NCBI RefSeq assembly: GCF_963921235.1
Contig: NC_086097.1
Span: 95,172,001 to 95,236,000, forward strand
Source: Mobula hypostoma
Lineage: Eukaryota
Length of the DNA: 64,000 bases
Direction: 5' to 3'
Part shown: one piece after another, positions 1-64,000 of the stretch
Numbering within the stretch: position 1 is the first letter of the stretch
Layout: every line of letters begins with the position of its first letter
Translations under genes and position numbers: made by a program
Notes under the pieces: generated by a model
Database searches by the model: none
What the model was told of the DNA's origin: nothing
Seen by the model: only the letters and a program-made list of their open reading frames with translations

Positions 1-262
1 TTTGGACCTCCCCATCCCCCTCTCACATCTCTTACTAACTTCTTCCTTCAGTTAGTCCTGACGAAGGGTCTCAGCCTGAAACATCGACTGTACCTCTTCC
101 TAGAGATGCTGCCTGACCTGCTGCGTTCACCAGCAACTTTGATGTGTGTGGCCTGAAACGTCGACTGTACCTCTTCCTAGAGATGCTGCCTGACCTGCTG
201 CGTTCACCAGCAACTTTGATGTGTGTTGCTTGAATTTCCAGCATCTGCAGAATTCCTGTTGT
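1..262 (+). mobile_element. Penelope-like (Neptune-type, family A) pLTR 3' end, cut by the window edge, with an internal ~77-bp direct duplication (74-149 / 151-226)
   Basis: Near-identical to the reverse complement of the terminal repeat at 16081-16260 that follows the GIY-YIG ORF. Ends in ...GCAGAATTCCTGTTGTT. Confidence 0.85.
54..89 (+). ncRNA. Minimal type I hammerhead ribozyme motif, variant stem III (GAAACATC)
   Basis: AGTC-CTGACGA-AGGGTCTCAGCCT-GAAA-CATC-GACT: stem I AGTC/GACT, both core boxes present, stem II AGG/CCT. Confidence 0.7.
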
Positions 263-670
263 TAGCACTGATAAAGAACAGGTTAAGTTCATTGGCCCTG
301 TCCACACTGCCTTCAGCTCCTCTGTTGCTAGTTTGCCGAAACCCAGTGATGGTCCTCATCCCACTCCAGACCTCTCTCATGTTGTTCTGCTGGAGTTTCC
401 ACTCAAGCTTCCTCCTGTACCTGTCTTTAGCCTCCCTGATCCTGGCTTTCAGGTCCCTCTGTATTGCCCTCAGCTCCTCCCTTTTTCCATCTCTAAACGC
501 CCACTTTTTAGCGTTCAGGATGTCCTTAATGTCCTTTGTCACCCATGGCTTGTTACCTGAATAACAAAGGACAGTTCTTGTCAGAACATTGCAGTCCACA
601 CAGAAGTTAATGTAATCAGTGATGCATTCTGTGAGCCCATCAATATCCTCTCCATGTGGCTCACAGAGGC
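263..670 (-). mobile_element. Rex1/Babar LINE internal fragment (region between endonuclease and RT)
   Basis: ORF 204-683 contains ITDYINFC..NKPWVT..KKWAFR..REAKDRYRRKLE..NNMREVWSGMRTITGF, typical of Rex1/Babar ORF2. Confidence 0.8.
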
Positions 671-695
671 AGGGGAGGCACAAATGGCAGGGGAG

Positions 696-948
696 CTGTG
701 AGGCCTTGGTCGTAGCAAGGACTAGGCCTCAAACCACGGTGTCACCTGTGAGGCCTTGGTCGTAGCAAGGACTAGGCCTCAAACCGCGGTGTCACCTGTG
801 AGGCCTTGGTCGCAGCAAGGACTAGGCCTCAAACCGAGTGTCACCTGTGAGGCTTTGGTCGTGGCAAGGACTAGGCCTCAAACCGCGGTGTCACCTGTGA
901 GGCTTTGGTCGTGGCAAGGACTAGGCCTCAAACCACGGTGTCACCTGT
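696..948. repeat. Minisatellite, 5 copies of a 50-bp unit with an internal hairpin
   Basis: Unit CTGTGAGGCCTTGGTCGTAGCAAGGACTAGGCCTCAAACCRCGGTGTCAC starts at 696, 746, 796, 845 and 895. Confidence 0.95.
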
Positions 949-1414
949 TTGCAGCCGCCCAGGGGGAGGCAGTGCGGCGCAGGCTCTATGCTGGAGTCGG
1001 TGCTGCCCCCCTCGCCCCACCCCACCACAGTGTTCACCTGGCAGAACACAAGCTGTTATCACTGATCGCATTTGATATAACATTGCTTATTCTCCGCCCT
1101 CAGTTAACTTCACGTACCCTAGAGGTTGCTTTTCATTCTGAGCTTTGTAAATGACATACATGATGAAACTTAGTAAATAAACACAATACCTATTCAACAG
1201 TGGGACTGATTATACTGACTGATTATATTCACTGATTATACACTGTATGCAAGTCTGCTATCTGGTCCATGCAGGAAATATTCTCCATCACCATTCATAG
1301 ATGCACAGAGTGTAAGATAAATTGATAAACTCACTTGGTAAGGATGCACACATGAGTAAATGAAGGTCCTTCTACTAGAACACTGCACACCCCTCCCTCT
1401 ACCCGTTCTAGCAC

Positions 1415-1830
1415 TGACACCAATCACCATGAAGTGCTTTGAATGGCAGATAATGGCAAAAGTCCATTCCTGCCACATTGGATACTCACCAAAATGCTGA
1501 TTGACAAGTTCGCTGATGACACAACAATGGTAGGGCTCCTCACCAACAATGATCAGACGGCCTACAGTGTGGAGGAGGAAGAGCACGAGGCCACAACACC
1601 AACCATCACTACTTTATTATTTCCTGTCAGTCACCTAATGTACAGCCTAGAGTCACTTTATGGACATACAATCAATGTACAGTATATAAGCTATCTTATA
1701 TATCTATATTTACACTTTTTTATTACTGTGTTCATTATGGCTTTTTTGTGCTGCATTGGATCCGGAAGAATAATTATTTTGTTCTCCTTTACACTTGTGT
1801 ACAGTAAAATGACATTAAACCATCTCAAAT
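1415..1830 (+). mobile_element. Degenerate, internally deleted Rex1-like LINE 3' remnant
   Basis: Encodes IMKCFE-like and KFADDTTMVGLLTNND RT fragments, followed by an AT-rich 3' UTR. Confidence 0.65.
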
Positions 1831-2446
1831 CTGCCCTCACCCCTGCTTATTAGAGTACATCAAAACCCTGTCTGGTCTAGCACCTGATGCCTCTCTTTCT
1901 GCTTGTGTAGCACATAACTCCTGTCTGCTCTAGCACTGTACCAATTCCTCCTACCTGTTCTAGCACCACACAGTTCTACTGCCTGTTCTAGCAAATCCTG
2001 CCTCCACCCCCGATTATTCTAGCACAACAATCCTTTCTGCTCTAGCTCCTCACAGCCCTCCTTCTGTCCGCAATTGTATCACATACCAGTCTCCATGCGT
2101 GTACTTTTAAAAATTCATTTAGGGACGTGGGCTTCACAGGATGAACCAACATTTCATTGCCCTTGAGAAGGTGGTGCTGTGTTTCCTTCATGATTTGCTG
2201 CAGTCCTTGAGGTCTGCATATACCCACAATGTTGTTAGGGAGAGTTCCAGGATTTCGACCCAGTGAAAATTTCCAAATCAGTGATATATTTCCAAATCAA
2301 TTGTAAGTGGCTTGCGAGGGCAACTTCCAGATGGAGTTATCTCATACTTATGCTATCCTTCTCCTTCATGCTGGTAGATGTTACGTGCTTGAAATTTGTT
2401 GGTAGGTTGTTGTGATGTGTCCAAGAGATGGTGCAAATTGCTGCAT

Positions 2447-2644
2447 GCAACACACATCAAAGTTGCTGGTGAACGCAGCAGGCCAGGCAGCATCTCTAGG
2501 AAGAGGTACAGTCGACATTTCAGGCCAAGACCCTGAAACGACGTCTGTACCTCTTCCTAGAGATGCTGCCTGGCCTGCTGCGTTCACCAGCAACTTTGAT
2601 GTGTGTTGCTTGAATTTCCAGCATCTGCAGAATTCCTGTTGTTT
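2447..2644. mobile_element. ORF-less fold-back (palindromic) pLTR element, PLE family A
   Basis: Inverted arms ~2447-2511 / 2547-2610 made of pLTR sequence. Flanked by GCAAATTGCTGCAT (2433-2446) and GCAAATCGCTACAT (2645-2658). Confidence 0.85.
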
Positions 2645-2942
2645 GCAAATCGCTACATCTTTGCATTGGTGGTGGAATGGTGGAATGGGTCAATGGTTGT
2701 GAATGGGGTGCTTATTGAGCAGGCTGCTGTGACCTGCATGGTGTCAAAATTTCTGAGTGTTGTTGAAGCTGCACTCATCCAGGCAAGTGAGAATATTCCA
2801 TCACACTCCTTCCTTAAATCTTGTGGATGGTGAATGTGCTTTGGGGAGTTAGGAGGTGAGTTTCCCAGCCTCTGAACTGTTCTTTTAGCCACATTGTGTA
2901 TAAGACAACTCCAGTTCAGTTTCTGGTCAATGGTAATCCCAA

Positions 2943-3790
2943 GAATTCAAGATTCAAGTTTATTCATCACACGTAGATCGGAATAAACAAAGGTATCCTT
3001 TGTGTTAACAACCAACAGAGACATGGATGTGCTGGGGGCAACTCGCAATCACAAGTCTTGCCATCACATTCCTGCACCACAATAACATACCCACGATGCT
3101 TTGTAGAGCAACACAGAATACAACAAAATATAAACAAGCAACAAAGTAAGCCCCATTCCTCCCTTCCACACATGCATATACACAGTTCTCTTCAGTCTGC
3201 AGATTCAGACTCAGTCATGCATACAATGAGCCTTTGAGCACCTCAGTGGACTCACAGAGATTCACTGACCCGGGTGTCTGGTCAATGGACCTTGACCTTT
3301 GGACTTCCAATTCTTCCCCTAGGCCTTTATCTTCAGCATCAACATCAGTACTCACCCATCACCAAACACTAGGCCTTGAACTGTGGATTTGCCAAAGGCA
3401 GGACCCGAACACTAGGCCTTGAACTCAGGTCTCACTGATTTGTGAACCCAGGGAGTCATTGGGCCCCTTTCCTCCTGCCTGCTTGGGCATCCACCTCCAG
3501 AACCTGCCAACAACTCACAGACCCTGGGGGAGCCATCAACTTCCATCCACATAGGGCTATCGGCCCAACATCCAGGCCCCTCACGCGGATGTCCCAAGTC
3601 TACATCACTGACCTCGAGCACTGAATGGAGACTTAAGGCTCCAGCCTGTCCTCTAATTCTCCTACAGCCCTCTCCCTAAAACCCTAATTTGACCCCTGAC
3701 TCCCTTCTTTGACCTCAAAACCATCTCCATAAATCCCAAAAAACACTAAAAACACTCAACAAAGATCGCAGCTTTGTGCCATCTTGATAT
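2943..3790 (-). mobile_element. Non-autonomous retroelement with a LINE-like 3' tail
   Basis: Minus strand begins near CAAGATGGCAC and ends in a (TTGAA)-type tail (plus strand: ATTCAAGATTCAAGTTTATT). No intact ORF. Confidence 0.4.
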
Positions 3791-4539
3791 AGATAGTGGG
3801 AGATTCAGTGATGGTAATGCCATCAAAAGTCAGGGAGTGATAGCTATATTTTCTGAGGTTGGATATTGTCAATGTTTGACATTTACGTGGCAAGTTACAT
3901 TCATGCCAACCATCAGCCCAGGCCTAGAAATTCTCCAGGTCTTACTGCATTCAGCAGACTGCTTCAAAATCTGACGAGTCACAGATGGTGCTGAACATTG
4001 GCGAGTCATCAGCAAATATGCCTGCTTTTGACCTTACCACTGTAGGAATCATCGAAGAAGCAGCTGAAGATGGTTGACCTTGAAGACTAAGCATCAAAGA
4101 TGCCTGTGGTTGAGATGACTGACTGCCAATCACCTTCCTTTGTCATGGATACAATTCCAATCAGTAGAGGCCTTGCCTCTAATTCCAAAAGACTTCAGTT
4201 TAGCCAAACCTCCTGAATGCCATTTTCATTTAAATGCTACCTTAATATCAAGGGCAATTAATAATACAATAAACTGTTGTCCTTCATGCTCTTCACTTTA
4301 CGCTCACCCTTTTGCCTGTTCTTGCTTTGTACATGGTCTCTCCTGCAGTATGTGTAGGGGATTTACACATGTGCTCATCCTCTTGCATATACTTATACAG
4401 TACACACATTCTCCCACCTGTACTGGCACCTGAACTGTTAGTTTACCTACAGTCATCCTGCCTATTGTCACTGCTTTTACTCAACCTGTTGCCAATAATC
4501 GCACTGTCCACGGAACCACAATGTGAAAACTTATCTAGC

Positions 4540-5700
4540 TCAAGTTTAAGTTTAATTGTCATTCAACCATACATGAATACCCATGAATACAGTCAAACAG
4601 AACAGGTTCCTCTGAGGCCAAGGTGCAAAACACAGTACCAACAGTCACACACAGCCCAGGCACTTACTGCACATATAAGATAGCAAGCGGATATAATATA
4701 GGAAGCACATATAAGACAGCAGTAAAATACAGTTACACAAAAACAGTGTAGTCCAAGTCCCTGAATGTTGCAGCAGACTGCAGTTGAACACAATACAGCT
4801 TGTCTTCTGCTGAGTGAACACTGGGGGCAGCAACAACTCCAGCATGGACACCATGTCACACTGCTTCTGTCACTCTGGTGGAGCACCCAACTCTGACACC
4901 TCTCCTGGGCGGCAGCAAACAAGCAACACCACAGCTTAAGACCCAGTCCTCATTAAGACTGAGGCCACACAGCTCCCCACCATTTGCCAGTAAACCAAAG
5001 TTTAAAGTAAATCTATTATCAAAGTTCATACGTATATGTCACCATATACAATGATGAGATTTATTTTCCTGTGGGCATACTCAATAAATCCAATAACCAT
5101 AATTGAATCAATGAAAGGCCACACCCAATAGGAAGGACAACCAGTGAGCAAAAGACAACAAACTGCATATACAAAAAGAAAGAGGAAAAAAGAAATGATA
5201 ATAATAATTAATAAACAATAAATATGGAGAACATGAGATGAAGAGTCCTTGAAACTGAGTTCAGTGGTCGTGGGAACAGCTCATAGATGGGGTAAGTGAA
5301 GTTATCCAATTGACTCAAGAACCTGATGGTTGAGGGGTAATAACTGTTCCTGAACCTGGTGGTGTGAGCCCTGAGGCTCCTATACTTTCTTCCTGATGGC
5401 AGCAGCGAAAAGAGAACATGTCTTGCAGCATTCCACACCACCGATGCCCAACAGAGAACGTTAGCTTACACACTGACAGCTCTCTGTCACAGGCAGCATC
5501 TCAGTCTGCACCAGTTCCAACTCCTTCAGGTTCTCCATCAACAGGCAATTTGCTGATGGGGTGACCTGCAGCAATTTAAGTTGTTAATGTCCAGCAGGCT
5601 CTTGCAATGATAAAAAAAATACATTTAAATAAGACAATAACACGTTTGGATGGTTCCATAGAGGCTGCTGCATCTGAGGGCACCACCAGCTTACTGGAAG
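4540..5700 (-). mobile_element. Nested Rex1-related elements: Rex1 3' end (~4998-5425) inside a non-autonomous element
   Basis: ORF 5208-5441 contains HVLFSLLPSGRKYRSLRAHTTRFRNSYYPSTIRFL, the Rex1/Babar C-terminus. The flanks are homologous to 680-970. Confidence 0.7.
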
Positions 5701-6446
5701 TGTCATATTCAATCAAATGCTGTCTTAATGTCAAAGGCAATTAACTATTCAGTAAACCATAAATAAAATCCCCATAAATAAAATATTCTCCTCCCACCTG
5801 CAACTACCCTTTGCAAATTCCTACCTGGATTTATCCCTAACCATTTCTGCCAGTAATTATAGCCTTCAGTCTCCAAGCTCCTCATTACAATTCAGCAAGA
5901 TCCTATAATCTTGTGTCATTACACGTGAGATCCTTTCCTTGATTTCATTGTATTATAGTTTTAAGGGTCCTTCAGTGCAATCGATCCATGCTACTATGTT
6001 TGATCCACACAAGCCTCCATCCACTCCTCTTCAGAATGCATTTGAGTTCCCTTTATCTGTTTAACTGGCTTCACACCAGCACCAAGATTAAACTTCAGGT
6101 GGTGGCAAATTCCAGGTCACTAAAGTGATCCAACACAGGATAGCGCAACTCACATTTTGACTGTCATACTGACATTGATTTCGAGCCTCAGTTTTAACTC
6201 TTTTATTCCCACCGCACCACATAGCCCAATGAAAATATTGTGTGGAGAGTTAGGGTGGGTGGGTGCAGCTTCAGGATAAATTAAAACAAAGTAAGCTCCA
6301 AACTCCAACATCCCAGCCTTTCTCATTTTGTTAGGTCAAACTCAGGCCACCAAGCAGACACCCACAAAAGTGTGGCCTGATGGCATCGTCAGTGTGCAGT
6401 GTAGATCACCAGGATATCTACATCATCAGCTGGCTGGCGGGAGGCG

Positions 6447-6742
6447 CCCTTTGGTTAGGGCTGATATGTGTCAGGCATGATTCAGAATCCTTTGGTAAGG
6501 GTTAGTATGTGTCAGGAGTCATTCAGAACCATTTGGTAAGGATTAATATGTGTCAGGAATCATTCAGAATCCTTTGGTAAGAGTTAATATGTGTCAGGAG
6601 TCAATGAGAATAATGAGAATCATTTGGTAAGGACTAATATGTGTCAGGAATCATTCAGAATCCTTTGGTAAGGGTTATTTTGTGTCAGAACTCATTCAGA
6701 ACCATTTGTTAAGGGTTAATATGTGTCAGGAGTCATTCAGAA
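6447..6742. repeat. Minisatellite, ~7 copies of a 41-bp unit
   Basis: Unit ~CCTTTGGTAAGGGTTAATATGTGTCAGGARTCATTCAGAAT. One copy carries a 9-bp AATGAGAAT duplication. Confidence 0.92.
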
Positions 6743-8318
6743 CCCTCCACACTTGATGAGAGTGGCAACTTCACTGTCAGTAAATGGCCGACTTTGGTCT
6801 GCTTTAGGATGAAAGGTCATTTTTTTTCTCCACTCCTGCTCAGAAGTTCAGAATATTTTATTTTCACTTCAGATTTCCAGAGGCTGCATATCTTTTTTTT
6901 TGCTTTTACATTGTCTTTCAAAACCTTTCAAAGTACAAATTAAGGCAGCATGGTAGCACTGCAACTTTCCATCCAGTTCAGACCCAGCTAGCAGCAACCT
7001 TCCACTCGGATAAGGACAGTGCGAACGCTGGTCTGCTGGGCCTGTAGTTTGTGATCCAGCCTCAGCATTCATTGTACCACATCCTCACTTCATCTAACTC
7101 TGATGTCCCAACAAGCATTTGCACAAACCAGCTGTCAAACTACTGCAATCTGACCTGATATCTGCTAGTGAGTAACAGAGAACAACATTAACATTTTCAC
7201 AAGGTTTAATAGAGTGCCGCACCTCTTCAGAATGTGGTCTGAACAGTTTCCAACCTTCACTTTGGTTGATGATGTTTGCTTTTGCTTGTGCAAGTATAGC
7301 ATTGCTCTGCTGGCCTATTCAGTTATTGCACTGTGCAGAGTAGAGTGGAGCCACACTGACCAGTTAGATCCCAAATCCCACATGGGGCTGTGGTACCATC
7401 AGCTGAATGCTAGCCCATTTTGTCCAGGCAGAGATTGCTAAATGAATGCTGGGAGATGCAAATTCTAACTACCAACCTACTAGAATACTTTTACTGTCAC
7501 AAGACAATGTTTTCCATGACAAACTGGTCTGGGACGACTTAGTGGCTTTGGAACAGTGCAAGGGAATTACACAGGCAACAAGGATTTCCGCCCAAAGAAA
7601 GAAAAAGATAAACAGAATATTGAAAACCCAGCTTTATTAATAGTGGTATTGAACCCACTTTTATTTCACACACTGCTACTCTAAGCCTCTCTCCCATCCC
7701 CTCTCCACTTTATTGTGGCTCTGGATCATTAATGAATTCACCAGCTCTGCTCTGAACTCAGATCAGAGCTTCGTTCCCATGTCTCACCTTCACTTGCTAG
7801 TAAAAGTGGTTTACAATGTACAGAATAAAATTTTCTCAATGTTTACTGTCATCAAACTGATAATGATGTTGCTTTCTCTGTTGCAAATTGCTGGCAATAA
7901 ATATGACCGCAGTGGGTGCCTGGAGGAAAACATATTGCACTAAAACATGTAACTGCTCATCTTTACCAGTTGTACTCAATAAAAACAGCAAAGAGACAAC
8001 GGGCTGGAACAGCACACAAGGATACCGGAGTGGTAAGCAGCAACAGCTGAGCATGTGATCTGAGCACATTGGTGTTTCTACAGAGCAAAACAAACTAAAT
8101 AAAAGGAGTGTTCACCCTAAAGCAAGTTAAGGTTTGCCCTTCCAAACTGCATTTTGTTTCGCAAAATATCCTTTCCACACAGAATTTTCATGATTAAAAA
8201 TTGTTTATTTTAAGAAGGTGATAAACTTCAGTTAAAAACAGACATCATCTTTGTGAGGAAAGAAATAGTGGAAGAACATACCAATGAAATGATGTTAAGA
8301 AAACAGGGTGTGGTTTTT

Positions 8319-8542
8319 AAGCAATAAACAAGATGCTGAAGGTTCTCAGTGGGTCAGGCAGCCTCTAGTAAAAGGATATGGACAGTTGACCTTTCTTGGG
8401 TCAAAATCCTTCATCAATACTGATGAAGGGTCTCAACATGAGAGACTGGTTATCCATTTTCCTTTACAGATACTGCCTGAACTGCTGAGTTCCTTCAGCA
8501 TCTTGCTTGTTGTTCCAGATTCCAGCATTCTTAATCTTGTGT
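8319..8542. mobile_element. Older degenerate fold-back pLTR element (PLE-derived)
   Basis: Arms AAGATGCTGAAGG..TCAGGCAG / CTGCCTGA..CCTTCAGCATCTT. Centre CCTTCATCA-ATAC-TGATGAAGG (8408-8429) is two opposed hammerhead cores. Confidence 0.7.
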
Positions 8543-8550
8543 GCCTACAG

Positions 8551-9299
8551 CAATGTTCTCTCTAATTTGTAATAACCAGTGTGTGCATAAATCATATGCT
8601 GTACAATTTTTGCCCAGTGACAACAACATGCGAGCACCGAATCTTTAATGTATTGTACGTAACTATTTCTCGTAACTGCTTGTTCCTGATCTCATGAGCT
8701 TTGGGTGTAGCAGTTTTTACTGTTTCATTTAGCCATTCTGGTTTGAATGAACTAGCAGTTCTTTTGCACTTCATGCCCTTTGCTTCTTTGGAATTTGACA
8801 TGATGGCATCCATCTGTCTCAAAGGTCAATGGAGTGTGTGCTATGGGTCAGTCCATTGCAGAGCTGCAATGCCTGCTATGGTTGTGCTGTCTAGTTTTGG
8901 AGCGGCAGGTCTTGCTGCAGTTTCTGCAAGTGAATGTTGGGCTTATCACTCATAACTGCAGCCTCCCGTGTTGGTTCTGTCACTACAAACAGTGGCACTG
9001 GAGTGACCACCCCAGGGTGGAAGGTATGGAGATCTTGAAATTTGCCATCGTGAATCAACAAGTTCTTCATTAAATAAGCCAGTTCTAAAATCTGCAGACA
9101 ATCATCACACACTCTACTGTCAATACCATCCACATTAGAAACCAGAAAAGAAAACGTGATTGTGTACAATTGTGAAATATACGTAACATGTCCACAAGGT
9201 AGAGGGTGACAGCCTTTTGTGCACAATTTAAATTCCTTTGAGCGTTAGTAGCAGAAGATGTGTGCGCATGCACATGGGCTCACCTTAGAGGGAACATTG
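8551..9299 (-). mobile_element. Non-autonomous hAT (Tip100/Arthur-like) DNA transposon
   Basis: TIRs CAATGTTCTCTCTAA ... TTAGAGGGAACATTG. Internal ORF 8592-8822 has SSFKPEWL, resembling a hAT transposase N-terminus. Confidence 0.7.
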
Positions 9300-10202
9300 G
9301 TCTCCAATGCTATTTAGTACAGCTTTTCATTCAATCACCTGTTCACACTCTGCATCTGAACATGTCACCAATCAGAACTGAAGTCTGCACAGTGATCAGG
9401 AGGCCATTATGATTATTGCAGGTCTGCTGAAGGCCTGTCCCAGAAGTTTTAAGCCACCCATCATTCCTAGAATCCAGTTCTAGCATTAATACTATTCAGA
9501 TTAACTGAGGAACAGAAAATATTAGCTCCATACAGTAAACTATAGACTAAGAAGAAAATTCAACATATCCAGGTAATGTTTGCTGTCAGATCCTCTTGTC
9601 TGGATCCTATGATTTTGTCCTCCCACATCATCTGTGGGCAAACTTTGGATATGCACCAACATGGATATCAAAAATAGCTTCTAGAGAAAGAGTTGGGAAC
9701 TTAAAACAGGAAAGGAAATTTCTTCATTCAAGAGTCTGGGATCATCCTTAAATTCTTATGGCAGAGGGTTAGAATACTTGATTGATAGGCAGACCTGAAA
9801 CAGAAATCTTGATGCTTCATGGAAGTAAGAGAATAAAGGGATAAGCACAGCAGGAAAGTGATGACCTGATGTGTGTGTGTGTGTAAACTGCACCTACACC
9901 AACTTCAGCTTCTTATATTCTTATGTTATTAGACTGTAGACCCATTGCTCTGGTTCCTTAATATTTCAGTGAAATATCCTGCACTGTGCTATTAGATGGT
10001 TAGGGCTTCAATGGAGTAAGTTTGCTTCTGCTGGCAAGAAGGCTTGTAGCTAGCACAGTTACAACAACTGGCAAAACAACCAGTGGGAAAACAAGATTTT
10101 TTTTTAAACCCAGCAAATCCAGTGCAGTGTTTAAAAGTTAGATGAGTTAGATTCAAAAATAACATTCCACAAAGAGAAAATTTACCAGATCCAGATCCAG
10201 CT

Positions 10203-10490
10203 CCACAGTAGTGCAGCGGTTACCGTGACACTATTACAGATCGGGGCATTCTGGAGTTCAGAGTTCAATTCTGGCACCATTCTGCAAGGAGGCTCTGTAC
10301 GTCTTCCCTGTGGAATGAAAGGGTTTCCTCCGGGTGCTCTGGTTTCCTTCCACAGTCCAAAGAGCTACTGGGTAGGTTAGTTGCTCTGTGATTAAGTTGG
10401 GGTTAATCGGAGTTGTGGGGTTGCTGGGGCAGCATGGTTCGAAGGGCCGGGAAGGCCTACTCCACACTGTATCACTAAATAAATAAATAC
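10203..10490 (+). mobile_element. V-SINE-like (HE1-like) tRNA-derived SINE
   Basis: B-box-like GAGTTCAATTC, V-domain GGGTTTCCTCCGGGTGCTCTGGTTTCCTTCCACAGTCCAAAGA, (TAAA)n tail. Confidence 0.75.
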
Positions 10491-11639
10491 ATCTCAGAGA
10501 AAGAGTAGGAAATGAAATGGAGTCGATGAAGATTGGGTGGCTTTTGTTCTCTGATCTGAGAGTTGCCGAAACTAAGAGCTCAGTTAAGGAGTAAAAATCA
10601 AAGGATGTTAAGATCTTGATTTCATTTGTTTTCGAGGACATTTTCAAGTATTATAGATGTCAAATGTCACAGTGCTCGTTACAGTCTCTCTTTTATCTTT
10701 CATGTACTTTCACTTCCTCTAAATAAATATGTCTTTGTGCTAGTTGTGGTGTCTGCGTCACCTCTTCAATGCAGTGATATTCCCCAAGTAGAACATAGTG
10801 AATCATGTGTTGATTAACCAGTGTGGGCCTCGTGTTTAACGGTATGGTACCATAGCAATTTTAAGTAGTGCTGCATGCCATCCCATTGGAACTTAGCCAT
10901 AGATGAATACCCCTGTAAAGTACTTTATACATGATTCAGTCTCTATAAAAGCAACTTGCTGCCAATGAGGAAGAAAGTAGTAGTTAAAACAAATTATATT
11001 TCTCTCTTACACTAAAGTAACCTATGGTATTATTTCCTCTTGCATGCAGTCATGGATGACTAAAGGTTTGGTGCAGAACAGATAATGATTTTTTTTTAAA
11101 CCCACAGCAACAAATTAGTAGCAGAAAGAAGGGGGCAGTCTGGTAGGAAATAGGTATATGTGAAAATATACCCTAAGGGAAACTTGAATTTGCTATCCAC
11201 CGTGCTATTAAAAACGACAAATGACCAAAATAGTATTACAGAAATTTAAATAAGTCGTTGCTGGACACTATATTTAGGTGACACTTTGAGGTGAATGAGG
11301 TCCCGTTGGTCTTTGTGGGTTCCTGTCCTGTGAATGTTTCCATTGAGATCAGCGACTCAACCAGGAAGTGTGGAACTAATTATAGAGGGTATTATACTGC
11401 TTTGACCCAGGGCACAGTGAGCTATACAAACGCACTGTCTGGGCCTAGAAGTAAATAAATCACGTTGCACCTTATATGACAGCACCATTGCAAATATCGC
11501 AGCTCTTTGCTCTCCCATTTCTGCTTCTAAACTGCCTACCTCTCCTTCACTCAAAGTTTGGTGGAAGAGGTTTGAATAGGTGGCAAACTTTTAGTGCTGG
11601 TAAACAACCAACTGCATGTATTACTAGACTACTTTCACA

Positions 11640-11950
11640 GAATCATACAGTAAAGAATCAGGTCCTTTAGCCCACTGTCTCTGCTGATCACCAATCACCA
11701 ATTTACACCTATCCTACAGCAAACTCATTTTTTATTCTCATTAACTTGCCCCAGGGGCTACCACTCACCTGCACACAAAGACCAATTTACAGTTCCCACT
11801 TCACTTATTAATCTGCATGTTTCTGAGATGTGGGAGGACCCGGAGGAAACCTAGGCAATACGGGGAGAAAGTACACAAGGAGCACACAAGATCCTGACTC
11901 AACCTGGTTCTCTGGTGCTATGAGCCAGCAGTTCTACAAATTGAACCAGT
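11640..11950 (-). mobile_element. Degenerate V-SINE-like element
   Basis: Reverse-complement V-domain (GATGTGGGAGGACCCGGAGGAAACC). Confidence 0.55.
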
Positions 11951-12050
11951 CCTTTCAATATCTATTCAGCAACCCATTAAACAGCTTAAAGTGAGGTATT
12001 TTGAATGCTTCTAATGCCATACCATATGGCTCTAACAGAGTAGGAACTCG

Positions 12051-12932
12051 TAGAAAAACATAGAAACATAGAAAACCTACAGCACAATACAGGCCCTTCG
12101 GCCCACAAGGTTGTGCCAAACATGTCCTTATCTTAGAATTTACTAGGCTTACCCATAGCCCTCTATTTTTCCAAGCTCCATGTACCTATCCAAAAGTCTC
12201 TTAAAAGACCCTATTGTATCCGCCTCCACCACCATCGCCAGCAGCCCATTCCACGCACTCACCACTCTCTGCGTAAAAAACTTACCCCTGACATCTCCTC
12301 TGTACCTACTTCCCAGCACCTTAAACCTGTGTCCTCTTGTGGCAACCATTTCAGCCCTGGGAAAAAGCCTCTGACTATCCACACAATCAATGCCTCTCAT
12401 CATCTTATACACCTCTATCAGGTCACTTCTCATCCTCTGTCGCTCCAAGGAGAAAAGGCCGAGTTCACTCAACCTGTTTTCATACATGCTCCCCAATCCA
12501 GGCAACACCCTTGTAAGTCTCCTCTGCACCCTTTCTGTGGTTTCCACATCCTTCCTGTAGTGAGGCGACCAGAATTGAGCACAGTACTCCAAGTGGGGTC
12601 TGACCAGGGTCCTATATAGCTGCAACATTACCTCTCGGCTCCTAAATTCAATTTCATGATTAATGAAAGCCAATACACCATATGCCTTCTTAACCACAGA
12701 GTCAACCTGCGCAGCTGCTTTGAGTGTCCTGTGGACTCAGACCCCAAGATCCCTCTGATCCTCCACATTCCAAGAGTCTTAACATTAATACTATATTCTG
12801 CCATCGTATTTGACCTACCAAAATTAACCACTTTACACTTATCTGGGTTGAACTCCATCTGCCACTTCTCAGCCCAGTTTTGCATCCTATCAATGTCCCG
12901 CTGTAACCTCTGACAGCCCTCCACACTATCCA
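12051..12932 (-). mobile_element. CR1 (HER1-like) LINE, 5'-truncated 3' end
   Basis: ORFs contain LQRDIDRMQNWAEKWQMEFNPDKCKV and LYRTLVRPHLEYCAQFWSPH..TRGH..FFTQRVVSAWN. Tail (TTTCTATG)n. Confidence 0.93.
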
Positions 12933-13915
12933 AGTATCACACTATTGTACGTAAACAATGGTCTGATTTGATGCCCAAAATCATAACTTGTGTTCTCATA
13001 TTCCACTTGTGGAGCAGATACTCACATTACTCCTGGCAAATTAGTAGTGATGTCTGGGTACCCCAAAAAGCTAGGAGACACATCCATAATGGCAAAGATT
13101 ACAGAATACTAGAGGTGCCTGACTTTTCAAGTCTGGGAAGAAGGTGTCTCAAAATTGGCCTTATTAAATTGCATAAAATACACAGCACAAAAGACCGTTT
13201 AGTGCGTCCAGCCCAACTCATTTGAAGCTCTCTTCCTCCCTTACCAAAAACACTCAACATAAAGTAAGAGTTGCTCACTCCTTGCATACTGATCTAGCTT
13301 TCTCAATACAATTAATTTCAGCCATTCATTCACCTTCCTTCATTCACCATGGTCAGCTAATGGCATATCCCTATTCATTTCCTTGGTGGACTAGCCTTTC
13401 ATTTTGTTCTTTCCCACTGATGGAAATGGCCTTGCCTAGAAATTCTAGCCAACTACTTTACAGGGTAGGAGGAAGGGGCAGTGAAGAGCAAATACCACTC
13501 TGTGCTTGGGAGGCGGGGAGGAGAGGGAGTGACAGAATCACAGATAATTTGTTTCAAATGTTTGGAACAAAGACAATGGCAGTTTGGAACATCAGTAGGG
13601 TTGGGAAACTGGAGCCTGCAAGTTGAAATGGGGGAGTCTGGGGAAGGGGAAGTGTGGTAGACATCAGGGATTGTGCTTCAATAGTGGACTTTCAAGAATG
13701 TTGATTGGGGTTGATTTAGAAGCCAGGGTTTCATCGAGAGGGGTAAAAATCAGAGATCAACAATTTCATTCGAAGGTAATTACAGGGTCAGGAAGCAGGA
13801 TTAGAAACTGGTATAAGGGCCATTGTGGGGACTACATAAGGGCACTAATGTCAGGGAACTTTCACAGGGAATGGGTGGGTGCAGGGCAGGAAAAAAGGAG
13901 AGATAACAAGGTGGC

Positions 13916-14165
13916 CAAGAGCACAGTTGTGCTGTTAGTAGAGCTGCTGTCTCACAGCTGCAGTGACATAGGTTCAATCCTGACCTCGGGTGCTGTCTGT
14001 GTGGAGTTTGCATGTTCTACCTGTGACTGCACAAATTTCTTCTGAGGCTCCAATTTCCTCAAATATGTCAAAATCGGTAGGCCAATTGGCTACTGTAATA
14101 TGGCTGTGGTGTGAGTGGTAGAATTGGGGAAAGTTGGTGGAAATGTGGAAAGAATAAAAGAGATG
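13916..14165 (+). mobile_element. V-SINE-like element
   Basis: GGTTCAATCCTGACCTCGGGTGCTGTCTGTGTGGAGTTTGCATGTTCT head plus a degenerate V-domain. Confidence 0.65.
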
Positions 14166-14609
14166 AAGAGGAAATAGCTGGTACATAGTTGGTAAGAATA
14201 TTTGTTTGACTCTACAGCTCTAATATGTCACTTTGTGAGCTCCATGTGGAAACAGAGTCATAGTGATGCATGCTCAAAAATGCTCTGTCACATGTCTAGA
14301 GAATTGTGAAACACCCTGGAAATGGTCAATGTCACTCCCACTTTTCAGTTGCTTCACATTGAAACTATGCTCTGGAACTGAATTTCCAGGCATGTATGTC
14401 TTTTCTAACATAGCTTATTTCTTGAGACTGTTCTATCAGAATACTCCACATTCCCTTCACAGCACCAGCAAACTCCTGTCTCCAGCCCATGCATCAAGAG
14501 TAAAGAAGCACAATTTTGATCATCTGTCCTACAGTGGAATAACTGGCTTTCTGGTGCACCAGGGCTTCAAAGGACCTTTCAGTCATCTCCTCACTGCTTC
14601 AGAGCCTCT

Positions 14610-14800
14610 CCCTTCATAGGCAGATCCCTCCGCAGCATCCGGAGCATCTATGAGGCACTACCTGAAGAAGGCAACATCTATCATCAAAAATTTCCACCAT
14701 CCAGTCCATGCTATCTTCTTGTAACCACCATAAGACAGGAGTTCCAAAGGCTTTAACTCCCAAACCTTCAGGTTCAAGATCAAATATTTCCCTTCAAATA
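14610..14800 (+). mobile_element. Degenerate Rex1-like LINE 3' fragment
   Basis: Encodes LKKATSIIKNFHHPVHAIF, matching the C-termini of the other Rex1 copies. Confidence 0.55.
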
Positions 14801-16178
14801 TTTGACTCCTGATTTTCCATTGGAGGATAAGCAATCAGTTGAACTCTTGTCATGGCCTCACAACATTCAAAGTGCTTTACAGTCAATGGAGTTTTAGAAC
14901 GAAGATCCATCCACCATGCTCTCCGGATAGCAATCCTTGTTTCAGTTATCAGGCTGCTGTCTGACTTCTCAACCAATCACCCCTTTTAGATTTGTTTCCT
15001 AGTACGGTCTCAAATTCTTACTATCACTTTAGCATTTCCTTTGCACCACCTCAGTTTGCACTACTATACTTTGCACTATTGCTATTTATGTGCTTGTCAC
15101 TGTAGTTATTGTTGTATCATTTGACCTGCTTTATGGGCAATGATGGTAACCTATGATAAGGGATGAGGCAAGAATCAATGTTAGAGGACTATGGTCCTCC
15201 ACTAGACAGAAGGCAAGGAAACAAGTCCATTGGCCCAGCAATTCCTCCTCAGGCTTGTCACGTCTGCATCACTACTTTTTGATAGGAACCTAAAGCAGAA
15301 CTTAGATGCTTATATTATGTTAATAGAGGGATAAATATTAGCCAGTATATCATGAGAAAACACTGCTTTCATCACCACAGATAAATCTCTCCAATGCCAG
15401 AGATATTGTTCATGATGTTTCTGCAGTTTCCAAATACTTTGTTATTGTACCACTACACCTTTAGTCCTGATGATATGCAACACTTTAAATGTCTGTTGTT
15501 AATGCAAGGAATTTAATGTAGGTTCTGCTTTGCAGAAAAGAAAGCTGTCCCACAAAAAAATCACAAATGAATTAATGATTTGTGTTGTTCTGTTTTCTTG
15601 GTTCTGTTTATGCAATGCCTGGCCTTGTTTTTGTTCCAACTCTACAACATGTCAAGTCTCCCTCCAGAAAGCCAGGCCTATCAGTGTGAAAGTCTAGCAA
15701 TTTCTCAACATTAAAATTCACATCTTTGTTTACAAATCCATCCATGATTTTGCCCCACCATCACTCTGTCTGTCGCTTTCATATAGGTCAGCATGACATA
15801 TCTAAATCCCTTCAGTTCTGGCCTCTTGCATATCCCCAATTTTCACTGTTCTCCCATTAGTGGCTGTATCTTCTAGTGCCTTCAGCCACTCCACCTAATT
15901 AAATATTTCTTTAAATAAGTCTTTTGCAACTCATTTGACCAAGCTTTTCTTTCCCACAAAGCATCCCCAATATCTTTTCAAGTGTTAGGTTTTGTTTCAT
16001 GGCATTCCTGTGAAACATCTCGGGTGCATGAAAGGCATTGTTGTACCCCCTCACACCTCCACTGAAATCCCTCATACTTCAAACAACAGGAATTCTGCAG
16101 ATGCTGGAAATTCAAGCAACACACATCAAAGTTGCTGGTGAACGCAGCAGGCCAGGCAGCATCTCTAGGAAGAGGTAC

Positions 16179-16214
16179 AGTCGACGTTTCAGGCCGAGAC
16201 CCTTCATCAGGACT
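16179..16214 (-). ncRNA. Minimal type I hammerhead ribozyme motif, intact consensus
   Basis: Minus strand: AGTC-CTGATGA-AGGGTCTCGGCCT-GAAAC-GTC-GACT. GUC cleavage triplet and a palindromic ACGU stem III. Confidence 0.85.
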
Positions 16215-16513
16215 AACTGAAGGAAGAGCTAGTAAAAGATTTGAAAGTGGGAGGGGGAGGGGGAGAACCAAAATGATAGGAGAAGACAGGAGGGGGAGGG
16301 AGGGAGCCAAGAGCTGGACAGGTGATTGGCAAAAGGGATATGAGAGGATCATGGGACAGGAGGCCCAGGGAGAAGGAAAAGGGGGAGGGGGGAGAAACCC
16401 AGAGGATGGGCAAGGGGTATAGTCAGAGGGACAGAGGAAGAAAAAGGAGAGTGAGAGAAAGAATGTGTGTATAAAAATAAATAACGGATGGGGTACAAGG
16501 GGGAGGTGGGGCA

Positions 16514-18654
16514 TTAGCGGAAGTTAGAGAAGTCGATGTTCATGCCATCAGGTTGGAGGCTACCCAGATGGAATATAAGGTGTTGTTCCTCCAACCTGAG
16601 TGTGGCTTCATCTTTACAGTAGAGGAGGCCGTGGATAGACATGTCAGAATGGGAATGGGATGTGTAATTAAAATGTGTGGCCACTGGGAGATCCTGCTTT
16701 CTCTGGCGGACAGAGCGTAGGTGTTCAGCAAAGCGGTCTCCCAGTCTGTGTCGGGTCTCGCCAATATATAGAAGGCCACATCGGGAGCACCGGACGCAGT
16801 ATATCACCCCACCCGACTCACAGGTGAAGTGTCGCCTCACCTGGAAGGACTGTCTGGGGCCCTGAATGGTGGTAAGGGAGGAAGTGTAAGGGCATGTGTA
16901 GTACTTGTTCCACTTACAAGGATAAGTGCCAGGAGGGAGATAAGTGCCAGGAGGGAGATCAGTGGGGAGGGATGGGGGGGACGAATGGACAAGGGAGTCG
17001 TGTAGGGAGCGATCCCTGCGGAAAGCGGGGGAGGGGGCGGAGGGAAAGGTGTGCTCAGTGATGGGATCCCGTTGAAGGTGGTGGAAGTTACGGAGAATAA
17101 TATGTTGGACCCGGAGGCTGGTGGGGTGGTAGGTGAGGACCAGGGGAACCCTATTCCTAGTGGGGTGGCGGGAGGATGGAGTGAGAGCAGATGTGTGTGA
17201 AATGGGGGAAGATGCGTTTGAGAGCAGAGTTAATAGTGGAGGAAGGGAAGCCCCTTTCTTTAAAAAAGGAGGACATCTCCCTCGTCCTAGAATGAAAAAC
17301 CTCATCCTGAGAGCAGATGCGGCAGAGACGGAGGAATTGCAAGAAGAGGATGGCATTTTTGCAAGAGACAGGGTGAGAAGAGGAATAGTTCAGATAGCTG
17401 TGAGAGTCAGTAGGCTTATAGTAGACATCAGTGGATAAGCTGTCTCCAGAGACAGAGACAGAAAGATCTAGAAAGGGGAGGGAGGTGTCAGAAATGGACC
17501 ACGTAAACTTGAGGCAGGGTGAAAGTTGGAGGCAAAGTTAATAAAGTCAACGAGTTCTGCATGCGTGCAGAAAGCAGCAGCAATGCAGTCGTCGATGTAG
17601 CGAAGGAAAAGTGGGGTACAGATACCAGAATAGGCACGGAACATAGATTGTTCCACAAAGCCAACAAAAAGGCAGGCATAGCTAGGACCCATACGGGTGC
17701 CCATAGCTACACCTTTAGTTTGGAGGAAGTGGGAGGAGCCAAAGGAGAAATTATTAAGAGTAAGGACTAATTCTGCTAGACGGAGCAGAGTGGTGGTAGA
17801 GGGGAACTGATTAGGTCTGGAATCCAAAAAGAAGCGGAGAGCTTTGAGACCTTCCTGATGGGGGATGGAAGTATATAGGGACTGGACATCCATGGTGAAA
17901 ATAAAGTGGTGGGGGCCAGGGAACTTAAAATCATCGAAAAGTTTAAGAGCGTGAGAAGTGTCACGAACATAGGTAGGAAGGGATTGAACAAGGGGGGATA
18001 AAACCGTGTCGAGGTATGCAGAAACGAGTTCCGTGGGGCAGGAGCAAGCTGAGACAATAGGTCTGCCAGGACAGGCAGATTTGTGGATCTTGGGTAGGAG
18101 GTAGAAACGGGAAGTGCGAGGTGTAGGAACTATAAGGTTGGTAGCAGTGGATGGGAGATCCCCTGAGCAGATAAAGTCGGTGATGGTGTGGGAGACAATG
18201 GCCTGGTGCTCCTTAGTGGGGTCACGATTGAGGGGTAAATAAGAGGAGGTATCCGCGATTTGTCGCTGTGCCTCGGCAAGGTAGAGGTCAGTACGCCAGA
18301 CTACAACAGCAGCCCCCTTATCGGCGGGTTTAATAATAAGGTTAGGATTAGTGCGGAGGGAGTGCAGAGCAGAGCGTTCCGAAGGAGTGAGGTTGGAATG
18401 GGAACAAGGTGTGAAGTCGAGACGGTTGATGTCCCGTCGGCAGTTAGCGATAAAGAGATCCAGAGCAGGCAGAAGACCAGAGCGGGTGTCCATGAAGAAG
18501 AGAAGGGTTGAAGACGCGAGAAGGGGTCATCGGTGGGGGTGGAAGAGTCCTTGCCGAAGAAGTAGGCTCGGAGATGGAGACGGCGGAAGAAGAGTTCCGC
18601 ATCATGGTGAACACGGAACTTGCTGAGGGGTGGGCGAAGGGGGACAAAGGACAA
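16514..18654 (-). pseudogene. PLE reverse transcriptase-GIY-YIG endonuclease ORF, split by frameshifts
   Basis: ORF pieces 18301-18654, 17468-18493 (RT) and 16514-17356 (GIY-YIG), ending GMNIDFSNFR*. An 18-bp in-frame duplication gives PPGTYLPPGTYP. Confidence 0.9.
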
Positions 18655-19590
18655 AGCTTATCCCTTACTGAGGACAGAGCGCTCTGCCTCAGACAGTTGA
18701 AGGTCGGAGGGGATGGTAACGACCCGGCACGGATGAGAGCTGGGATCCGAGGGGGGGCAGGCAGGCTGGGGCTGTCAATGGAGAGTGGAGGGTTGGGGTG
18801 AGAGGAAGATGGAGCCTCTGAGGACCGAGGAGCTGATGATGGGATCTGAAGGAGATGGGATTGCAGAGTATTGGTGGGGGAAGGGGAGACGGGAGTCACA
18901 ATAGCAGCACATAAAGACCCGGCCTGGAGTACAAGGCTGGAGTCGCAGTTGGTGGTTGCGCAATCGCTTTGAAGGTGTCCATGGTCGTTGCTGGAGTCCA
19001 GGTTTTGAATATGCCCTGAGGCGTTGGAGCCGGCGAGATCAATGGCAAGGGCCGCAATCTGAAGCCCTCATACTTCCTCCTGTTTGTACTCCTCTATTGT
19101 CTCATTTGAAGCATTGACCATGGTTAGCTTCAGGCATCAGGACCCAAAAATACGTCTCACTAATCTAGATTCTTCTGCAGAAATAGGTGTGATGGCATGA
19201 TGCTAATTCATTATGAAAATTTTTATAAGATTTCATATTCTATCTTATTTATAGGGCCCATTTCTAGTCCAAGGGTAAATTGGTGACTGCAATAAATAGA
19301 TCTGAAGTTAACAAAAATCAAATAAACAAGTATGCTTATAAATGCATATATACTGATATGCACAAGGCAAAGATTAGCATGTATAAAGAGCACAGGCATG
19401 CATGAATGCTTTGTCAGGGCCTAATATAGTCGGGCCCACAAGTGTTACTACAGACAGGCAAATAAGATCAAAAACAACACACACAAAATGTTGGAGGAAT
19501 TTAGCAGGTCAGGCAGCATCTATGGAAATTAAGTGCGCGCGCACACACACACACACACACACTCGCATATGACGCCATATGGCTCCTATA

Positions 19591-20085
19591 CAGTAGTGTG
19601 CAAAAATCTTAGGCACTTAAAATGTAGTTAGTGTGCCTAAGAATTTTGCACAGTACTATAGTAATTTTATGTAATGCACTGTATTGCTGCCACAAAAAAA
19701 AGACAAATTTCATGACACATGTTAGTGATGATAAACTTGATTTTGATATGGGTCTGTCGTGTGGACTGAGAGTGGGGAGGGGGCAGGGAGAGGGGAATCA
19801 TGGTTGGGAAAAGGGGAGGGAGTGGGAAGCACCAGACAGACAGTCTGTAATGATCAATAAACCAATTGTTTGGAAACAAATGACCTTGTCTGATGTCTCA
19901 GAGCTGGGCGTGTCTGCACCCATGCCATGCCCGCCCCTCCTCCCCACAACCTTCACTGCCAGCTGTCCCACACCTCTCCCGCAGCGCTCCACCCTCGCCA
20001 TTCCCAAAATGCTTTGCCCTCACCAGCTTTGCAAGCTCGCTCTCCACCCAACTTTGACAAATATAGTTACTGTACTAAAGTCTTA
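19591..20085. mobile_element. Composite Tc1/mariner-like MITE, copy 1 (right end degenerate)
   Basis: TA + CAGTAGTGTGCAAAAATCTTAGGCAC..GTGCCTAAGAATTTTGCACAGTACTA hairpin (19591-19658). Internal ~400 bp is homologous to the reverse complement of 51832-52228. Confidence 0.75.
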
Positions 20086-20958
20086 ATACTAAGGGATTAG
20101 GAATACTAAGGAATACTATCGCAGTCACCATCACATAGAATCTCATAATGTAGAAATATTCTTGTAGGTGAACATGTACATGTACCCAGACAGCCAATAT
20201 TCTCAACCAACATGCATCCAAACATACGGTTGTTAAAAGTTACGTAATTTTCCTGGTGAAACATAGTGTTCTCTGAGGCAAATAGTGAGCAGCAAAGGAG
20301 AAACTTCTGGTTCCTGGAAATTCTCTGTGGTCAGCTGGACTAAGATCCATCAGAAATAAAACTAAAAATTCCCACTTAAACCTCCCTGCCTCTTTCCTTT
20401 AAGACTTGCTCTCACGAAGGATTACCTGTCCTACCATGTTAAGTCACTTGATGGTAAAATTTATTTGGTAATGCCCTGCAAAGTGATATGCAACATCTGA
20501 CCAGGTTAAAAGTACTAACATTATTGTTGATGATGATAATTGGATTTATATACGGATTGATGCAGATAGTCTGTGTGAAGATTTTTTTCTTTTTGCAAGA
20601 TGACAAATGTAGCCCACAAAAACTGCAGTTTTCAGTCATGTCCCGATAGATTAGATCTATTAACATTAAGTTCACTTCACTCTCTCGAACACCATCCACC
20701 CTCCCCTTGTACGTCTTTTGAGGACAGCCTCAATATAAAAATATCAACATCTTATTCAGACCATCGAAGGCATCTTTGATGTGGCCTTTCTTTCATTTTG
20801 TGGAAAAAGAGCGGAAATGTTTTGATACATATGGAAGTTGTAGCTTATTTTCAGTTTGACAGCTAAGTTCCACTGTGCCAAAATAATCTGCAGTTAAATA
20901 CAAGCTGGACCCACATTCCTCCCAGAGGCTTGGAAGGTAGCTGGGATGGTACAAAATC

Positions 20959-21985
20959 ACAGAAAGGCTTAGAACACTACAGCACACAAACACGCTCTTC
21001 AGCCCATCTAGTCCATGCCAAACTATTAATCTGTCTAGTCCCATCGACCTGTACCCGGACCACAGTCCTCCATACACCTACCATCAATGTACCTATCTAT
21101 ATTTCTCTTAAATGTTGAAATTGAACACAATCATCACCTCATGAGTTTATGAAGCTCTCCCTCATATTCCCCTAAATATTTCACCTTAAACCCTTAAACC
21201 ATGACCTCTAATTCTAGTCTTACTCAGCCTCAGTGGAAAAAGCAGCTTGCATTTACCCTATTTACACTCTTCATAATTTTATATACCTCTGTCAAATTTC
21301 CCCTCATTATCTTATGCTCTAGGGAATAAAGTCCCAACCTGTTCAATCTTTCCCCATAACTCAGGTCCTCAACTCCTGACAACATCCTTGTAAATTTTCT
21401 CTGCACACTTTCAATCTTATTGATATCTTTCCTGTAGGTAGGTGATCAGAACTCATCTAGGTCTATTGTTGTACCAGAATGTCTCCGGAAGGGCATAAGA
21501 AGGGGCTGGGTGAAAGAATCAGGATCTAATGGCTCAGTTCATAGCAACAGAAATGAAAAATATACCTGACGGCAGGTGACACCCTTGAAGCTGTACCCAA
21601 CACCTTTAGGAGAGGGCTATCACCAAAATAATTCACACCTCAAACACAACCCTCAGTTTCCCTACTTTATGGAGCTGAGATGTACAGAGTAGCCAGGACC
21701 TAGCTTCAGATAAAAGGCAGTCTCAATCAGGACATTGCAACTTTGGCCTTTGAATGTTCAGGATGGAATAAAGTGGTTATTCCTGATTGGCATGAATTGA
21801 TTTCAGATCAATCCAAGTTTGTTCAGCCTCTCCTAATAGCACATACCCTCTAATCTAGGCAGCATCCTGGTGAACCTTGTCTGCATCCTCTCCAAAGCGT
21901 CCACATGCTACCTATAAGGGGGCACCCAGAACTGAAGGCAATACTCCAAATGTGGCCTAACCAGAGTTATATAAAGCTGTAACAG
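20959..21985 (-). mobile_element. Degenerate CR1 LINE 3' fragments (~20959-21455 and ~21780-21985)
   Basis: Nucleotide similarity to the CR1 at 12051-12932 (CAACATCCTTGTAAAT..CTCTGCAC; CCAGAACTG..CAATACTCCAAATGTGGCCTAACCAG). Confidence 0.7.
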
Positions 21986-23869
21986 TGTTTTTAAAGTAGT
22001 TATAACCAGCTAGTTCCCACAGATTCAATCTGATTTGCACATAATGATGCTGCCTGGAAAATAAATACATACTGGGGCCCCTGGGATAACTTCCCATTAT
22101 TTTCCAATACCTTTTCCATCTAACAGAGGAAACTAGAAAAAAAGGGGAACATTCCTATAGTAAAGTGACACCTGTGTCTCTCAATGCAGGAAATGCATCA
22201 TCCCAGTATCTTCACTGGGAGAGATTAGTAGACTTAATTCACGTAGTAATTGCTGGAAATGCAGGAAGCATTTCACAGTCAATGTCAAAAACACTGTGCA
22301 TTTGGTGTAGATTGCTCATAATATTTGTAGCACTACGTTGTCATGAGAACATGCTGTGATTGGCATGTGGAAAACAGGGAGACTGTAGTCAAATCAGTTA
22401 TGAGAGTAGTCAGCATCAGTTACGGTTAAGTTCATGGCAAAACCTGTTAGATGCTATTGTTTGTTTATTATTTACTTAGCTGTTTTAGGGATCAACCATA
22501 TTGAATCATGAGCAGGTCAAATCAAAAAGATGACACATTTCCTTTCTTGAAAGGCATTAATAAAGCAAGTATATTTGCCAGCAATTTTTTTTTCTCTCTG
22601 GTGTCAGTTCACAAATGACAAGATACAACTGAATTCATTGTCACCATTTGCTCTGGTGGGATTTAAGCTCAAGGTTCCTGATGTACTGATCCTGTACTCT
22701 ATCACACTAACTTTGGTCAAACAGTTGCTGACTATAGTAGTTTTAAGGCACATGTGAATACAACTTGTTGATCTAACATAAAGGTACATTACAAGATTTA
22801 TGTACACCCACTCGGCACCAAACTGTGCCAGGCATCATCCACTGATTTCCACTCTGAAGGCTGAAATTGCCACACTTCTGACCAAGAGCGTACACAACAC
22901 ACCGAGTCAAATTCATTCCAAGACACTTGACATATAAATATTAAAAGAAACACAGCAGCAAGCAGATTTGATTTCCATTCAACTCATCCTTCAGCTGTGC
23001 TTGTTTACAGGGAATTGGAAGCTAGACAGGAGATCGCTACAATACAAGAAGATGAAGGAACAAAGCTGTGTTGACGCTGAGTCGATGCGAAGGACTTTAG
23101 TGCTCAAATGAATCAGATTTCCTCCACTGCGCAAGTTTTGTCCATGTTCACTTGATGTCCCATATGGACAAAAGCTGTGTCTGATTTACCAAACCACTGT
23201 ATAGTACCAGAGGTGTTTCCAACCACATGGCAGCTGGGTGAAACAGGGGCTGATGTAACCCACACCACTGGCATTCTGCAGTGTACTGGCATCCACAGAG
23301 CAATCCATATGAAAACCCAGTTTACTTTTAATGGGGCCATAAATTCTACTGACAGAATCAGAGGTGTTACTGTCGGAAGCTCTTTTCTTCATTTCAGTAA
23401 ATCATACAAGAATAAGTAATAGTCAGCACCCCTCAAATAACGTGCATACGCCAGGTTGGAGGTGAAAGGAACAGGTACGAAGTAAGGTCTTCGACCAGAA
23501 ACGTTAACTCAAAGGTTTCAAAGGTACATTTAATGTCAGAGAAATGTATACAATATACATCCTGAAAAGCTTTGTCTTCTCTTTCCACAGATGCTGCCAG
23601 AGTTTTCAGCATTTTTAGAGTTTATGTGGGCAGGTAGAGGCCAAGACTCAGGCATTACAGAAATGTGGGACAATTTGGCATTAGCTGTTAGAGAGATGGA
23701 TGCAGACTGGGACTAGAAATGACAGAAGTTGGAACAGTTTGGGTTAGGGAGTTATGGAGACAGAAAACCAAGCTGCTCTGGAATGGAGGCAGCCGATGAT
23801 AGTATTGACTTGCATCAGATACCCCAGAACAATGTAGTTCACACTGTTGGTTCTGGGTAAGTGAGACAG

Positions 23870-24131
23870 CATAGAACTGGGCCCTTCAGTCCAATCAATC
23901 CACACTGACCTTATATTCTATCATTCTCATCAAATCGCCCTTCTGTTTGACCAGCACACTGGAGTCAATTACCTACCAGTCCACGTTTTTGGACATAGGA
24001 GAAGATCAGAGCACTAGAAAAAATCCACACGGTCATAGAGAGAACATACAAACTCCACACAGACAGTACCAGAGGATAGGATTGAATCCAGGACTCCGGT
24101 GCTGTGAAGCAGCTGCACCACCAGCTGTGCC
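23870..24131 (-). mobile_element. V-SINE-like element
   Basis: Reverse complement of the SINE head (AGAACATACAAACTCCACACAGACAGTACC..GATTGAATCCAG). Confidence 0.65.
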
Positions 24132-25142
24132 AGTCTTTCCTTTCGCCCTTCCTGTAGGTACACTGATCGGCTGGACTCTGGACAGATGTGCTGAATGGTG
24201 AAAAAAACCATGAGGATTTACCAGTCCCTCCTTTCATTAGCTGATTTTAACAATTTTGCATATACATACTGTACAGAGAACAGGTTGAGCCCAACGGCAA
24301 GCTGACTAGCTACTAGGTTCCAAATGCAAAGAGGACAGTATCCATCAAGGAGAAGCCCTGTAATAACCTCAGTACACACATGCATCATTTATTGGGTAAA
24401 AGCTGCAAAACCACAAACTGGCAATTTCCCATTCACATATCATCAGGTGTTCATTGACCAATTTTGATTCACAATTATGCAATTGCAAAATACACTCTTC
24501 TCGTCCTTGTTTGCAGATTCCCCCAAAGCAACAATTCATCTCTACATCAGTAATCTCCTCCAAGGTATCTTCTCTTCTTCAGAACTGGCCTCTTGAATAT
24601 CCCCTGTTCTGCCTACCAGCCATTGCTGACCATTTAGTGGTCTTGGCCCTAAGCTCTGTAATTCTCTCCCTAAACCTCTACACATTTTTTACCTCATCCT
24701 CAGGGTTTTTCAAAACTAACCTCTTTGCCCAGTCTTTTTTTTTTCCTAAACACAAAATACTCTGCAGATGCTGGGGTCAAAGCAATATTCACAACACGCT
24801 GGAGGAACTCAGCAGGTCGGGCAGCATCCGTGGAAACGATGAGTCAATGTTTTGGGCCAGAACCCTTCGCCAGGACTGAAGAGGGAAGGGGCAGAGGCCC
24901 TATAAAGAAGGTGGGGGGAGAGTGGGAAGGAGAAGGCTGGTAGGTTCCAGGCGAAAAACCAGTAAGGGGAAAGATAAAGGGGTGACGGAGGGGAAGTAGG
25001 GAGGTGATAGGCGGGAAAGGTAAAGAAGGAATAGGGGAAAACACAATGGGTAGTAGAAGGAGGCAGAACCATGAGGGAGGTAACAGGCAGCTGGAGGAGG
25101 AGGCAAAGTGAAACTGGGATACGGGAAGGGAGGGGAACAGAA

Positions 25143-28100
25143 TTACCGGAAGTTGGAGAATTCTATGTTCATACCAAGGGGCTGGAGACTACCTAGACGG
25201 TATATGAGGTGTTGCTCCTCCAACCTGAGTTTAGCCTCATCATGGCAGTAAAGGAGGCCATGTATGGACATATCTGAATGGGAGTGGGAAGCAGAGTTGA
25301 AGCGGGTGGCTACTGGGAGATCCTGTCTGCTGTGGCGGACGGAGCGGAGGTGCTCAACGAAGCGGTCCCCCATTCTGCGTCGGGTTTCACCGATGTAGAG
25401 GACGCCGCACCGGATGCAATGGATGACCCCAACAGACTCACAAGTGAAGTGTTGCCTCACCTGGAAGGACTGTTTGGGGCCCTGAATGGCGGCAAGAGAG
25501 GAGGTGTAGGGACAGGTGTAGCACTTACGCTTACAGGGATAAGTGAGATCCATGGGGAGGGACGTGTGGATCAGGGAGTCACGGAGGGACCGATCCCTGC
25601 GGAAAGCGGAGAGAGGCGGAAAAGGAAAGATGTGCTTAGTGGTGGGGTCCTGTTGAAGGTGGCGGAAGTTGCGGAGGATAATGTGCTGGATCTGGAGGCT
25701 GGTGGGGTGGTAGGTGAGGACAAGGGGAACTCTGTCCCTGTTGTGGTGGCGGGAGGATGGGGTGAGGACCGAAGTGCGGGAAATGGAGGAGATGCGGGTG
25801 AGGACATCATTGATGACGGGCAGAAGGAAAACCACGAACCTTAAAGAAAGAGGACATTTGAGATGTCCTGGAACGGAAAACTCTCATCCTGGGAGCAGAT
25901 GCGGCAGAGACGGAGGAACTGGGAATAGGGAATGGCATTTTTGCATGTGGCGGGGTGGGAAGAGGTATAGTCGAGGTAGTTATGAGAGTCAGTGGGCTTA
26001 TAGAAGATGTCAGTGGACAGTCTGTCTCCAGAGATGGAGACCGAAAGATCGAGAAAGGGGAGAGAAGTGTCCAAGATGGACCAAGTGAATTTGAGGGCTG
26101 GGTGGAAGTTTGAAGTAAAGTCGATGAAATTGACGAGCTCAGCATGGGTGCAGGAAGCAGCACCAATGTAGTCGTCAATGTACCAAGGGAAAAGTTGGGG
26201 AGTAGTACCAGAATAGGTTTGGAGCACAGACTGTTCCAAATAACCAACAAAGAGGCAGGCATTGCTGGGGCCCATGTGAGTGCCCATAGCTACACCTTTG
26301 GTCTGAAGAAAGTGGGAACAGCCAAAACAGAAGTTATTAAGTGTGAGTATCAGTTCTTCCAACCGGAGGAGGGTAGTGGTGGTGGGAAACTGGTGAGGTC
26401 TATTATCCAGAAAGTAGTGGAGGGCCTTGAGGCCTTCTTGATGGGGAATGGAGGTGTATAGGGATTGGACATCCATAGTGAAAATGAAGCACTCGGGACC
26501 AGGGAACTGGAAGTTATTGAAGAGGTGGAGGGCATGGATGTATCCCGGATATGGGTGGGGAGGGACTGAACTATGGGTGACAAAATGGAGTCCAGGTAGG
26601 CAGATAGAAGTTCGGTTGGACAGGAGCAGGCGGAAACTATGGGTCTACTGGGACAGTCAGGCTTGTGAATCTTGGGGAGGAGGTAAAACCAAGCGGTACG
26701 GGGTGTGGGAATTATGAGTTTAGCGGCTGAGGATGGAATGTCCCCGGAGTTGATAAGGGTGGTGATGGTATGGGAGGGAATGGTTTGAATTTTTTTGGTG
26801 GGGTCCTGTTCCAGGGGTAAGTAAGAGGAGGTATCAGAGAGCTGCCGTTTGGCCTCAGTGAGGTAGAGGTCCGTCCACCAGACTACTACGGCACCACCTT
26901 TGTCTGAGGGTTTGATGGTGAGGTTGGGATTAATGCAGAGAGAGTGGAGGGCAGTGCGTTCAGAGGGAGTGAGGTTGGAACAGGAGAGAGGAGTGCTGAA
27001 GTTGAGACAGTTGATGTCTCGGCAACAGTTGGAGATAAAAAGATCGAGTGCAGGTAGAAGGCCTGGGCGGGGTGTCCAGGAGGAAGAGGAGGGTTGAAGA
27101 CAGGAGAAGGGGTCATCAGTAGGGGGAGGGGAATCTTTGCCAAAAAAGTAGGCTCAGAGACATAGGCGACGGAAGAAGAGTTCAGCGTCATGGCGGGCAC
27201 AGAACTCACTGAGGTGTGGACGGAGGGGGACAAAAGTGAGGCCCTTGCTAAGGATAGAACATTCTGCTTCAGAGAGGGGAAGGTCAGATGGGATGGTGAA
27301 GACATGGCAAGGGTTGGGGCTGGGGTCTGGGGTCAGAGGAAGGTGAAGAGTGGGAGGTCTCAGGAGGGAGAGGGGGGTTGGGATATTCAGGGAGAGTGGG
27401 GTTAGGGGAGGATGAGGGATCAGAGGAATGGAGGGACGATGAGGAGTAGAAGGAAGGTTGGGAGTCGCGGGGAGGAGAAGAGGGTAGTGGGGGAATAAGC
27501 AGCAGTAAGAGCGGTCCTGGTCTGGTGAGGGTCGGGACCTCAGTCCGAGCTGGATCTGGAGCTGAGGGTGGCGAAGCTTGTAACCTGCAGGACCCCAGAA
27601 CTGAGGTCGGAGTCGAAGGTGAGTGAGTCCATGGCCCGCTGGCGGCTGGTGCCCATGTCTGGGAGGCCGTGGTACCAATCGGGGTCAGAATATGAGGCGG
27701 ATGGGTCTTCGGCCTGCTGAAGGCCTGAGAAGTCGAGGTCCGAGGGGTCGGGGTCCGGGCCTGGAGCCGGTCGTTGTCATGGGCTTGTGGTCCTTCTTGG
27801 ATGCAAGGAAGGAGAAGAAATGGCGGTTGGAGGCGTGAGTCCGGCGGAGAATGAAGTGTAGGAGAGGTCCATGGCAGACGGTGGAGAGTGAGGCCCGGAG
27901 TGGTGGTAGAGAGAGGAACAGGGCCCGTAGGTATCTCCGCATGGCAGTGAGCGTGGCACGGAGAATCCGGCGGGAGCAGCGGTCAATGAAACGGAGGTAT
28001 CTGGGATCCACGTCGGGCCCGAACTGGGAGACCTGGAACCAGAGCTGGAATCCCTGCGGTAACAGATGGTGGTGGAGACACGTTCCCAGGAAGGAGACGT

Positions 28101-28272
28101 GGCTGTGGGAGCGGGTCTGGGTCAGGATCTGGTTGAAGAGTCGGAGAGAGGCGGAGATCACAGAGGGGGAGCAGTGAGAGAGGGTCTCACTGAATTCCCG
28201 TTGAAGGGAAGATTTAAACTTCTTCAGGGTAGGCATACCTCGAAGAAACTTCGCAGCGGAGTAGCGAATCAA
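25143..28272 (-). pseudogene. Full-length but multiply frameshifted PLE ORF (N-terminal domain, Pro-rich linker, RT, GIY-YIG)
   Basis: ORF fragments 27685-28272, 27154-27678, 25841-26476 (MDVQSLYTSIP..YIDD) and 25143-25835 (LYIGETRR..RFVEH..GMNIEFSNFR*). Confidence 0.9.
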
Positions 28273-28364
28273 AACATAAAATACTCTGCAGATGCTGGGG
28301 TCAAAGCAACACGCACAACACGCTGCAGGAACTCAGCAGGTCGGGCAGCATCTGTGGAAAAGAT

Positions 28365-28402
28365 CAGTCAACGTTTCAGGCCGGAACCCTTCGTCAGGAC
28401 TG
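28365..28402 (-). ncRNA. Minimal type I hammerhead ribozyme motif (GUU triplet)
   Basis: Minus strand: CAGTC-CTGACGA-AGGGTTCCGGCCT-GAAAC-GTT-GACTG. 5-bp stem I and an AACGUU palindrome. Confidence 0.8.
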
Positions 28403-30069
28403 AAGAGGGAAGGGGCAGAGGCCCTATAAAGAAGGTGGGGGGAGGGTGGGAAGGAGAAGGCTGGTAGGTTCCAGGTGAAAAACCAGTAAGGGGAAAGATA
28501 AAGGGGTGTGGGAGGGGAAGCAGGGTGGTGATAGGCAGGAAAGGTGAAGAAGGAATAGGGGAAAACACAATGGGTAGTAGAAGGAGGCAGAACCATGAGG
28601 GAGATGACAGGCAGCTGGGGGAGGGGGGCAGAGTGAAATAGGGATAGGGGAAGGGAGGGGGAGGGAATTACCGGAAGTTGGAGAATTCTATGTTCATACC
28701 AAGGGGCTGGAGACTACCTAGACAGTATATGAGGTGTTGCTCCTCCAACTTGAGTTTAACCTCATCATGGCAGTAGAGGAGGCCATATATGGATATATCC
28801 GAATGGGAATGGGAAGCAGAGTTGAAGTGGGTGGCTACCGGGAGATCCTGTCTGTTGTGGCGGACGGAGTGGAGGTGCTCGACGAAGTGGTCCCCCAATC
28901 TGCGTCGGGTTTCACCGATGTAGAGGAGGCCACACCAGGAGCACCGGATGCAATAGATGACCCCAACAGACTCACAATTGAAGTGTTGCTTCATCTGGAA
29001 GGACTGTTTGGGGCCCTGAATGGTAGTCACTCTGCCCCCTCCCCTAGCTGCCTATCACCCCCCTCATGGTTCCACCTCCTTCTACTACCCATTGTGTTTT
29101 CCCCTATTCCTTCTACACCTTTCCTGCCTATCACCTCCCTGCTTCCCCTCCCCCACCCCTTTATCTTTCCCCTTACTGGTTTTTCACCTGGAACCTACCA
29201 GCCTTCTCCTTCCCACCCTCTCCCCACCTTCTTCATAGGGCCTCTGCCCCTTCCCCCTACAGTCCTGATAAAGGGTTCCGGCCCAAAAAGTCGACCGATC
29301 TTTTCCACGGATGCTGCTCGACCTGCTGAGTTCCTCCAGTGTGTTGTGAGTGTTGCTTTTTTTCCCCTGTTGTCTTCATGTCTTCTCCTAAGGTCCCAAG
29401 TCATAAAGATAGGCCCTTTGATCTCCCATGAGGACAATCAAACTCTCATTTACAATTATCCAATCTTCCTCTCATCAATGGTCTCCAGATCCTCCCACCT
29501 CTATTTCACTTTACAGTAGCAAATTACCTATCAAACCGCTTGCTTTTGGGGTAACAGAACACCAAGGGGAGTCCTATACAGGCACAGAGAGAAATGTAGC
29601 TGACTGGATAAAGCACCATTGTGCCAATGACGGGACAACATCGATAAGCCTGCAATGGCTTTCTCTTTGGTTCTTGCTACAGCCTTTGGAACAAATCAGT
29701 CAGTGAACTGTGACCTACATTAAACTCCCCTAATTATTGAGAAGTTGAAATATTGTCCAGGAGTGATTCTTCTCCCACAGGGGCAGGGGTTCGAAACAAA
29801 GGTAGCCACAATTACTAAGGAACCTGTTGCAATCAACTTATCCCTTCTGTTAAATCAACAGACCCTAAACAGGACTCATGACTACAGGAGAACAGCCAGT
29901 ACATATTGTTAAGCTACTGATGCAAAGAAACCATCACAACAATAATCATTTGCAGAAAACTTCATCTTCAGTCCTTCTGGTGTCTTGCATTTTGTCCACC
30001 TTTAAATGTAGCAAAACATCTTAAAATATATTGTAAGAGCATTATCAAACAAAATATGACACGAGGCAA

Positions 30070-30285
30070 AGTAGCGACCTGGGTTTAATCTTGACCTCTG
30101 TGTGGAGTTTGCACATTCTCTCTGTGATTGTATGGGTTTCCTTATGTGCTCCAGTTTCTTCCCACATCCCAAAGATTCATGGTTAGATAGATTAATTGGC
30201 CACTGTAAACAGTTCCTTGAGTGTCAGCCATCACAGTAGAGGTTGGAGGATCTGGGAGGAACTTTTGAGAATAAAACTGAACAAT
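30070..30285 (+). mobile_element. V-SINE-like element
   Basis: GTGTGGAGTTTGCACATTCTC..GGGTTTCC..TGCTCCAGTTTCTTCCCACATCCCAAAGA. Confidence 0.65.
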
Positions 30286-30512
30286 TATAAATGGAAGCTT
30301 GATGATCTGCAGAGAATAAGTGAACCAGAGCGCCCATTTCTAAGCTGTATGTTTCTATGACATGAATCCCTAGAAGATTTGAATTGACAATTGGCAATTA
30401 CTATTGTCACAGTAAAAATATTTGTTTTTGCATAACATCCATACATATCATTTCCAAACATAAGTACATCAAGATAGTACAAATGGAAAAGCAGCAACAG
30501 GTTGCAGAATAT

Positions 30513-32160
30513 AGAATCAGAATCAGGTTTATTATCACCGGTATGTGTCGTGAAATTTGTTAACTTAGCAGCAGCAGTTCAATACAACACATAATATAGA
30601 AGAGAAAAAAAACAAAATAAAATAATAATAATAATTAAATCAATTACAGTATATGTATATCGAATAGATTAAGACTTGTGTAAAAACAGAAATAATATAT
30701 ATTTTTAAAAAATGAGGTAGCATCCAAGGATTCAATGTCCATTTAGGAATCAGATGGCAGAGGGGAAGAAGCTGTTCCTGAATCACTGAGTGTGTGCCTT
30801 CAGGCCTCTGTACCTCCTACCTGATGGTAACAGTGAGAAAAGAACATGCCCTGGGTGCTGGAGGTCCTTAATAATAGAAGCTGGCTTTCTGAGACACCAC
30901 TCCTTGAAGGTGTCCTGGGTACTTTGTAGGCTAGTGCCCAAGATGGAGCTGACTAAATTCACAATCCTCTGCAGCGTCTTTCGGTCCTGTGCAGTAGCAC
31001 CACCCGCCCCCCCCACATACCGGACAGTGCTGCAGACTGTCAGAATGCTCTCCATGGTACATCTATAGAAGTTTTTGAGTGTATTTGTTGACATACCAAA
31101 TCTCTTCAAACTCCTAATGAAGTATAGCCGCTGTCTTGCCTTCTTTATAACTGCATCGATATGTTGGGACCAGGTTAGATCCTCAGAGATCTTGACACCC
31201 AGGAACTTGAAACTGCTCACTCTCTCCACTTCTGATCCCTCTATGAGGATTGGTATGTGTTCCTTCGTCTTAACCTTTCAGAAGTCCACAATCAGCTGTT
31301 CCGTATTACTGACGTTGAGTGCCAGGTTGTTGCTGCGGCACCACTCCACTAGTTGGCATATCTCACTCCTGTACATCCTCTCGTCATCATCTGAGATTCT
31401 ACCAACAATGGTTGCATCATCAGCAAATTTATAGATGGCATTTGAGCTAAACCTAGCCACACAGTCGTGGGTACAGAGGAGAGTAGGGCAGAGGGCTAAG
31501 CACACACGCCTGCAGTGCACCAGTGTTGATCATCAGTGAGGAGGAGATGTTATCACCAATCCGCACAGATTGTGGTCTTCCAGTTAGGAAATCAAGGATC
31601 CAATTGCAGGAGGTACAGAGGCCCAAGTTCTGCAACTTCTCAATCAGGATTGTGAGAATGATGGTGTTAAATGCTGAGCTGTAGTTGATGAACAGCATCC
31701 TGACACAGGTGTTTGAGTTGTCCAGGTGGTCTAAAGCCGTGTGAAGAGCCACTGAGATTGCATCTGCCATTGACCTATTATAGCAAAAGGCAAATTACAA
31801 TGGGTCCAGGTCCCTGCTGAGGCAGGAGTTCAGTCTAGTTATGATCAACCTCTCAAAGCATTTCATCCCTGTAGACATGAGTGCTACCGGGTGATAATTA
31901 GTCATTAAGGCAGCTCACATTATTCTTCTTAGGCACTGATATAATTGTTGCCTTTTTGATGCAAGTGGGAACTTCCGCCCATAGCAGTGAGAAGTTGAAA
32001 ACGTCCTTGAATATTCCCACCAGTCGGTTGCCACAAGTTTTCGGAACTTTACCAGGTACTCCATTGGGACACTCAGCCTTGCGAGGGTTCACTCTCCTTA
32101 AAGACAGTCTAACACCGGCCTCTGAGACAGAGCTCACAGTGTCACCAGGTGCAGCAGGGG
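30513..32160 (-). mobile_element. Rex1/Babar LINE, 5'-truncated (RT to 3' UTR)
   Basis: VNPRKA..P(N)GVPG, VPTC.KKATII.VPKK, IYKFADDATIVGRI, FKFLGV..KKARQRLYF..LLPSGRRYR. Tail (TTCTGA)n. Confidence 0.92.
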
Positions 32161-34504
32161 TACAGGTGCATAGTGTTACATTTATAGAGAAAGTACAGTG
32201 AAAACACTAGACCAAAAAGCAAACAGTTAGGTTTTACAGAAGAGTGAGAAAGTGGCAGAGATTGTCAAAAGGTTTAGAGAACAAATACCAGAGTTTAGGG
32301 CCAAGGCCACTAAATAGCTAGCAATCACAGGTGAACAGAGCTGGAGCTATTCATGAGGTCAGCCCTGAAGGAGAACAGATAACTTGGAGGAGAATACAGA
32401 TGTAGAAAAGAATTGTGGACCTGTGGGCATCTGAAAACAAGCATGAGAACCATACAATATTGTAATTCCATAACTGGGAACCAATATAAAATGGTGAAAT
32501 TGTGTAATTGGGACATTGCAAGTTAGACCATGGCAGCAGATGTTGGATAATATCTAATTTTTAAGAGCGGGAGATTTGGAAAAGACTGCGTCAAAACAAC
32601 TAAGCCTAGGGGATGATAAAAGCAAAGGTAAGGGCTACAGCCTGTAATATTTTAAGTAGGAGGGTTTACTGTGAAGATGCAAATAGGTGATCTTAGCAAT
32701 GATGCTGAAGACGTGCAGTAATTTCTGCTAAGCATCAAAAATGAAACCAGAAGTATAAATATCTGGTTTGGCCTCAAGCAGTACCCAGAAAATAAAGGCA
32801 ATTACATGCCTGTACTTTGGTTTCAGGCTATGCTGAAATGCCTTGCAGTAAATGATTACTTCCACTGCAATGTAAGAACAGTGAGCGATAAGTAGAAATC
32901 AATGTCAAAAGAATAGAACCTTCAGAATGAACGTGTCAGAGGGATTGGGGGGAACAGGCCGAGAGCTGAATGTGCCAGGTTTCAGAGACGAACAGCAACT
33001 TTTCTGCCCACAGCACCGTCACTTCTACTGTGATGTACAGTGAGCCACCAGCCAGGCTTTAAAGGATTGAGGGGAGAAGCCAAACCAAGATCAGGCCAAC
33101 ATTTCCAAAAATTCCACTCCTAGATTCCTGCTGAATGGTTGAATATAGCTGGTTATTAAGGGAATCTAGAGAAGTGGGGATCACTCCATCCTTACTTGTC
33201 TCTCATTCCACCCTCTCGGCCCTCTCTCTGCCCATTTGATCCCAACTCATCCTTTGCTTCAGCCACTCGACCCTCACTTCAGCAACTTGGAATCCACTTT
33301 ACCCTCTCTCTGACCACACAAACCTTGTTCTTGCTGCCCGGTCCCCATTCGTACCTCACTATGGCCACTCAACTGCTTACTCATCTCTTACCCTGGTCAC
33401 TTGTCTCCCATGACTGCCTGTCCTCTCTTTGCAAAGTGGGTTAAATAATGGGCAGTCCTCAAATACATGTAATCTTTCTTTAGCAAGATTATCAAAACAA
33501 ATATTAGCTCGATAACAAACTGTTTCAGGAAAAAAGTGAAATCTATCCCATATTAGTAATAAAATTCCTAGCAAAAAGAAAACAAAGCTTAAGTTATCTA
33601 AATAAGTAATGCTGAACCATTAATCCTGAGTAGATTGTGTTTGATATTAAACATAGATCAATTTGAGTACTCTTGCAATCCTCACTGTGCATGCTAATCC
33701 CATTAATCAAGGCCAGATTTGGATGCAAGCAGCTCTGGCACCAGAATCACTGCAGAGTTTTGTGGTATTGTGTATGCTGAATAATACAGAGCAAGTTTTA
33801 TTTAATTGCCAGAGAATCATAGCTCTCAGATCTACTGAAGTAGAGCTTCAAAAACACAGGCCACATCGTTGGTGGTTTCAACCTCTTCAAGCACAAGCAG
33901 GATATGGTTGTGTTTTCATTCTCACACAGCCCTAAGAGCAGTACCATAGAACGTGTTTCTTACCAATGGAGATCTAGTCCCAATCTAAGAGGGACAGGTT
34001 AATTTCAAGCCCAAAGAATCTTTGCTGCTTATTGAAAAGATGAGGCAAGATTAAGGAAGCAGAAACTGGTAGTTGGAGGATGCGTGGAGAAGAAATGCCA
34101 GGAATCAGATGAGCAATCTTATGGTTTTTGAACTTTGATCAAGCATAGAATTAAAACTTTCTATAGTCAAGTTCAAGTGATAAAGTATCCTGAAATACTT
34201 TGTAGAGATTCTTATTTTATTCATGAAGAAGGACTACACGATACTAAAAGGTTAGGATGATCAATAGCCACATTATGTGGGATCACTCAATTCCACAGCC
34301 AAATGATGTCAGGACCTTTCCATTCTACAGTTGTGGATGAACAGGTCAACTCCAGCCCAATGTCAGAGATCAATGGAATCAATCCAAAAGTCACTAGATC
34401 ATTCCATCCCATGGCTACGGAACACTAGACTAATTCATTCACATAGCTGAGGGTCATTGGGATCATTCAATCTCTTAAGTGAAGAATGCTGAAATCATTC
34501 CCTC

Positions 34505-35040
34505 GAATGCAAGAGTAGGAAGATTATGGTGCAACATTATAAAACATCATTTATGCCATGGCTACAAACAGTGCAAAATTCTGGTTGCCACACTATAGTA
34601 CAGATATAATGGAGAGGGTACGGAAGATGTTGCCTAGGATGGTGCTTCAATTATGAGGAGTTATGATGATAGCATCAGTTTATTTTCCTTGGAGTAGTTG
34701 GGACTGAGATATACAAAGAGAGGCATAGATAGGGTAGAAAGTTGTAAACTTTATCACATAACAGAAACATAATACATTAGTTTAGGGCAAGAGGTAAGCT
34801 TTTCAGAGCAGACCCATGTGAGGATTTTTTAATCAAAATGATTGCAAACTGAAATATGTGGCCTGAAGGGGTAGTCGAGACAGGTACTCCCAGTACATTT
34901 AAATATCTGGAATGGCACTTGACTTACCAAGGTATGAAAGGCTATACATTAAGTGCTCCCAAATGGGATTGATAAAGATAGGTGTCAGACATCAGCACAG
35001 ACACAGTGGGTACAAGGTGTTTCATTGCTATATAATTCAA
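34505..35040 (+). mobile_element. Highly degenerate CR1 LINE 3' fragment
   Basis: TTCTGGTTGCCACACTATAG..GGAGAGGGTACGGAAGATGTTGCCTAGGATGG resembles the CR1 3' coding region. Confidence 0.55.
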
Positions 35041-35509
35041 CCCCAAGTTACTCTGAATGGGATTTCTCCTGTCAGATCCTCAGTTGCTCTGTACCCCACT
35101 GGGAAGGTGGGTGTACTGCAAAGTGAACCCAGAATCACTCCATACCTTTGTTGGATGAATGAAGATCAGCAGGAGGTGTGGTTACTTGCCTGATATTCGA
35201 TTTATGACAAAGACTGCTGGAGGAAGTGCTTCTAAACCACTGTTAAATGTAGCAATGAGTGTTTGGGTTAGCAACATAAACATGTTTGATGTAAAACTTG
35301 TAATGGAACAAAGAACAACTGAATCTGTTGATAGCAATAGGTCTGAGCCAGGATCTAAAAGAAGAGTCTGCAAATAGCAGAAGCCACTTTGATCAGCAGA
35401 CACAAGAGGCCATCCTGTGGCTATGATACTGTCACCACAACTTTATTGATTGGGCTTGGATAATCTTCTGACAAGACATCTTTTGAGGAAGGACGTGAAT
35501 TTCTATCAT

Positions 35510-35757
35510 TATTTCCCAGCTCTTTACTTCATCCCTCCCCCTTCATGTTTCACCTATCACTTTGTGTTTCTCTCTTCCCTCCCCCCATCTTTTAAATCTA
35601 CTCCTCAGTTTTTCTTCTCCAGTCCTGCTGAAGGGTCTCAGCCCGAAATGTCGACTGTAATCCTTTCCATGGACACTACCTGGCCTGCTGAGTTCCTGCA
35701 GCATTTTGTGTGTATTGCTTGGATTTCCAGCATTGCAGATTTTCTCTTGTTTGTGAT
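35510..35757 (+). mobile_element. Solo PLE pLTR fragment (third subfamily) with a mutated hammerhead at 35621-35657
   Basis: AGTCCTGCTGAAGGGTCTCAGCCCGAAATGTCGACT. Perfect 14-bp direct repeat TGAATTTCTATCAT at 35496-35509 and 35758-35771. Confidence 0.8.
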
Positions 35758-35785
35758 TGAATTTCTATCATGCCTTTCACAGTGA

Positions 35786-36190
35786 TTAGCAAGACTTTAC
35801 AGCTGATGAATTATGAAAAGAGTAGTCACTGCTGCAGGGTACAACAATACATTTACATAGGAGACCGGCAAACAAGCAGAAGTGTGAGACTGGATGCATA
35901 GTCTGTCTTATGATTTTGAATAGTAGCCTTTGAGACAGCTTGAGATGTTTTACCATATAAAAGATGCCAATATACATGTAAGTTGTTGTTAGGTAAATGT
36001 TTGCCTACTCCCTGGGAAAACAGCACTTTCATGAGATCTTTAACACACCTGAGAGGGCAGACTAGGTCTTGGTTTAAGTACACTTTCTAGAATCTGTACT
36101 TCCTCAGACCTTCACTGGAATATTCAGATAGATTGTGTGCTTGAATCTATGAGGGAAGGTTTGAATTAATAAACCTCTGACATTAAGCAA
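35786..36190. mobile_element. Ancient Deu-SINE-like (SacSINE/AmnSINE-like) fragments
   Basis: Resembles the Deu domain and tail (CACCTGAGAGGGCAGACTAGGTCTTGGTTTAA; AAAGATGCCAATATACATGTAAGTTGTTGTT). Recognised from memory only. Confidence 0.4.
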
Positions 36191-36484
36191 TAAACAATCT
36201 GATGCAGGAACTCAGTAGGTCGAGCAGTATCTGTGTGAGGGAAGGAATTTTCAACGTTTCTGGACATTCCTACCATCTTTGACTCAGAGACAATGGTTCA
36301 GCCTTTGAAACAAAGATGAAAAGGTATCAGGAATTCATTTAGGTGATTGTCACAACTAGAATAAAGCTATATTAGATACCAGAGTCTAAACCTCATCTGT
36401 ACTGAGTTAGCTGATCTCAACTAATGGGAAAGGTAGAACTGCATTATTGCCAGAAGTGAGGTAGTAGAAGTGGAATAAGCTGAT

Positions 36485-37268
36485 CAGAATCAGAATCAGA
36501 TTTAATATCACCGGCATATGCCATGAAATTTGTTAACTTTACAGCAGCAGTAAGATGAAATACATGATAAATAAATATAGAGAAAAAACTGAGTTACATT
36601 TAGGGCATATATGTCTATTAGGTTAAGTTAAAATAAGTACTGCAAAATAATAGAAAAAAAAAGTAGTGAGGTAGTGTCCTTGGGTTCAATGTCCATTTAG
36701 GAATCAGATGGCAGAGGGGAAGAAGCTGTTCCTGAATCACTGAGTGTGTGCCTTCAGGCTTCTGTACCTCCTTCCTGTTTGTGGCAATGAGAAAAGGGCA
36801 TGTCCTGGGTGGCTGGGGTTCTTAATGAAGGACGCCGCCTTTCTGAGGATACTATCGAGGCTAGTACCCATAAAGGAGCTGACTAATTTTACAAGTTTCT
36901 GCAACTTATTTCGATCTTGTGCAGTAGCTCCACTATACCAGATGGTGATGCAGCCAGTCATAATGCTCTCCACAGTACATTTGTAGAAGTTTTCAAGTGT
37001 TTTAGCTGACAAATCAAATCTCCTCAAACTCCTAATGAAATATAGCTGCTGTCTTGCCTTCTTTACAGCTGCATCAATATGTTGCACCCAGGTTAGGTCC
37101 TCAGAGAAAATTTATTATTTTAACAATAAGCTACATAACAGATCAACTAAGTGACACCCAGGAACTTGAAAGTGCTCACTCTCTCCAATTCTGATCCTTT
37201 GTGAGGATTGCTTCGTGTTCCCTCTTCTTATCCTTCCTGAAGTCCACAATCAGCTCTTTGGTCTTGCA
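36485..37268 (-). mobile_element. Rex1/Babar LINE 3' end
   Basis: ORF 36737-37087 contains QHIDAAVKKARQQLYFIRSLRRF..GRRYRSLKAHTQ. Tail (TCTGAT)n. Homologous to 30513-31300. Confidence 0.9.
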
Positions 37269-37410
37269 TATAAAATCAAGCACAGGAAATAGATGAGGAT
37301 TGGAGTGTGCGTCAGGAGGACTTAGGACTGAAGGAACCTGTGTCAATAGAATCCCATTCTGAAACTTCTGATCATAAATCTACTTACACATTTTTATCGT
37401 GAAGTAAAAA

Positions 37411-37570
37411 AATACAACTGTTGGGGGAACTCAAAGGGCTAGCAGTGGCTGTGGAGGAAAAGGGATAGGAAATATTTGGGGTTAAGACCAAGTATCAGGA
37501 CTGATGCAAGACCTCGGCCCAGAAAGTCAACAATTCCTGTTCCCTCACCTGCTGATCCCAGCATTGTGTC
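37411..37570. mobile_element. Very degenerate fold-back pLTR element
   Basis: Centre GTATCAG-GA-CTGATGC, followed by AAGACCTCGGCCCAGAAAGTCAAC (decayed hammerhead). Arms are pLTR-like. Confidence 0.45.
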
Positions 37571-37731
37571 TCCATATTTTGTGTGGAGTCTCCCACAGGA
37601 AGAATTATATACCCAGACCCTGAGAAACAGTGAGCCAAATAACCATCTCATTATCTCAAACTCCTTATGCACGCCTCCTCCCAAGGTTCACAACAGGAGT
37701 TGCATTGAGAGTGGAAATATAGAGGGATATC

Positions 37732-38544
37732 CTCGGACTTCCAGCCAGGTACAAGTATCAATTGTAATTGATATTTCAATGACAATCTCTGCCATCTTCA
37801 TCAGGGATGATACCTGGGCATGTCTCATCCAGTGGTACTTATACCCCTGTCATCCATCCCTCCTGATTGATTAGTCCTCATCCAATCAGGTTTCCACTGT
37901 CCCATCTTGCTTACAATCAAATTACAGTCTTACCTAGAGGAAGACCTTAGTCTTTGTTAAAATTCTTTTTCTCTAGTTTTATTTCTATGGCTTCCTTCAA
38001 CAGGCGGTCCCAAAAGCCATTGGTGTGGCACAGTAGTTACGTGTCGTCGAAGTCAATCGCACGGTGGAAACTCACATCAAGGAGCATAGGAGGTGTATTC
38101 GTTTGGGTTACCTGAAGAAATCAGCAGTAGCAGAACGTTGTATTTGCAATAGCCATAGGATTAACTTCGACGGCACAAAACTACAGTGCCGCGCCAATGG
38201 CTTTTGGGACCGCCTGGTGAAGGAAGCCGTAAAAATAAAACTAGGGAAAAAGCATTTTAACAAAGATTAAAGTCTTGCTCTGAGAAAGAACTGGAATTTG
38301 ATTGTAAACAAAGTGGGACAGCAGAAACCTGATTGGATAAGGACTAACCAATCAGGAGGGACAGGTGATGGGGGTATAAATACTACCAGACTGGACATGT
38401 CCAGGTATCATCCCTGATGAAGATAGCAGAGCTTGTCATTGAAATGTCATTGAAATGTCAGTTAAAATCGATACCTGTACCCGACTGGAAGCACAAGAAG
38501 AGTTTACTTGTCATATGAGCTGGGAAAGCACTAGACCCTTTTTC
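37732..38544 (+). mobile_element. Poseidon/Penelope-type PLE 3' end with a long inverted duplication
   Basis: ORF 38064-38270 contains IKEHRRCIRLG..KSAVAE..HRINFD..RLVKEAVKI (GIY-YIG C-terminal part). 37732-38058 is an inverted copy of ~38158-38500. Flanks ATAGAGGGATATC (37719-37731) and ATAGAGAAATATC (38545-38557). Confidence 0.85.
38329..38382 (+). promoter_or_regulatory. Putative pLTR Pol II promoter: two opposed CCAAT boxes plus a TATA box
   Basis: CCTGATTGG (ATTGG 38332-38336), CCAATCAGG (38348-), GGGGTATAAATA (TATAAA 38375-38380). Confidence 0.5.
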
Positions 38545-41500
38545 ATAGAGAAATATCGTTTACCTGTGGTTGTGCTGGAAAACCTCCAAAGACCGGTATA
38601 TCACTTATTTTGAGTCAGGACTTCCTGTAAAGTTTAGTGACTGATGACCATGAAGCAGCAATTGCAGGGTGGTAAATGACAGTGGGAACAGCGATGTCAC
38701 GAGATGGGCAACTGCTAATAAGGGTGGGAAGAATGACAGCAGTTATTACATCTGGAGAGGGGTGATGATTAAATTAGAGGGTAATTCATTTGCCCAGACT
38801 CCCAAAAATAACTGGCCAAAACAAAATAAACCCCACCTCATGCTGCACTCTACCTCATTTTGTCAATCATATCTCATCCCATGGAGCCTCACTTCCTCTA
38901 GGCAAGCTTGTTTCTAGTTTCCTCACCCAAATCTCTCTCACAATCATTTTGTCAGCAAGTATTTTCTATAATGGTGGGAGGTCACAGGGTAAAGGCGCAA
39001 GGCCCTGTGCCTCTTGCTCAGTGGAAATTCCAGTCCTACATTCAGTGGGTTATACCCAGGGCCAAAGTTATCTGGCAGGACATAGCTTAGACGTCCTGAC
39101 TCACGGCATCTGTTTTTCTTTCCCCAGTGACAGTGCACTATTATTCGATCCTGAAGCACCTTAACCAGATCAGGTAGTAGTGCAATAAGGTTTCCTCATA
39201 ATCTGGTAGGAGGATACAGTTTTCATTCCTTAAGGTAATTAATATGAATATTATTCAGCAGGTGTGAGTCTTTAGTTGTAGTAACTTCGATGCATACTTT
39301 CCAACATTACAACACTAGCCCCATCCAAAAGCCCCCATTCAAGTCTGGCACTCACAGCAACAGAAGCAATTTCTAACTGAACATTTCCTTCACAGATGCA
39401 GAGAAAGACAACTGTCCCAATCCTTTCCCAAACCAGTTCCTCTTGAGAAACATTCATCACCTGTGTGAAATTCCATCTGTGGGCAGAAAGCCAGGAGGCC
39501 AGAGATGGGGTAAACAGCTCTCTTTGCAGTTTGATCAGCGATTTGCAATTTCTATGGTGGATTTTTTTTTACAACAGGCTTGAATGAAGTACCATTCAGA
39601 CAGCATTAATGTCAACTTCCCAGCCACTAGTTTTAATTTCATTCGGTAAGAAATCTGCCACCACCAGCAGTCTACATTGAAGCAGATGATCCACTGACTC
39701 CACCACCTGGAAATAAGATGCTTCTGTTATCAAATTAATTAAAACATCCTCAGTTTTATCTTTTGAAGCAGTCACTGCAGTTATAATGCGGGACATACAA
39801 GACATCATTGGAATTTGCAAAGCAGTCATTGTAAAGTATAATGTATGGGTTGCAGTGGGATTAGATGGCGAATGAGCACGTCATTTACGGCCAGATCAGA
39901 TATCAGATCAGCCACTGCTATAAGCAATGGTTCAGATATCCGTGAGATCATCAACCCCATTAAACAGCAGCTTATGGCACGAAAAGTGATTTTTATTCGT
40001 CATTTTATATATAATATACATACAACACACACCTAAGAATACTGAAAAAGATGATAAGAATTTAAGGTCAGACAGAGTTAATTCCATGTGCAGGGAAACA
40101 GGAGTGAACAGGCATCAGATGACAAATCAGTCAGAGTTGGGTTTGTGCAAACTATGTACTGACTGTGATTTTACCCATTTGCCTCCAATAACACCGGCAC
40201 AGTGCTACTGCTGTAAAGCACTCACAACCTAAGTTCAATCTTAATGTCAGGCGCTGTCTGAGTGAAGTTTGCACGTTCTCTCTGTGATGGATGGATTTCC
40301 TCAAGGTGCTACAGATTCCTCTCAGTCCCAAAGATGTGTTGGTAGGTTAAATAGGCACTGTAAATTGCCACCAGTGAACTGGAGGTGAGTTAGCATGGAC
40401 ACAATAGGTAGAGTGGCTTCCTTCTATGTTATAAGAGAACATGAATGTGATTGCTGTGGTTTGACAATTTTCTACCTGTTCGAGAGCAGGTACTGAGGCA
40501 ACACATGCAAGAGTAGATTGTTCTTTTTGCTTTCTGTGTGCTGTACTTTGAAAATTACAGGCCCTCCCCAACTAATGAAGGCCTGACCTATGTAGAGCCC
40601 ATATGTGCCCTATGAATGACTGTTTTGGAGTAATGTTTCCTTTTTTTTTACAGCTGCCTAGACCAACCATTGCTGTGAGCAGGAAATTTTTACACAGTCT
40701 GAAAACTGTGTGGCACTTTATATTAACATTATATAAAGAAAATCTTGTTGCATGGCAACAAAGGATATGTGCGCGGGAGCATTTCAGGTACGTGTCATTT
40801 CAGCGGCGTGTCCACACAGCTTAGAGGGAACAGTGCTCGGGAGGCCGGTGGTATGCATTTGCCAGCTGCCTTAATATTAGCTGGAACTACCCCACATCAA
40901 ACCCAAGAGGAATACATTCTATTTAACAAGTTTATGACTACTTTGTGAAGCCTACCTAGAGACATACAGCTTGTTATTCATTACAAAACTCTTAATAGCA
41001 TTTAAAATCTTGCATACACCATAATCTTTTAAAAGAATATTATTATTAGCCCAGGATAGTCTTGGGTTAAAAATATGTTAATCAGTTTTATTATTAAGAG
41101 TGACAAAACAGGATTAAAATGCTTCTCCAGATTATCTATTCCTATAGGCCAAGCCACCTGTGCAGGCATCTTCTGCCATGTGCTAGTCTGTTCGCAGCTG
41201 CATTTATGACTTGTGAACTGTTCAGGTTATGAACAGTTCGGAATGGAACCCTGCCTAATGTGGGAATGACCTGTATGTAGAAAGGCGGATTTTAATATCT
41301 ACAGCACTGTTTATGATCCTCTTGGGAAATTCCAAAATGCCTTACTGGCAGTGAATCAGTCTCAAACTATAGTCACTGTTGCAATAGAATCTAACAGGCA
41401 CTAGGGCCTGGATGAGTGTTATCATAAGGTCTTTGTATCATTTCTCTGGCATAACAGGATGTTGATTATGGCAAAATTGTGCTCCAAGCACTCCATCAGG

Positions 41501-42439
41501 AGGTGGATTCCAGTGGAGTTATCTTTCCTTACTCTAACCTTACTTGTCAACTTAGTAACAGACTGCATGTTTTCCAACCTGAGCACTGAAGGAAGTTTAG
41601 TTTGTCTCCCTCTGGGCAATGGGCCAAGGATTTTCCAAGGTCGAATATGTTCTTCTTGAGCTTTACCAAGAGCTTCCAGGGTTGAGAGAATGTGCTAATG
41701 AGGCGGCATGCTCATTCCATATTGGCTGAGCCACGAGACGATTTGCCTGTCCTACAGAGATCTAACTGAAATGGGAAATAATTTTGATCTTGATGGCAAA
41801 GCCTAATCTACGAAGACGTTACCTTCCCCTAGTTTGCCCCGCAGAGGAAGTGTACTCACTACCTTGTTCTAGAAGCTGGTCAGTGATGTCATTGCCATAG
41901 CATCCAAATTCCTAAACGATGACGACAGTGCAATCTTACAGTCTATCACAGCCAGAGTGGTCCATGAGATTCTGCATTTTATACTCAGAGTGGAACTTGC
42001 ATCTGTGTGCCTTCTTTTAATTGCAACTAGCTGTTGTAATCAGCTACTGCACAGGCTTTGACAAAATAAGCTCTTGGTTCGGTGGCAAGGGAGCCAAAAC
42101 CACTGGAGACCGAGTCTGCAGCATAGACATTACTATCAACACACATGGACTCGTGAAACAACAAAGTGAAGGTCAAGGTACAAAGCAAGGTAAAGGAAGC
42201 AACTATTACCTTCAGATCAGAATAGGTCATCCACCATTGAGCTCGGCCAAAAGCTGACAGGGCTTCTGGTGACTGAGAATGACAGCCCAATTCAGCAATA
42301 ACAACATTCAACTGCAACATGACTTTGACCCATTTGACTTCCTGTCATTTGAAGTAATGGCTAATATTCCTTTAGCCCTTAGAATTACATTGTCATGGTA
42401 AGAACAGAGGAAGTATATACAAGTATAAACTTAAAGAAC

Positions 42440-43197
42440 ATCTTTTTCCTTGGTAAAGGATCTACAACCTTTATTATCTCTATTTTTTTCCCTTTCAGGG
42501 TTCTTTTGAAGACCCTGACCTGGAGTTACACGCTGACTACGGTTCTGTACGGGAATGGGACCCGCTCTCAGTGTTACTCTGCACGCCAAGGGCTCGGCCT
42601 AAGAGCTCACTTCGCCTTCAGAGGGCCGAGATCTCGTGGCTCTGGAGACAGGCGATCAAAGGTCGGTGTCCGGGCACGAGACCGGTGTGTCATGGGAGAT
42701 GAAAGATCTAAGGCTGTGTGCCCAGGGACCCAAGATCTTTGAGCACAGAGCTTGAAAAAAGCGACGCAACGGACTTTTAACATCATAAACCATTAAGTTG
42801 TTTGTTATGTCTCCCCTCTCGCTGTGAAACGGAGACACCTCTTTCTCCCTTATTAGGGAGAGAGAGAGCCCGTGGTATGTTGAATACCAGGTGAATGTGT
42901 AGTCTTTGGAGTACTGCAAGTCTGTGTCTTTGCTGTTGCTTTCGCTCATGCTTGAGTGATTGGACATGGGTGCCCATGCTTTTTTTTGCCAGTGGGGAAA
43001 GGGGAAATCATTGCTTGCTGCTGCTTACACATGGGAGGGAGGAGAGCTGGGGGGGGGACTTTGGGGTTCTATCATTTAACTGTCATTCATTTTTTGTGGG
43101 CACTCCTCTGTTTTTCGTGGATGGTAGCGAAGAAAAAGCATTTCAGGATGTACAGTATATTGTATACATTTCTCTGACATTAAACGTACCTTTGAAA
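42440..43197 (+). mobile_element. Unclassified non-autonomous retroelement with a Rex1-like tail
   Basis: The 3' end GCATTTCAGGATGTA..TGTATACATTTCTCTGACATTAAACGTACCTTTGAAA recurs in reverse at 23510-23570. Confidence 0.45.
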
Positions 43198-43669
43198 TTA
43201 AGGTGCTCAGATGATCATGAGCACTGTGCACCAGTGTGGAAATGAGACTGCTAAGCATCCATGCTGTTGGGTCATCTGGATCAAGAGTATTAACGGCTCT
43301 AGTGCACATGAACAACCGAAGGGTTCCCTGTGCTGAGTCATGTTTCTACAGTTTGGCAGAAATGGCCCTGCTAAGGGACTGACCCATAAAGCAAGTGAAA
43401 ATCAAGGCACAAAGGAAGCATCCATACCTTCAGATGACAATAAATCATCCACCACTGAGCCTGGCCTAAAGTTGGCAGCTTGTCTTTGACCAATCCTGGT
43501 TGTAATTTGGTTTGTCAGAATGACCTGCAAAAGACAATAACTCTGTTATTACAGGGGAATGGTGTACCTCACTTTATCTGCCTCTCCAATCAACCTATCA
43601 AATCTACACAGTCTTTAGCTATGGTTGCTTTTCCCAAATGTATGCATAACAAGCCAAGCAATAGCTTTA

Positions 43670-44140
43670 GAGTTATAGAGCTATACAGAAAGGAAATAGG
43701 CCCTACAGCCCAACTCATTGACGGTGATCTGGATGTGTGCCTGAGTCATTTCCACATCTATATTTGGCCCACATCTTTCTAAACATTTCTTAGCCATGTA
43801 CCTGTCCAAATGTCTTTTAAACATTGTAAATGCACTTATTCTGTTATGTTGTTCCACTCTCAACACCCTCTGTGTGAAAAAATAGACCCCTTACGTCCCC
43901 ATTACATTGTTTGCCTCTTACACTTAAAACTGTGTGGTTTCCAGTTTTATACCCTGCTATCTCAGAAAGAAAACAGTGACAATCCATTTATCTATGCCTC
44001 TCATGGTTGATTTTATAGATATCTATAAGGTCATCACTCAGGGATGGTCTCCGTACAACCCAAAACCCTCCAGTCCCAGCAGCATTCTTGTGAATCTTTT
44101 CCACACCCTCTCTAACTTCATCCATCCTTCCTGTAGTACT
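43670..44140 (-). mobile_element. Degenerate CR1 LINE 3' fragment
   Basis: Minus strand encodes FKRHLDRYM and DLIDIYKI, similar to the CR1 C-terminus. Confidence 0.65.
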
Positions 44141-44149
44141 ACACACAAT

Positions 44150-44867
44150 AGTGTACCGGGCCGCAAAGCATGTGCTACCGGGCCATGAGGAAACGATATG
44201 AGTCAGCTGCACCTTTCCTCACTCCCTGTCACGCACTGTTGAACTTGAACAGAGGGTTGCCAACTATCCAGTATTTGCTGGGACATCCCATATACTGGGC
44301 TAAATTGGTTTGTCCTGTATTTCCCCTGCTAAGGTAGAGCGTTCCTATGAAACCTTTCGTGCCGAAATGGCGTGAAGCGAAGAAGCAATTACCATTAATT
44401 TATATGGGAAAAATTTTTGAGCGTCCCCAGACCCAAAAAATAACCTAACAAATCATACCAAATAACAAATAAAACCTAAAATAAGTAACACTAACATATA
44501 GTAAAAGCAGGAATGATATGATAAATACACAGCCTATATAAAGTAGAAATAATGTTATGTACAGTGTAGTCAGGAAGATGAAGGCAAAACCGATTTGCAG
44601 GGAAAAAATTGGCATGTACGCGCATGCGCACAAAGGTGCCCGCGCAAGGCTTCATGGTCCTGGGGTAAAGTGTCCCAGGATTTGACTGCTACTTTTGTCT
44701 TTTATTTGGGAGTGAGAAAGTTGGCAACCCTAACTGTAAAAGACATGTTGAGGTGATTTTAACCCTACTTGAACACCACCCCCCTCTAACCCCCCCGGTT
44801 GACCGGTCCGCAAGAATATTGTCAATATTAAACCGGTCCGTGGTGCAAAAAAGGTTGGGGATCCCTG
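44150..44867. mobile_element. hAT Charlie/MER1-like non-autonomous element with a nested hAT (~44253-44731)
   Basis: End ACCGGTCCGTGGTGCAAAAAAGGTTGGGGATCCCTG. Internal TIR pair AGGGTTGCCAACT / AGTTGGCAACCCT. Confidence 0.65.
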
Positions 44868-46481
44868 CCATAGACCAATCCCCAAAAACATAAATCATGC
44901 GAACAACAGAAGCAAGCAACAACAGCAGCGTTCCGAACCAAATGGAGTCCTTGGAACCAAATCCCCGAGGCAGCCCAGAGATGGCCAAAGCCTCGGTATT
45001 TGGTTCATCATATTAGTGGGGTAAATTGCTGCAAGGTTTGCAGACAGAAAGCACAGCAGCTGGGGGCATTCTCACAGCCTCAGCGTTGCGGAGAGAGGAG
45101 CCCCCAGACTATCTCGGCCAGCGTTTAAATTATCCCAACCTTACACTAGGTCCTGGCCCTGCCACGGTGAATCACCCTGGGTCTGGATTTCGCTACCCGA
45201 TAAATCATTCTTTACCTCTCCAAATTGGCTCAACATCCAGAGTAATCTAACCTCACCCGACACTCTGACTTCCAGTATATCTGGGCCGGCATTTAGATCG
45301 ACCAAATAGCAGACTGTGTCTCACATTAGGACCTGGGCCTTGCTGCAGCGAATCACTCTGAGCCTAGTACACACTGCCCAGCAATTTGGCTCAGACCTGG
45401 ATTTCACTTCCGAAGAAGCCATCCTTGACCTCTCCAAATCAGCTTGGTGCTTAGAGCAATCTACCCTCACACCTGGGCCAGCTGGGTGGGCATCCGAACT
45501 CCTCTGAACCGTCTTCTCCCCCCGAATAGTTCACTCCAACCAGCATGCCTCCAACTTCAAGTGCATTGATTTTGCAGCACACCAGCAGGGTGCATTTGTG
45601 AACTTGCTTTGCTTTTGTTTGCCTCTTCATTGTTTGTGGTGATAGTTTACCACAATTTACTTTTTAAAAATTGTTATTAATAATGTTTTTAATCAAATTC
45701 CTTTGCTTTTGAACTACCAGTAAGCTATCACACGTCTTCAGTAGTGCCATCTTAAACCAGAAGTAAATACAGATGAGAAGACTGATGCCATTCTTCCTGC
45801 TACAAGACCTCCTTTGTTACAGTCTGGCATGATGGTCTCACCCACAAAGGGCTCTGCGATACAAGGCAAACAACAGGTAGGCTGATCAGTGCAAGTAGCG
45901 TTTTTCAAGCACTCTCTCTACTGACGGAAAGAGGAATGATGTTGCTCAGAAATGGAGCTGAGATATTTGGTGGAAGAGTTCCTGTGAAGATGTGCATTGT
46001 CAATCTGAGCTGGATATCCATGTGCTTGATATGTGCTGAACAACTCCATACCAGCGCACGATGCTTTGCATATAAGACAGCCAGGGCTTTCACTGCAAGA
46101 AGGATGGCAGTTTGCTACAAAAGTTCTTACACTTCTGCAAATTATTTATTGTGACTACCGATCACAGAGAGATTTAATCACACAACAAAACTGCATGTAC
46201 CTCCTCTTCCAGCTCATGAAATTCATGATAGTCAAGGTGTTGGTTTCAGGGAACAAAATACTTTACTAATTCAGAAATGAGATGTCAGCATCAATCCCTA
46301 CCAGGTGAGTAATTTGTCAGTCTTCACATCAACAATCCCAGGAAAGTCACACTATGGACAGAGTGGAAAACTTTCTAGATACACCCAAGCCAGACAGAAA
46401 AAAAACAGGCAAATGCAAATTAACCCTCCTCTGTTGCATCATGACAATTGCAATAAACCAAGTTTGAGATTAAAATTTGGT

Positions 46482-46745
46482 CACCATGGTAGTGTAGCGG
46501 TTAGCGCTATGCTGTCACAGCCTGGGGCATCAGAGTTTGGAGTTCAATCCAGCGGCCTCTGTAAGGAGTTTATTTGTCCTTTCCATGGAATGCATGGGCT
46601 TTCTCTGGATGCTCCGGTTTCCTCCCACAGTCCAAAGTCGTGCAGGTTAGCACGTTAATTGTCCCACAATTAGGTTAGGTTTAAATCCGGAGCTGCTTGG
46701 CAGCACGACTTGAAGGGCTGCTGTATCTCTAAATAAAATAAAATA
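46482..46745 (+). mobile_element. V-SINE-like element, same subfamily as 10203-10490
   Basis: GGTAGTGTAGCGGTTAGC (A box), GAGTTCAATCC (B box), GCTCCGGTTTCCTCCCACAGTCCAAAG, A-rich tail. Confidence 0.75.
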
Positions 46746-47631
46746 ATTTATATTCCCTCTACACTATTTGGTCAGGGTAGATACAACCACTCAATATGAA
46801 ATAGAGAATCTGTATATTCTGTCATCGGTTCCTCAATCATTAAAAGTTAGAAAAACAAAGCTAAACGGTTGTTCCATTTCTCCCATGAGCACCCCAGGGT
46901 CCTTGATTAAAATATCAAACTTAGACAATTTCACCCTTGTAGATCTCCAGTCATCAGGAACCAATCTGAGAATATCCAATTTTATTTTGTACCAATTTGT
47001 GGTACACCAACAACTTGCATTTATATGGCATCTTTAATGTAATAGGATAGCTCAGGCACTCTACAAGATTATTCATAAAAAATGAGAAGACATTAGAAAG
47101 TGGAAGCACCTTGCTCGGAGGTTTTATCACACATTACAGAACTTCTACTAAGTGCTAATTACAGGGAATTAAGAGAAATGAAAATTCTCTTTGCATGCAA
47201 TCAAACAAATATGTTAGGCACAGACTCACTGGAACCACATTGCGCAGCTGAATAGTGATCACTCAAAGCCTGAAATTATCAGCGTCAAAACAAGAGGAAG
47301 GGTGGAAGCAGTGTGGGTTTAAAAATGGGGCGCATATGTGACCACAACACATGCAGCCAACAGCAAGAAATCCAGCCAGTGTGCTCAGCTGTTTCCACAT
47401 CACGGCTCAATGTGCTTCTCAAAATATAGCAAACAAGATGTCTTTGCCCAGGGTTTGCTTTCTGGTGAGGGGTTTACTCCTAATCTTTAAACATTATATA
47501 CTCCATACAGCAATAACAAAAAGTATTTAACATCATTAACATAGCAAGGTACCCCCAGCACTGAACAGGAAAGTTACCAAAAAAACTTGATGCCACAGCA
47601 CAGGAAATGAAATGACAGATGAGCTTTATAC

Positions 47632-48357
47632 CTCCTCTCTCACCACTATTCAGGGCCCCAAACAGTCCTTCCAGGTGAGGCAACACTTCACTTGTGAGTC
47701 TGTTGGGGTCATCTATTGCATCCGGTGCTCCCAGTGCAGCCTCCTCTACATCGGTGAAACCTGACGCAGATTGGGGGACCACTTCGTCGAGCACCTCCAC
47801 TCCGTCCGCCACAACAGACAGGATCTCCCGGTTCCCACCCACTGCAACTCTGCTTCACATTCCCATTTGGATATGTCCATACACGGCCTCCTCTACTGCC
47901 ACGATGAGGCCAAACTCAGGTTGGAAGAGCAACATCTCATATACCGTCTGGGTAGTCTCCAGCCCCTGGGCATGAACATTGAATTCTCCAACTTCCAGTA
48001 ATTCCCTCCCCCTCCCTTCCCCCATCCCAGTTTCACTCTGCCCCCTCCCCCAGCTGCCTATCACCTCCCTCATGGTTCCACCTCCTTCTACTACTCATTG
48101 TGTTTTCCCCACTCCTTCTTCATCTTTCCTGCCTATCACCTCCCTGCTTCCCCTCCCCCACCCCTTTATCTTTCCCCTTACTGGTTTTTCACCTGGAACC
48201 TACCAGCCTTCTCCTTCCCACCCTCCCCCCACCTTCTTTATAGGGCCCCTGTCCCCTCCCTCTTCAGTCCTGACGAAGGGTTCTGGCCCGAAACATTGAC
48301 TGATCGTTTCCGCAGATGCTGCCCGACCTGCTGAGTTCCTCCAGCGTGTTGTGAGTG
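47632..48357 (+). mobile_element. PLE family B 3' fragment (GIY-YIG end plus pLTR)
   Basis: Near-identical to the reverse complement of 28310-29025. Perfect 11-bp TSD GAGCTTTATAC at 47621-47631 and 48358-48368. Confidence 0.92.
48265..48302 (+). ncRNA. Minimal type I hammerhead ribozyme motif, variant GAAACATT
   Basis: CAGTC-CTGACGA-AGGGTTCTGGCCC-GAAA-CATT-GACTG. Confidence 0.65.
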
Positions 48358-49879
48358 GAGCTTTATACAAAGAAGGTTTTAAGGATCATCTTAAAAGGAA
48401 GAGAAATATAAAGAGCAGACATTGAGAAAGAAGGTGGTCTGCAAATGTAATCAAGGAACACCAAGTGGCCAGAACTAGATAGACAGCAGAATCTCAGAGG
48501 ATCGCAGGGCAGTGGAGATTACAAAGTGGGAGGGATAAAGTGAGTAGGATCTGAAAATTAGGATCAAGGTTTTGAATCTGAAGCATTGCTTAACCTTAAC
48601 TCAAACTAGGTCAGCCAAGGGTGTATAAAACTGGCTCAAATTAGATATGGATAGCAGAATTTTCAAAAGCACTGCTATTTGTCCTCTGTTTAATGCAAAC
48701 TCAGCAAAGTCCATACTGAATCTCTCTGCCACTGTGCATCATCAAGGACAAAGATGTACAGGTGGGGTTGGGGGTGACGGGAAAGAGAAACAGGCTGAGG
48801 TGGAAGTGAAAAAGGCTGGGAAAGTGGGACAGAGAGACAGGAGGGGTCAGAAAGAGAAGACAACAGTTGGTGGAAGAGATGCAGGCAGGTAGGGGTGGTG
48901 AGGGATGAATGGGAGCAGACAGACATGGGAGGGGAAGGCAGGTAGGGCTGGTGGGGAAAGGCAGAAAAGTGAAGGGGGAGTTGATGGGGGAAAACAGGGA
49001 GTGAGGAAGTCCAGTAAAAGGATTTAGTAGATGGATCCACCGTGTAACGGGAGCTGGAGCTAGGTTTAGAGTTGCAGCTTCCATTGCCTGGGTTTATTGG
49101 AAGCTGCTCCAGCCACCACACAGCTTGAGGCCTTGTCTGCTGAAGGCATAGCCTAACTTTGCACAAAAACCTCCGCCACACTTTAGATTATTTGCCTACA
49201 AGTAGCACATTGGGTGTAAAATGTTTTTCATATCCCACTGTCACAAAAGCTGCGATTAAAATGCCAGTTCCTTTTTTCTTTATTTTTAATCAAAAGACAC
49301 AAACAACTTGTGAGGGTTTGGGGAGTCTGTGTCTATTTTTGCTGGTGCGTATGACTTTAAAAAGCTGATGAATTATCTGACAAAGCTTGTTTGGAAATGT
49401 ATGTGAGTAACTGCAGGCTTTGGTCTGGTTACATCAGATAAGGTGGGTTTCAGACACTGCTTGTTTCCATTTATTTAATCCACTGTCAGAAAGAGATTTA
49501 CTGGTGTTCAACCCCACATGGTTACAGGGCAAGAGCTCTGCTGGGCCACCTGCTTGCTCCGTTCACTTCAGAAATGACACATTTCAGCTTCTTCCTGTCT
49601 GGTGCTGTTGACCTGTTCATGCCTCTACGCTATCTCTGCTGCATCTACAGTCAACACTGAGTAAGAACAGACCATTTACAGTACTCCTATCAGATACACT
49701 ACAGTTCACGTGTATGCCTCATTGCCAGCCACTCAGTCTCCATAGTACACAAGGAGTATAAAAGGAACAATTTTGTCCTGTATCAGCCACATGTAACTTA
49801 GAGTAGCATCTGCATACCTACAGAACACAGAATAAAATACAGTACAGCCTTTCCTGTCTGATGCTGTACAGGTCATATA

Positions 49880-50240
49880 GCTAGACAGAAGGGAACTGGT
49901 CCTTCAGCTCACAACATCACTCCTGACCATCAAGCAGTGATTCTACACAGATTCTACCACCCACCTACGCACCAGGGACAATTTATAATGGAGTGGCCAA
50001 TTATTCCATCAACCTGCATGTCTTTCCGAAGTGGGAAGAAGCTGGAGTAATTGGAGGAAACTAGAGCAGCTGAAGGAAACCCACAGGGAGAAAGAGAAAG
50101 CGGCACACAGACAGTGCCCGAGCCAGGATCGAACTGGGCTCCCTGGTGCTGTGAGGCAACAGCTTTACACAGGTCACAACAGGGGTCAGAGTAGGAGCTA
50201 GGTCACTGGAACAGTAAGGCAGCAGCTCCACCCACTGTGG
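49880..50240 (-). mobile_element. V-SINE-like element with an extra duplicated head
   Basis: CACACAGACAGTGCCCGAGCCAGGATCGAACTGGGCTCCCTGGTGCTGTGAGGCAAC, followed by a second similar head at 50180-50240. Confidence 0.55.
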
Positions 50241-50672
50241 TATTGTGTCACATTCGTGCACATCTCAAAAGCTGGCTGCTATATAGCCACATACCAAGTA
50301 AAACCTGGTTACGACCCCAGTGTCATGCGTGTATCATACAAAGGGTAGAAGGGGACATTACAGCCTCATCTGGTTCTGCGCAGCCCGCATCTGTCTCAGA
50401 ATCGGCACCTGCCTATCCTATCCTGCATCACCTGACACCTTCCACCATGTCCAACAATACAGCCATCTCAGCCTTGTGTACATTCAGTGACCAAGCATCC
50501 ACAAGTTCACTACCTTCTGTCTAGATATTTCTCATCTTACTCCTAAATCGCTGAAACTGGGGACCCTGCTCAAAATTCAAAATTGACGACTTTTCATGTC
50601 ATTTCCAGTACACAAGTGTAAAGGATCCGATGCAGCACAAAAACACACTAAAGAACACAATGAATACAAATA

Positions 50673-51749
50673 CAGTGGATTCCAGTTAACTGGGACACAT
50701 CGGGACCAGTATATGTTGGCCTAATTAAGCAGCTGTCCCAATTAGCCATAGTTTCATGGAAATATTTAGAAAGATATAAAAGGAGTCAGCAAACAACAGG
50801 AATTCTGCAGATGCTGGAAATTCAAGCAACACACATCAAAGTTCCTGGTGAACGCAGCAGGCCAGGCAGCATCTCTAGGAAGAGGTACAGTCGATGTTCC
50901 AGGCTGAGACCCTTCGTGACGAAGATCCTGACGAAGGGTCTCGGCCTGAAACGTCGACTATACCTCTCCCTAGAGATGCTGCCTGGCCTGCTGCGTTCAC
51001 CAGCAACTTTGATGTGTGTTGCTTAAAAGGAGACAGACTCAGTAATAAATTATGTATTTAAATGAATACAGAACAAACTAGAATACTACAACTAGTACTA
51101 CAGTACTATAAAATTGTCTATTAGTCCCTAATAGTTATTGATGGAGGAATTCATCCAGTATGCGCTGACGTGTTCTTTAGATTGACTGTAAATGAACAAA
51201 ATCAGTGCAGACACCTAGTGTAGATAATGGACTGCCTTCGTACAATACTTTCGGCGATTGCATCCTCCAAATCTTCATTTTCATTGTAACATTCATGATG
51301 ATTGTCGATATCTTCAAATTCTTCACAGTTTCTAACTTATTGAAGTAGTGAAATCGTTTCATTTCCTCTCCCGGCTGTTTCTGGCATTTCCAAGCCTGAA
51401 TGCTTGAAACCGCAGTGAGCAAAATGGTTCTGAGTAGCCTTACTACTTATTTCTCCTCAACGATCAGTATCAAAAATCACCACATTTCAATACAAACACA
51501 TGCAACTGATGTTATTTACAAACAGTTTGCTCTAAGTGTGGGGTAGTGCCTAACAGCCACACAAGTGTACGTGACTGACACTAGTTAGAAACTGATAGGC
51601 TACAATCTCCTGCCACAATTAAGTGACATAGTGCCCCAAATAAATGAAGAGAATTCCAGCAATTTCTCAATTAGTTTATGCTTTTTAAGTGTTGTCCCAA
51701 ATAGGTGGTTGCTCTGATTAACCAAGGCCCAATTAACAGGAATCCACTG
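50673..51749 (-). mobile_element. Tigger/pogo-like non-autonomous DNA transposon
   Basis: TA-CAGTGGATTCCAGTTAACTGGG ... CCCAATTAACAGGAATCCACTG-TA. Minus-strand remnants QNHFAHCGFKH and acidic EDIDNHHECYNENEDLEDAI resemble a Tigger transposase C-terminus. Confidence 0.85.
50791..51023. mobile_element. ORF-less fold-back pLTR element (PLE family A) inserted in the Tigger-like element
   Basis: Arms ~50824-50917 / 50931-51023. Hammerhead core CTGACGAAGGGTCTCGGCCTGAAACGTCGACT at ~50928-50959. Flanks TAAAAGGAGTCAG (50777-) and TAAAAGGAGACAG (51024-). Confidence 0.88.
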
Positions 51750-51765
51750 TACATAAGAGAACTTA

Positions 51766-52295
51766 CAGTATTGTGCAAAACTTATAGGCACATATATATA
51801 GCTAGGGTGCCTAAGACTTTTGCCAGTACTATATTTGTCAATGTGGAGTGGAGGTGAGTTGCAATTCTAGCGGAAGCAAAGCATATTGGGGTTGGTGAGA
51901 ATGAAACACCACAGGAGGGGTGTGGGACGGGTGGCAGAGAAAGAGTGCCGGGGGGAGGGGTGGTGTGTGTGCACACACACCCAGCCCTGAGACACCAGGC
52001 AAGGTCATTTGATTCCAAACAATTGGTTTATTGATCATTATAGACTGTCTCTATGGTGCTTCCTGCTCCCTTCCCCTTTTCCCAACCATGATTCCCCTCT
52101 CCCTGTCCCCTTCCCACTCTCAGTCCATCATAGAGACCCTTATCAAAATCAGGTTTATCGTCACTCATATATGCCATGAAATTTGTTTTTTGTTTTGTGA
52201 CAGTGCAGTGCAATACATAAAATTACTACAGTACTGTGCAAAGGTTTTAGGAACCCTAGCTGTATATATGTGCCTAAGACTTTTGCACAGTACTG
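51766..52295. mobile_element. Composite Tc1/mariner-like MITE, copy 2 (complete)
   Basis: TA at both ends. Each end is a ~66-bp palindrome of CAGTACTGTGCAAAAGTCTTAGGCAC-type TIRs (51766-51831 and 52229-52295). Confidence 0.85.
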
Positions 52296-52297
52296 TA

Positions 52298-53225
52298 TAG
52301 ACATAGATTGATTGTATGTCCATAAAGTGACACCAGATACAGGAGTGTCTGTACGTCAGGTATCTCTGTCAGGATATGATAAAGTAGTGGTGATGAGGGA
52401 TGTGGTGGGGTGGGTTAGTGGGTGGAAGTATTGATCAGTCTTACTGCTGGGCCAAGGATCTGTTTTTGACTTTGATGGTCCTGGTGTGGACACAATGTAG
52501 CCTCCTCCCTGATAGGCCTGGAGAAACAATCCACGAACAGGGTGGGTGAGATCCTTCATGATTTTGCTGGTCTTTTCTGGCACCTTTCAGTACATACATC
52601 CTTGGTGGCCAGCAGGCAGGTATCACTGCAAACTGCTTTGGGCAGTTCTGACTACCTGTCTGCTTCAGTACAGTGTTCATGCCATGCAGAGATGCAGAAT
52701 GTTACGATGCTCTCTGCTGTGCATCTGTAGAATGACATGAGTAAAGATGAGCTCAATCCAGCTCTCTTCAGCCCCCTCAGAAATTAGAGGCACTGGTGAG
52801 CTTTCTTGATTGTGTAGAATATATTCTGGGACCATGAGAGGTTGTATGAGATGCACACTCTCAGGGGTTTGAAATTTCCACTGTTGTGCCGCAATGTAAA
52901 GAGGGGTGCAAGTGGTGTGGGTTTTCCAGACATCGATAACCATCTCCTTTGTCTTGTTGACAATAAGCAAGTGGCTATTTGTCTGGCTCCAGGCCTCAAG
53001 CTCTTCCAGTTCCTCTCTGTAGGCCGGTTCATCTTTGTTGGTGATGAGCCCCACCACTGTTGTGTCACAGGCGAACTTAACAATGTGATTACTCAGGTGT
53101 TTGGTGGTGCAGTCCTGCGTGAACAGATTGTACAGCAGTGGGCTTAGCACACAGCCCTGAGGGGGTAGTCATGTTGAGGATAATGGGGAGGGAGGAGTGG
53201 TTGTGCGAACTGACTATCTGAGGTA
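52298..53225 (-). mobile_element. Rex1/Babar LINE (second subfamily). Its 3' tail continues at ~50572-50672 beyond the nested DNA transposons
   Basis: ORF 52677-53150 contains LSPLLYNLFTQDC..IVKFACDTTVVGLITN..VNKTKEMVID. Confidence 0.85.
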
Positions 53226-54591
53226 AAGATATGGTATCATACTGTGCATCCAATCATACCATCAAAGAATTTAATACAAATCCCAGCTGCAAAAATGATA
53301 GCAAGACATTTAGTGCTGAGAGAGTGGGCTAAATTTTGCTAAAATTTCACCTGATTCATGCCAAAAAGTGGACAAATGGGTGAGGAAGAGTACAGGAGAT
53401 TGGAGTCAGCAGGGAACGAAGAGATTATTTTATTTAAAAATGCCTGGCCCTTGGTTTTAAATGTTGACACGATGTTATAGTTCCATACTGGAAGGGAAGG
53501 AAAACAGAAAAATGGAGGAGGATTGGAGCAATGCTGAAAACTCCTACGCTGGTTAGTGGCAGTACCTGCAACAATTCTGCCCAATTCATGGAACTTCATA
53601 TCGTTACACCTGCTGCTTTTGATCCAAAGCTGATTGTATTCGTGAAACTGACTGAGGCACTGGTGATTTGGAACACTTTCAGCCGTAACCCATTTGTGAG
53701 ACGTCTTGGAGTTTGAACATGAACCTGGAGTTGAGACAGCTGAGGTACGGTTGGCAATGGTAAAGTAGTGAAAATCCAGCAGAGATAGGTCACCACAAGA
53801 AAATAAACAAACAGTTCCCCCCTCTATACACCAGCCAAACTTACTGCCTGCATCCAGCACTGTCCCATTTACCTGCTGGCCATTGGCTTCATGATCTACA
53901 CAGGCCCTTGGTCTGTCAAGCCTAATTTCTAAATACCTGCTTCCAATTACCTCACCATTCTCAATCTCTGAGAACCACCCACCAAGATTTCTGCACTCTG
54001 CCAATTCCAGCAAATTTGATATTCCTTTCTTTCATTGTTGGCTGTGCCTTGGGCTGCCCAAATCCCTAATCTATGGAATTCACTCCCTACACCTCTCCAT
54101 CTCTCATATTTTTCTGTTAATCCCAATACCATGCTCTCTGACTGAACTTTTGCCCATTTCTCTTAAAAAAAAGTAAGTGCCAGCAAATGCTTTGCACTAT
54201 TTAACGTGAATCCCCAACAAAGGAATTTGCAAGGCAGTTTACAATCAATCTTCTGACAGATAGTAAGCTGCTTTCATTTGGAATGTACTTACTGAATGGG
54301 TGGTGGGTGCAGATTCAATAGCAACTTTCAGTAAGTAATTGGATCAATTCCCTAAGAGAAAACAACTGCAGGGCTACCAGCTGCAAAGCTAAACTCTTTG
54401 AACAAAAATGCAAAAAAAAAAAGAGCAATCAAAATGTTGGGAGTACAGTACATACCTCCAAATAGTCTGAGGGAAACTTGGGAACTCACTGTAGATGAAT
54501 GTCTGGTGAGTGCAAAAGCACTTGTGCAGTAATAGTTGGGGGTTTCAATTATTCTGGGATACAATAAGCGTAAAAGATAATAGGTATCTTA

Positions 54592-54860
54592 AGAGCAACA
54601 GATAAAATGCTGGAGGAACTCAGTGGGTCAGGAAGCATTCGGGGAGGGAAATGGACAGTTGATGTTTTGGGTTGAGATCCTTCATCAGGCCTGGACAGAG
54701 GAGGGATAGCCAATAGAACAAGAAAAGGAGTGGGGCATGGACTGGTGGATGATAAGTAGATTCGGATGAGGGGGCAGAGTTGGAATGATGTAAGAGGCTG
54801 TGAGCTGGATAGGTAGAAGTGACAAAAGGGCTGAAGTAGATCGGATCTGATAGGACAGCA
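54592..54860 (-). mobile_element. Degenerate solo PLE pLTR with a decayed hammerhead (~54656-54694)
   Basis: Minus strand CAGGCCTGATGAAGGATCTCAACCCAAAACATCAACTG, followed by the pLTR 3' end. Confidence 0.65.
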
Positions 54861-55835
54861 ATCAGAATCAGGATATATAAATAGTGCCAAGAGAGCAAAA
54901 TATCGAGATAATGTTGATAGTTTCTTAGCCCATTTAGAAATCTGGGCAGAGGGGGAAGAAGCAATTTCTGAAACATTGAGTGTGTGCCTTCAGGCCCCTA
55001 GACCTCCGCTCTGAAAGTAGCAATGAAAAGAAGGCATGCCCTGGTGGGGGTCCTTAATTTTTTGAGGCATCACCTTTTGAAGGTGTCCTTGATGATGCGG
55101 AAGCTAGTGCCCGTGATGGAGCTGGAGGAGCTTAGAACTTTCTGCAGCTTCTTCCGATCCTCTGCATTGGAATCACCTTAGAGGACGGTGATACAACCAG
55201 TCAAAATGCTCTTTACAGTACATCTGTAGAAATACTAAATCTCCGAAATCTCTGAATGAAATATAACTGCAGGCATGCCTTCTTTGTAATTGCATCAATA
55301 TGTTGGGCCCAAGATCGATCTCCAGGGATGTTCATAACCAGGAACTTGAAACTGCTTACCCTTTCAACTGCTGATCTGTTGAGGACTGGTGTGTCCCCTC
55401 CACCTACCCTTCCTGAAGTCTACAACCAATTCCATGGTCTTACTGATGTTGAGTGCAAGGTTGTCGCTGTGATATCATTTAACCATCTGGTCTATCTCAC
55501 TCCTGCATGCCTTCTCATCACCATCTGAGATTCTGCCGACAACTGTTGTATCACTGCCGAATTTATAGATGGCTTTTGTGCTGTGTTTAGCCACACGGTC
55601 ATGGTTGTACAGACAGTAGAACAGCAGGCTAAGCATGCACCTTTGAGGTGGGTCAGTGTTGATTGTCAGCGAGGAACAGATGTTATTTCCAATCCACACT
55701 AACTGTGGTCCTCAAACGAGGAATTCAAGGAACCAGGGGCAGAAGAAAGTACAGAGGCCCAAGATTTGAAACTTGTTGATGAGGACTGATGGGCTGATGG
55801 TGTTAACACTGAGTTGTTAATCAATAAACAGCAAC
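54861..55835 (-). mobile_element. Degenerate Rex1/Babar LINE 3' part
   Basis: Encodes AIYKFGSDTTVVGRISDGDE. Homologous to 30513-31700. Confidence 0.8.
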
Positions 55836-56029
55836 CTGAACATGGAGTAAAGGTAAGGAGGTGAGAAGGTAAACTGGAGGGAGGAATATCTGGGTGAAGG
55901 AGGGGAAGATGGAGATGGAGTCGGTAGGAAAAAAAGTGGGTGAGGTAGGAAAATGGAGGGACTGTGAACAAAGGCCTACATTTCTTACCTTAAGAGGCCT
56001 CAATTTAATTGAAGAATATTTGTTTTAAT

Positions 56030-57300
56030 CAGCCCAAAAACAAGACAAAAGGCTAACTCTTGTTTTAGCTGCAGAGAATGAAATTGGGCAGGTGAAAGGA
56101 AGACTGGTGGGAGAATGTTCATAGGTAGCAAAGAAAATTGAAGAAAAGGTTCTAAATCGGGGAAAGGTTAAATCAATGAGACTGATCAACAATTTAACAA
56201 AAGTGGACTGGGAATAACTATTTGAGGCTAAAAATCGATCTGAGAGCAATGAGACCCAAGGTGGACAATCTTGGGGTTCAGGGTGAAGATACTTGAACAA
56301 AGGAAGTGGGTGGATCAATTTTAATTTGGTCCCCAAATGCGCAGATGAACAGATGTTTAAGAAAAACCTAAACAAAAGAAGCTTTGCTGAAACACCAATA
56401 AGTTAATAGTACAGAAACCCAAGAAAAATACAAAAAATGCAGGTGAGAAATAAAAATGGAAATTAAGAAACTGAAGATGATATAAAAAAATTATAGGCAA
56501 GGAAAATCTAAAGATGCTTTGTATGTACATAAAGAGCAAGAACATGATTAAGTAAAAAATCAAGAACCTGTTCAGGAAAAGGGTATCTGGCATAGAGGTG
56601 CAGCCTGTGGGCAGGTTTCTTAGTTAATATTTTCTGATCATTTTCACTGAAGAATAGGATGATGGCATCACTCGGTTACGTAAGAATATGAAGTTGGATA
56701 AGTATATATATATATATTTTTTTAAAAGTATTAAAGGATTAATCAGCTTTGAAAAGGGATAAATTATGAGACTTGGATACAATACATGCTAAGCTATTAA
56801 AAGATGCAAGGAAGCAATTGCAAAGACCATAATTCTTCAGTGCATCTTGACTATAAGAATGATACTTGAGGACTGAAAAGCTCTAACAAACCTTTGTATT
56901 AATAAAGGAAAGAAGAGATAAATTGACTATTACAGGCCATTTCAATTAACCCTGGTCATGGAAACCATGGGAATATTAATACGTACTGTATAGTGCACCT
57001 TTAAAGCCAGCTTCATGTCATGTCTCTTAGGCCTGAATCGACGACCTCCCCCTCCCCTCATGTCATGTGGAACTTTAGGTACATTATGGCACTCTGACGC
57101 AGCAATTTAGTTCTGTGACTGCCTTCAATAAAAGCGCAACCTCTTATGCGAGTTGGCAACATAAAGGAACCTACAAACACTACAAGCACAAATATTCTTT
57201 TAAAATAGAAAGCATCAATAAATTGTCTGATTAAAACTATTGAGGACAGAACAAGGAGAATCAATGAAGACAGAGTATTGAAGTAGTCCACATGGATTTT
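56030..57300 (+). mobile_element. Very old CR1-like internal fragments
   Basis: Fragmentary signatures (ACTATTACAGGCCATTTCAATTAACC, a NYRPV-like motif; GTAGTCCACATGGATTTT, a VYMDF-like motif). Appears to continue near 59275-59600. Confidence 0.4.
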
Positions 57301-59270
57301 ATAAGACCATAAGACAAAGGAGCAGAATTAGGCCATTTGGCCCATCGGGTCTGCTCCACCATTCAATCATGGCTAATCCTTTTTTCCTCTCCTCAGCCCC
57401 ACTTCCCGGCCTTCTCTCCGTAACCTTTGATGTCATGGCCAATCAAGAACCTATCAATCACCACCTTAAATACACCCAACGAACTGGCCTCCGCAACTGC
57501 CTGTGGTAACAAATTCCACAAATTCACCATCCTCTGGCTAAAGAAATTTCTCTGCATTTGTTTTAAATGGATTCCCCTCTATCCTGAGGCTGTGCCATCT
57601 CGTCTTAAGACTCTGCCAGCACGGGAAACATCCTTTCCGCATCTACTCCATCTAGGCTTTTCAATAGTCGAAAGGTTTCAATCAGATACTCCCCTCATTC
57701 TTTTAAATTCCAGCCAGTACAGGCCCAGAACCATCAAACATTCCTCGTATGATAACCCTTTCATTCCCAGAACCATCCTTGTGGCTCTCCTCAGAACCCT
57801 CTCCAAATGCCAGCACACCTTTTCTTAGATAAGGAGCCCAAAACTGTTCACAATACTCAAAGTGAGGACTCACCAGTGCCTTATAAAGCCTCAATATCAA
57901 TTCCTGTTCTTATAATTTAGACCTCTTGAAATGAATGCTCACAATGCATTTGCCTTCCTCAACATTCAAGTTAACCTTTAGGGTGTTATGCACAAGGACT
58001 CCCAAGTCCCTTTGCTTCTCAGATTTTTGGATTTTCTCCCCATTTAGAAAGTAGTCTGCACATGTATTTCTTCTACCAAAGTGCATGACCATACATTTTT
58101 CAACACCTACCACCCCACCAGCCTCCACGTCCAGCACATAATTCTCAGAAACTTCTGCCATCTCCAATGGGATCTCACCACCAATCACATCTTTCGTTCC
58201 CCCCCACCACCCCACTTTCTGCTTTCAGCAGGGATCGCTCCCTGCACAAATCCCTTGTCCATTTGTCCCTCCCCACTGATCCCCCTCCTGGCACTTATCC
58301 TTGCAAGCTGAATAAGTGCTATACCTGCCCCTACACCTCCTCCCTCACTACCATTCAGGGTCCTAAACAGTCCTTCCAGGTGAGGCGACACTTCACCTGT
58401 GAGTCTGTTGGGGTCATTTACTGTGTTCAGTGCTCCTAATGTGGCCTCCTGTACATCAGTGAGACCCAATGTAGATTGGGAGACCGCTTAGTTGAGCAAC
58501 TACACTCTATCTGTAAGAAAATACGGGATCTCCCAGTGGCCACCCATTTTAATTCCACTTCCATTCCCATTCCGATATGTTTATTCATGGCCTCCTCCAC
58601 TGTCATGATGAGCCACATCTAGGTTGGAAGAATAGCACCTTATATTCCGTTTGGGTAACCTCCAACCTGATGGAATGAACAGTGATTTCTTGAACTTCTG
58701 ATAATCCTTCCCCCACTTCACCATTCCCCTTCCCTTTGCCCTCCCTCACATTATCTCATTGCCCGCCCATCACCTCCTTCTGGTGCTTCTCCCCCTTTTT
58801 CTTTCTTCCATGGTCTTCTATATCTTTCACCTATCATTATTTCCCAGCTCTTTATTTCATCCCTTCAAGTTTCACTTATCACCTTGCGTTTCTCTTTCCC
58901 CTCCCCCCACCACCTTTTAAATCTATTCCTCAGCTTTTTTACTCCCGCCCTACTGAAGGGTCTCCGCCTGAAACGTTGACTGTACTCTTTTCCATTGATG
59001 CTGCTTGGCCTGTTGAGTTCCTCCAGCATTTTGTGTGTGTGTTGCTTGGATTTCCTACATCTGCATATTTTCTCTTGTTTGAGATTGTATTTCGTTTGCC
59101 ACTTTCTTGCTCTTTCTCTTAATCTAAGTCCTTCTGCAGCCTAGTTGCTTCCCCAAGACTACCTGCTCCTCCATCAGTCTTCGTATCATCTGCAGACTTG
59201 GCAACAAAGCCATCTATTCCATCATCTAAATCACTGATACACAGCATAAAAAGAAGCGGTCCCAACACCG
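57301..59270 (-). mobile_element. CR1 LINE 3' end (57301-58105 and 59085-59270) interrupted by a PLE fragment
   Basis: LRLYKALVSPHFEYCEQFWAPYLRK and KCMVMHFGRRN..QRDLGVLVH. Tail (TTATGGTC)-like. Confidence 0.88.
58106..59084 (+). mobile_element. PLE 3' fragment (GIY-YIG plus pLTR, decayed hammerhead ~58945-58982)
   Basis: TYHPTSLHVQHIILRNF and PGTYPCKLNKCYTCPY..VGVIYCVQC. The pLTR matches 35510-35757. Confidence 0.9.
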
Positions 59271-59639
59271 AAAAGTGTTGAAAGGTTTAGAAAGGTTTTT
59301 GAGAAGATCTCACATGGCAGGCTAGGGAAAAAAAAATTACAAGCTCAGGGGCCCATGAGAGTGGCAAACTATCCCAGTGGCAGGGGTAAACAGTGATGGT
59401 TGATGATTGGAAGGCTTTTACTATTAGCTCAACAGGGCTGTGGTTGCTTCCTTGCTATTTGTGTTATTTAGTAATGATCTGGACCTAAATGTAGAGGACT
59501 TAACAAGAAAGTTTAAAATAATACAAAAATGACTTTATGATTGACAGGGAGGAGGAAAACTTTGGATTGCAGGTAGGAAAACAGTAGAAGAAAATTTCAA
59601 CCATCCAAGTGCACTTTCCTATATACAAGTCCTCGATGG

Positions 59640-60250
59640 CATTGAGCAGTTTTGACTATATGTTGTAGAACCCTCCTGTCCGCCGCAGTACAGTTCCATA
59701 CCATGCGGTGATGCAGCATGTGAGGATCCTCTCTACTGTGCATCTATAGGTCGTGACTATTGATCTGCATTGTCCAACTCTCTTCAGGCTCCTCGGAAAG
59801 CAGAGGCATTGGTGAGCTTTCTTGATTGTGTAGGATGTGTTCTGGGACCATGAGAGGTTGTGCAAGATGTGCACTCCCAAGAGTTTGATGTAAAGGGTGG
59901 TGTGAGTACTCCTGAAGTCAATATCCATCTCCCTTGTCTTGTCAACATAGAGGAAAAAGTCATTTGCCTGACAGCAGGCTTCAAGCTCTTCGACCTCCTC
60001 TCATCGTTGTTGGTGATGAGCCCCACCACTGTCGTGTCATCGCCAAACTTGACATGTGATCAATGCGGTTACTCGGGTATTTGGCCGTGGAATCATGTGT
60101 GAGCAGAGTGTACAGCAGTGAGCTCAGCATACAGCCTTTGGGGGCACCCGTATTGAGGATGATAGGTAGGGAGGGGTGGTTGTGTAACCTAAATCTCTGA
60201 GGTTTGTTGGTTAAGAAGTCCAACACCTAGTTGCACAGTGGTGTATTTAG
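59640..60250 (-). mobile_element. Rex1/Babar LINE RT fragment
   Basis: LDFLTNKPQ..LNTGAPKGCMLSSLLYTLLTHD and LGVHILHNLSWSQNT..KKAHQCL. Confidence 0.8.
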
Positions 60251-60259
60251 ACAGGGGAG

Positions 60260-61000
60260 TTTTGGTCACCACATTCCAGTAGAAATGTGATTGCACTAGA
60301 GACACTTCAGAGGAGATTTATGAGGATGTCACTCAGGTTGGAAAGCTGTAGAGAAAGATTGCACAAGCTCTGATTCTTTGGAACTATGGTGCCTCAAATG
60401 TTTACACATAGCAATAAAATACAGAAGGCCCGTAAACCAGGGAAAGATGTAACCTATTGGGGAGATAAAGGCCCTTTTTCATCCAGTGGGCAGTGACAGT
60501 CTAGAACTCACTTCCGAAAGGACAGAGGAGGCAGAAATTTTAATCACATTTATACATTATTTAGATGAATATTTAAAGAGCTTTGATGCCAGGGCTACTG
60601 ACAATGAACTGGAAGGTGGGGTTAGGCCAGGAACCTTTTTTTTAAACCATCATGGACGTGTCAGTTTCCCAGCCACATTCAGTCTTACAAATTCTCTATG
60701 ATTCTCAGTCACAGTATCATACAGTGAGGAAACAGGCCCTTCCACTCTCAAGTCCATGCTAACAATCAAACACCCATTAACACCAGTCCCATTTTATTCT
60801 CCCCACACCTCCATCAGCTCTCCACTTATTCTGGCACTCACCTGTACATTTAATTGTGGCCATTTAAACCACCAGCCCACACATATTTGGGATATGGGAG
60901 GAAACTCACATGGCATAGAGAGAAGAGGCAAACTTCATGTGGACAGTACCGCAGATCAGCATTGAACTGGGTCTCTGGAGCTGTGTGTCAGTAGCTCCAG
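60260..61000. mobile_element. Degenerate CR1 3' fragment (+, ~60260-60700) followed by a V-SINE-like element (-, ~60710-61000)
   Basis: TTTTGGTCACCACAT..CAGAGGAGATTTATGAGGATG and the ATTCTCTATGATTCT tail. SINE reverse-complement V-domain. Confidence 0.5.
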
Positions 61001-62019
61001 TTCTATGAAGAGTGTGGAGGAGAAGAGCTGATCTGATAGATATTTCAAAGAGCCTGAAAAAGCACATAGATTTGACCAATAGAAAGATTCAATGATTTGA
61101 AGTGCATTTTTTATTTATTGAGAAAATAAATAATGCTTTTCCTGGCAACTACTGCTACTAGAAAATTGAAGAATTCTATGTACCACCTATAGATAAATAA
61201 ATCTTACTGTAGTAGAATCTGGATTTTACAATCTATGTGTCTCTAGCTTTTTATGTCAAGGGAAAATACCTGAAAAATAACCTCTGTCCTGTTGCTGTTG
61301 TTTGTTGTTGTTTCTTCACAACACAACCAAATGTCACTTAATAAAATCTGTGCTAAATTCCACTTAAACAACTTTCGATTAAACTTACTACAATCACGCT
61401 GTCTGAACACTGCATCCACAACTTTAGATTTTTAGCAGGCTGTTTAAAGAAAGGATGCAAGCTCTTTCGTTTTCTAAATAATGGCAATGATTCCTCAAGC
61501 AGGGAAGTTGCATTAATCCTTTTACAAATAACTGGTTAAGTCCCCACTGAATTATTGCTGCCATTTTGGGACATCACATGCGAAGAAGGCCTTGCTGAGA
61601 TGGAAGCCTTCAGTTATGTGGAAGGAACTGGAAACTGAGTGTGCTGTTGTTCAACCGGAGACCCAGTAATGCAATTCAAAATTATAATGAGTTTTAAAGG
61701 AGCAATGAGGAGAGACTTTTTTTTATCAGTTTTATATGAATCAGTAACCAGAGTTTACAGAACATGATTGACAAAAGAGACGTGAGAGAAGGAGATTTTT
61801 AAAAAATTAGAGTTGGAGGGCACTAAGAGATGGAGGATGCCAATTCAACAGAACTTTGCATTTATAACAAAATGAAACGGCCCATTAAATCCATGCTGGG
61901 TCCCGAAGAGCAATCACATCAATCCAATTTTATCTCCCCTTATTTCCCTGTATCCCTGGAACTTATTAGCTTGTACATATACCCATCAATTTCCCCTTTA
62001 AGCTTTTTTTTTGTCATTG

Positions 62020-63115
62020 ACCCACAGCACGTTTAAGATATGTGAGGAAACCCACACAGTCAGAGAAAGAACAGGGATACTCTGTCCAGGCAAAAGGTGA
62101 GGCCGGAATCTAAACCGGGTTCCTACAGCTCTGAGGCTGCTGCACAAACTGGGTAAGTAACTGACAGGAAAATTTTGGAGTGTTATTGTGAAAGAGCCAG
62201 AGATCAGGAACTGAGCAATTAACTCTTTTAGACAGCCAGTTTAGATGCAGAGGGACAATTTTTTTGTGCATCCACAAAGCCCATCATTTAATACCCATCA
62301 CTAAATGCCCTTGAATAGATGATGGTGGTGAAGGCAGAGTTCCAGGTGTTTGACACAGTGACAACAAAGCTATGAAAGTGCCTTTTGAAGTCAGGTATTA
62401 CACTAATTCGACATTAATCCCACATTCCCATTCTCTCCAGTTTCTACTGCTTACTTACCCACGAGAAAAAATTTGCAGTGGGCATTAACCCCTAAAGGTG
62501 CATATCTTTGAGGGCAAGAAAGGAAACTGGAGTACCCGGAGGAAAACTACACATTTACAGGGAGAATATGCAAATGTCACACAGACAGCATCTGAGATCA
62601 GGGCTAAACCCGTGTCCCTGGAGTTGTGAGGCAGTGGCTATACTGGCTATGCCACTGTGCTGCCTAATATGTTAACTACTCCTCCTTCTTCAAAAATTGT
62701 CTGGCATTCCAAGTATTTCCTTACTTTATGTTTGTATTTCAGACTTCCAATACACACAATATTTCACATTTATTTTAATTCAGGACATTCTTTTGTTACT
62801 TAAAGAAAAGATCTAAAGCTTAGCTTCATTGCAATATACAGTGAAATGCATTATTTGCATCAACAGTCCAGGGATATGCTGGGCAACAGCCCTCAAGTGT
62901 CAGCATGCTTCCAGTGCCAATGTCGCATGCCCACAATTTACTGACCCTAACTCATACACTTATGGAATGTGGGAGGAAACCAGAGCACCCAGAGAAAATG
63001 CACGCGGTAATGAGGAGAATGTACAAATTCTTACAGACATCAATGGGAAATGAACTCCAATCTTCCAATTGCTAGGACAGTAAAGTGTTATGCTAACGGC
63101 TAAGCTACTATGTCA
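62020..63115 (-). mobile_element. Cluster of three V-SINE-like elements (~62020-62150, 62400-62666, 62830-63115)
   Basis: Repeated GGAAACTGGAGTACCCGGAGGAAA / GGAGGAAACCAGAGCACCCAGAGAAAA (reverse-complement V-domain). Confidence 0.6.
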
Positions 63116-64000
63116 TCTCACAGTACATCAAATTGGAACATGAAATAGATATTAAGTTCTACGTACTGCAGAAGGCTATGAAATTTTAAAATCCAGTTTG
63201 AACTTTTTACATTATATACCAAGTGACTGACAAATTGCCCCCTCTGGCCCATAAAAAACTGTCCTACACTTTTACTGTCATATATTATGTATTATAACAT
63301 ACAGTATTCCCTCTCCACCTCACTCATAACCACCTGACATCTAATTTTTCGGGAGAAGTAAAAAACTGGAATTGAAATCCAGGTCAACTTAGTGGGGATT
63401 CCCCGGGAGATTCCTCCACAGAGGCACAACACAGTCTTGCAGGCAAAATATGCAGCTTAGCCATTCTGGGTGTCACCACAGACCACAATTAGTGAATCTT
63501 GCCAACAAGTCAGCTGCTCTATCCCCTGTACAATTGCAAGTGTCCAGCTGCTGACTCATTGTGCTGTCCCACAGTCCTGTCCCACAACCTGAGAATAAAC
63601 AAGACTCCAACAAGACACAAGATCCAACTTGCAAAAAAAAAATTGAAGAGGTTTCTTTAAGAAAACAAGTCTGCTTATTATAAGCAGACTTCGGCAAGTT
63701 TAGTCCCAGCTGCTTATGTGTTTGAAACAATTCCAAGAGATTTCTTATTTTAATTTTTGAACTTACCTCAGAAGAAATCATGTTTCAACGTGTGCTGATG
63801 TTTACACATTGGAGACTAGCTACTCAAGCTACTTTCTTAGGGGTTTTACTCTATTAACATTCCACTTGAGGTGATGGGATTTACACAGAAATATCTCATG
63901 CTAGCTAATTTTGCTCTCAGTTAAAGGGAATTAGCTACTATTTCTTCCTCTTTGGTGGGTTATCAACCAACCACTTTTATGGTTGATTCACATACCCATT

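Follow-up and report, generated by a model that had tools for sequence, protein, structure and literature searches.

In the published descriptions, the standard unit of a Penelope-like element (PLE) has an inverted 5'-truncated copy, a 30–40-bp tail at one end and a TSD (PMC8557442). Inverted pLTRs with tail and TSD, and with palindromes at the pLTR 5' ends and at the inverted junctions, have been described in rotifers (PMC3846280), and the origin of the inverted PLE ends is called undefined (PMC8557442). In the pLTRs of metazoan PLEs, minimal hammerheads combine a long helix II and a palindromic minimal helix III with CTGAnGA and GAAAC boxes, and many copies are dispersed outside full elements (Cervera and de la Pena 2014, PMC4209133). 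The protein of the anole PLE PAc (Poseidon of Anolis) cleaves and extends both strands; its RT begins at two sites, one on each side of the tail, and uses a mostly uncleaved RNA template (Frangieh et al. 2024, PMC11167929). Animal non-LTR retrozymes, which are short, ORF-less, hammerhead-bearing and derived from PLE pLTRs, are direct tandem arrays thought to use circular RNA (bioRxiv 10.64898/2026.07.22.740005).

Four palindromic inserts of 160–235 bases each (E1, E2, E3 and E4) were analyzed within a window of 64 kb, the window being the whole stretch of DNA under analysis (Table 1). In the features of EN+ PLE units, pLTR homology was found, the arms were head to head in 4/4, the one-sided tail was clear in E1 and E4 and decayed in E2, and a TSD was found in E1 and E4. 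The head-to-head truncated pLTRs, the one-sided tail and the junction palindromes are also features of units such as Pen2a_Av and Pen3a_Av of Adineta vaga, whose TSDs are similar in length to those of E1 and E4 (PMC3846280; PMC8557442, Fig. 2), and the structure itself is the ordinary PLE layout, already described (PMC8557442, PMC3846280). The published examples consulted, however, have an ORF or cargo between the pLTRs, whereas the arms of E1–E4 are cut back to ~90–130 nt; their junction lies in the 5' half of the hammerhead, a position not stated for the Pen2a_Av and Pen3a_Av units in the accessible text. In the literature searched, which held few subscription papers, no mapping of inversion junctions onto the hammerhead was found. 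We consider it probable, at roughly 70%, that E1–E4 are the shortest, independently formed products of the normal two-ended insertion of the parent PLE, joined at −5 to +17 of the hammerhead core.

The pLTR of a long PLE at 16078 contains a predicted ribozyme with both core boxes and helices I and II (box at 16210, predicted cut after 16183, which is +27), and these motifs agree with the minimal hammerheads of PMC4209133. Those of E1–E4 differ from them in being truncated (E1 and one E4 arm), mutated (E2 and E3) or such as would be buried in a long helix; both boxes survive only in the right arm of E4, where helix I is shortened. Palindromic stubs are not discussed in the searched part of that text (PMC4209133). 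With their ribozymes truncated, mutated or helix-buried, the products are likely inert fossils. As a separate observation, two adjacent transversions in the tailed arm of E1 (2540–2546) destroy the cleavage triplet at the predicted cut site and can be read as a 3-nt slip.

Identity with retrozymes was considered and rejected: E1–E4 are single inverted pairs with broken motifs, and with TSDs in E1 and E4, whereas retrozymes are direct tandem monomers with working hammerheads. MITEs are short and ORF-less, with inverted repeats and a TSD. The four inserts differ from them in that the arms are unequal retroelement 3' ends and the TSDs are long and of variable length; nor is a uniform, amplified family seen in the window.

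Table 1. Coordinates of the palindromic inserts and of related PLE features in the window (junction positions counted from where the CTGAnGA box begins)
Feature	Coordinates	Strand	Remarks
Direct tandem, young subfamily	39..263	+	downstream tailed copy (at 150) starts at +15, same spot as the E1 tailed arm
E1 left TSD copy	2432..2446		13/15 match to 2644–2658; score equalled by 1/400 random pairs
E1 tail-less arm	2447..2534	-	reaches +7, into hammerhead helix II; 2 CpG-type changes vs pLTR at 16078
E1 tailed arm	2532..2644	+	starts at +17; 112/114 identical to pLTR at 16078; 2532–2534 (3 nt) common to both arms
E1 right TSD copy	2644..2658		pairs with 2432–2446
E2 tail-less arm, older subfamily	8319..8422	-	reaches −2 to −5
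E2 arm with decayed tail	8420..8545	+	starts at CTGATGA box, 0 to +3; no significant TSD
Long PLE, young subfamily of E1/E4, frameshifted	16078..19100	-	RT, CX2-5CxxC-like linker, GIY-YIG, pyrimidine-rich UTR, hammerhead core 16210–16183, tail
Long PLE, partial tandem copy, 4.6 kb	24738..29365	-	inverted tail-less arm 29027–29359; 9-nt flanking repeats; junction −238 / −616
E3 left arm, strongly decayed	37411..37503	-	reaches −2 to −5; profile E 8.6e-6
E3 right arm, strongly decayed, with deletions	37501..37572	+	starts at box; profile E 7.2e-4; no significant TSD
Head-to-head pair, second PLE family, ~750 bp	37738..38491		hammerhead-like motif per arm (boxes 37804 -, 38414 +); junction about −255 / −355
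E4 left TSD copy	50777..50789		12/13 match to 51024–51036; 0/400 random pairs as good
E4 tailed arm	50790..50917	-	reaches +3, inside CTGACGA box; 122/126 identical to pLTR at 16078
E4 junction insert	50918..50925	+	8 nt: 7 nt repeat +2..+8, plus one extra base; read from sequence
E4 tail-less arm	50926..51023	+	starts at −2; complete hammerhead core, most of helix I 5' strand absent
E4 right TSD copy	51024..51036		pairs with 50777–50789

Composition of the four inserts

The arms were searched with a profile made from 11 pLTR pieces of the window, all lying outside E1–E4. Each insert was found to consist of two opposed pLTR 3' ends placed head to head (4/4), and both arms were matched in every case (E values of 1e-22 and 8e-25 for E1, 4e-16 and 7e-16 for E2, 8.6e-6 and 7.2e-4 for E3, and 4e-32 and 3e-27 for E4). 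Self-comparison of the window also recovered the inverted arms of E1, E2 and E4; the arms of E3 were not found by BLAST or single-sequence searches. Folding gave z-scores of −21.2 (E1), −10.8 (E2) and −22.1 (E4), all beating 200/200 shuffles, whereas the z-score of E3 was only −1.5, with 15/200 shuffles equally good. E3 is thus an inverted pair so decayed that it no longer forms a clear hairpin. The description of all four as hairpins made only of opposed pLTR 3' ends, given in the initial annotation, therefore held for the arms but not for the present fold of E3, and the arms proved unequal. In E1, E2 and E4, one arm carries the tail and the other ends at the tail boundary; the tail measures 34 nt in the young subfamily (clear in E1 and E4), is decayed in E2 and is not discernible in E3. 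Moreover, the tail-less arm extends 5–10 nt further toward 5' than the tailed arm in E1, E2 and E4. The arms of E2 are 71/93 identical to each other.

When the flanks were compared with 400 random pairs, TSDs were found to be significant at E1 (13/15) and E4 (12/13), while no TSD was found at E2 or E3 by the same comparison. A search of the window for empty sites, in the form of further copies of the sequences flanking E1, E2 or E4, found none. The arms may have been inserted independently side by side, or joined by a later rearrangement, and such an origin would be eased by the density of pLTRs (20 arms at 13 loci in 64 kb), by the ability of a PLE endonuclease to cut its own pLTR in vitro (PMC11167929) and by the lack of recognisable TSDs at E2 and E3. 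It is nevertheless very improbable, given that a single TSD encloses both arms in E1 and in E4 and that the arms of the young pairs are of the same subfamily, meet at most 10 nt apart on the pLTR map and are always head to head. In a separate observation, the target flank beside the tail-less arm of E1 (2426–2446) resembled the missing tail, with ~13/16 matches after a 4-nt gap, a likeness that could be fortuitous or could point to a preferred target.

No hammerhead match was returned by Rfam, and its two microRNA matches on E1, far below the gathering scores, reflect the hairpin shape. Repeat annotators may mislabel stubs of this kind as MITEs or microRNA precursors. If the young copies were transcribed, RNA helices of ~80–100 bp would be expected; inverted Penelope copies yield siRNAs in Drosophila (PMC3681739).

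Position of the inversion junctions

Junction positions were counted from the start of the CTGAnGA box of the hammerhead, on which scale the predicted cut falls after +27. All eight arms of E1–E4 ended within −5 to +17, upstream of the cut site, which confirmed for all four inserts the earlier placement of the inversion point inside the hammerhead or just 5' of its box. The microhomologies at the junctions were inverted and 1–4 nt in length. In E1, the tail-less arm (+7) and the tailed arm (+17) have 3 nt in common, in helix II; in E4, 8 nt lie between the tail-less arm (−2) and the tailed arm (+3), and this insert would be explained by a double template switch. E2 and E3 have one junction type (−2 to −5 and 0 to +3), so that the junctions, previously called non-identical, differ between E1 and E4 but not between E2 and E3. 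The E2/E3 junction is the center of an imperfect 16-nt palindrome at the edge of the box, and the same palindrome is already found in un-inverted pLTRs of older subfamilies (28391, 35616, 48261).

In the two longer head-to-head PLE insertions of the window (24738–29365 and 37738–38491), the junctions were ~240–255 nt upstream of the ribozyme and the tailed arm was the longer one, by 100–380 nt. The motif thus contains the junction in four of the six head-to-head insertions of the window, not in all. Under exponential truncation with a mean of 100–1000 nt, a 43-nt zone is expected to take 27–4% of the ends, and four of six inversions in this zone correspond to P values from 0.049 to <0.001, for a zone chosen post hoc and n=6. 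The 5' half of the ribozyme motif is plausible as a junction hotspot, though a modest and unproven one.

Stops capable of fold-back (terminal stem of at least 3 nt, short loop) made up 9–21% of the motif zone versus 4–7% of the upstream UTR in 4/4 reference copies. Downstream of the motif, however, fold-back potential was as high as inside it (7–24%), and the motif RNA was not markedly more stable than the 3' pLTR. Microhomology or structure alone is thus insufficient to explain the spot. The pyrimidine tract that precedes the box on its upstream side has hardly any RNA structure and is poor in fold-back sites. The earlier proposal of a stereotyped minimal insertion, produced by a stop or template switch at the ribozyme, agrees with the ends of all eight arms, the short microhomologies and the four of six inversions in the zone; the folded ribozyme as the cause of the stop is less secure, because the palindrome and the boundary between pyrimidine tract and AG lie at the same spot. 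The ribozyme fold, the natural palindrome and an RNA or splice boundary are the candidates for the cause. The junctions offer a lead on how inverted PLE ends arise: once counted genome-wide, their gathering at the ribozyme 5' half, upstream of the cut site, and a possible longer-arm bias can separate twin priming, snap-back and antisense self-priming.

Contigs from 4 of 24 listed sequencing runs were compared over 15950–17450 of the young element. In one run, 384,670 contigs matched this 1.5 kb, so the young-element family is very abundant. Among the best-supported joints (best 15 of 15 + 2,136), one of the 15 changes strand; it has one side at 16213 and was seen in two organisms with 3 contigs each. 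Among the lettered joints (12 listed of 12 + 504), for which the kind of joint is not given, 3/12 start at 16214. One contig joint at the motif edge, also of a kind not given, had a depth of ~135 versus ~10 on its flank and could represent several copies of one junction; some motif-edge joints had depths of 118–311 versus a flank of ~10 in one run and 60–90 in another, which may reflect recurrence or limited re-mobilisation. Summed depth from the 3' part of the pLTR into the UTR fell 11-fold in one run, guessed to be RNA, and 2.3-, 2.5- and 2.6-fold in the three others, a fall that is no copy number and is not counted as evidence because other subfamilies have the motif but not the UTR. A>G and T>C places together amounted to 154/445 in the run guessed to be RNA versus 143/592, 179/750 and 103/395 in the others; the contigs come from different individuals, so these counts are no readout of editing.

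Candidate routes of formation

By the favored reading, the endonuclease would nick both target strands ~13–15 nt apart, and each 3' end would then prime RT at one of the two tail-bracketing start sites, giving a tailed and a tail-less cDNA. Synthesis would tend to end ~80–100 nt inward of the tail-less end, within the 5' half of an uncleaved hammerhead and just before the long pyrimidine tract. The stopped cDNA end would pair through a 1–4-nt inverted repeat of the motif, either intramolecularly by fold-back or with the other cDNA; fill-in and repair would leave a hairpin between TSDs. Two-site priming of the PAc type accounts for the tailed and tail-less arms, and two cDNAs from two start sites would place both inside one TSD. 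The two start sites, the extension of both strands and the uncleaved template are as in PAc; PAc differs in being a Poseidon element, of another clade than the PLEs of the window, so that its in vitro data come from outside their clade, and neither head-to-head products nor a stop at the ribozyme are reported for it in the accessible text (PMC11167929). The head-to-head layout of a tailed and a tail-less arm recurs in the window at the 4.6-kb and 750-bp scales. Because the tail-less arm of E1, E2 and E4 reaches further 5', it is no plain copy of the tailed cDNA, and its formation requires either an antisense template or another cDNA primed separately. Three routes fit, namely snap-back of the tail-less cDNA followed by annealing of its new sense strand to the tailed cDNA, direct pairing of cDNA ends, and self-priming of an antisense RNA; three cases cannot decide among them.

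At least two subfamilies are represented among E1–E4. E1 and E4, both of the young subfamily, have different junctions, and no derived change is common to E1 and E4, or to the two arms within either; E2 and E3 represent other, older subfamilies. The differing subfamilies, the differing young junctions and the absence of a common derived change favor independent by-products, and the MITE-like non-autonomous class that had been offered as an alternative was not upheld in the window. In such a family, a master hairpin would be transcribed and re-inserted in trans by the PLE protein, a course made thinkable by the shared junction type of E2 and E3, by the finding in a rotifer that pLTR sequences suffice for trans-mobilisation (PMC3846280), by the existence of non-autonomous PLE derivatives (PMC8557442; bioRxiv 10.64898/2026.07.22.740005) and by the few motif-edge contig joints that are deeper than their flank among the joints listed. 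Nevertheless, E1 and E4 disagree in their junctions within one young subfamily, their arms show 96–98% identity to the pLTR of the long PLE at 16078, and a hairpin of −164 to −188 kcal/mol would be expected to bury the tail signals. The likeness of the E2 and E3 junctions can be an independent outcome in older subfamilies, as the natural palindrome would give such a junction each time, and many copies with the same internal junction and diagnostic changes were not found within the window. A family of this kind is unlikely.

An RNA boundary at the 5' edge of the motif, either the 5' terminus of a transcript or a 3' splice site at about −2, may instead set the stop. It would replace only the step at which synthesis ends: internal RT starts at the tail sites would run off to give strong-stop-like cDNAs of ~100 and ~135 nt, followed by head-to-head pairing. 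A pyrimidine tract with YAG at −5 to −3 was found in 8/9 copies that keep the UTR (16211–16240 on the minus strand and equivalents; 31–57), with a branch-point-like heptamer ~25 nt upstream in the young subfamily, these features being read by the splice-site consensus. The tail-less arms of E2, E3 and E4 can be read as ending exactly at −2, and 4/27 joints among those listed have one side at 16213–16214. In D. virilis, the 5' end of helix I is where the intron terminates (PMC4209133), and the majority of transcripts undergo splicing (PMC2377424); the anole PLE RT starts internally near the pLTR–ORF junction (PMC11167929). By analogy with Penelope of D. virilis, the pyrimidine tract and YAG before the box are a possible 3' splice site. 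The ends of E1 at +7 and +17 and the start of the tandem copy at 150 at +15 do not fit such a boundary, and no foreign first-exon sequence was seen at any of the four junctions. Moreover, the AG is also needed for helix I pairing, a possible cause of its conservation, and the loose contig ends at 16214 resemble the purine-rich UTRs of other subfamilies (consensus agreement 0.36–0.49). A boundary of this kind is doubtful as the actual cause; it still has to be taken seriously beside stalling at the folded ribozyme because of the tract and YAG in 8/9 copies, the three tail-less arms at −2 and the intron of D. virilis that ends at the same helix.

A more speculative extension, to which we give somewhat less credence, takes E1–E4 as fossils of a strong-stop-like PLE intermediate, in which RT would start at the two tail sites and run off at a splice acceptor or transcript start fixed at the 5' edge of the ribozyme, and the tail-less cDNA would snap back on the edge palindrome and capture the tailed cDNA. 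If this were true, junction maps of very high-copy genomes such as the present one would read out the second-strand step of PLEs base by base, and the hammerhead region of the pLTR would gain a role at the DNA level without a need for cleavage.

Self-priming of an antisense RNA was proposed by Arkhipova and colleagues (PMC3846280): a transcript ending near the motif would fold back and template sense DNA with the tail included, after which the hairpin would be integrated. Near-symmetric junctions with palindromes are predicted by this route and, by extension, a tail-less arm reaching further 5', as in E1, E2 and E4. In both long inversions, however, the longer arm is the tailed one, which would need a jump; nothing at the spot would end an antisense RNA, the ribozyme acting on the sense strand; and the in vitro system uses RNA across the pLTR–ORF junction and extends both strands (PMC11167929). 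We regard this route as quite unlikely. Ends defined by ribozyme self-cleavage, where RT would run off the cut RNA and fold back, are hardly credible. The predicted cut site is no more than 35 nt away from any of the four junctions, but 0/8 arms end at it and all run 10–33 nt upstream of the cut, so the template was uncleaved; cleavage is also dispensable in vitro (PMC11167929).

Parent elements and the PLE landscape of the window

Two long PLEs were found in the window, both frameshifted, with frames matching RVT_1 at E values of 3e-6 and 1e-5, just under the Pfam cut-offs; the element at 16078..19100 gave the former value and a GIY-YIG match at 3e-4, likewise just under the cut-off. By eye, a CX2-5CxxC linker ahead of GIY-YIG and two cysteines between GIY and YIG were seen intact in the ORF at 25143–25883, and the ORF at 16514–17389 has the same linker and GIY/YIG cysteines with one linker cysteine changed. 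Such a linker with GIY-YIG cysteines belongs to the description of Neptune/Nematis (PMC8557442). The parent thus appears to match a Neptune/Nematis-type PLE by its linker and GIY-YIG cysteines, the label "Neptune-type" being taken from the linker alone. No clear pairing emerged when the long element's three pLTRs were compared with each other and with one further copy (informative sites 3:3:2).

The head-to-head pair of the second PLE family lies 170 nt from E3 and has longer-stemmed hammerhead-like motifs, one arm carrying an 11-nt duplication at the GAAA box. Judged by eye, its junction seems to sit in an endonuclease-like remnant, for which Pfam gave no match. Plain 5'-truncated PLE copies were also present, one with the tail and a perfect 14-nt TSD (35496–35771) and one without the tail and with a perfect 11-nt TSD (47621–48368), so either RT start site is usable alone. 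Two copies of one subfamily, at 47627 and 29023, are truncated at most ~20 nt apart in the endonuclease region.

A 20-nt pLTR motif matched 6 metagenome loci, all by chance and lacking further pLTR similarity, and 0 viral loci. Among 146 frames outside the PLEs (144 of the 217 of 72–149 aa, plus two longer ones), Pfam showed no host gene, only retroelement-type and weak matches. ALKBH8_N was matched at 30783–31277, 36740–37111 and 59659–60000, in frames that we take to be remnant ends of LINE RT and not a host gene, and a ~42-nt tandem repeat lies within a LINE-like remnant at 717–900+. A small family with terminal inverted repeats starting TACAGTA, presumably derivatives of DNA transposons, was seen at 19589–19660 and 51764–52297 and includes 70-nt hairpin forms.

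Follow-up and report, generated by a model that had tools for sequence, protein, structure and literature searches.

Minimal hammerhead motifs in Penelope-like terminal repeats of Mobula hypostoma and the state of the RNA behind new copies

Short motifs resembling minimal hammerhead ribozymes recur along a 64,000-nucleotide stretch of the Mobula hypostoma genome (positions 95172001-95236000 of contig NC_086097.1 in a 3.48 Gb assembly; the whole stretch is referred to below as the window). The locus raises the questions of which elements carry these motifs, whether the motifs cut RNA, and whether cutting is a step in making new copies. The role of hammerheads in Penelope-like elements (PLEs) is described as unclear (PMC8557442). 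The CpG observed/expected ratio in the window is 0.28, a vertebrate-like depletion.

The motif was searched for with a strict descriptor (core, stem II of at least 3 bp, an ACGT-type palindrome and stem I of at least 4 bp), which produced two matches in the window and none in 100 dinucleotide shuffles. Applied to a 1.09 Mb genome sample, made up of 109 stretches of 10 kb on three contigs (four of the stretches are neighbours of the window), the same descriptor matched 27 times, and in three shuffles not at all; the frequency of the motif is well beyond chance. Genome-wide, the core pattern has 66,334 exact matches, and 51,731 exact intact matches are found if palindrome, cut site and GAC are included; the reversed control was 0 for both. 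A profile search picked up 19 repeat pieces in the window; the 1.09 Mb sample gave 238. Together with two copies of family D, the window contains 21 repeat copies of four subfamilies; the motif is spanned completely in 15 of them and is intact in two. Clustering of 272 near-full copies gave groups of 135 (A), 27 and 18 (both C) and 10 (B), plus small old groups. An Rfam scan of the window returned no hammerhead family at E up to 10, as would be expected for a motif without helix III.

A first-pass annotation of the window had counted about a dozen copies and placed a ribozyme in nearly every terminal repeat. All the copies that it named were found, including the eight described as decayed (near 8420, 24842, 29261, 35621, 37501, 38414, 54656 and 58945); it had overlooked truncated arms at 149-219(+), 2457-2535(-), 2532-2599(+), 50836-50919(-) and 36194-36265(-), and its list also lacked the other arm of the pair near 8420, at 8328-8423(-), and a motif at 37804(-) that partners 38414. 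"Nearly every" is correct for remnants of the motif but not for intact ribozymes (2/21). Two of the five copies singled out as best, 16179-16214(-) and 28365-28402(-), are intact; 54-89(+) and 48265-48302(+) carry ACAT, which breaks the palindrome, and thus do not belong among the best copies, and the copy at 50928(+) has its core and palindrome but a 5' end within stem I, which leaves 2 bp. The copies and their parts are listed below.

16178-16215 (-): intact minimal hammerhead of subfamily A, GUC site, strict descriptor match
16215-16211 with 16182-16178 (-): stem I of this hammerhead
16210-16204 (-): its core CUGAUGA, followed by an unpaired A at 16203
16202-16199 with 16194-16191 (-): its stem II, 4 bp with a closing G-U and a tetraloop
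16190-16187 (-): its GAAA, with the ACGU palindrome at 16187-16184
Between 16183 and 16182 (-): its predicted cut
16080-16513 (-): 3' terminal repeat in a subfamily A element that is truncated on its 5' side; the 3' end, 16080, is tailed and lies at +102 relative to the cut site
About 16124-16108 (-): short-end zone in that terminal repeat
16514-17389 (-): broken GIY-YIG endonuclease frame of the same element, E 3e-4, just below the Pfam cut-off
17468-18526 (-): its broken reverse transcriptase (RT) frame, RVT_1 E 3e-6, just below the Pfam cut-off
24748-29359 (-): subfamily B insertion with inverted terminal repeat (pLTR), partial tandem, broken ORF and 3' pLTR ending at 24748
29027-29359 (+): inverted pLTR of this insertion, decayed motif at 29261
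29023-28272 (-): its partial tandem
28365-28402 (-): intact minimal hammerhead of subfamily B, GUU site, predicted cut between 28370 and 28369, in the upstream pLTR of the partial tandem
24842-24877 (-): decayed motif in the 3' pLTR of this insertion
7-263 (+): subfamily A copy with a tandem partial copy; motif 54-89 (ACAT), second unit 150-263 beginning in stem II
2426-2645 (both strands): head-to-head mini insertion of a short and a tailed arm, each with its truncation within the motif; target duplication of about 14 bp
50790-51027 (both strands): head-to-head mini insertion, + arm from 50926 in stem I and - arm from inside the core; target duplication of about 12 bp
47627-48364 (+): 5'-truncated subfamily B copy; motif 48265-48302 with intact core and broken palindrome (ACAT)
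35503-35765 (+): older subfamily C copy, decayed motif at 35621
58104-59093 (+): older subfamily C copy with an endonuclease remnant; motif near 58945, core damaged
8322-8512 (both strands): old head-to-head pair, motifs decayed
37416-37552 (both strands): very decayed head-to-head pair; 37504-37416(-) at E 1e-5, the + partner only at E of about 1
54594-54704 (-): old decayed copy, motif near 54656
37738-38491 (both strands): inverted pair of the unrelated family D around a GIY-YIG remnant; motifs 38414(+) and 37804(-)

The subfamily A hammerhead lies about 300 nt behind the GIY-YIG frame, itself after the RT frame on the same strand, and the annotated location of the motifs in pLTRs, behind such frames, is borne out. 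The region 24748-29359 is a textbook PLE insertion, in which same-strand motifs 3,525 nt apart sit in both direct pLTRs around one ORF; its downstream motif is dead, which leaves the window without an intact same-strand pair. In this insertion, a CX3CxxC linker precedes the endonuclease (frame 25143-25883). An RT with a C-terminal GIY-YIG domain, tandem and inverted pLTRs, a one-sided tail and target duplications are all found, as in endonuclease-bearing PLEs. An 8 nt direct repeat is present on both sides of the subfamily A ribozyme, at 16228-16221(-) and 16174-16167(-). A short upstream frame (12-16 codons, ATG CTG start) begins about 18-20 nt past the cut site in A and B, before the main ORF (16164-16110(-) and 28351-28313(-)). 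The window also contains a MITE-like repeat of about 500 bp with inverted ends (19586-20085 and 51764-52300, 81% identical) and remnants of other LINE-type retroelements with RT-like frames (204-728, 12149-12736, 30783-31277 and 52677-53168).

The window motifs are very probably minimal type I hammerheads of PLE terminal repeats, as first annotated; the core boxes, the palindrome and the RT and GIY-YIG context agree on this. The kind of motif has been published (Cervera and de la Peña 2014), and all that the ribozyme itself contributes is a new, very copy-rich host. All four hallmarks given in PMC4209133 are present (core boxes, an extra base between 9 and 10.1, G10.1-C11.1, and palindromic 15.2-16.2). 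An unpaired A follows A9 and is followed by G in all families, and 11.1 is C in B and D. In subfamily A arms, 11.1 is T in 108/150 and C in 40/150, such that G10.1 pairs as G-U in most. At the CpG spanning 11.1/12, C has changed to T in 108/150 A arms, while catalytic G12 has changed to A in 8/150; we infer that only the side that keeps the G-U pair was fixed in a source element. Stem III is palindromic and loopless as described, with ACGU in A, B, C and D, and the proposed presence of at least three PLE subfamilies is upheld, A-C being related to each other and D unrelated.

Among subfamilies A-C, no compensatory pair changes were found in the stems, which share identical letters; support for the structure therefore comes from family D and from the literature. 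In family D, core, extra A, G-C pair and palindrome are all retained, but the stems around them are wholly different and still pair: stem II has 6-7 bp, and stem I has 2 bp and is extendable past an internal loop. A 22-letter pattern of this family has 1,021 exact matches genome-wide. Subfamilies A and B are identical at 33/38 positions of the motif versus 47/67, 8/12 and 32/44 in the flanks (67-73%), while A and a decayed C copy show no clear island (31/38 versus 10/12 and 34/41). In four organisms there are contigs that agree with 16177-16214 and part from it to the left and right of the motif (213 and 170 contigs in X1, for example). Judged from sequence comparison, selection probably maintained the motif in active source elements. 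The genomic copies are dead and decay neutrally.

This decay bears on the suggestion in the first-pass annotation that methylation-driven changes at the CpG of the palindrome would directly disable dimerisation. Changes to ACAT or ATGT are real and common in the window, and they break the predicted intermolecular stem (-2.8 kcal/mol for the active dimer of the copy at 54, compared with -11.9 kcal/mol for that of the intact copy at 16214). However, they are no commoner than changes at other CpGs. CpG transitions among copies were counted at the palindrome (27/302), core N7/G8 (23/254), loop II (26/291), the cut site (16/308) and outside the ribozyme (36/335), with a chi-square p of 0.15 across the five sites and a Fisher p of 0.82 for the palindrome against the other four; non-CpG changes affected 13/1213 core letters and 43/3498 flank letters. 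Since CpG decay is equal inside and outside the ribozyme, loss of the palindrome is the ordinary decay of dead copies. The copies are, moreover, non-coding relics. Methylation aimed at the palindrome as a switch for dimerisation is thus refuted by the uniformity of the decay, and we regard it as highly improbable.

Whether the motif cuts was approached by secondary-structure prediction, which ignores tertiary contacts and Mg2+. In a transcript that extends from a pLTR into the following one, two motifs would be present, able to pair through ACGU and to exchange stem I with each other. For the 16214 copy, the active double hammerhead is predicted at -11.9 kcal/mol, compared with -18.8 kcal/mol for two monomers, and the best predicted dimer (-27.1 kcal/mol) is inactive. 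In the predicted monomer, core GAUG pairs with CGUC, and a lone motif would hide its palindrome in an inactive hairpin. This preference for inactive forms fits the low activity reported in PMC4209133, where dimers and trimers cleaved at a low level and mostly at non-physiological Mg2+, and the protein dependence reported in PMC11167929, where the anole ribozyme cuts only with the protein of its element. Cleavage as dimers, which the first-pass annotation had cited as established, is indeed published, but these reports show that it was overstated. Weak, assisted dimer cleavage of the window motif appears reasonably probable to us. The alternative is that the motif does not cut and is retained as a protein-binding, promoter or RNA-pairing signal. 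The low in vitro activity is compatible with this, as are the absence of cleavage in 8/9 Xenopus dimers (bioRxiv 10.64898/2026.07.22.740005) and the success of Naiad PLEs, which thrive without the motif (PMC8557442). It is nevertheless improbable, as the catalytic letters are conserved across families with different stems, and in the anole element core mutants abolish cleavage and a double mutant rescues it (PMC11167929).

More than 100,000 young copies are present in this genome, and their junctions record the state of the RT template. Positions were numbered from the first base past the predicted cut (position 0, window 16182). The 171 family A arms analysed, from the youngest subfamily, are at least 86% identical to the 16214 copy, reach +30 and start at or before +40, with duplicates removed; they were taken from the window, the 109 stretches and 70 further stretches picked by a downstream anchor (+7..+26). 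The cut site is read through in 154/171 arms. A total of 166 5' ends was scored: the interval -36..-19 holds 40 of them (2.2 per nt), -200..-71 holds 15 (0.12 per nt) and -1..+1 holds two. The read-through and the 5' ends upstream of the cut indicate that the template RNA was mostly uncut or religated, and cutting is therefore probably not a step in making most new copies. What is novel here is that new copies are made mostly from RNA uncut, or rejoined, at the ribozyme site.

The 3' ends of family A arms form two groups, at about +58..+74 and +94..+102, which corresponds to the known tail. In every head-to-head pair (41/41), a tailed arm is joined to a short one, a pattern suggesting that the two target strands prime at separate internal sites within a single RNA; the start of reverse transcription would lie about 65-73 nt, or else about 101 nt, downstream of the cut, on uncut or religated RNA. 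The subfamily letter at +17 is common to both arms in 47/51 pairs (43% expected at random), so both arms come from one source. Given this concordance, an origin of the two arms from mixed RNA dimers is rejected; such dimers are not the rule, which also counts against a non-cutting motif retained for RNA pairing.

According to the proposal made in PMC4209133, both motifs of a tandem are cut and the unit RNA is ligated into a circle that restores the motif and serves as the RT template. At the DNA level, a site that was religated looks the same as one never cut, the read-through of 154/171 arms fits a circle as well, and partial tandems such as 24748-29023 fit copying of more than one unit. A circle, however, has no end 19-36 nt upstream of the cut, where 40/166 of the 5' ends lie, and ribozyme mutants of the anole element insert normally in vitro (PMC11167929). 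We consider this route unlikely.

A trace of cut templates may be visible as an excess of junctions at position 0, which holds about 1% of arms, more than adjacent positions. Genome-wide two-letter counts at -4, -1, 0, +1 and +3 were 419, 73, 471, 102 and 236 (820, 213, 1,297, 451 and 426 when corrected for letter frequency), set against 115,628 anchor matches. Fold-back junctions of the main classes at -1 and +1 escape these filters, however, and the comparison with position 0 is biased accordingly. Of 20 position-0 junctions that were read, 17 are head-to-head joins, two are internal changes and one is a plain flank; at least 12 of the joins pass through 2-4 nt of homology at GAC(T). For these reasons, the spike was not accepted as proof of cleavage, and cut templates have an upper bound of 1-2%. 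A recurrent one-base junction (three of the 20 read) was dropped as a candidate, with seven matches genome-wide and its three A-type cases within 2.3 Mb of one contig. These share an identical unusual junction on the same strand of the window's contig (27999909, 28958670 and 30295897), possibly by local duplication.

The 5'-end peak has a binomial p of 5e-25, which is naive because paired arms share an event. The simplest account would be that transcripts begin immediately before stem I and are copied to their end (run-off), producing the pile-up 19-36 nt upstream of the cut; we give it about an even chance. Subfamily C has 8/44 5' ends at -36..-19, a count confounded by subfamilies with other upstream sequence, and subfamily B has 0/9, too few copies to weigh. 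Alternatively, the peak may reflect fold-back at short inverted repeats, in which the motif is rich and which would join the two cDNA ends, or stalling of the RT at proteins bound to the pyrimidine tract and the splice-acceptor-like CAG just before stem I. Among the 40 peak ends, 25 abut an inverted partner and 15 are solo; many junctions rely on short homologies (2-4 nt) that come from stem I, stem II or GACG/CGTC, and A (16245-16211(-)), B (28430-28398(-)) and C (35590-35625(+)) each have a pyrimidine tract with a CAG whose end falls in stem I, resembling the D. virilis intron that ends at helix I (PMC4209133). The tract could equally be an initiator, and some A copies have a TACTAAC-like box. 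Eight of the 15 solo peak arms, on the other hand, show a target duplication of at least 9 nt at the junction (read by eye), none of the 15 shares an upstream exon, and the CCAAT boxes and canonical TATA box of family D, 39 nt upstream of its core (38280-38460(+)), would place a start at its stem I. In A and B, an AT-rich box lies 28-29 nt before TCAGT and the TATA-like boxes are weak. A shoulder of 13 ends (-52..-37) adjoins the peak on its upstream side, and this edge is less sharp than a single start would give. The weak boxes of A and B, the tract resembling a splice acceptor and this shoulder keep fold-back or stalling a live rival, to which we assign somewhat less than an even chance.

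Splicing of a first exon onto the CAG that precedes stem I was rejected, as 0/15 solo copies starting at -36..-19 share upstream sequence; an intron is still compatible with the data, since PLEs retain introns.

Run-off as the preferred account of the peak leads to the prediction that the transcript starts about 36 nt upstream of the cut site. A broader proposal, which we put forward tentatively and hold to be doubtful, is that PLE transcripts begin at the 5' edge of the hammerhead, that a quarter of new insertions are run-off products of the capped, uncut 5' end, that the ribozyme is a 5'-terminal, cap-removing switch that shuts off the RNA rather than a processing step in transposition, and that the position-0 spike stems from the small share of templates, about 1%, that had been cut. 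Overall, we think it probable that the motif is a PLE pLTR hammerhead, likely a weak, protein-assisted dimer cutter, whose genomic copies are dead and neutral and whose template RNA is mostly uncut or religated.

The motif resembles the minimal hammerheads defined in PMC4209133, which were found in metazoan PLE pLTRs including Xena, Poseidon and Neptune of fish: it is type I, without a helix III loop, with a palindromic 15.2-16.2, an extra base after A9 and G10.1-C11.1. Shared features are also a helix I of 4-5 bp, location on the sense strand of the pLTR, and mostly single truncated copies with opposite-strand pairs 100-700 bp apart. Stem II has 4 bp in A-C, compared with 7-8 bp in Schistosoma; copy number is higher, at 51,731 exact intact matches, where Xenopus tropicalis has about 9,000 and coelacanth 4,000; and the copies of the present genome are uniform, unlike that set. 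The text and one supplementary file of PMC4209133, as far as searched, name no cartilaginous fish, and figures or supplements of published work may contain a shark or ray example. Retrozymes are present in one chondrichthyan genome sampled in bioRxiv 10.64898/2026.07.22.740005. These non-LTR retrozymes are likewise pLTR-derived, non-coding and equipped with a type I hammerhead; they form head-to-tail arrays, in contrast to the dispersed 5'-truncated or inverted insertions described here. They are recognized by at least two consecutive tandem units with complete hammerheads, whereas the sole short tandem of the window (7-263) has a second unit without a core.

Poseidon PAc of the anole (Frangieh et al. 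2024, PMC11167929) has two 3' ends about 30-35 nt apart, as seen here, and its two internal RT starts yield the tail. Its ribozyme is protein-assisted and its main insertion substrate is unprocessed RNA, which fits our readings; the junction data agree with this in vitro finding of an uncut template. In PAc, the ORF begins within stem II, but about 130 nt past the cut site in subfamily B (likely start codon). The CX3CxxC linker of A-C lies between RT and endonuclease in accordance with the CX2-5CxxC description of the Neptune clade in PMC8557442, unlike PAc. A 5'-end pile-up is not described in the available part of PMC11167929, and the portions searched of the PLE literature (including PMC2377424, PMC6155905 and PMC6765202; few subscription papers were covered) do not mention a concentration of 5' ends where the ribozyme begins. 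The insertions resemble those described in PMC3846280 and PMC8557442 in their head-to-head inverted arm, one-end tail, target duplications of 9-14 bp, and TATA and Inr-like motifs in the pLTR. Beyond those descriptions, the pairing of tailed with short arms is quantified here, and the junctions cluster in the ribozyme.
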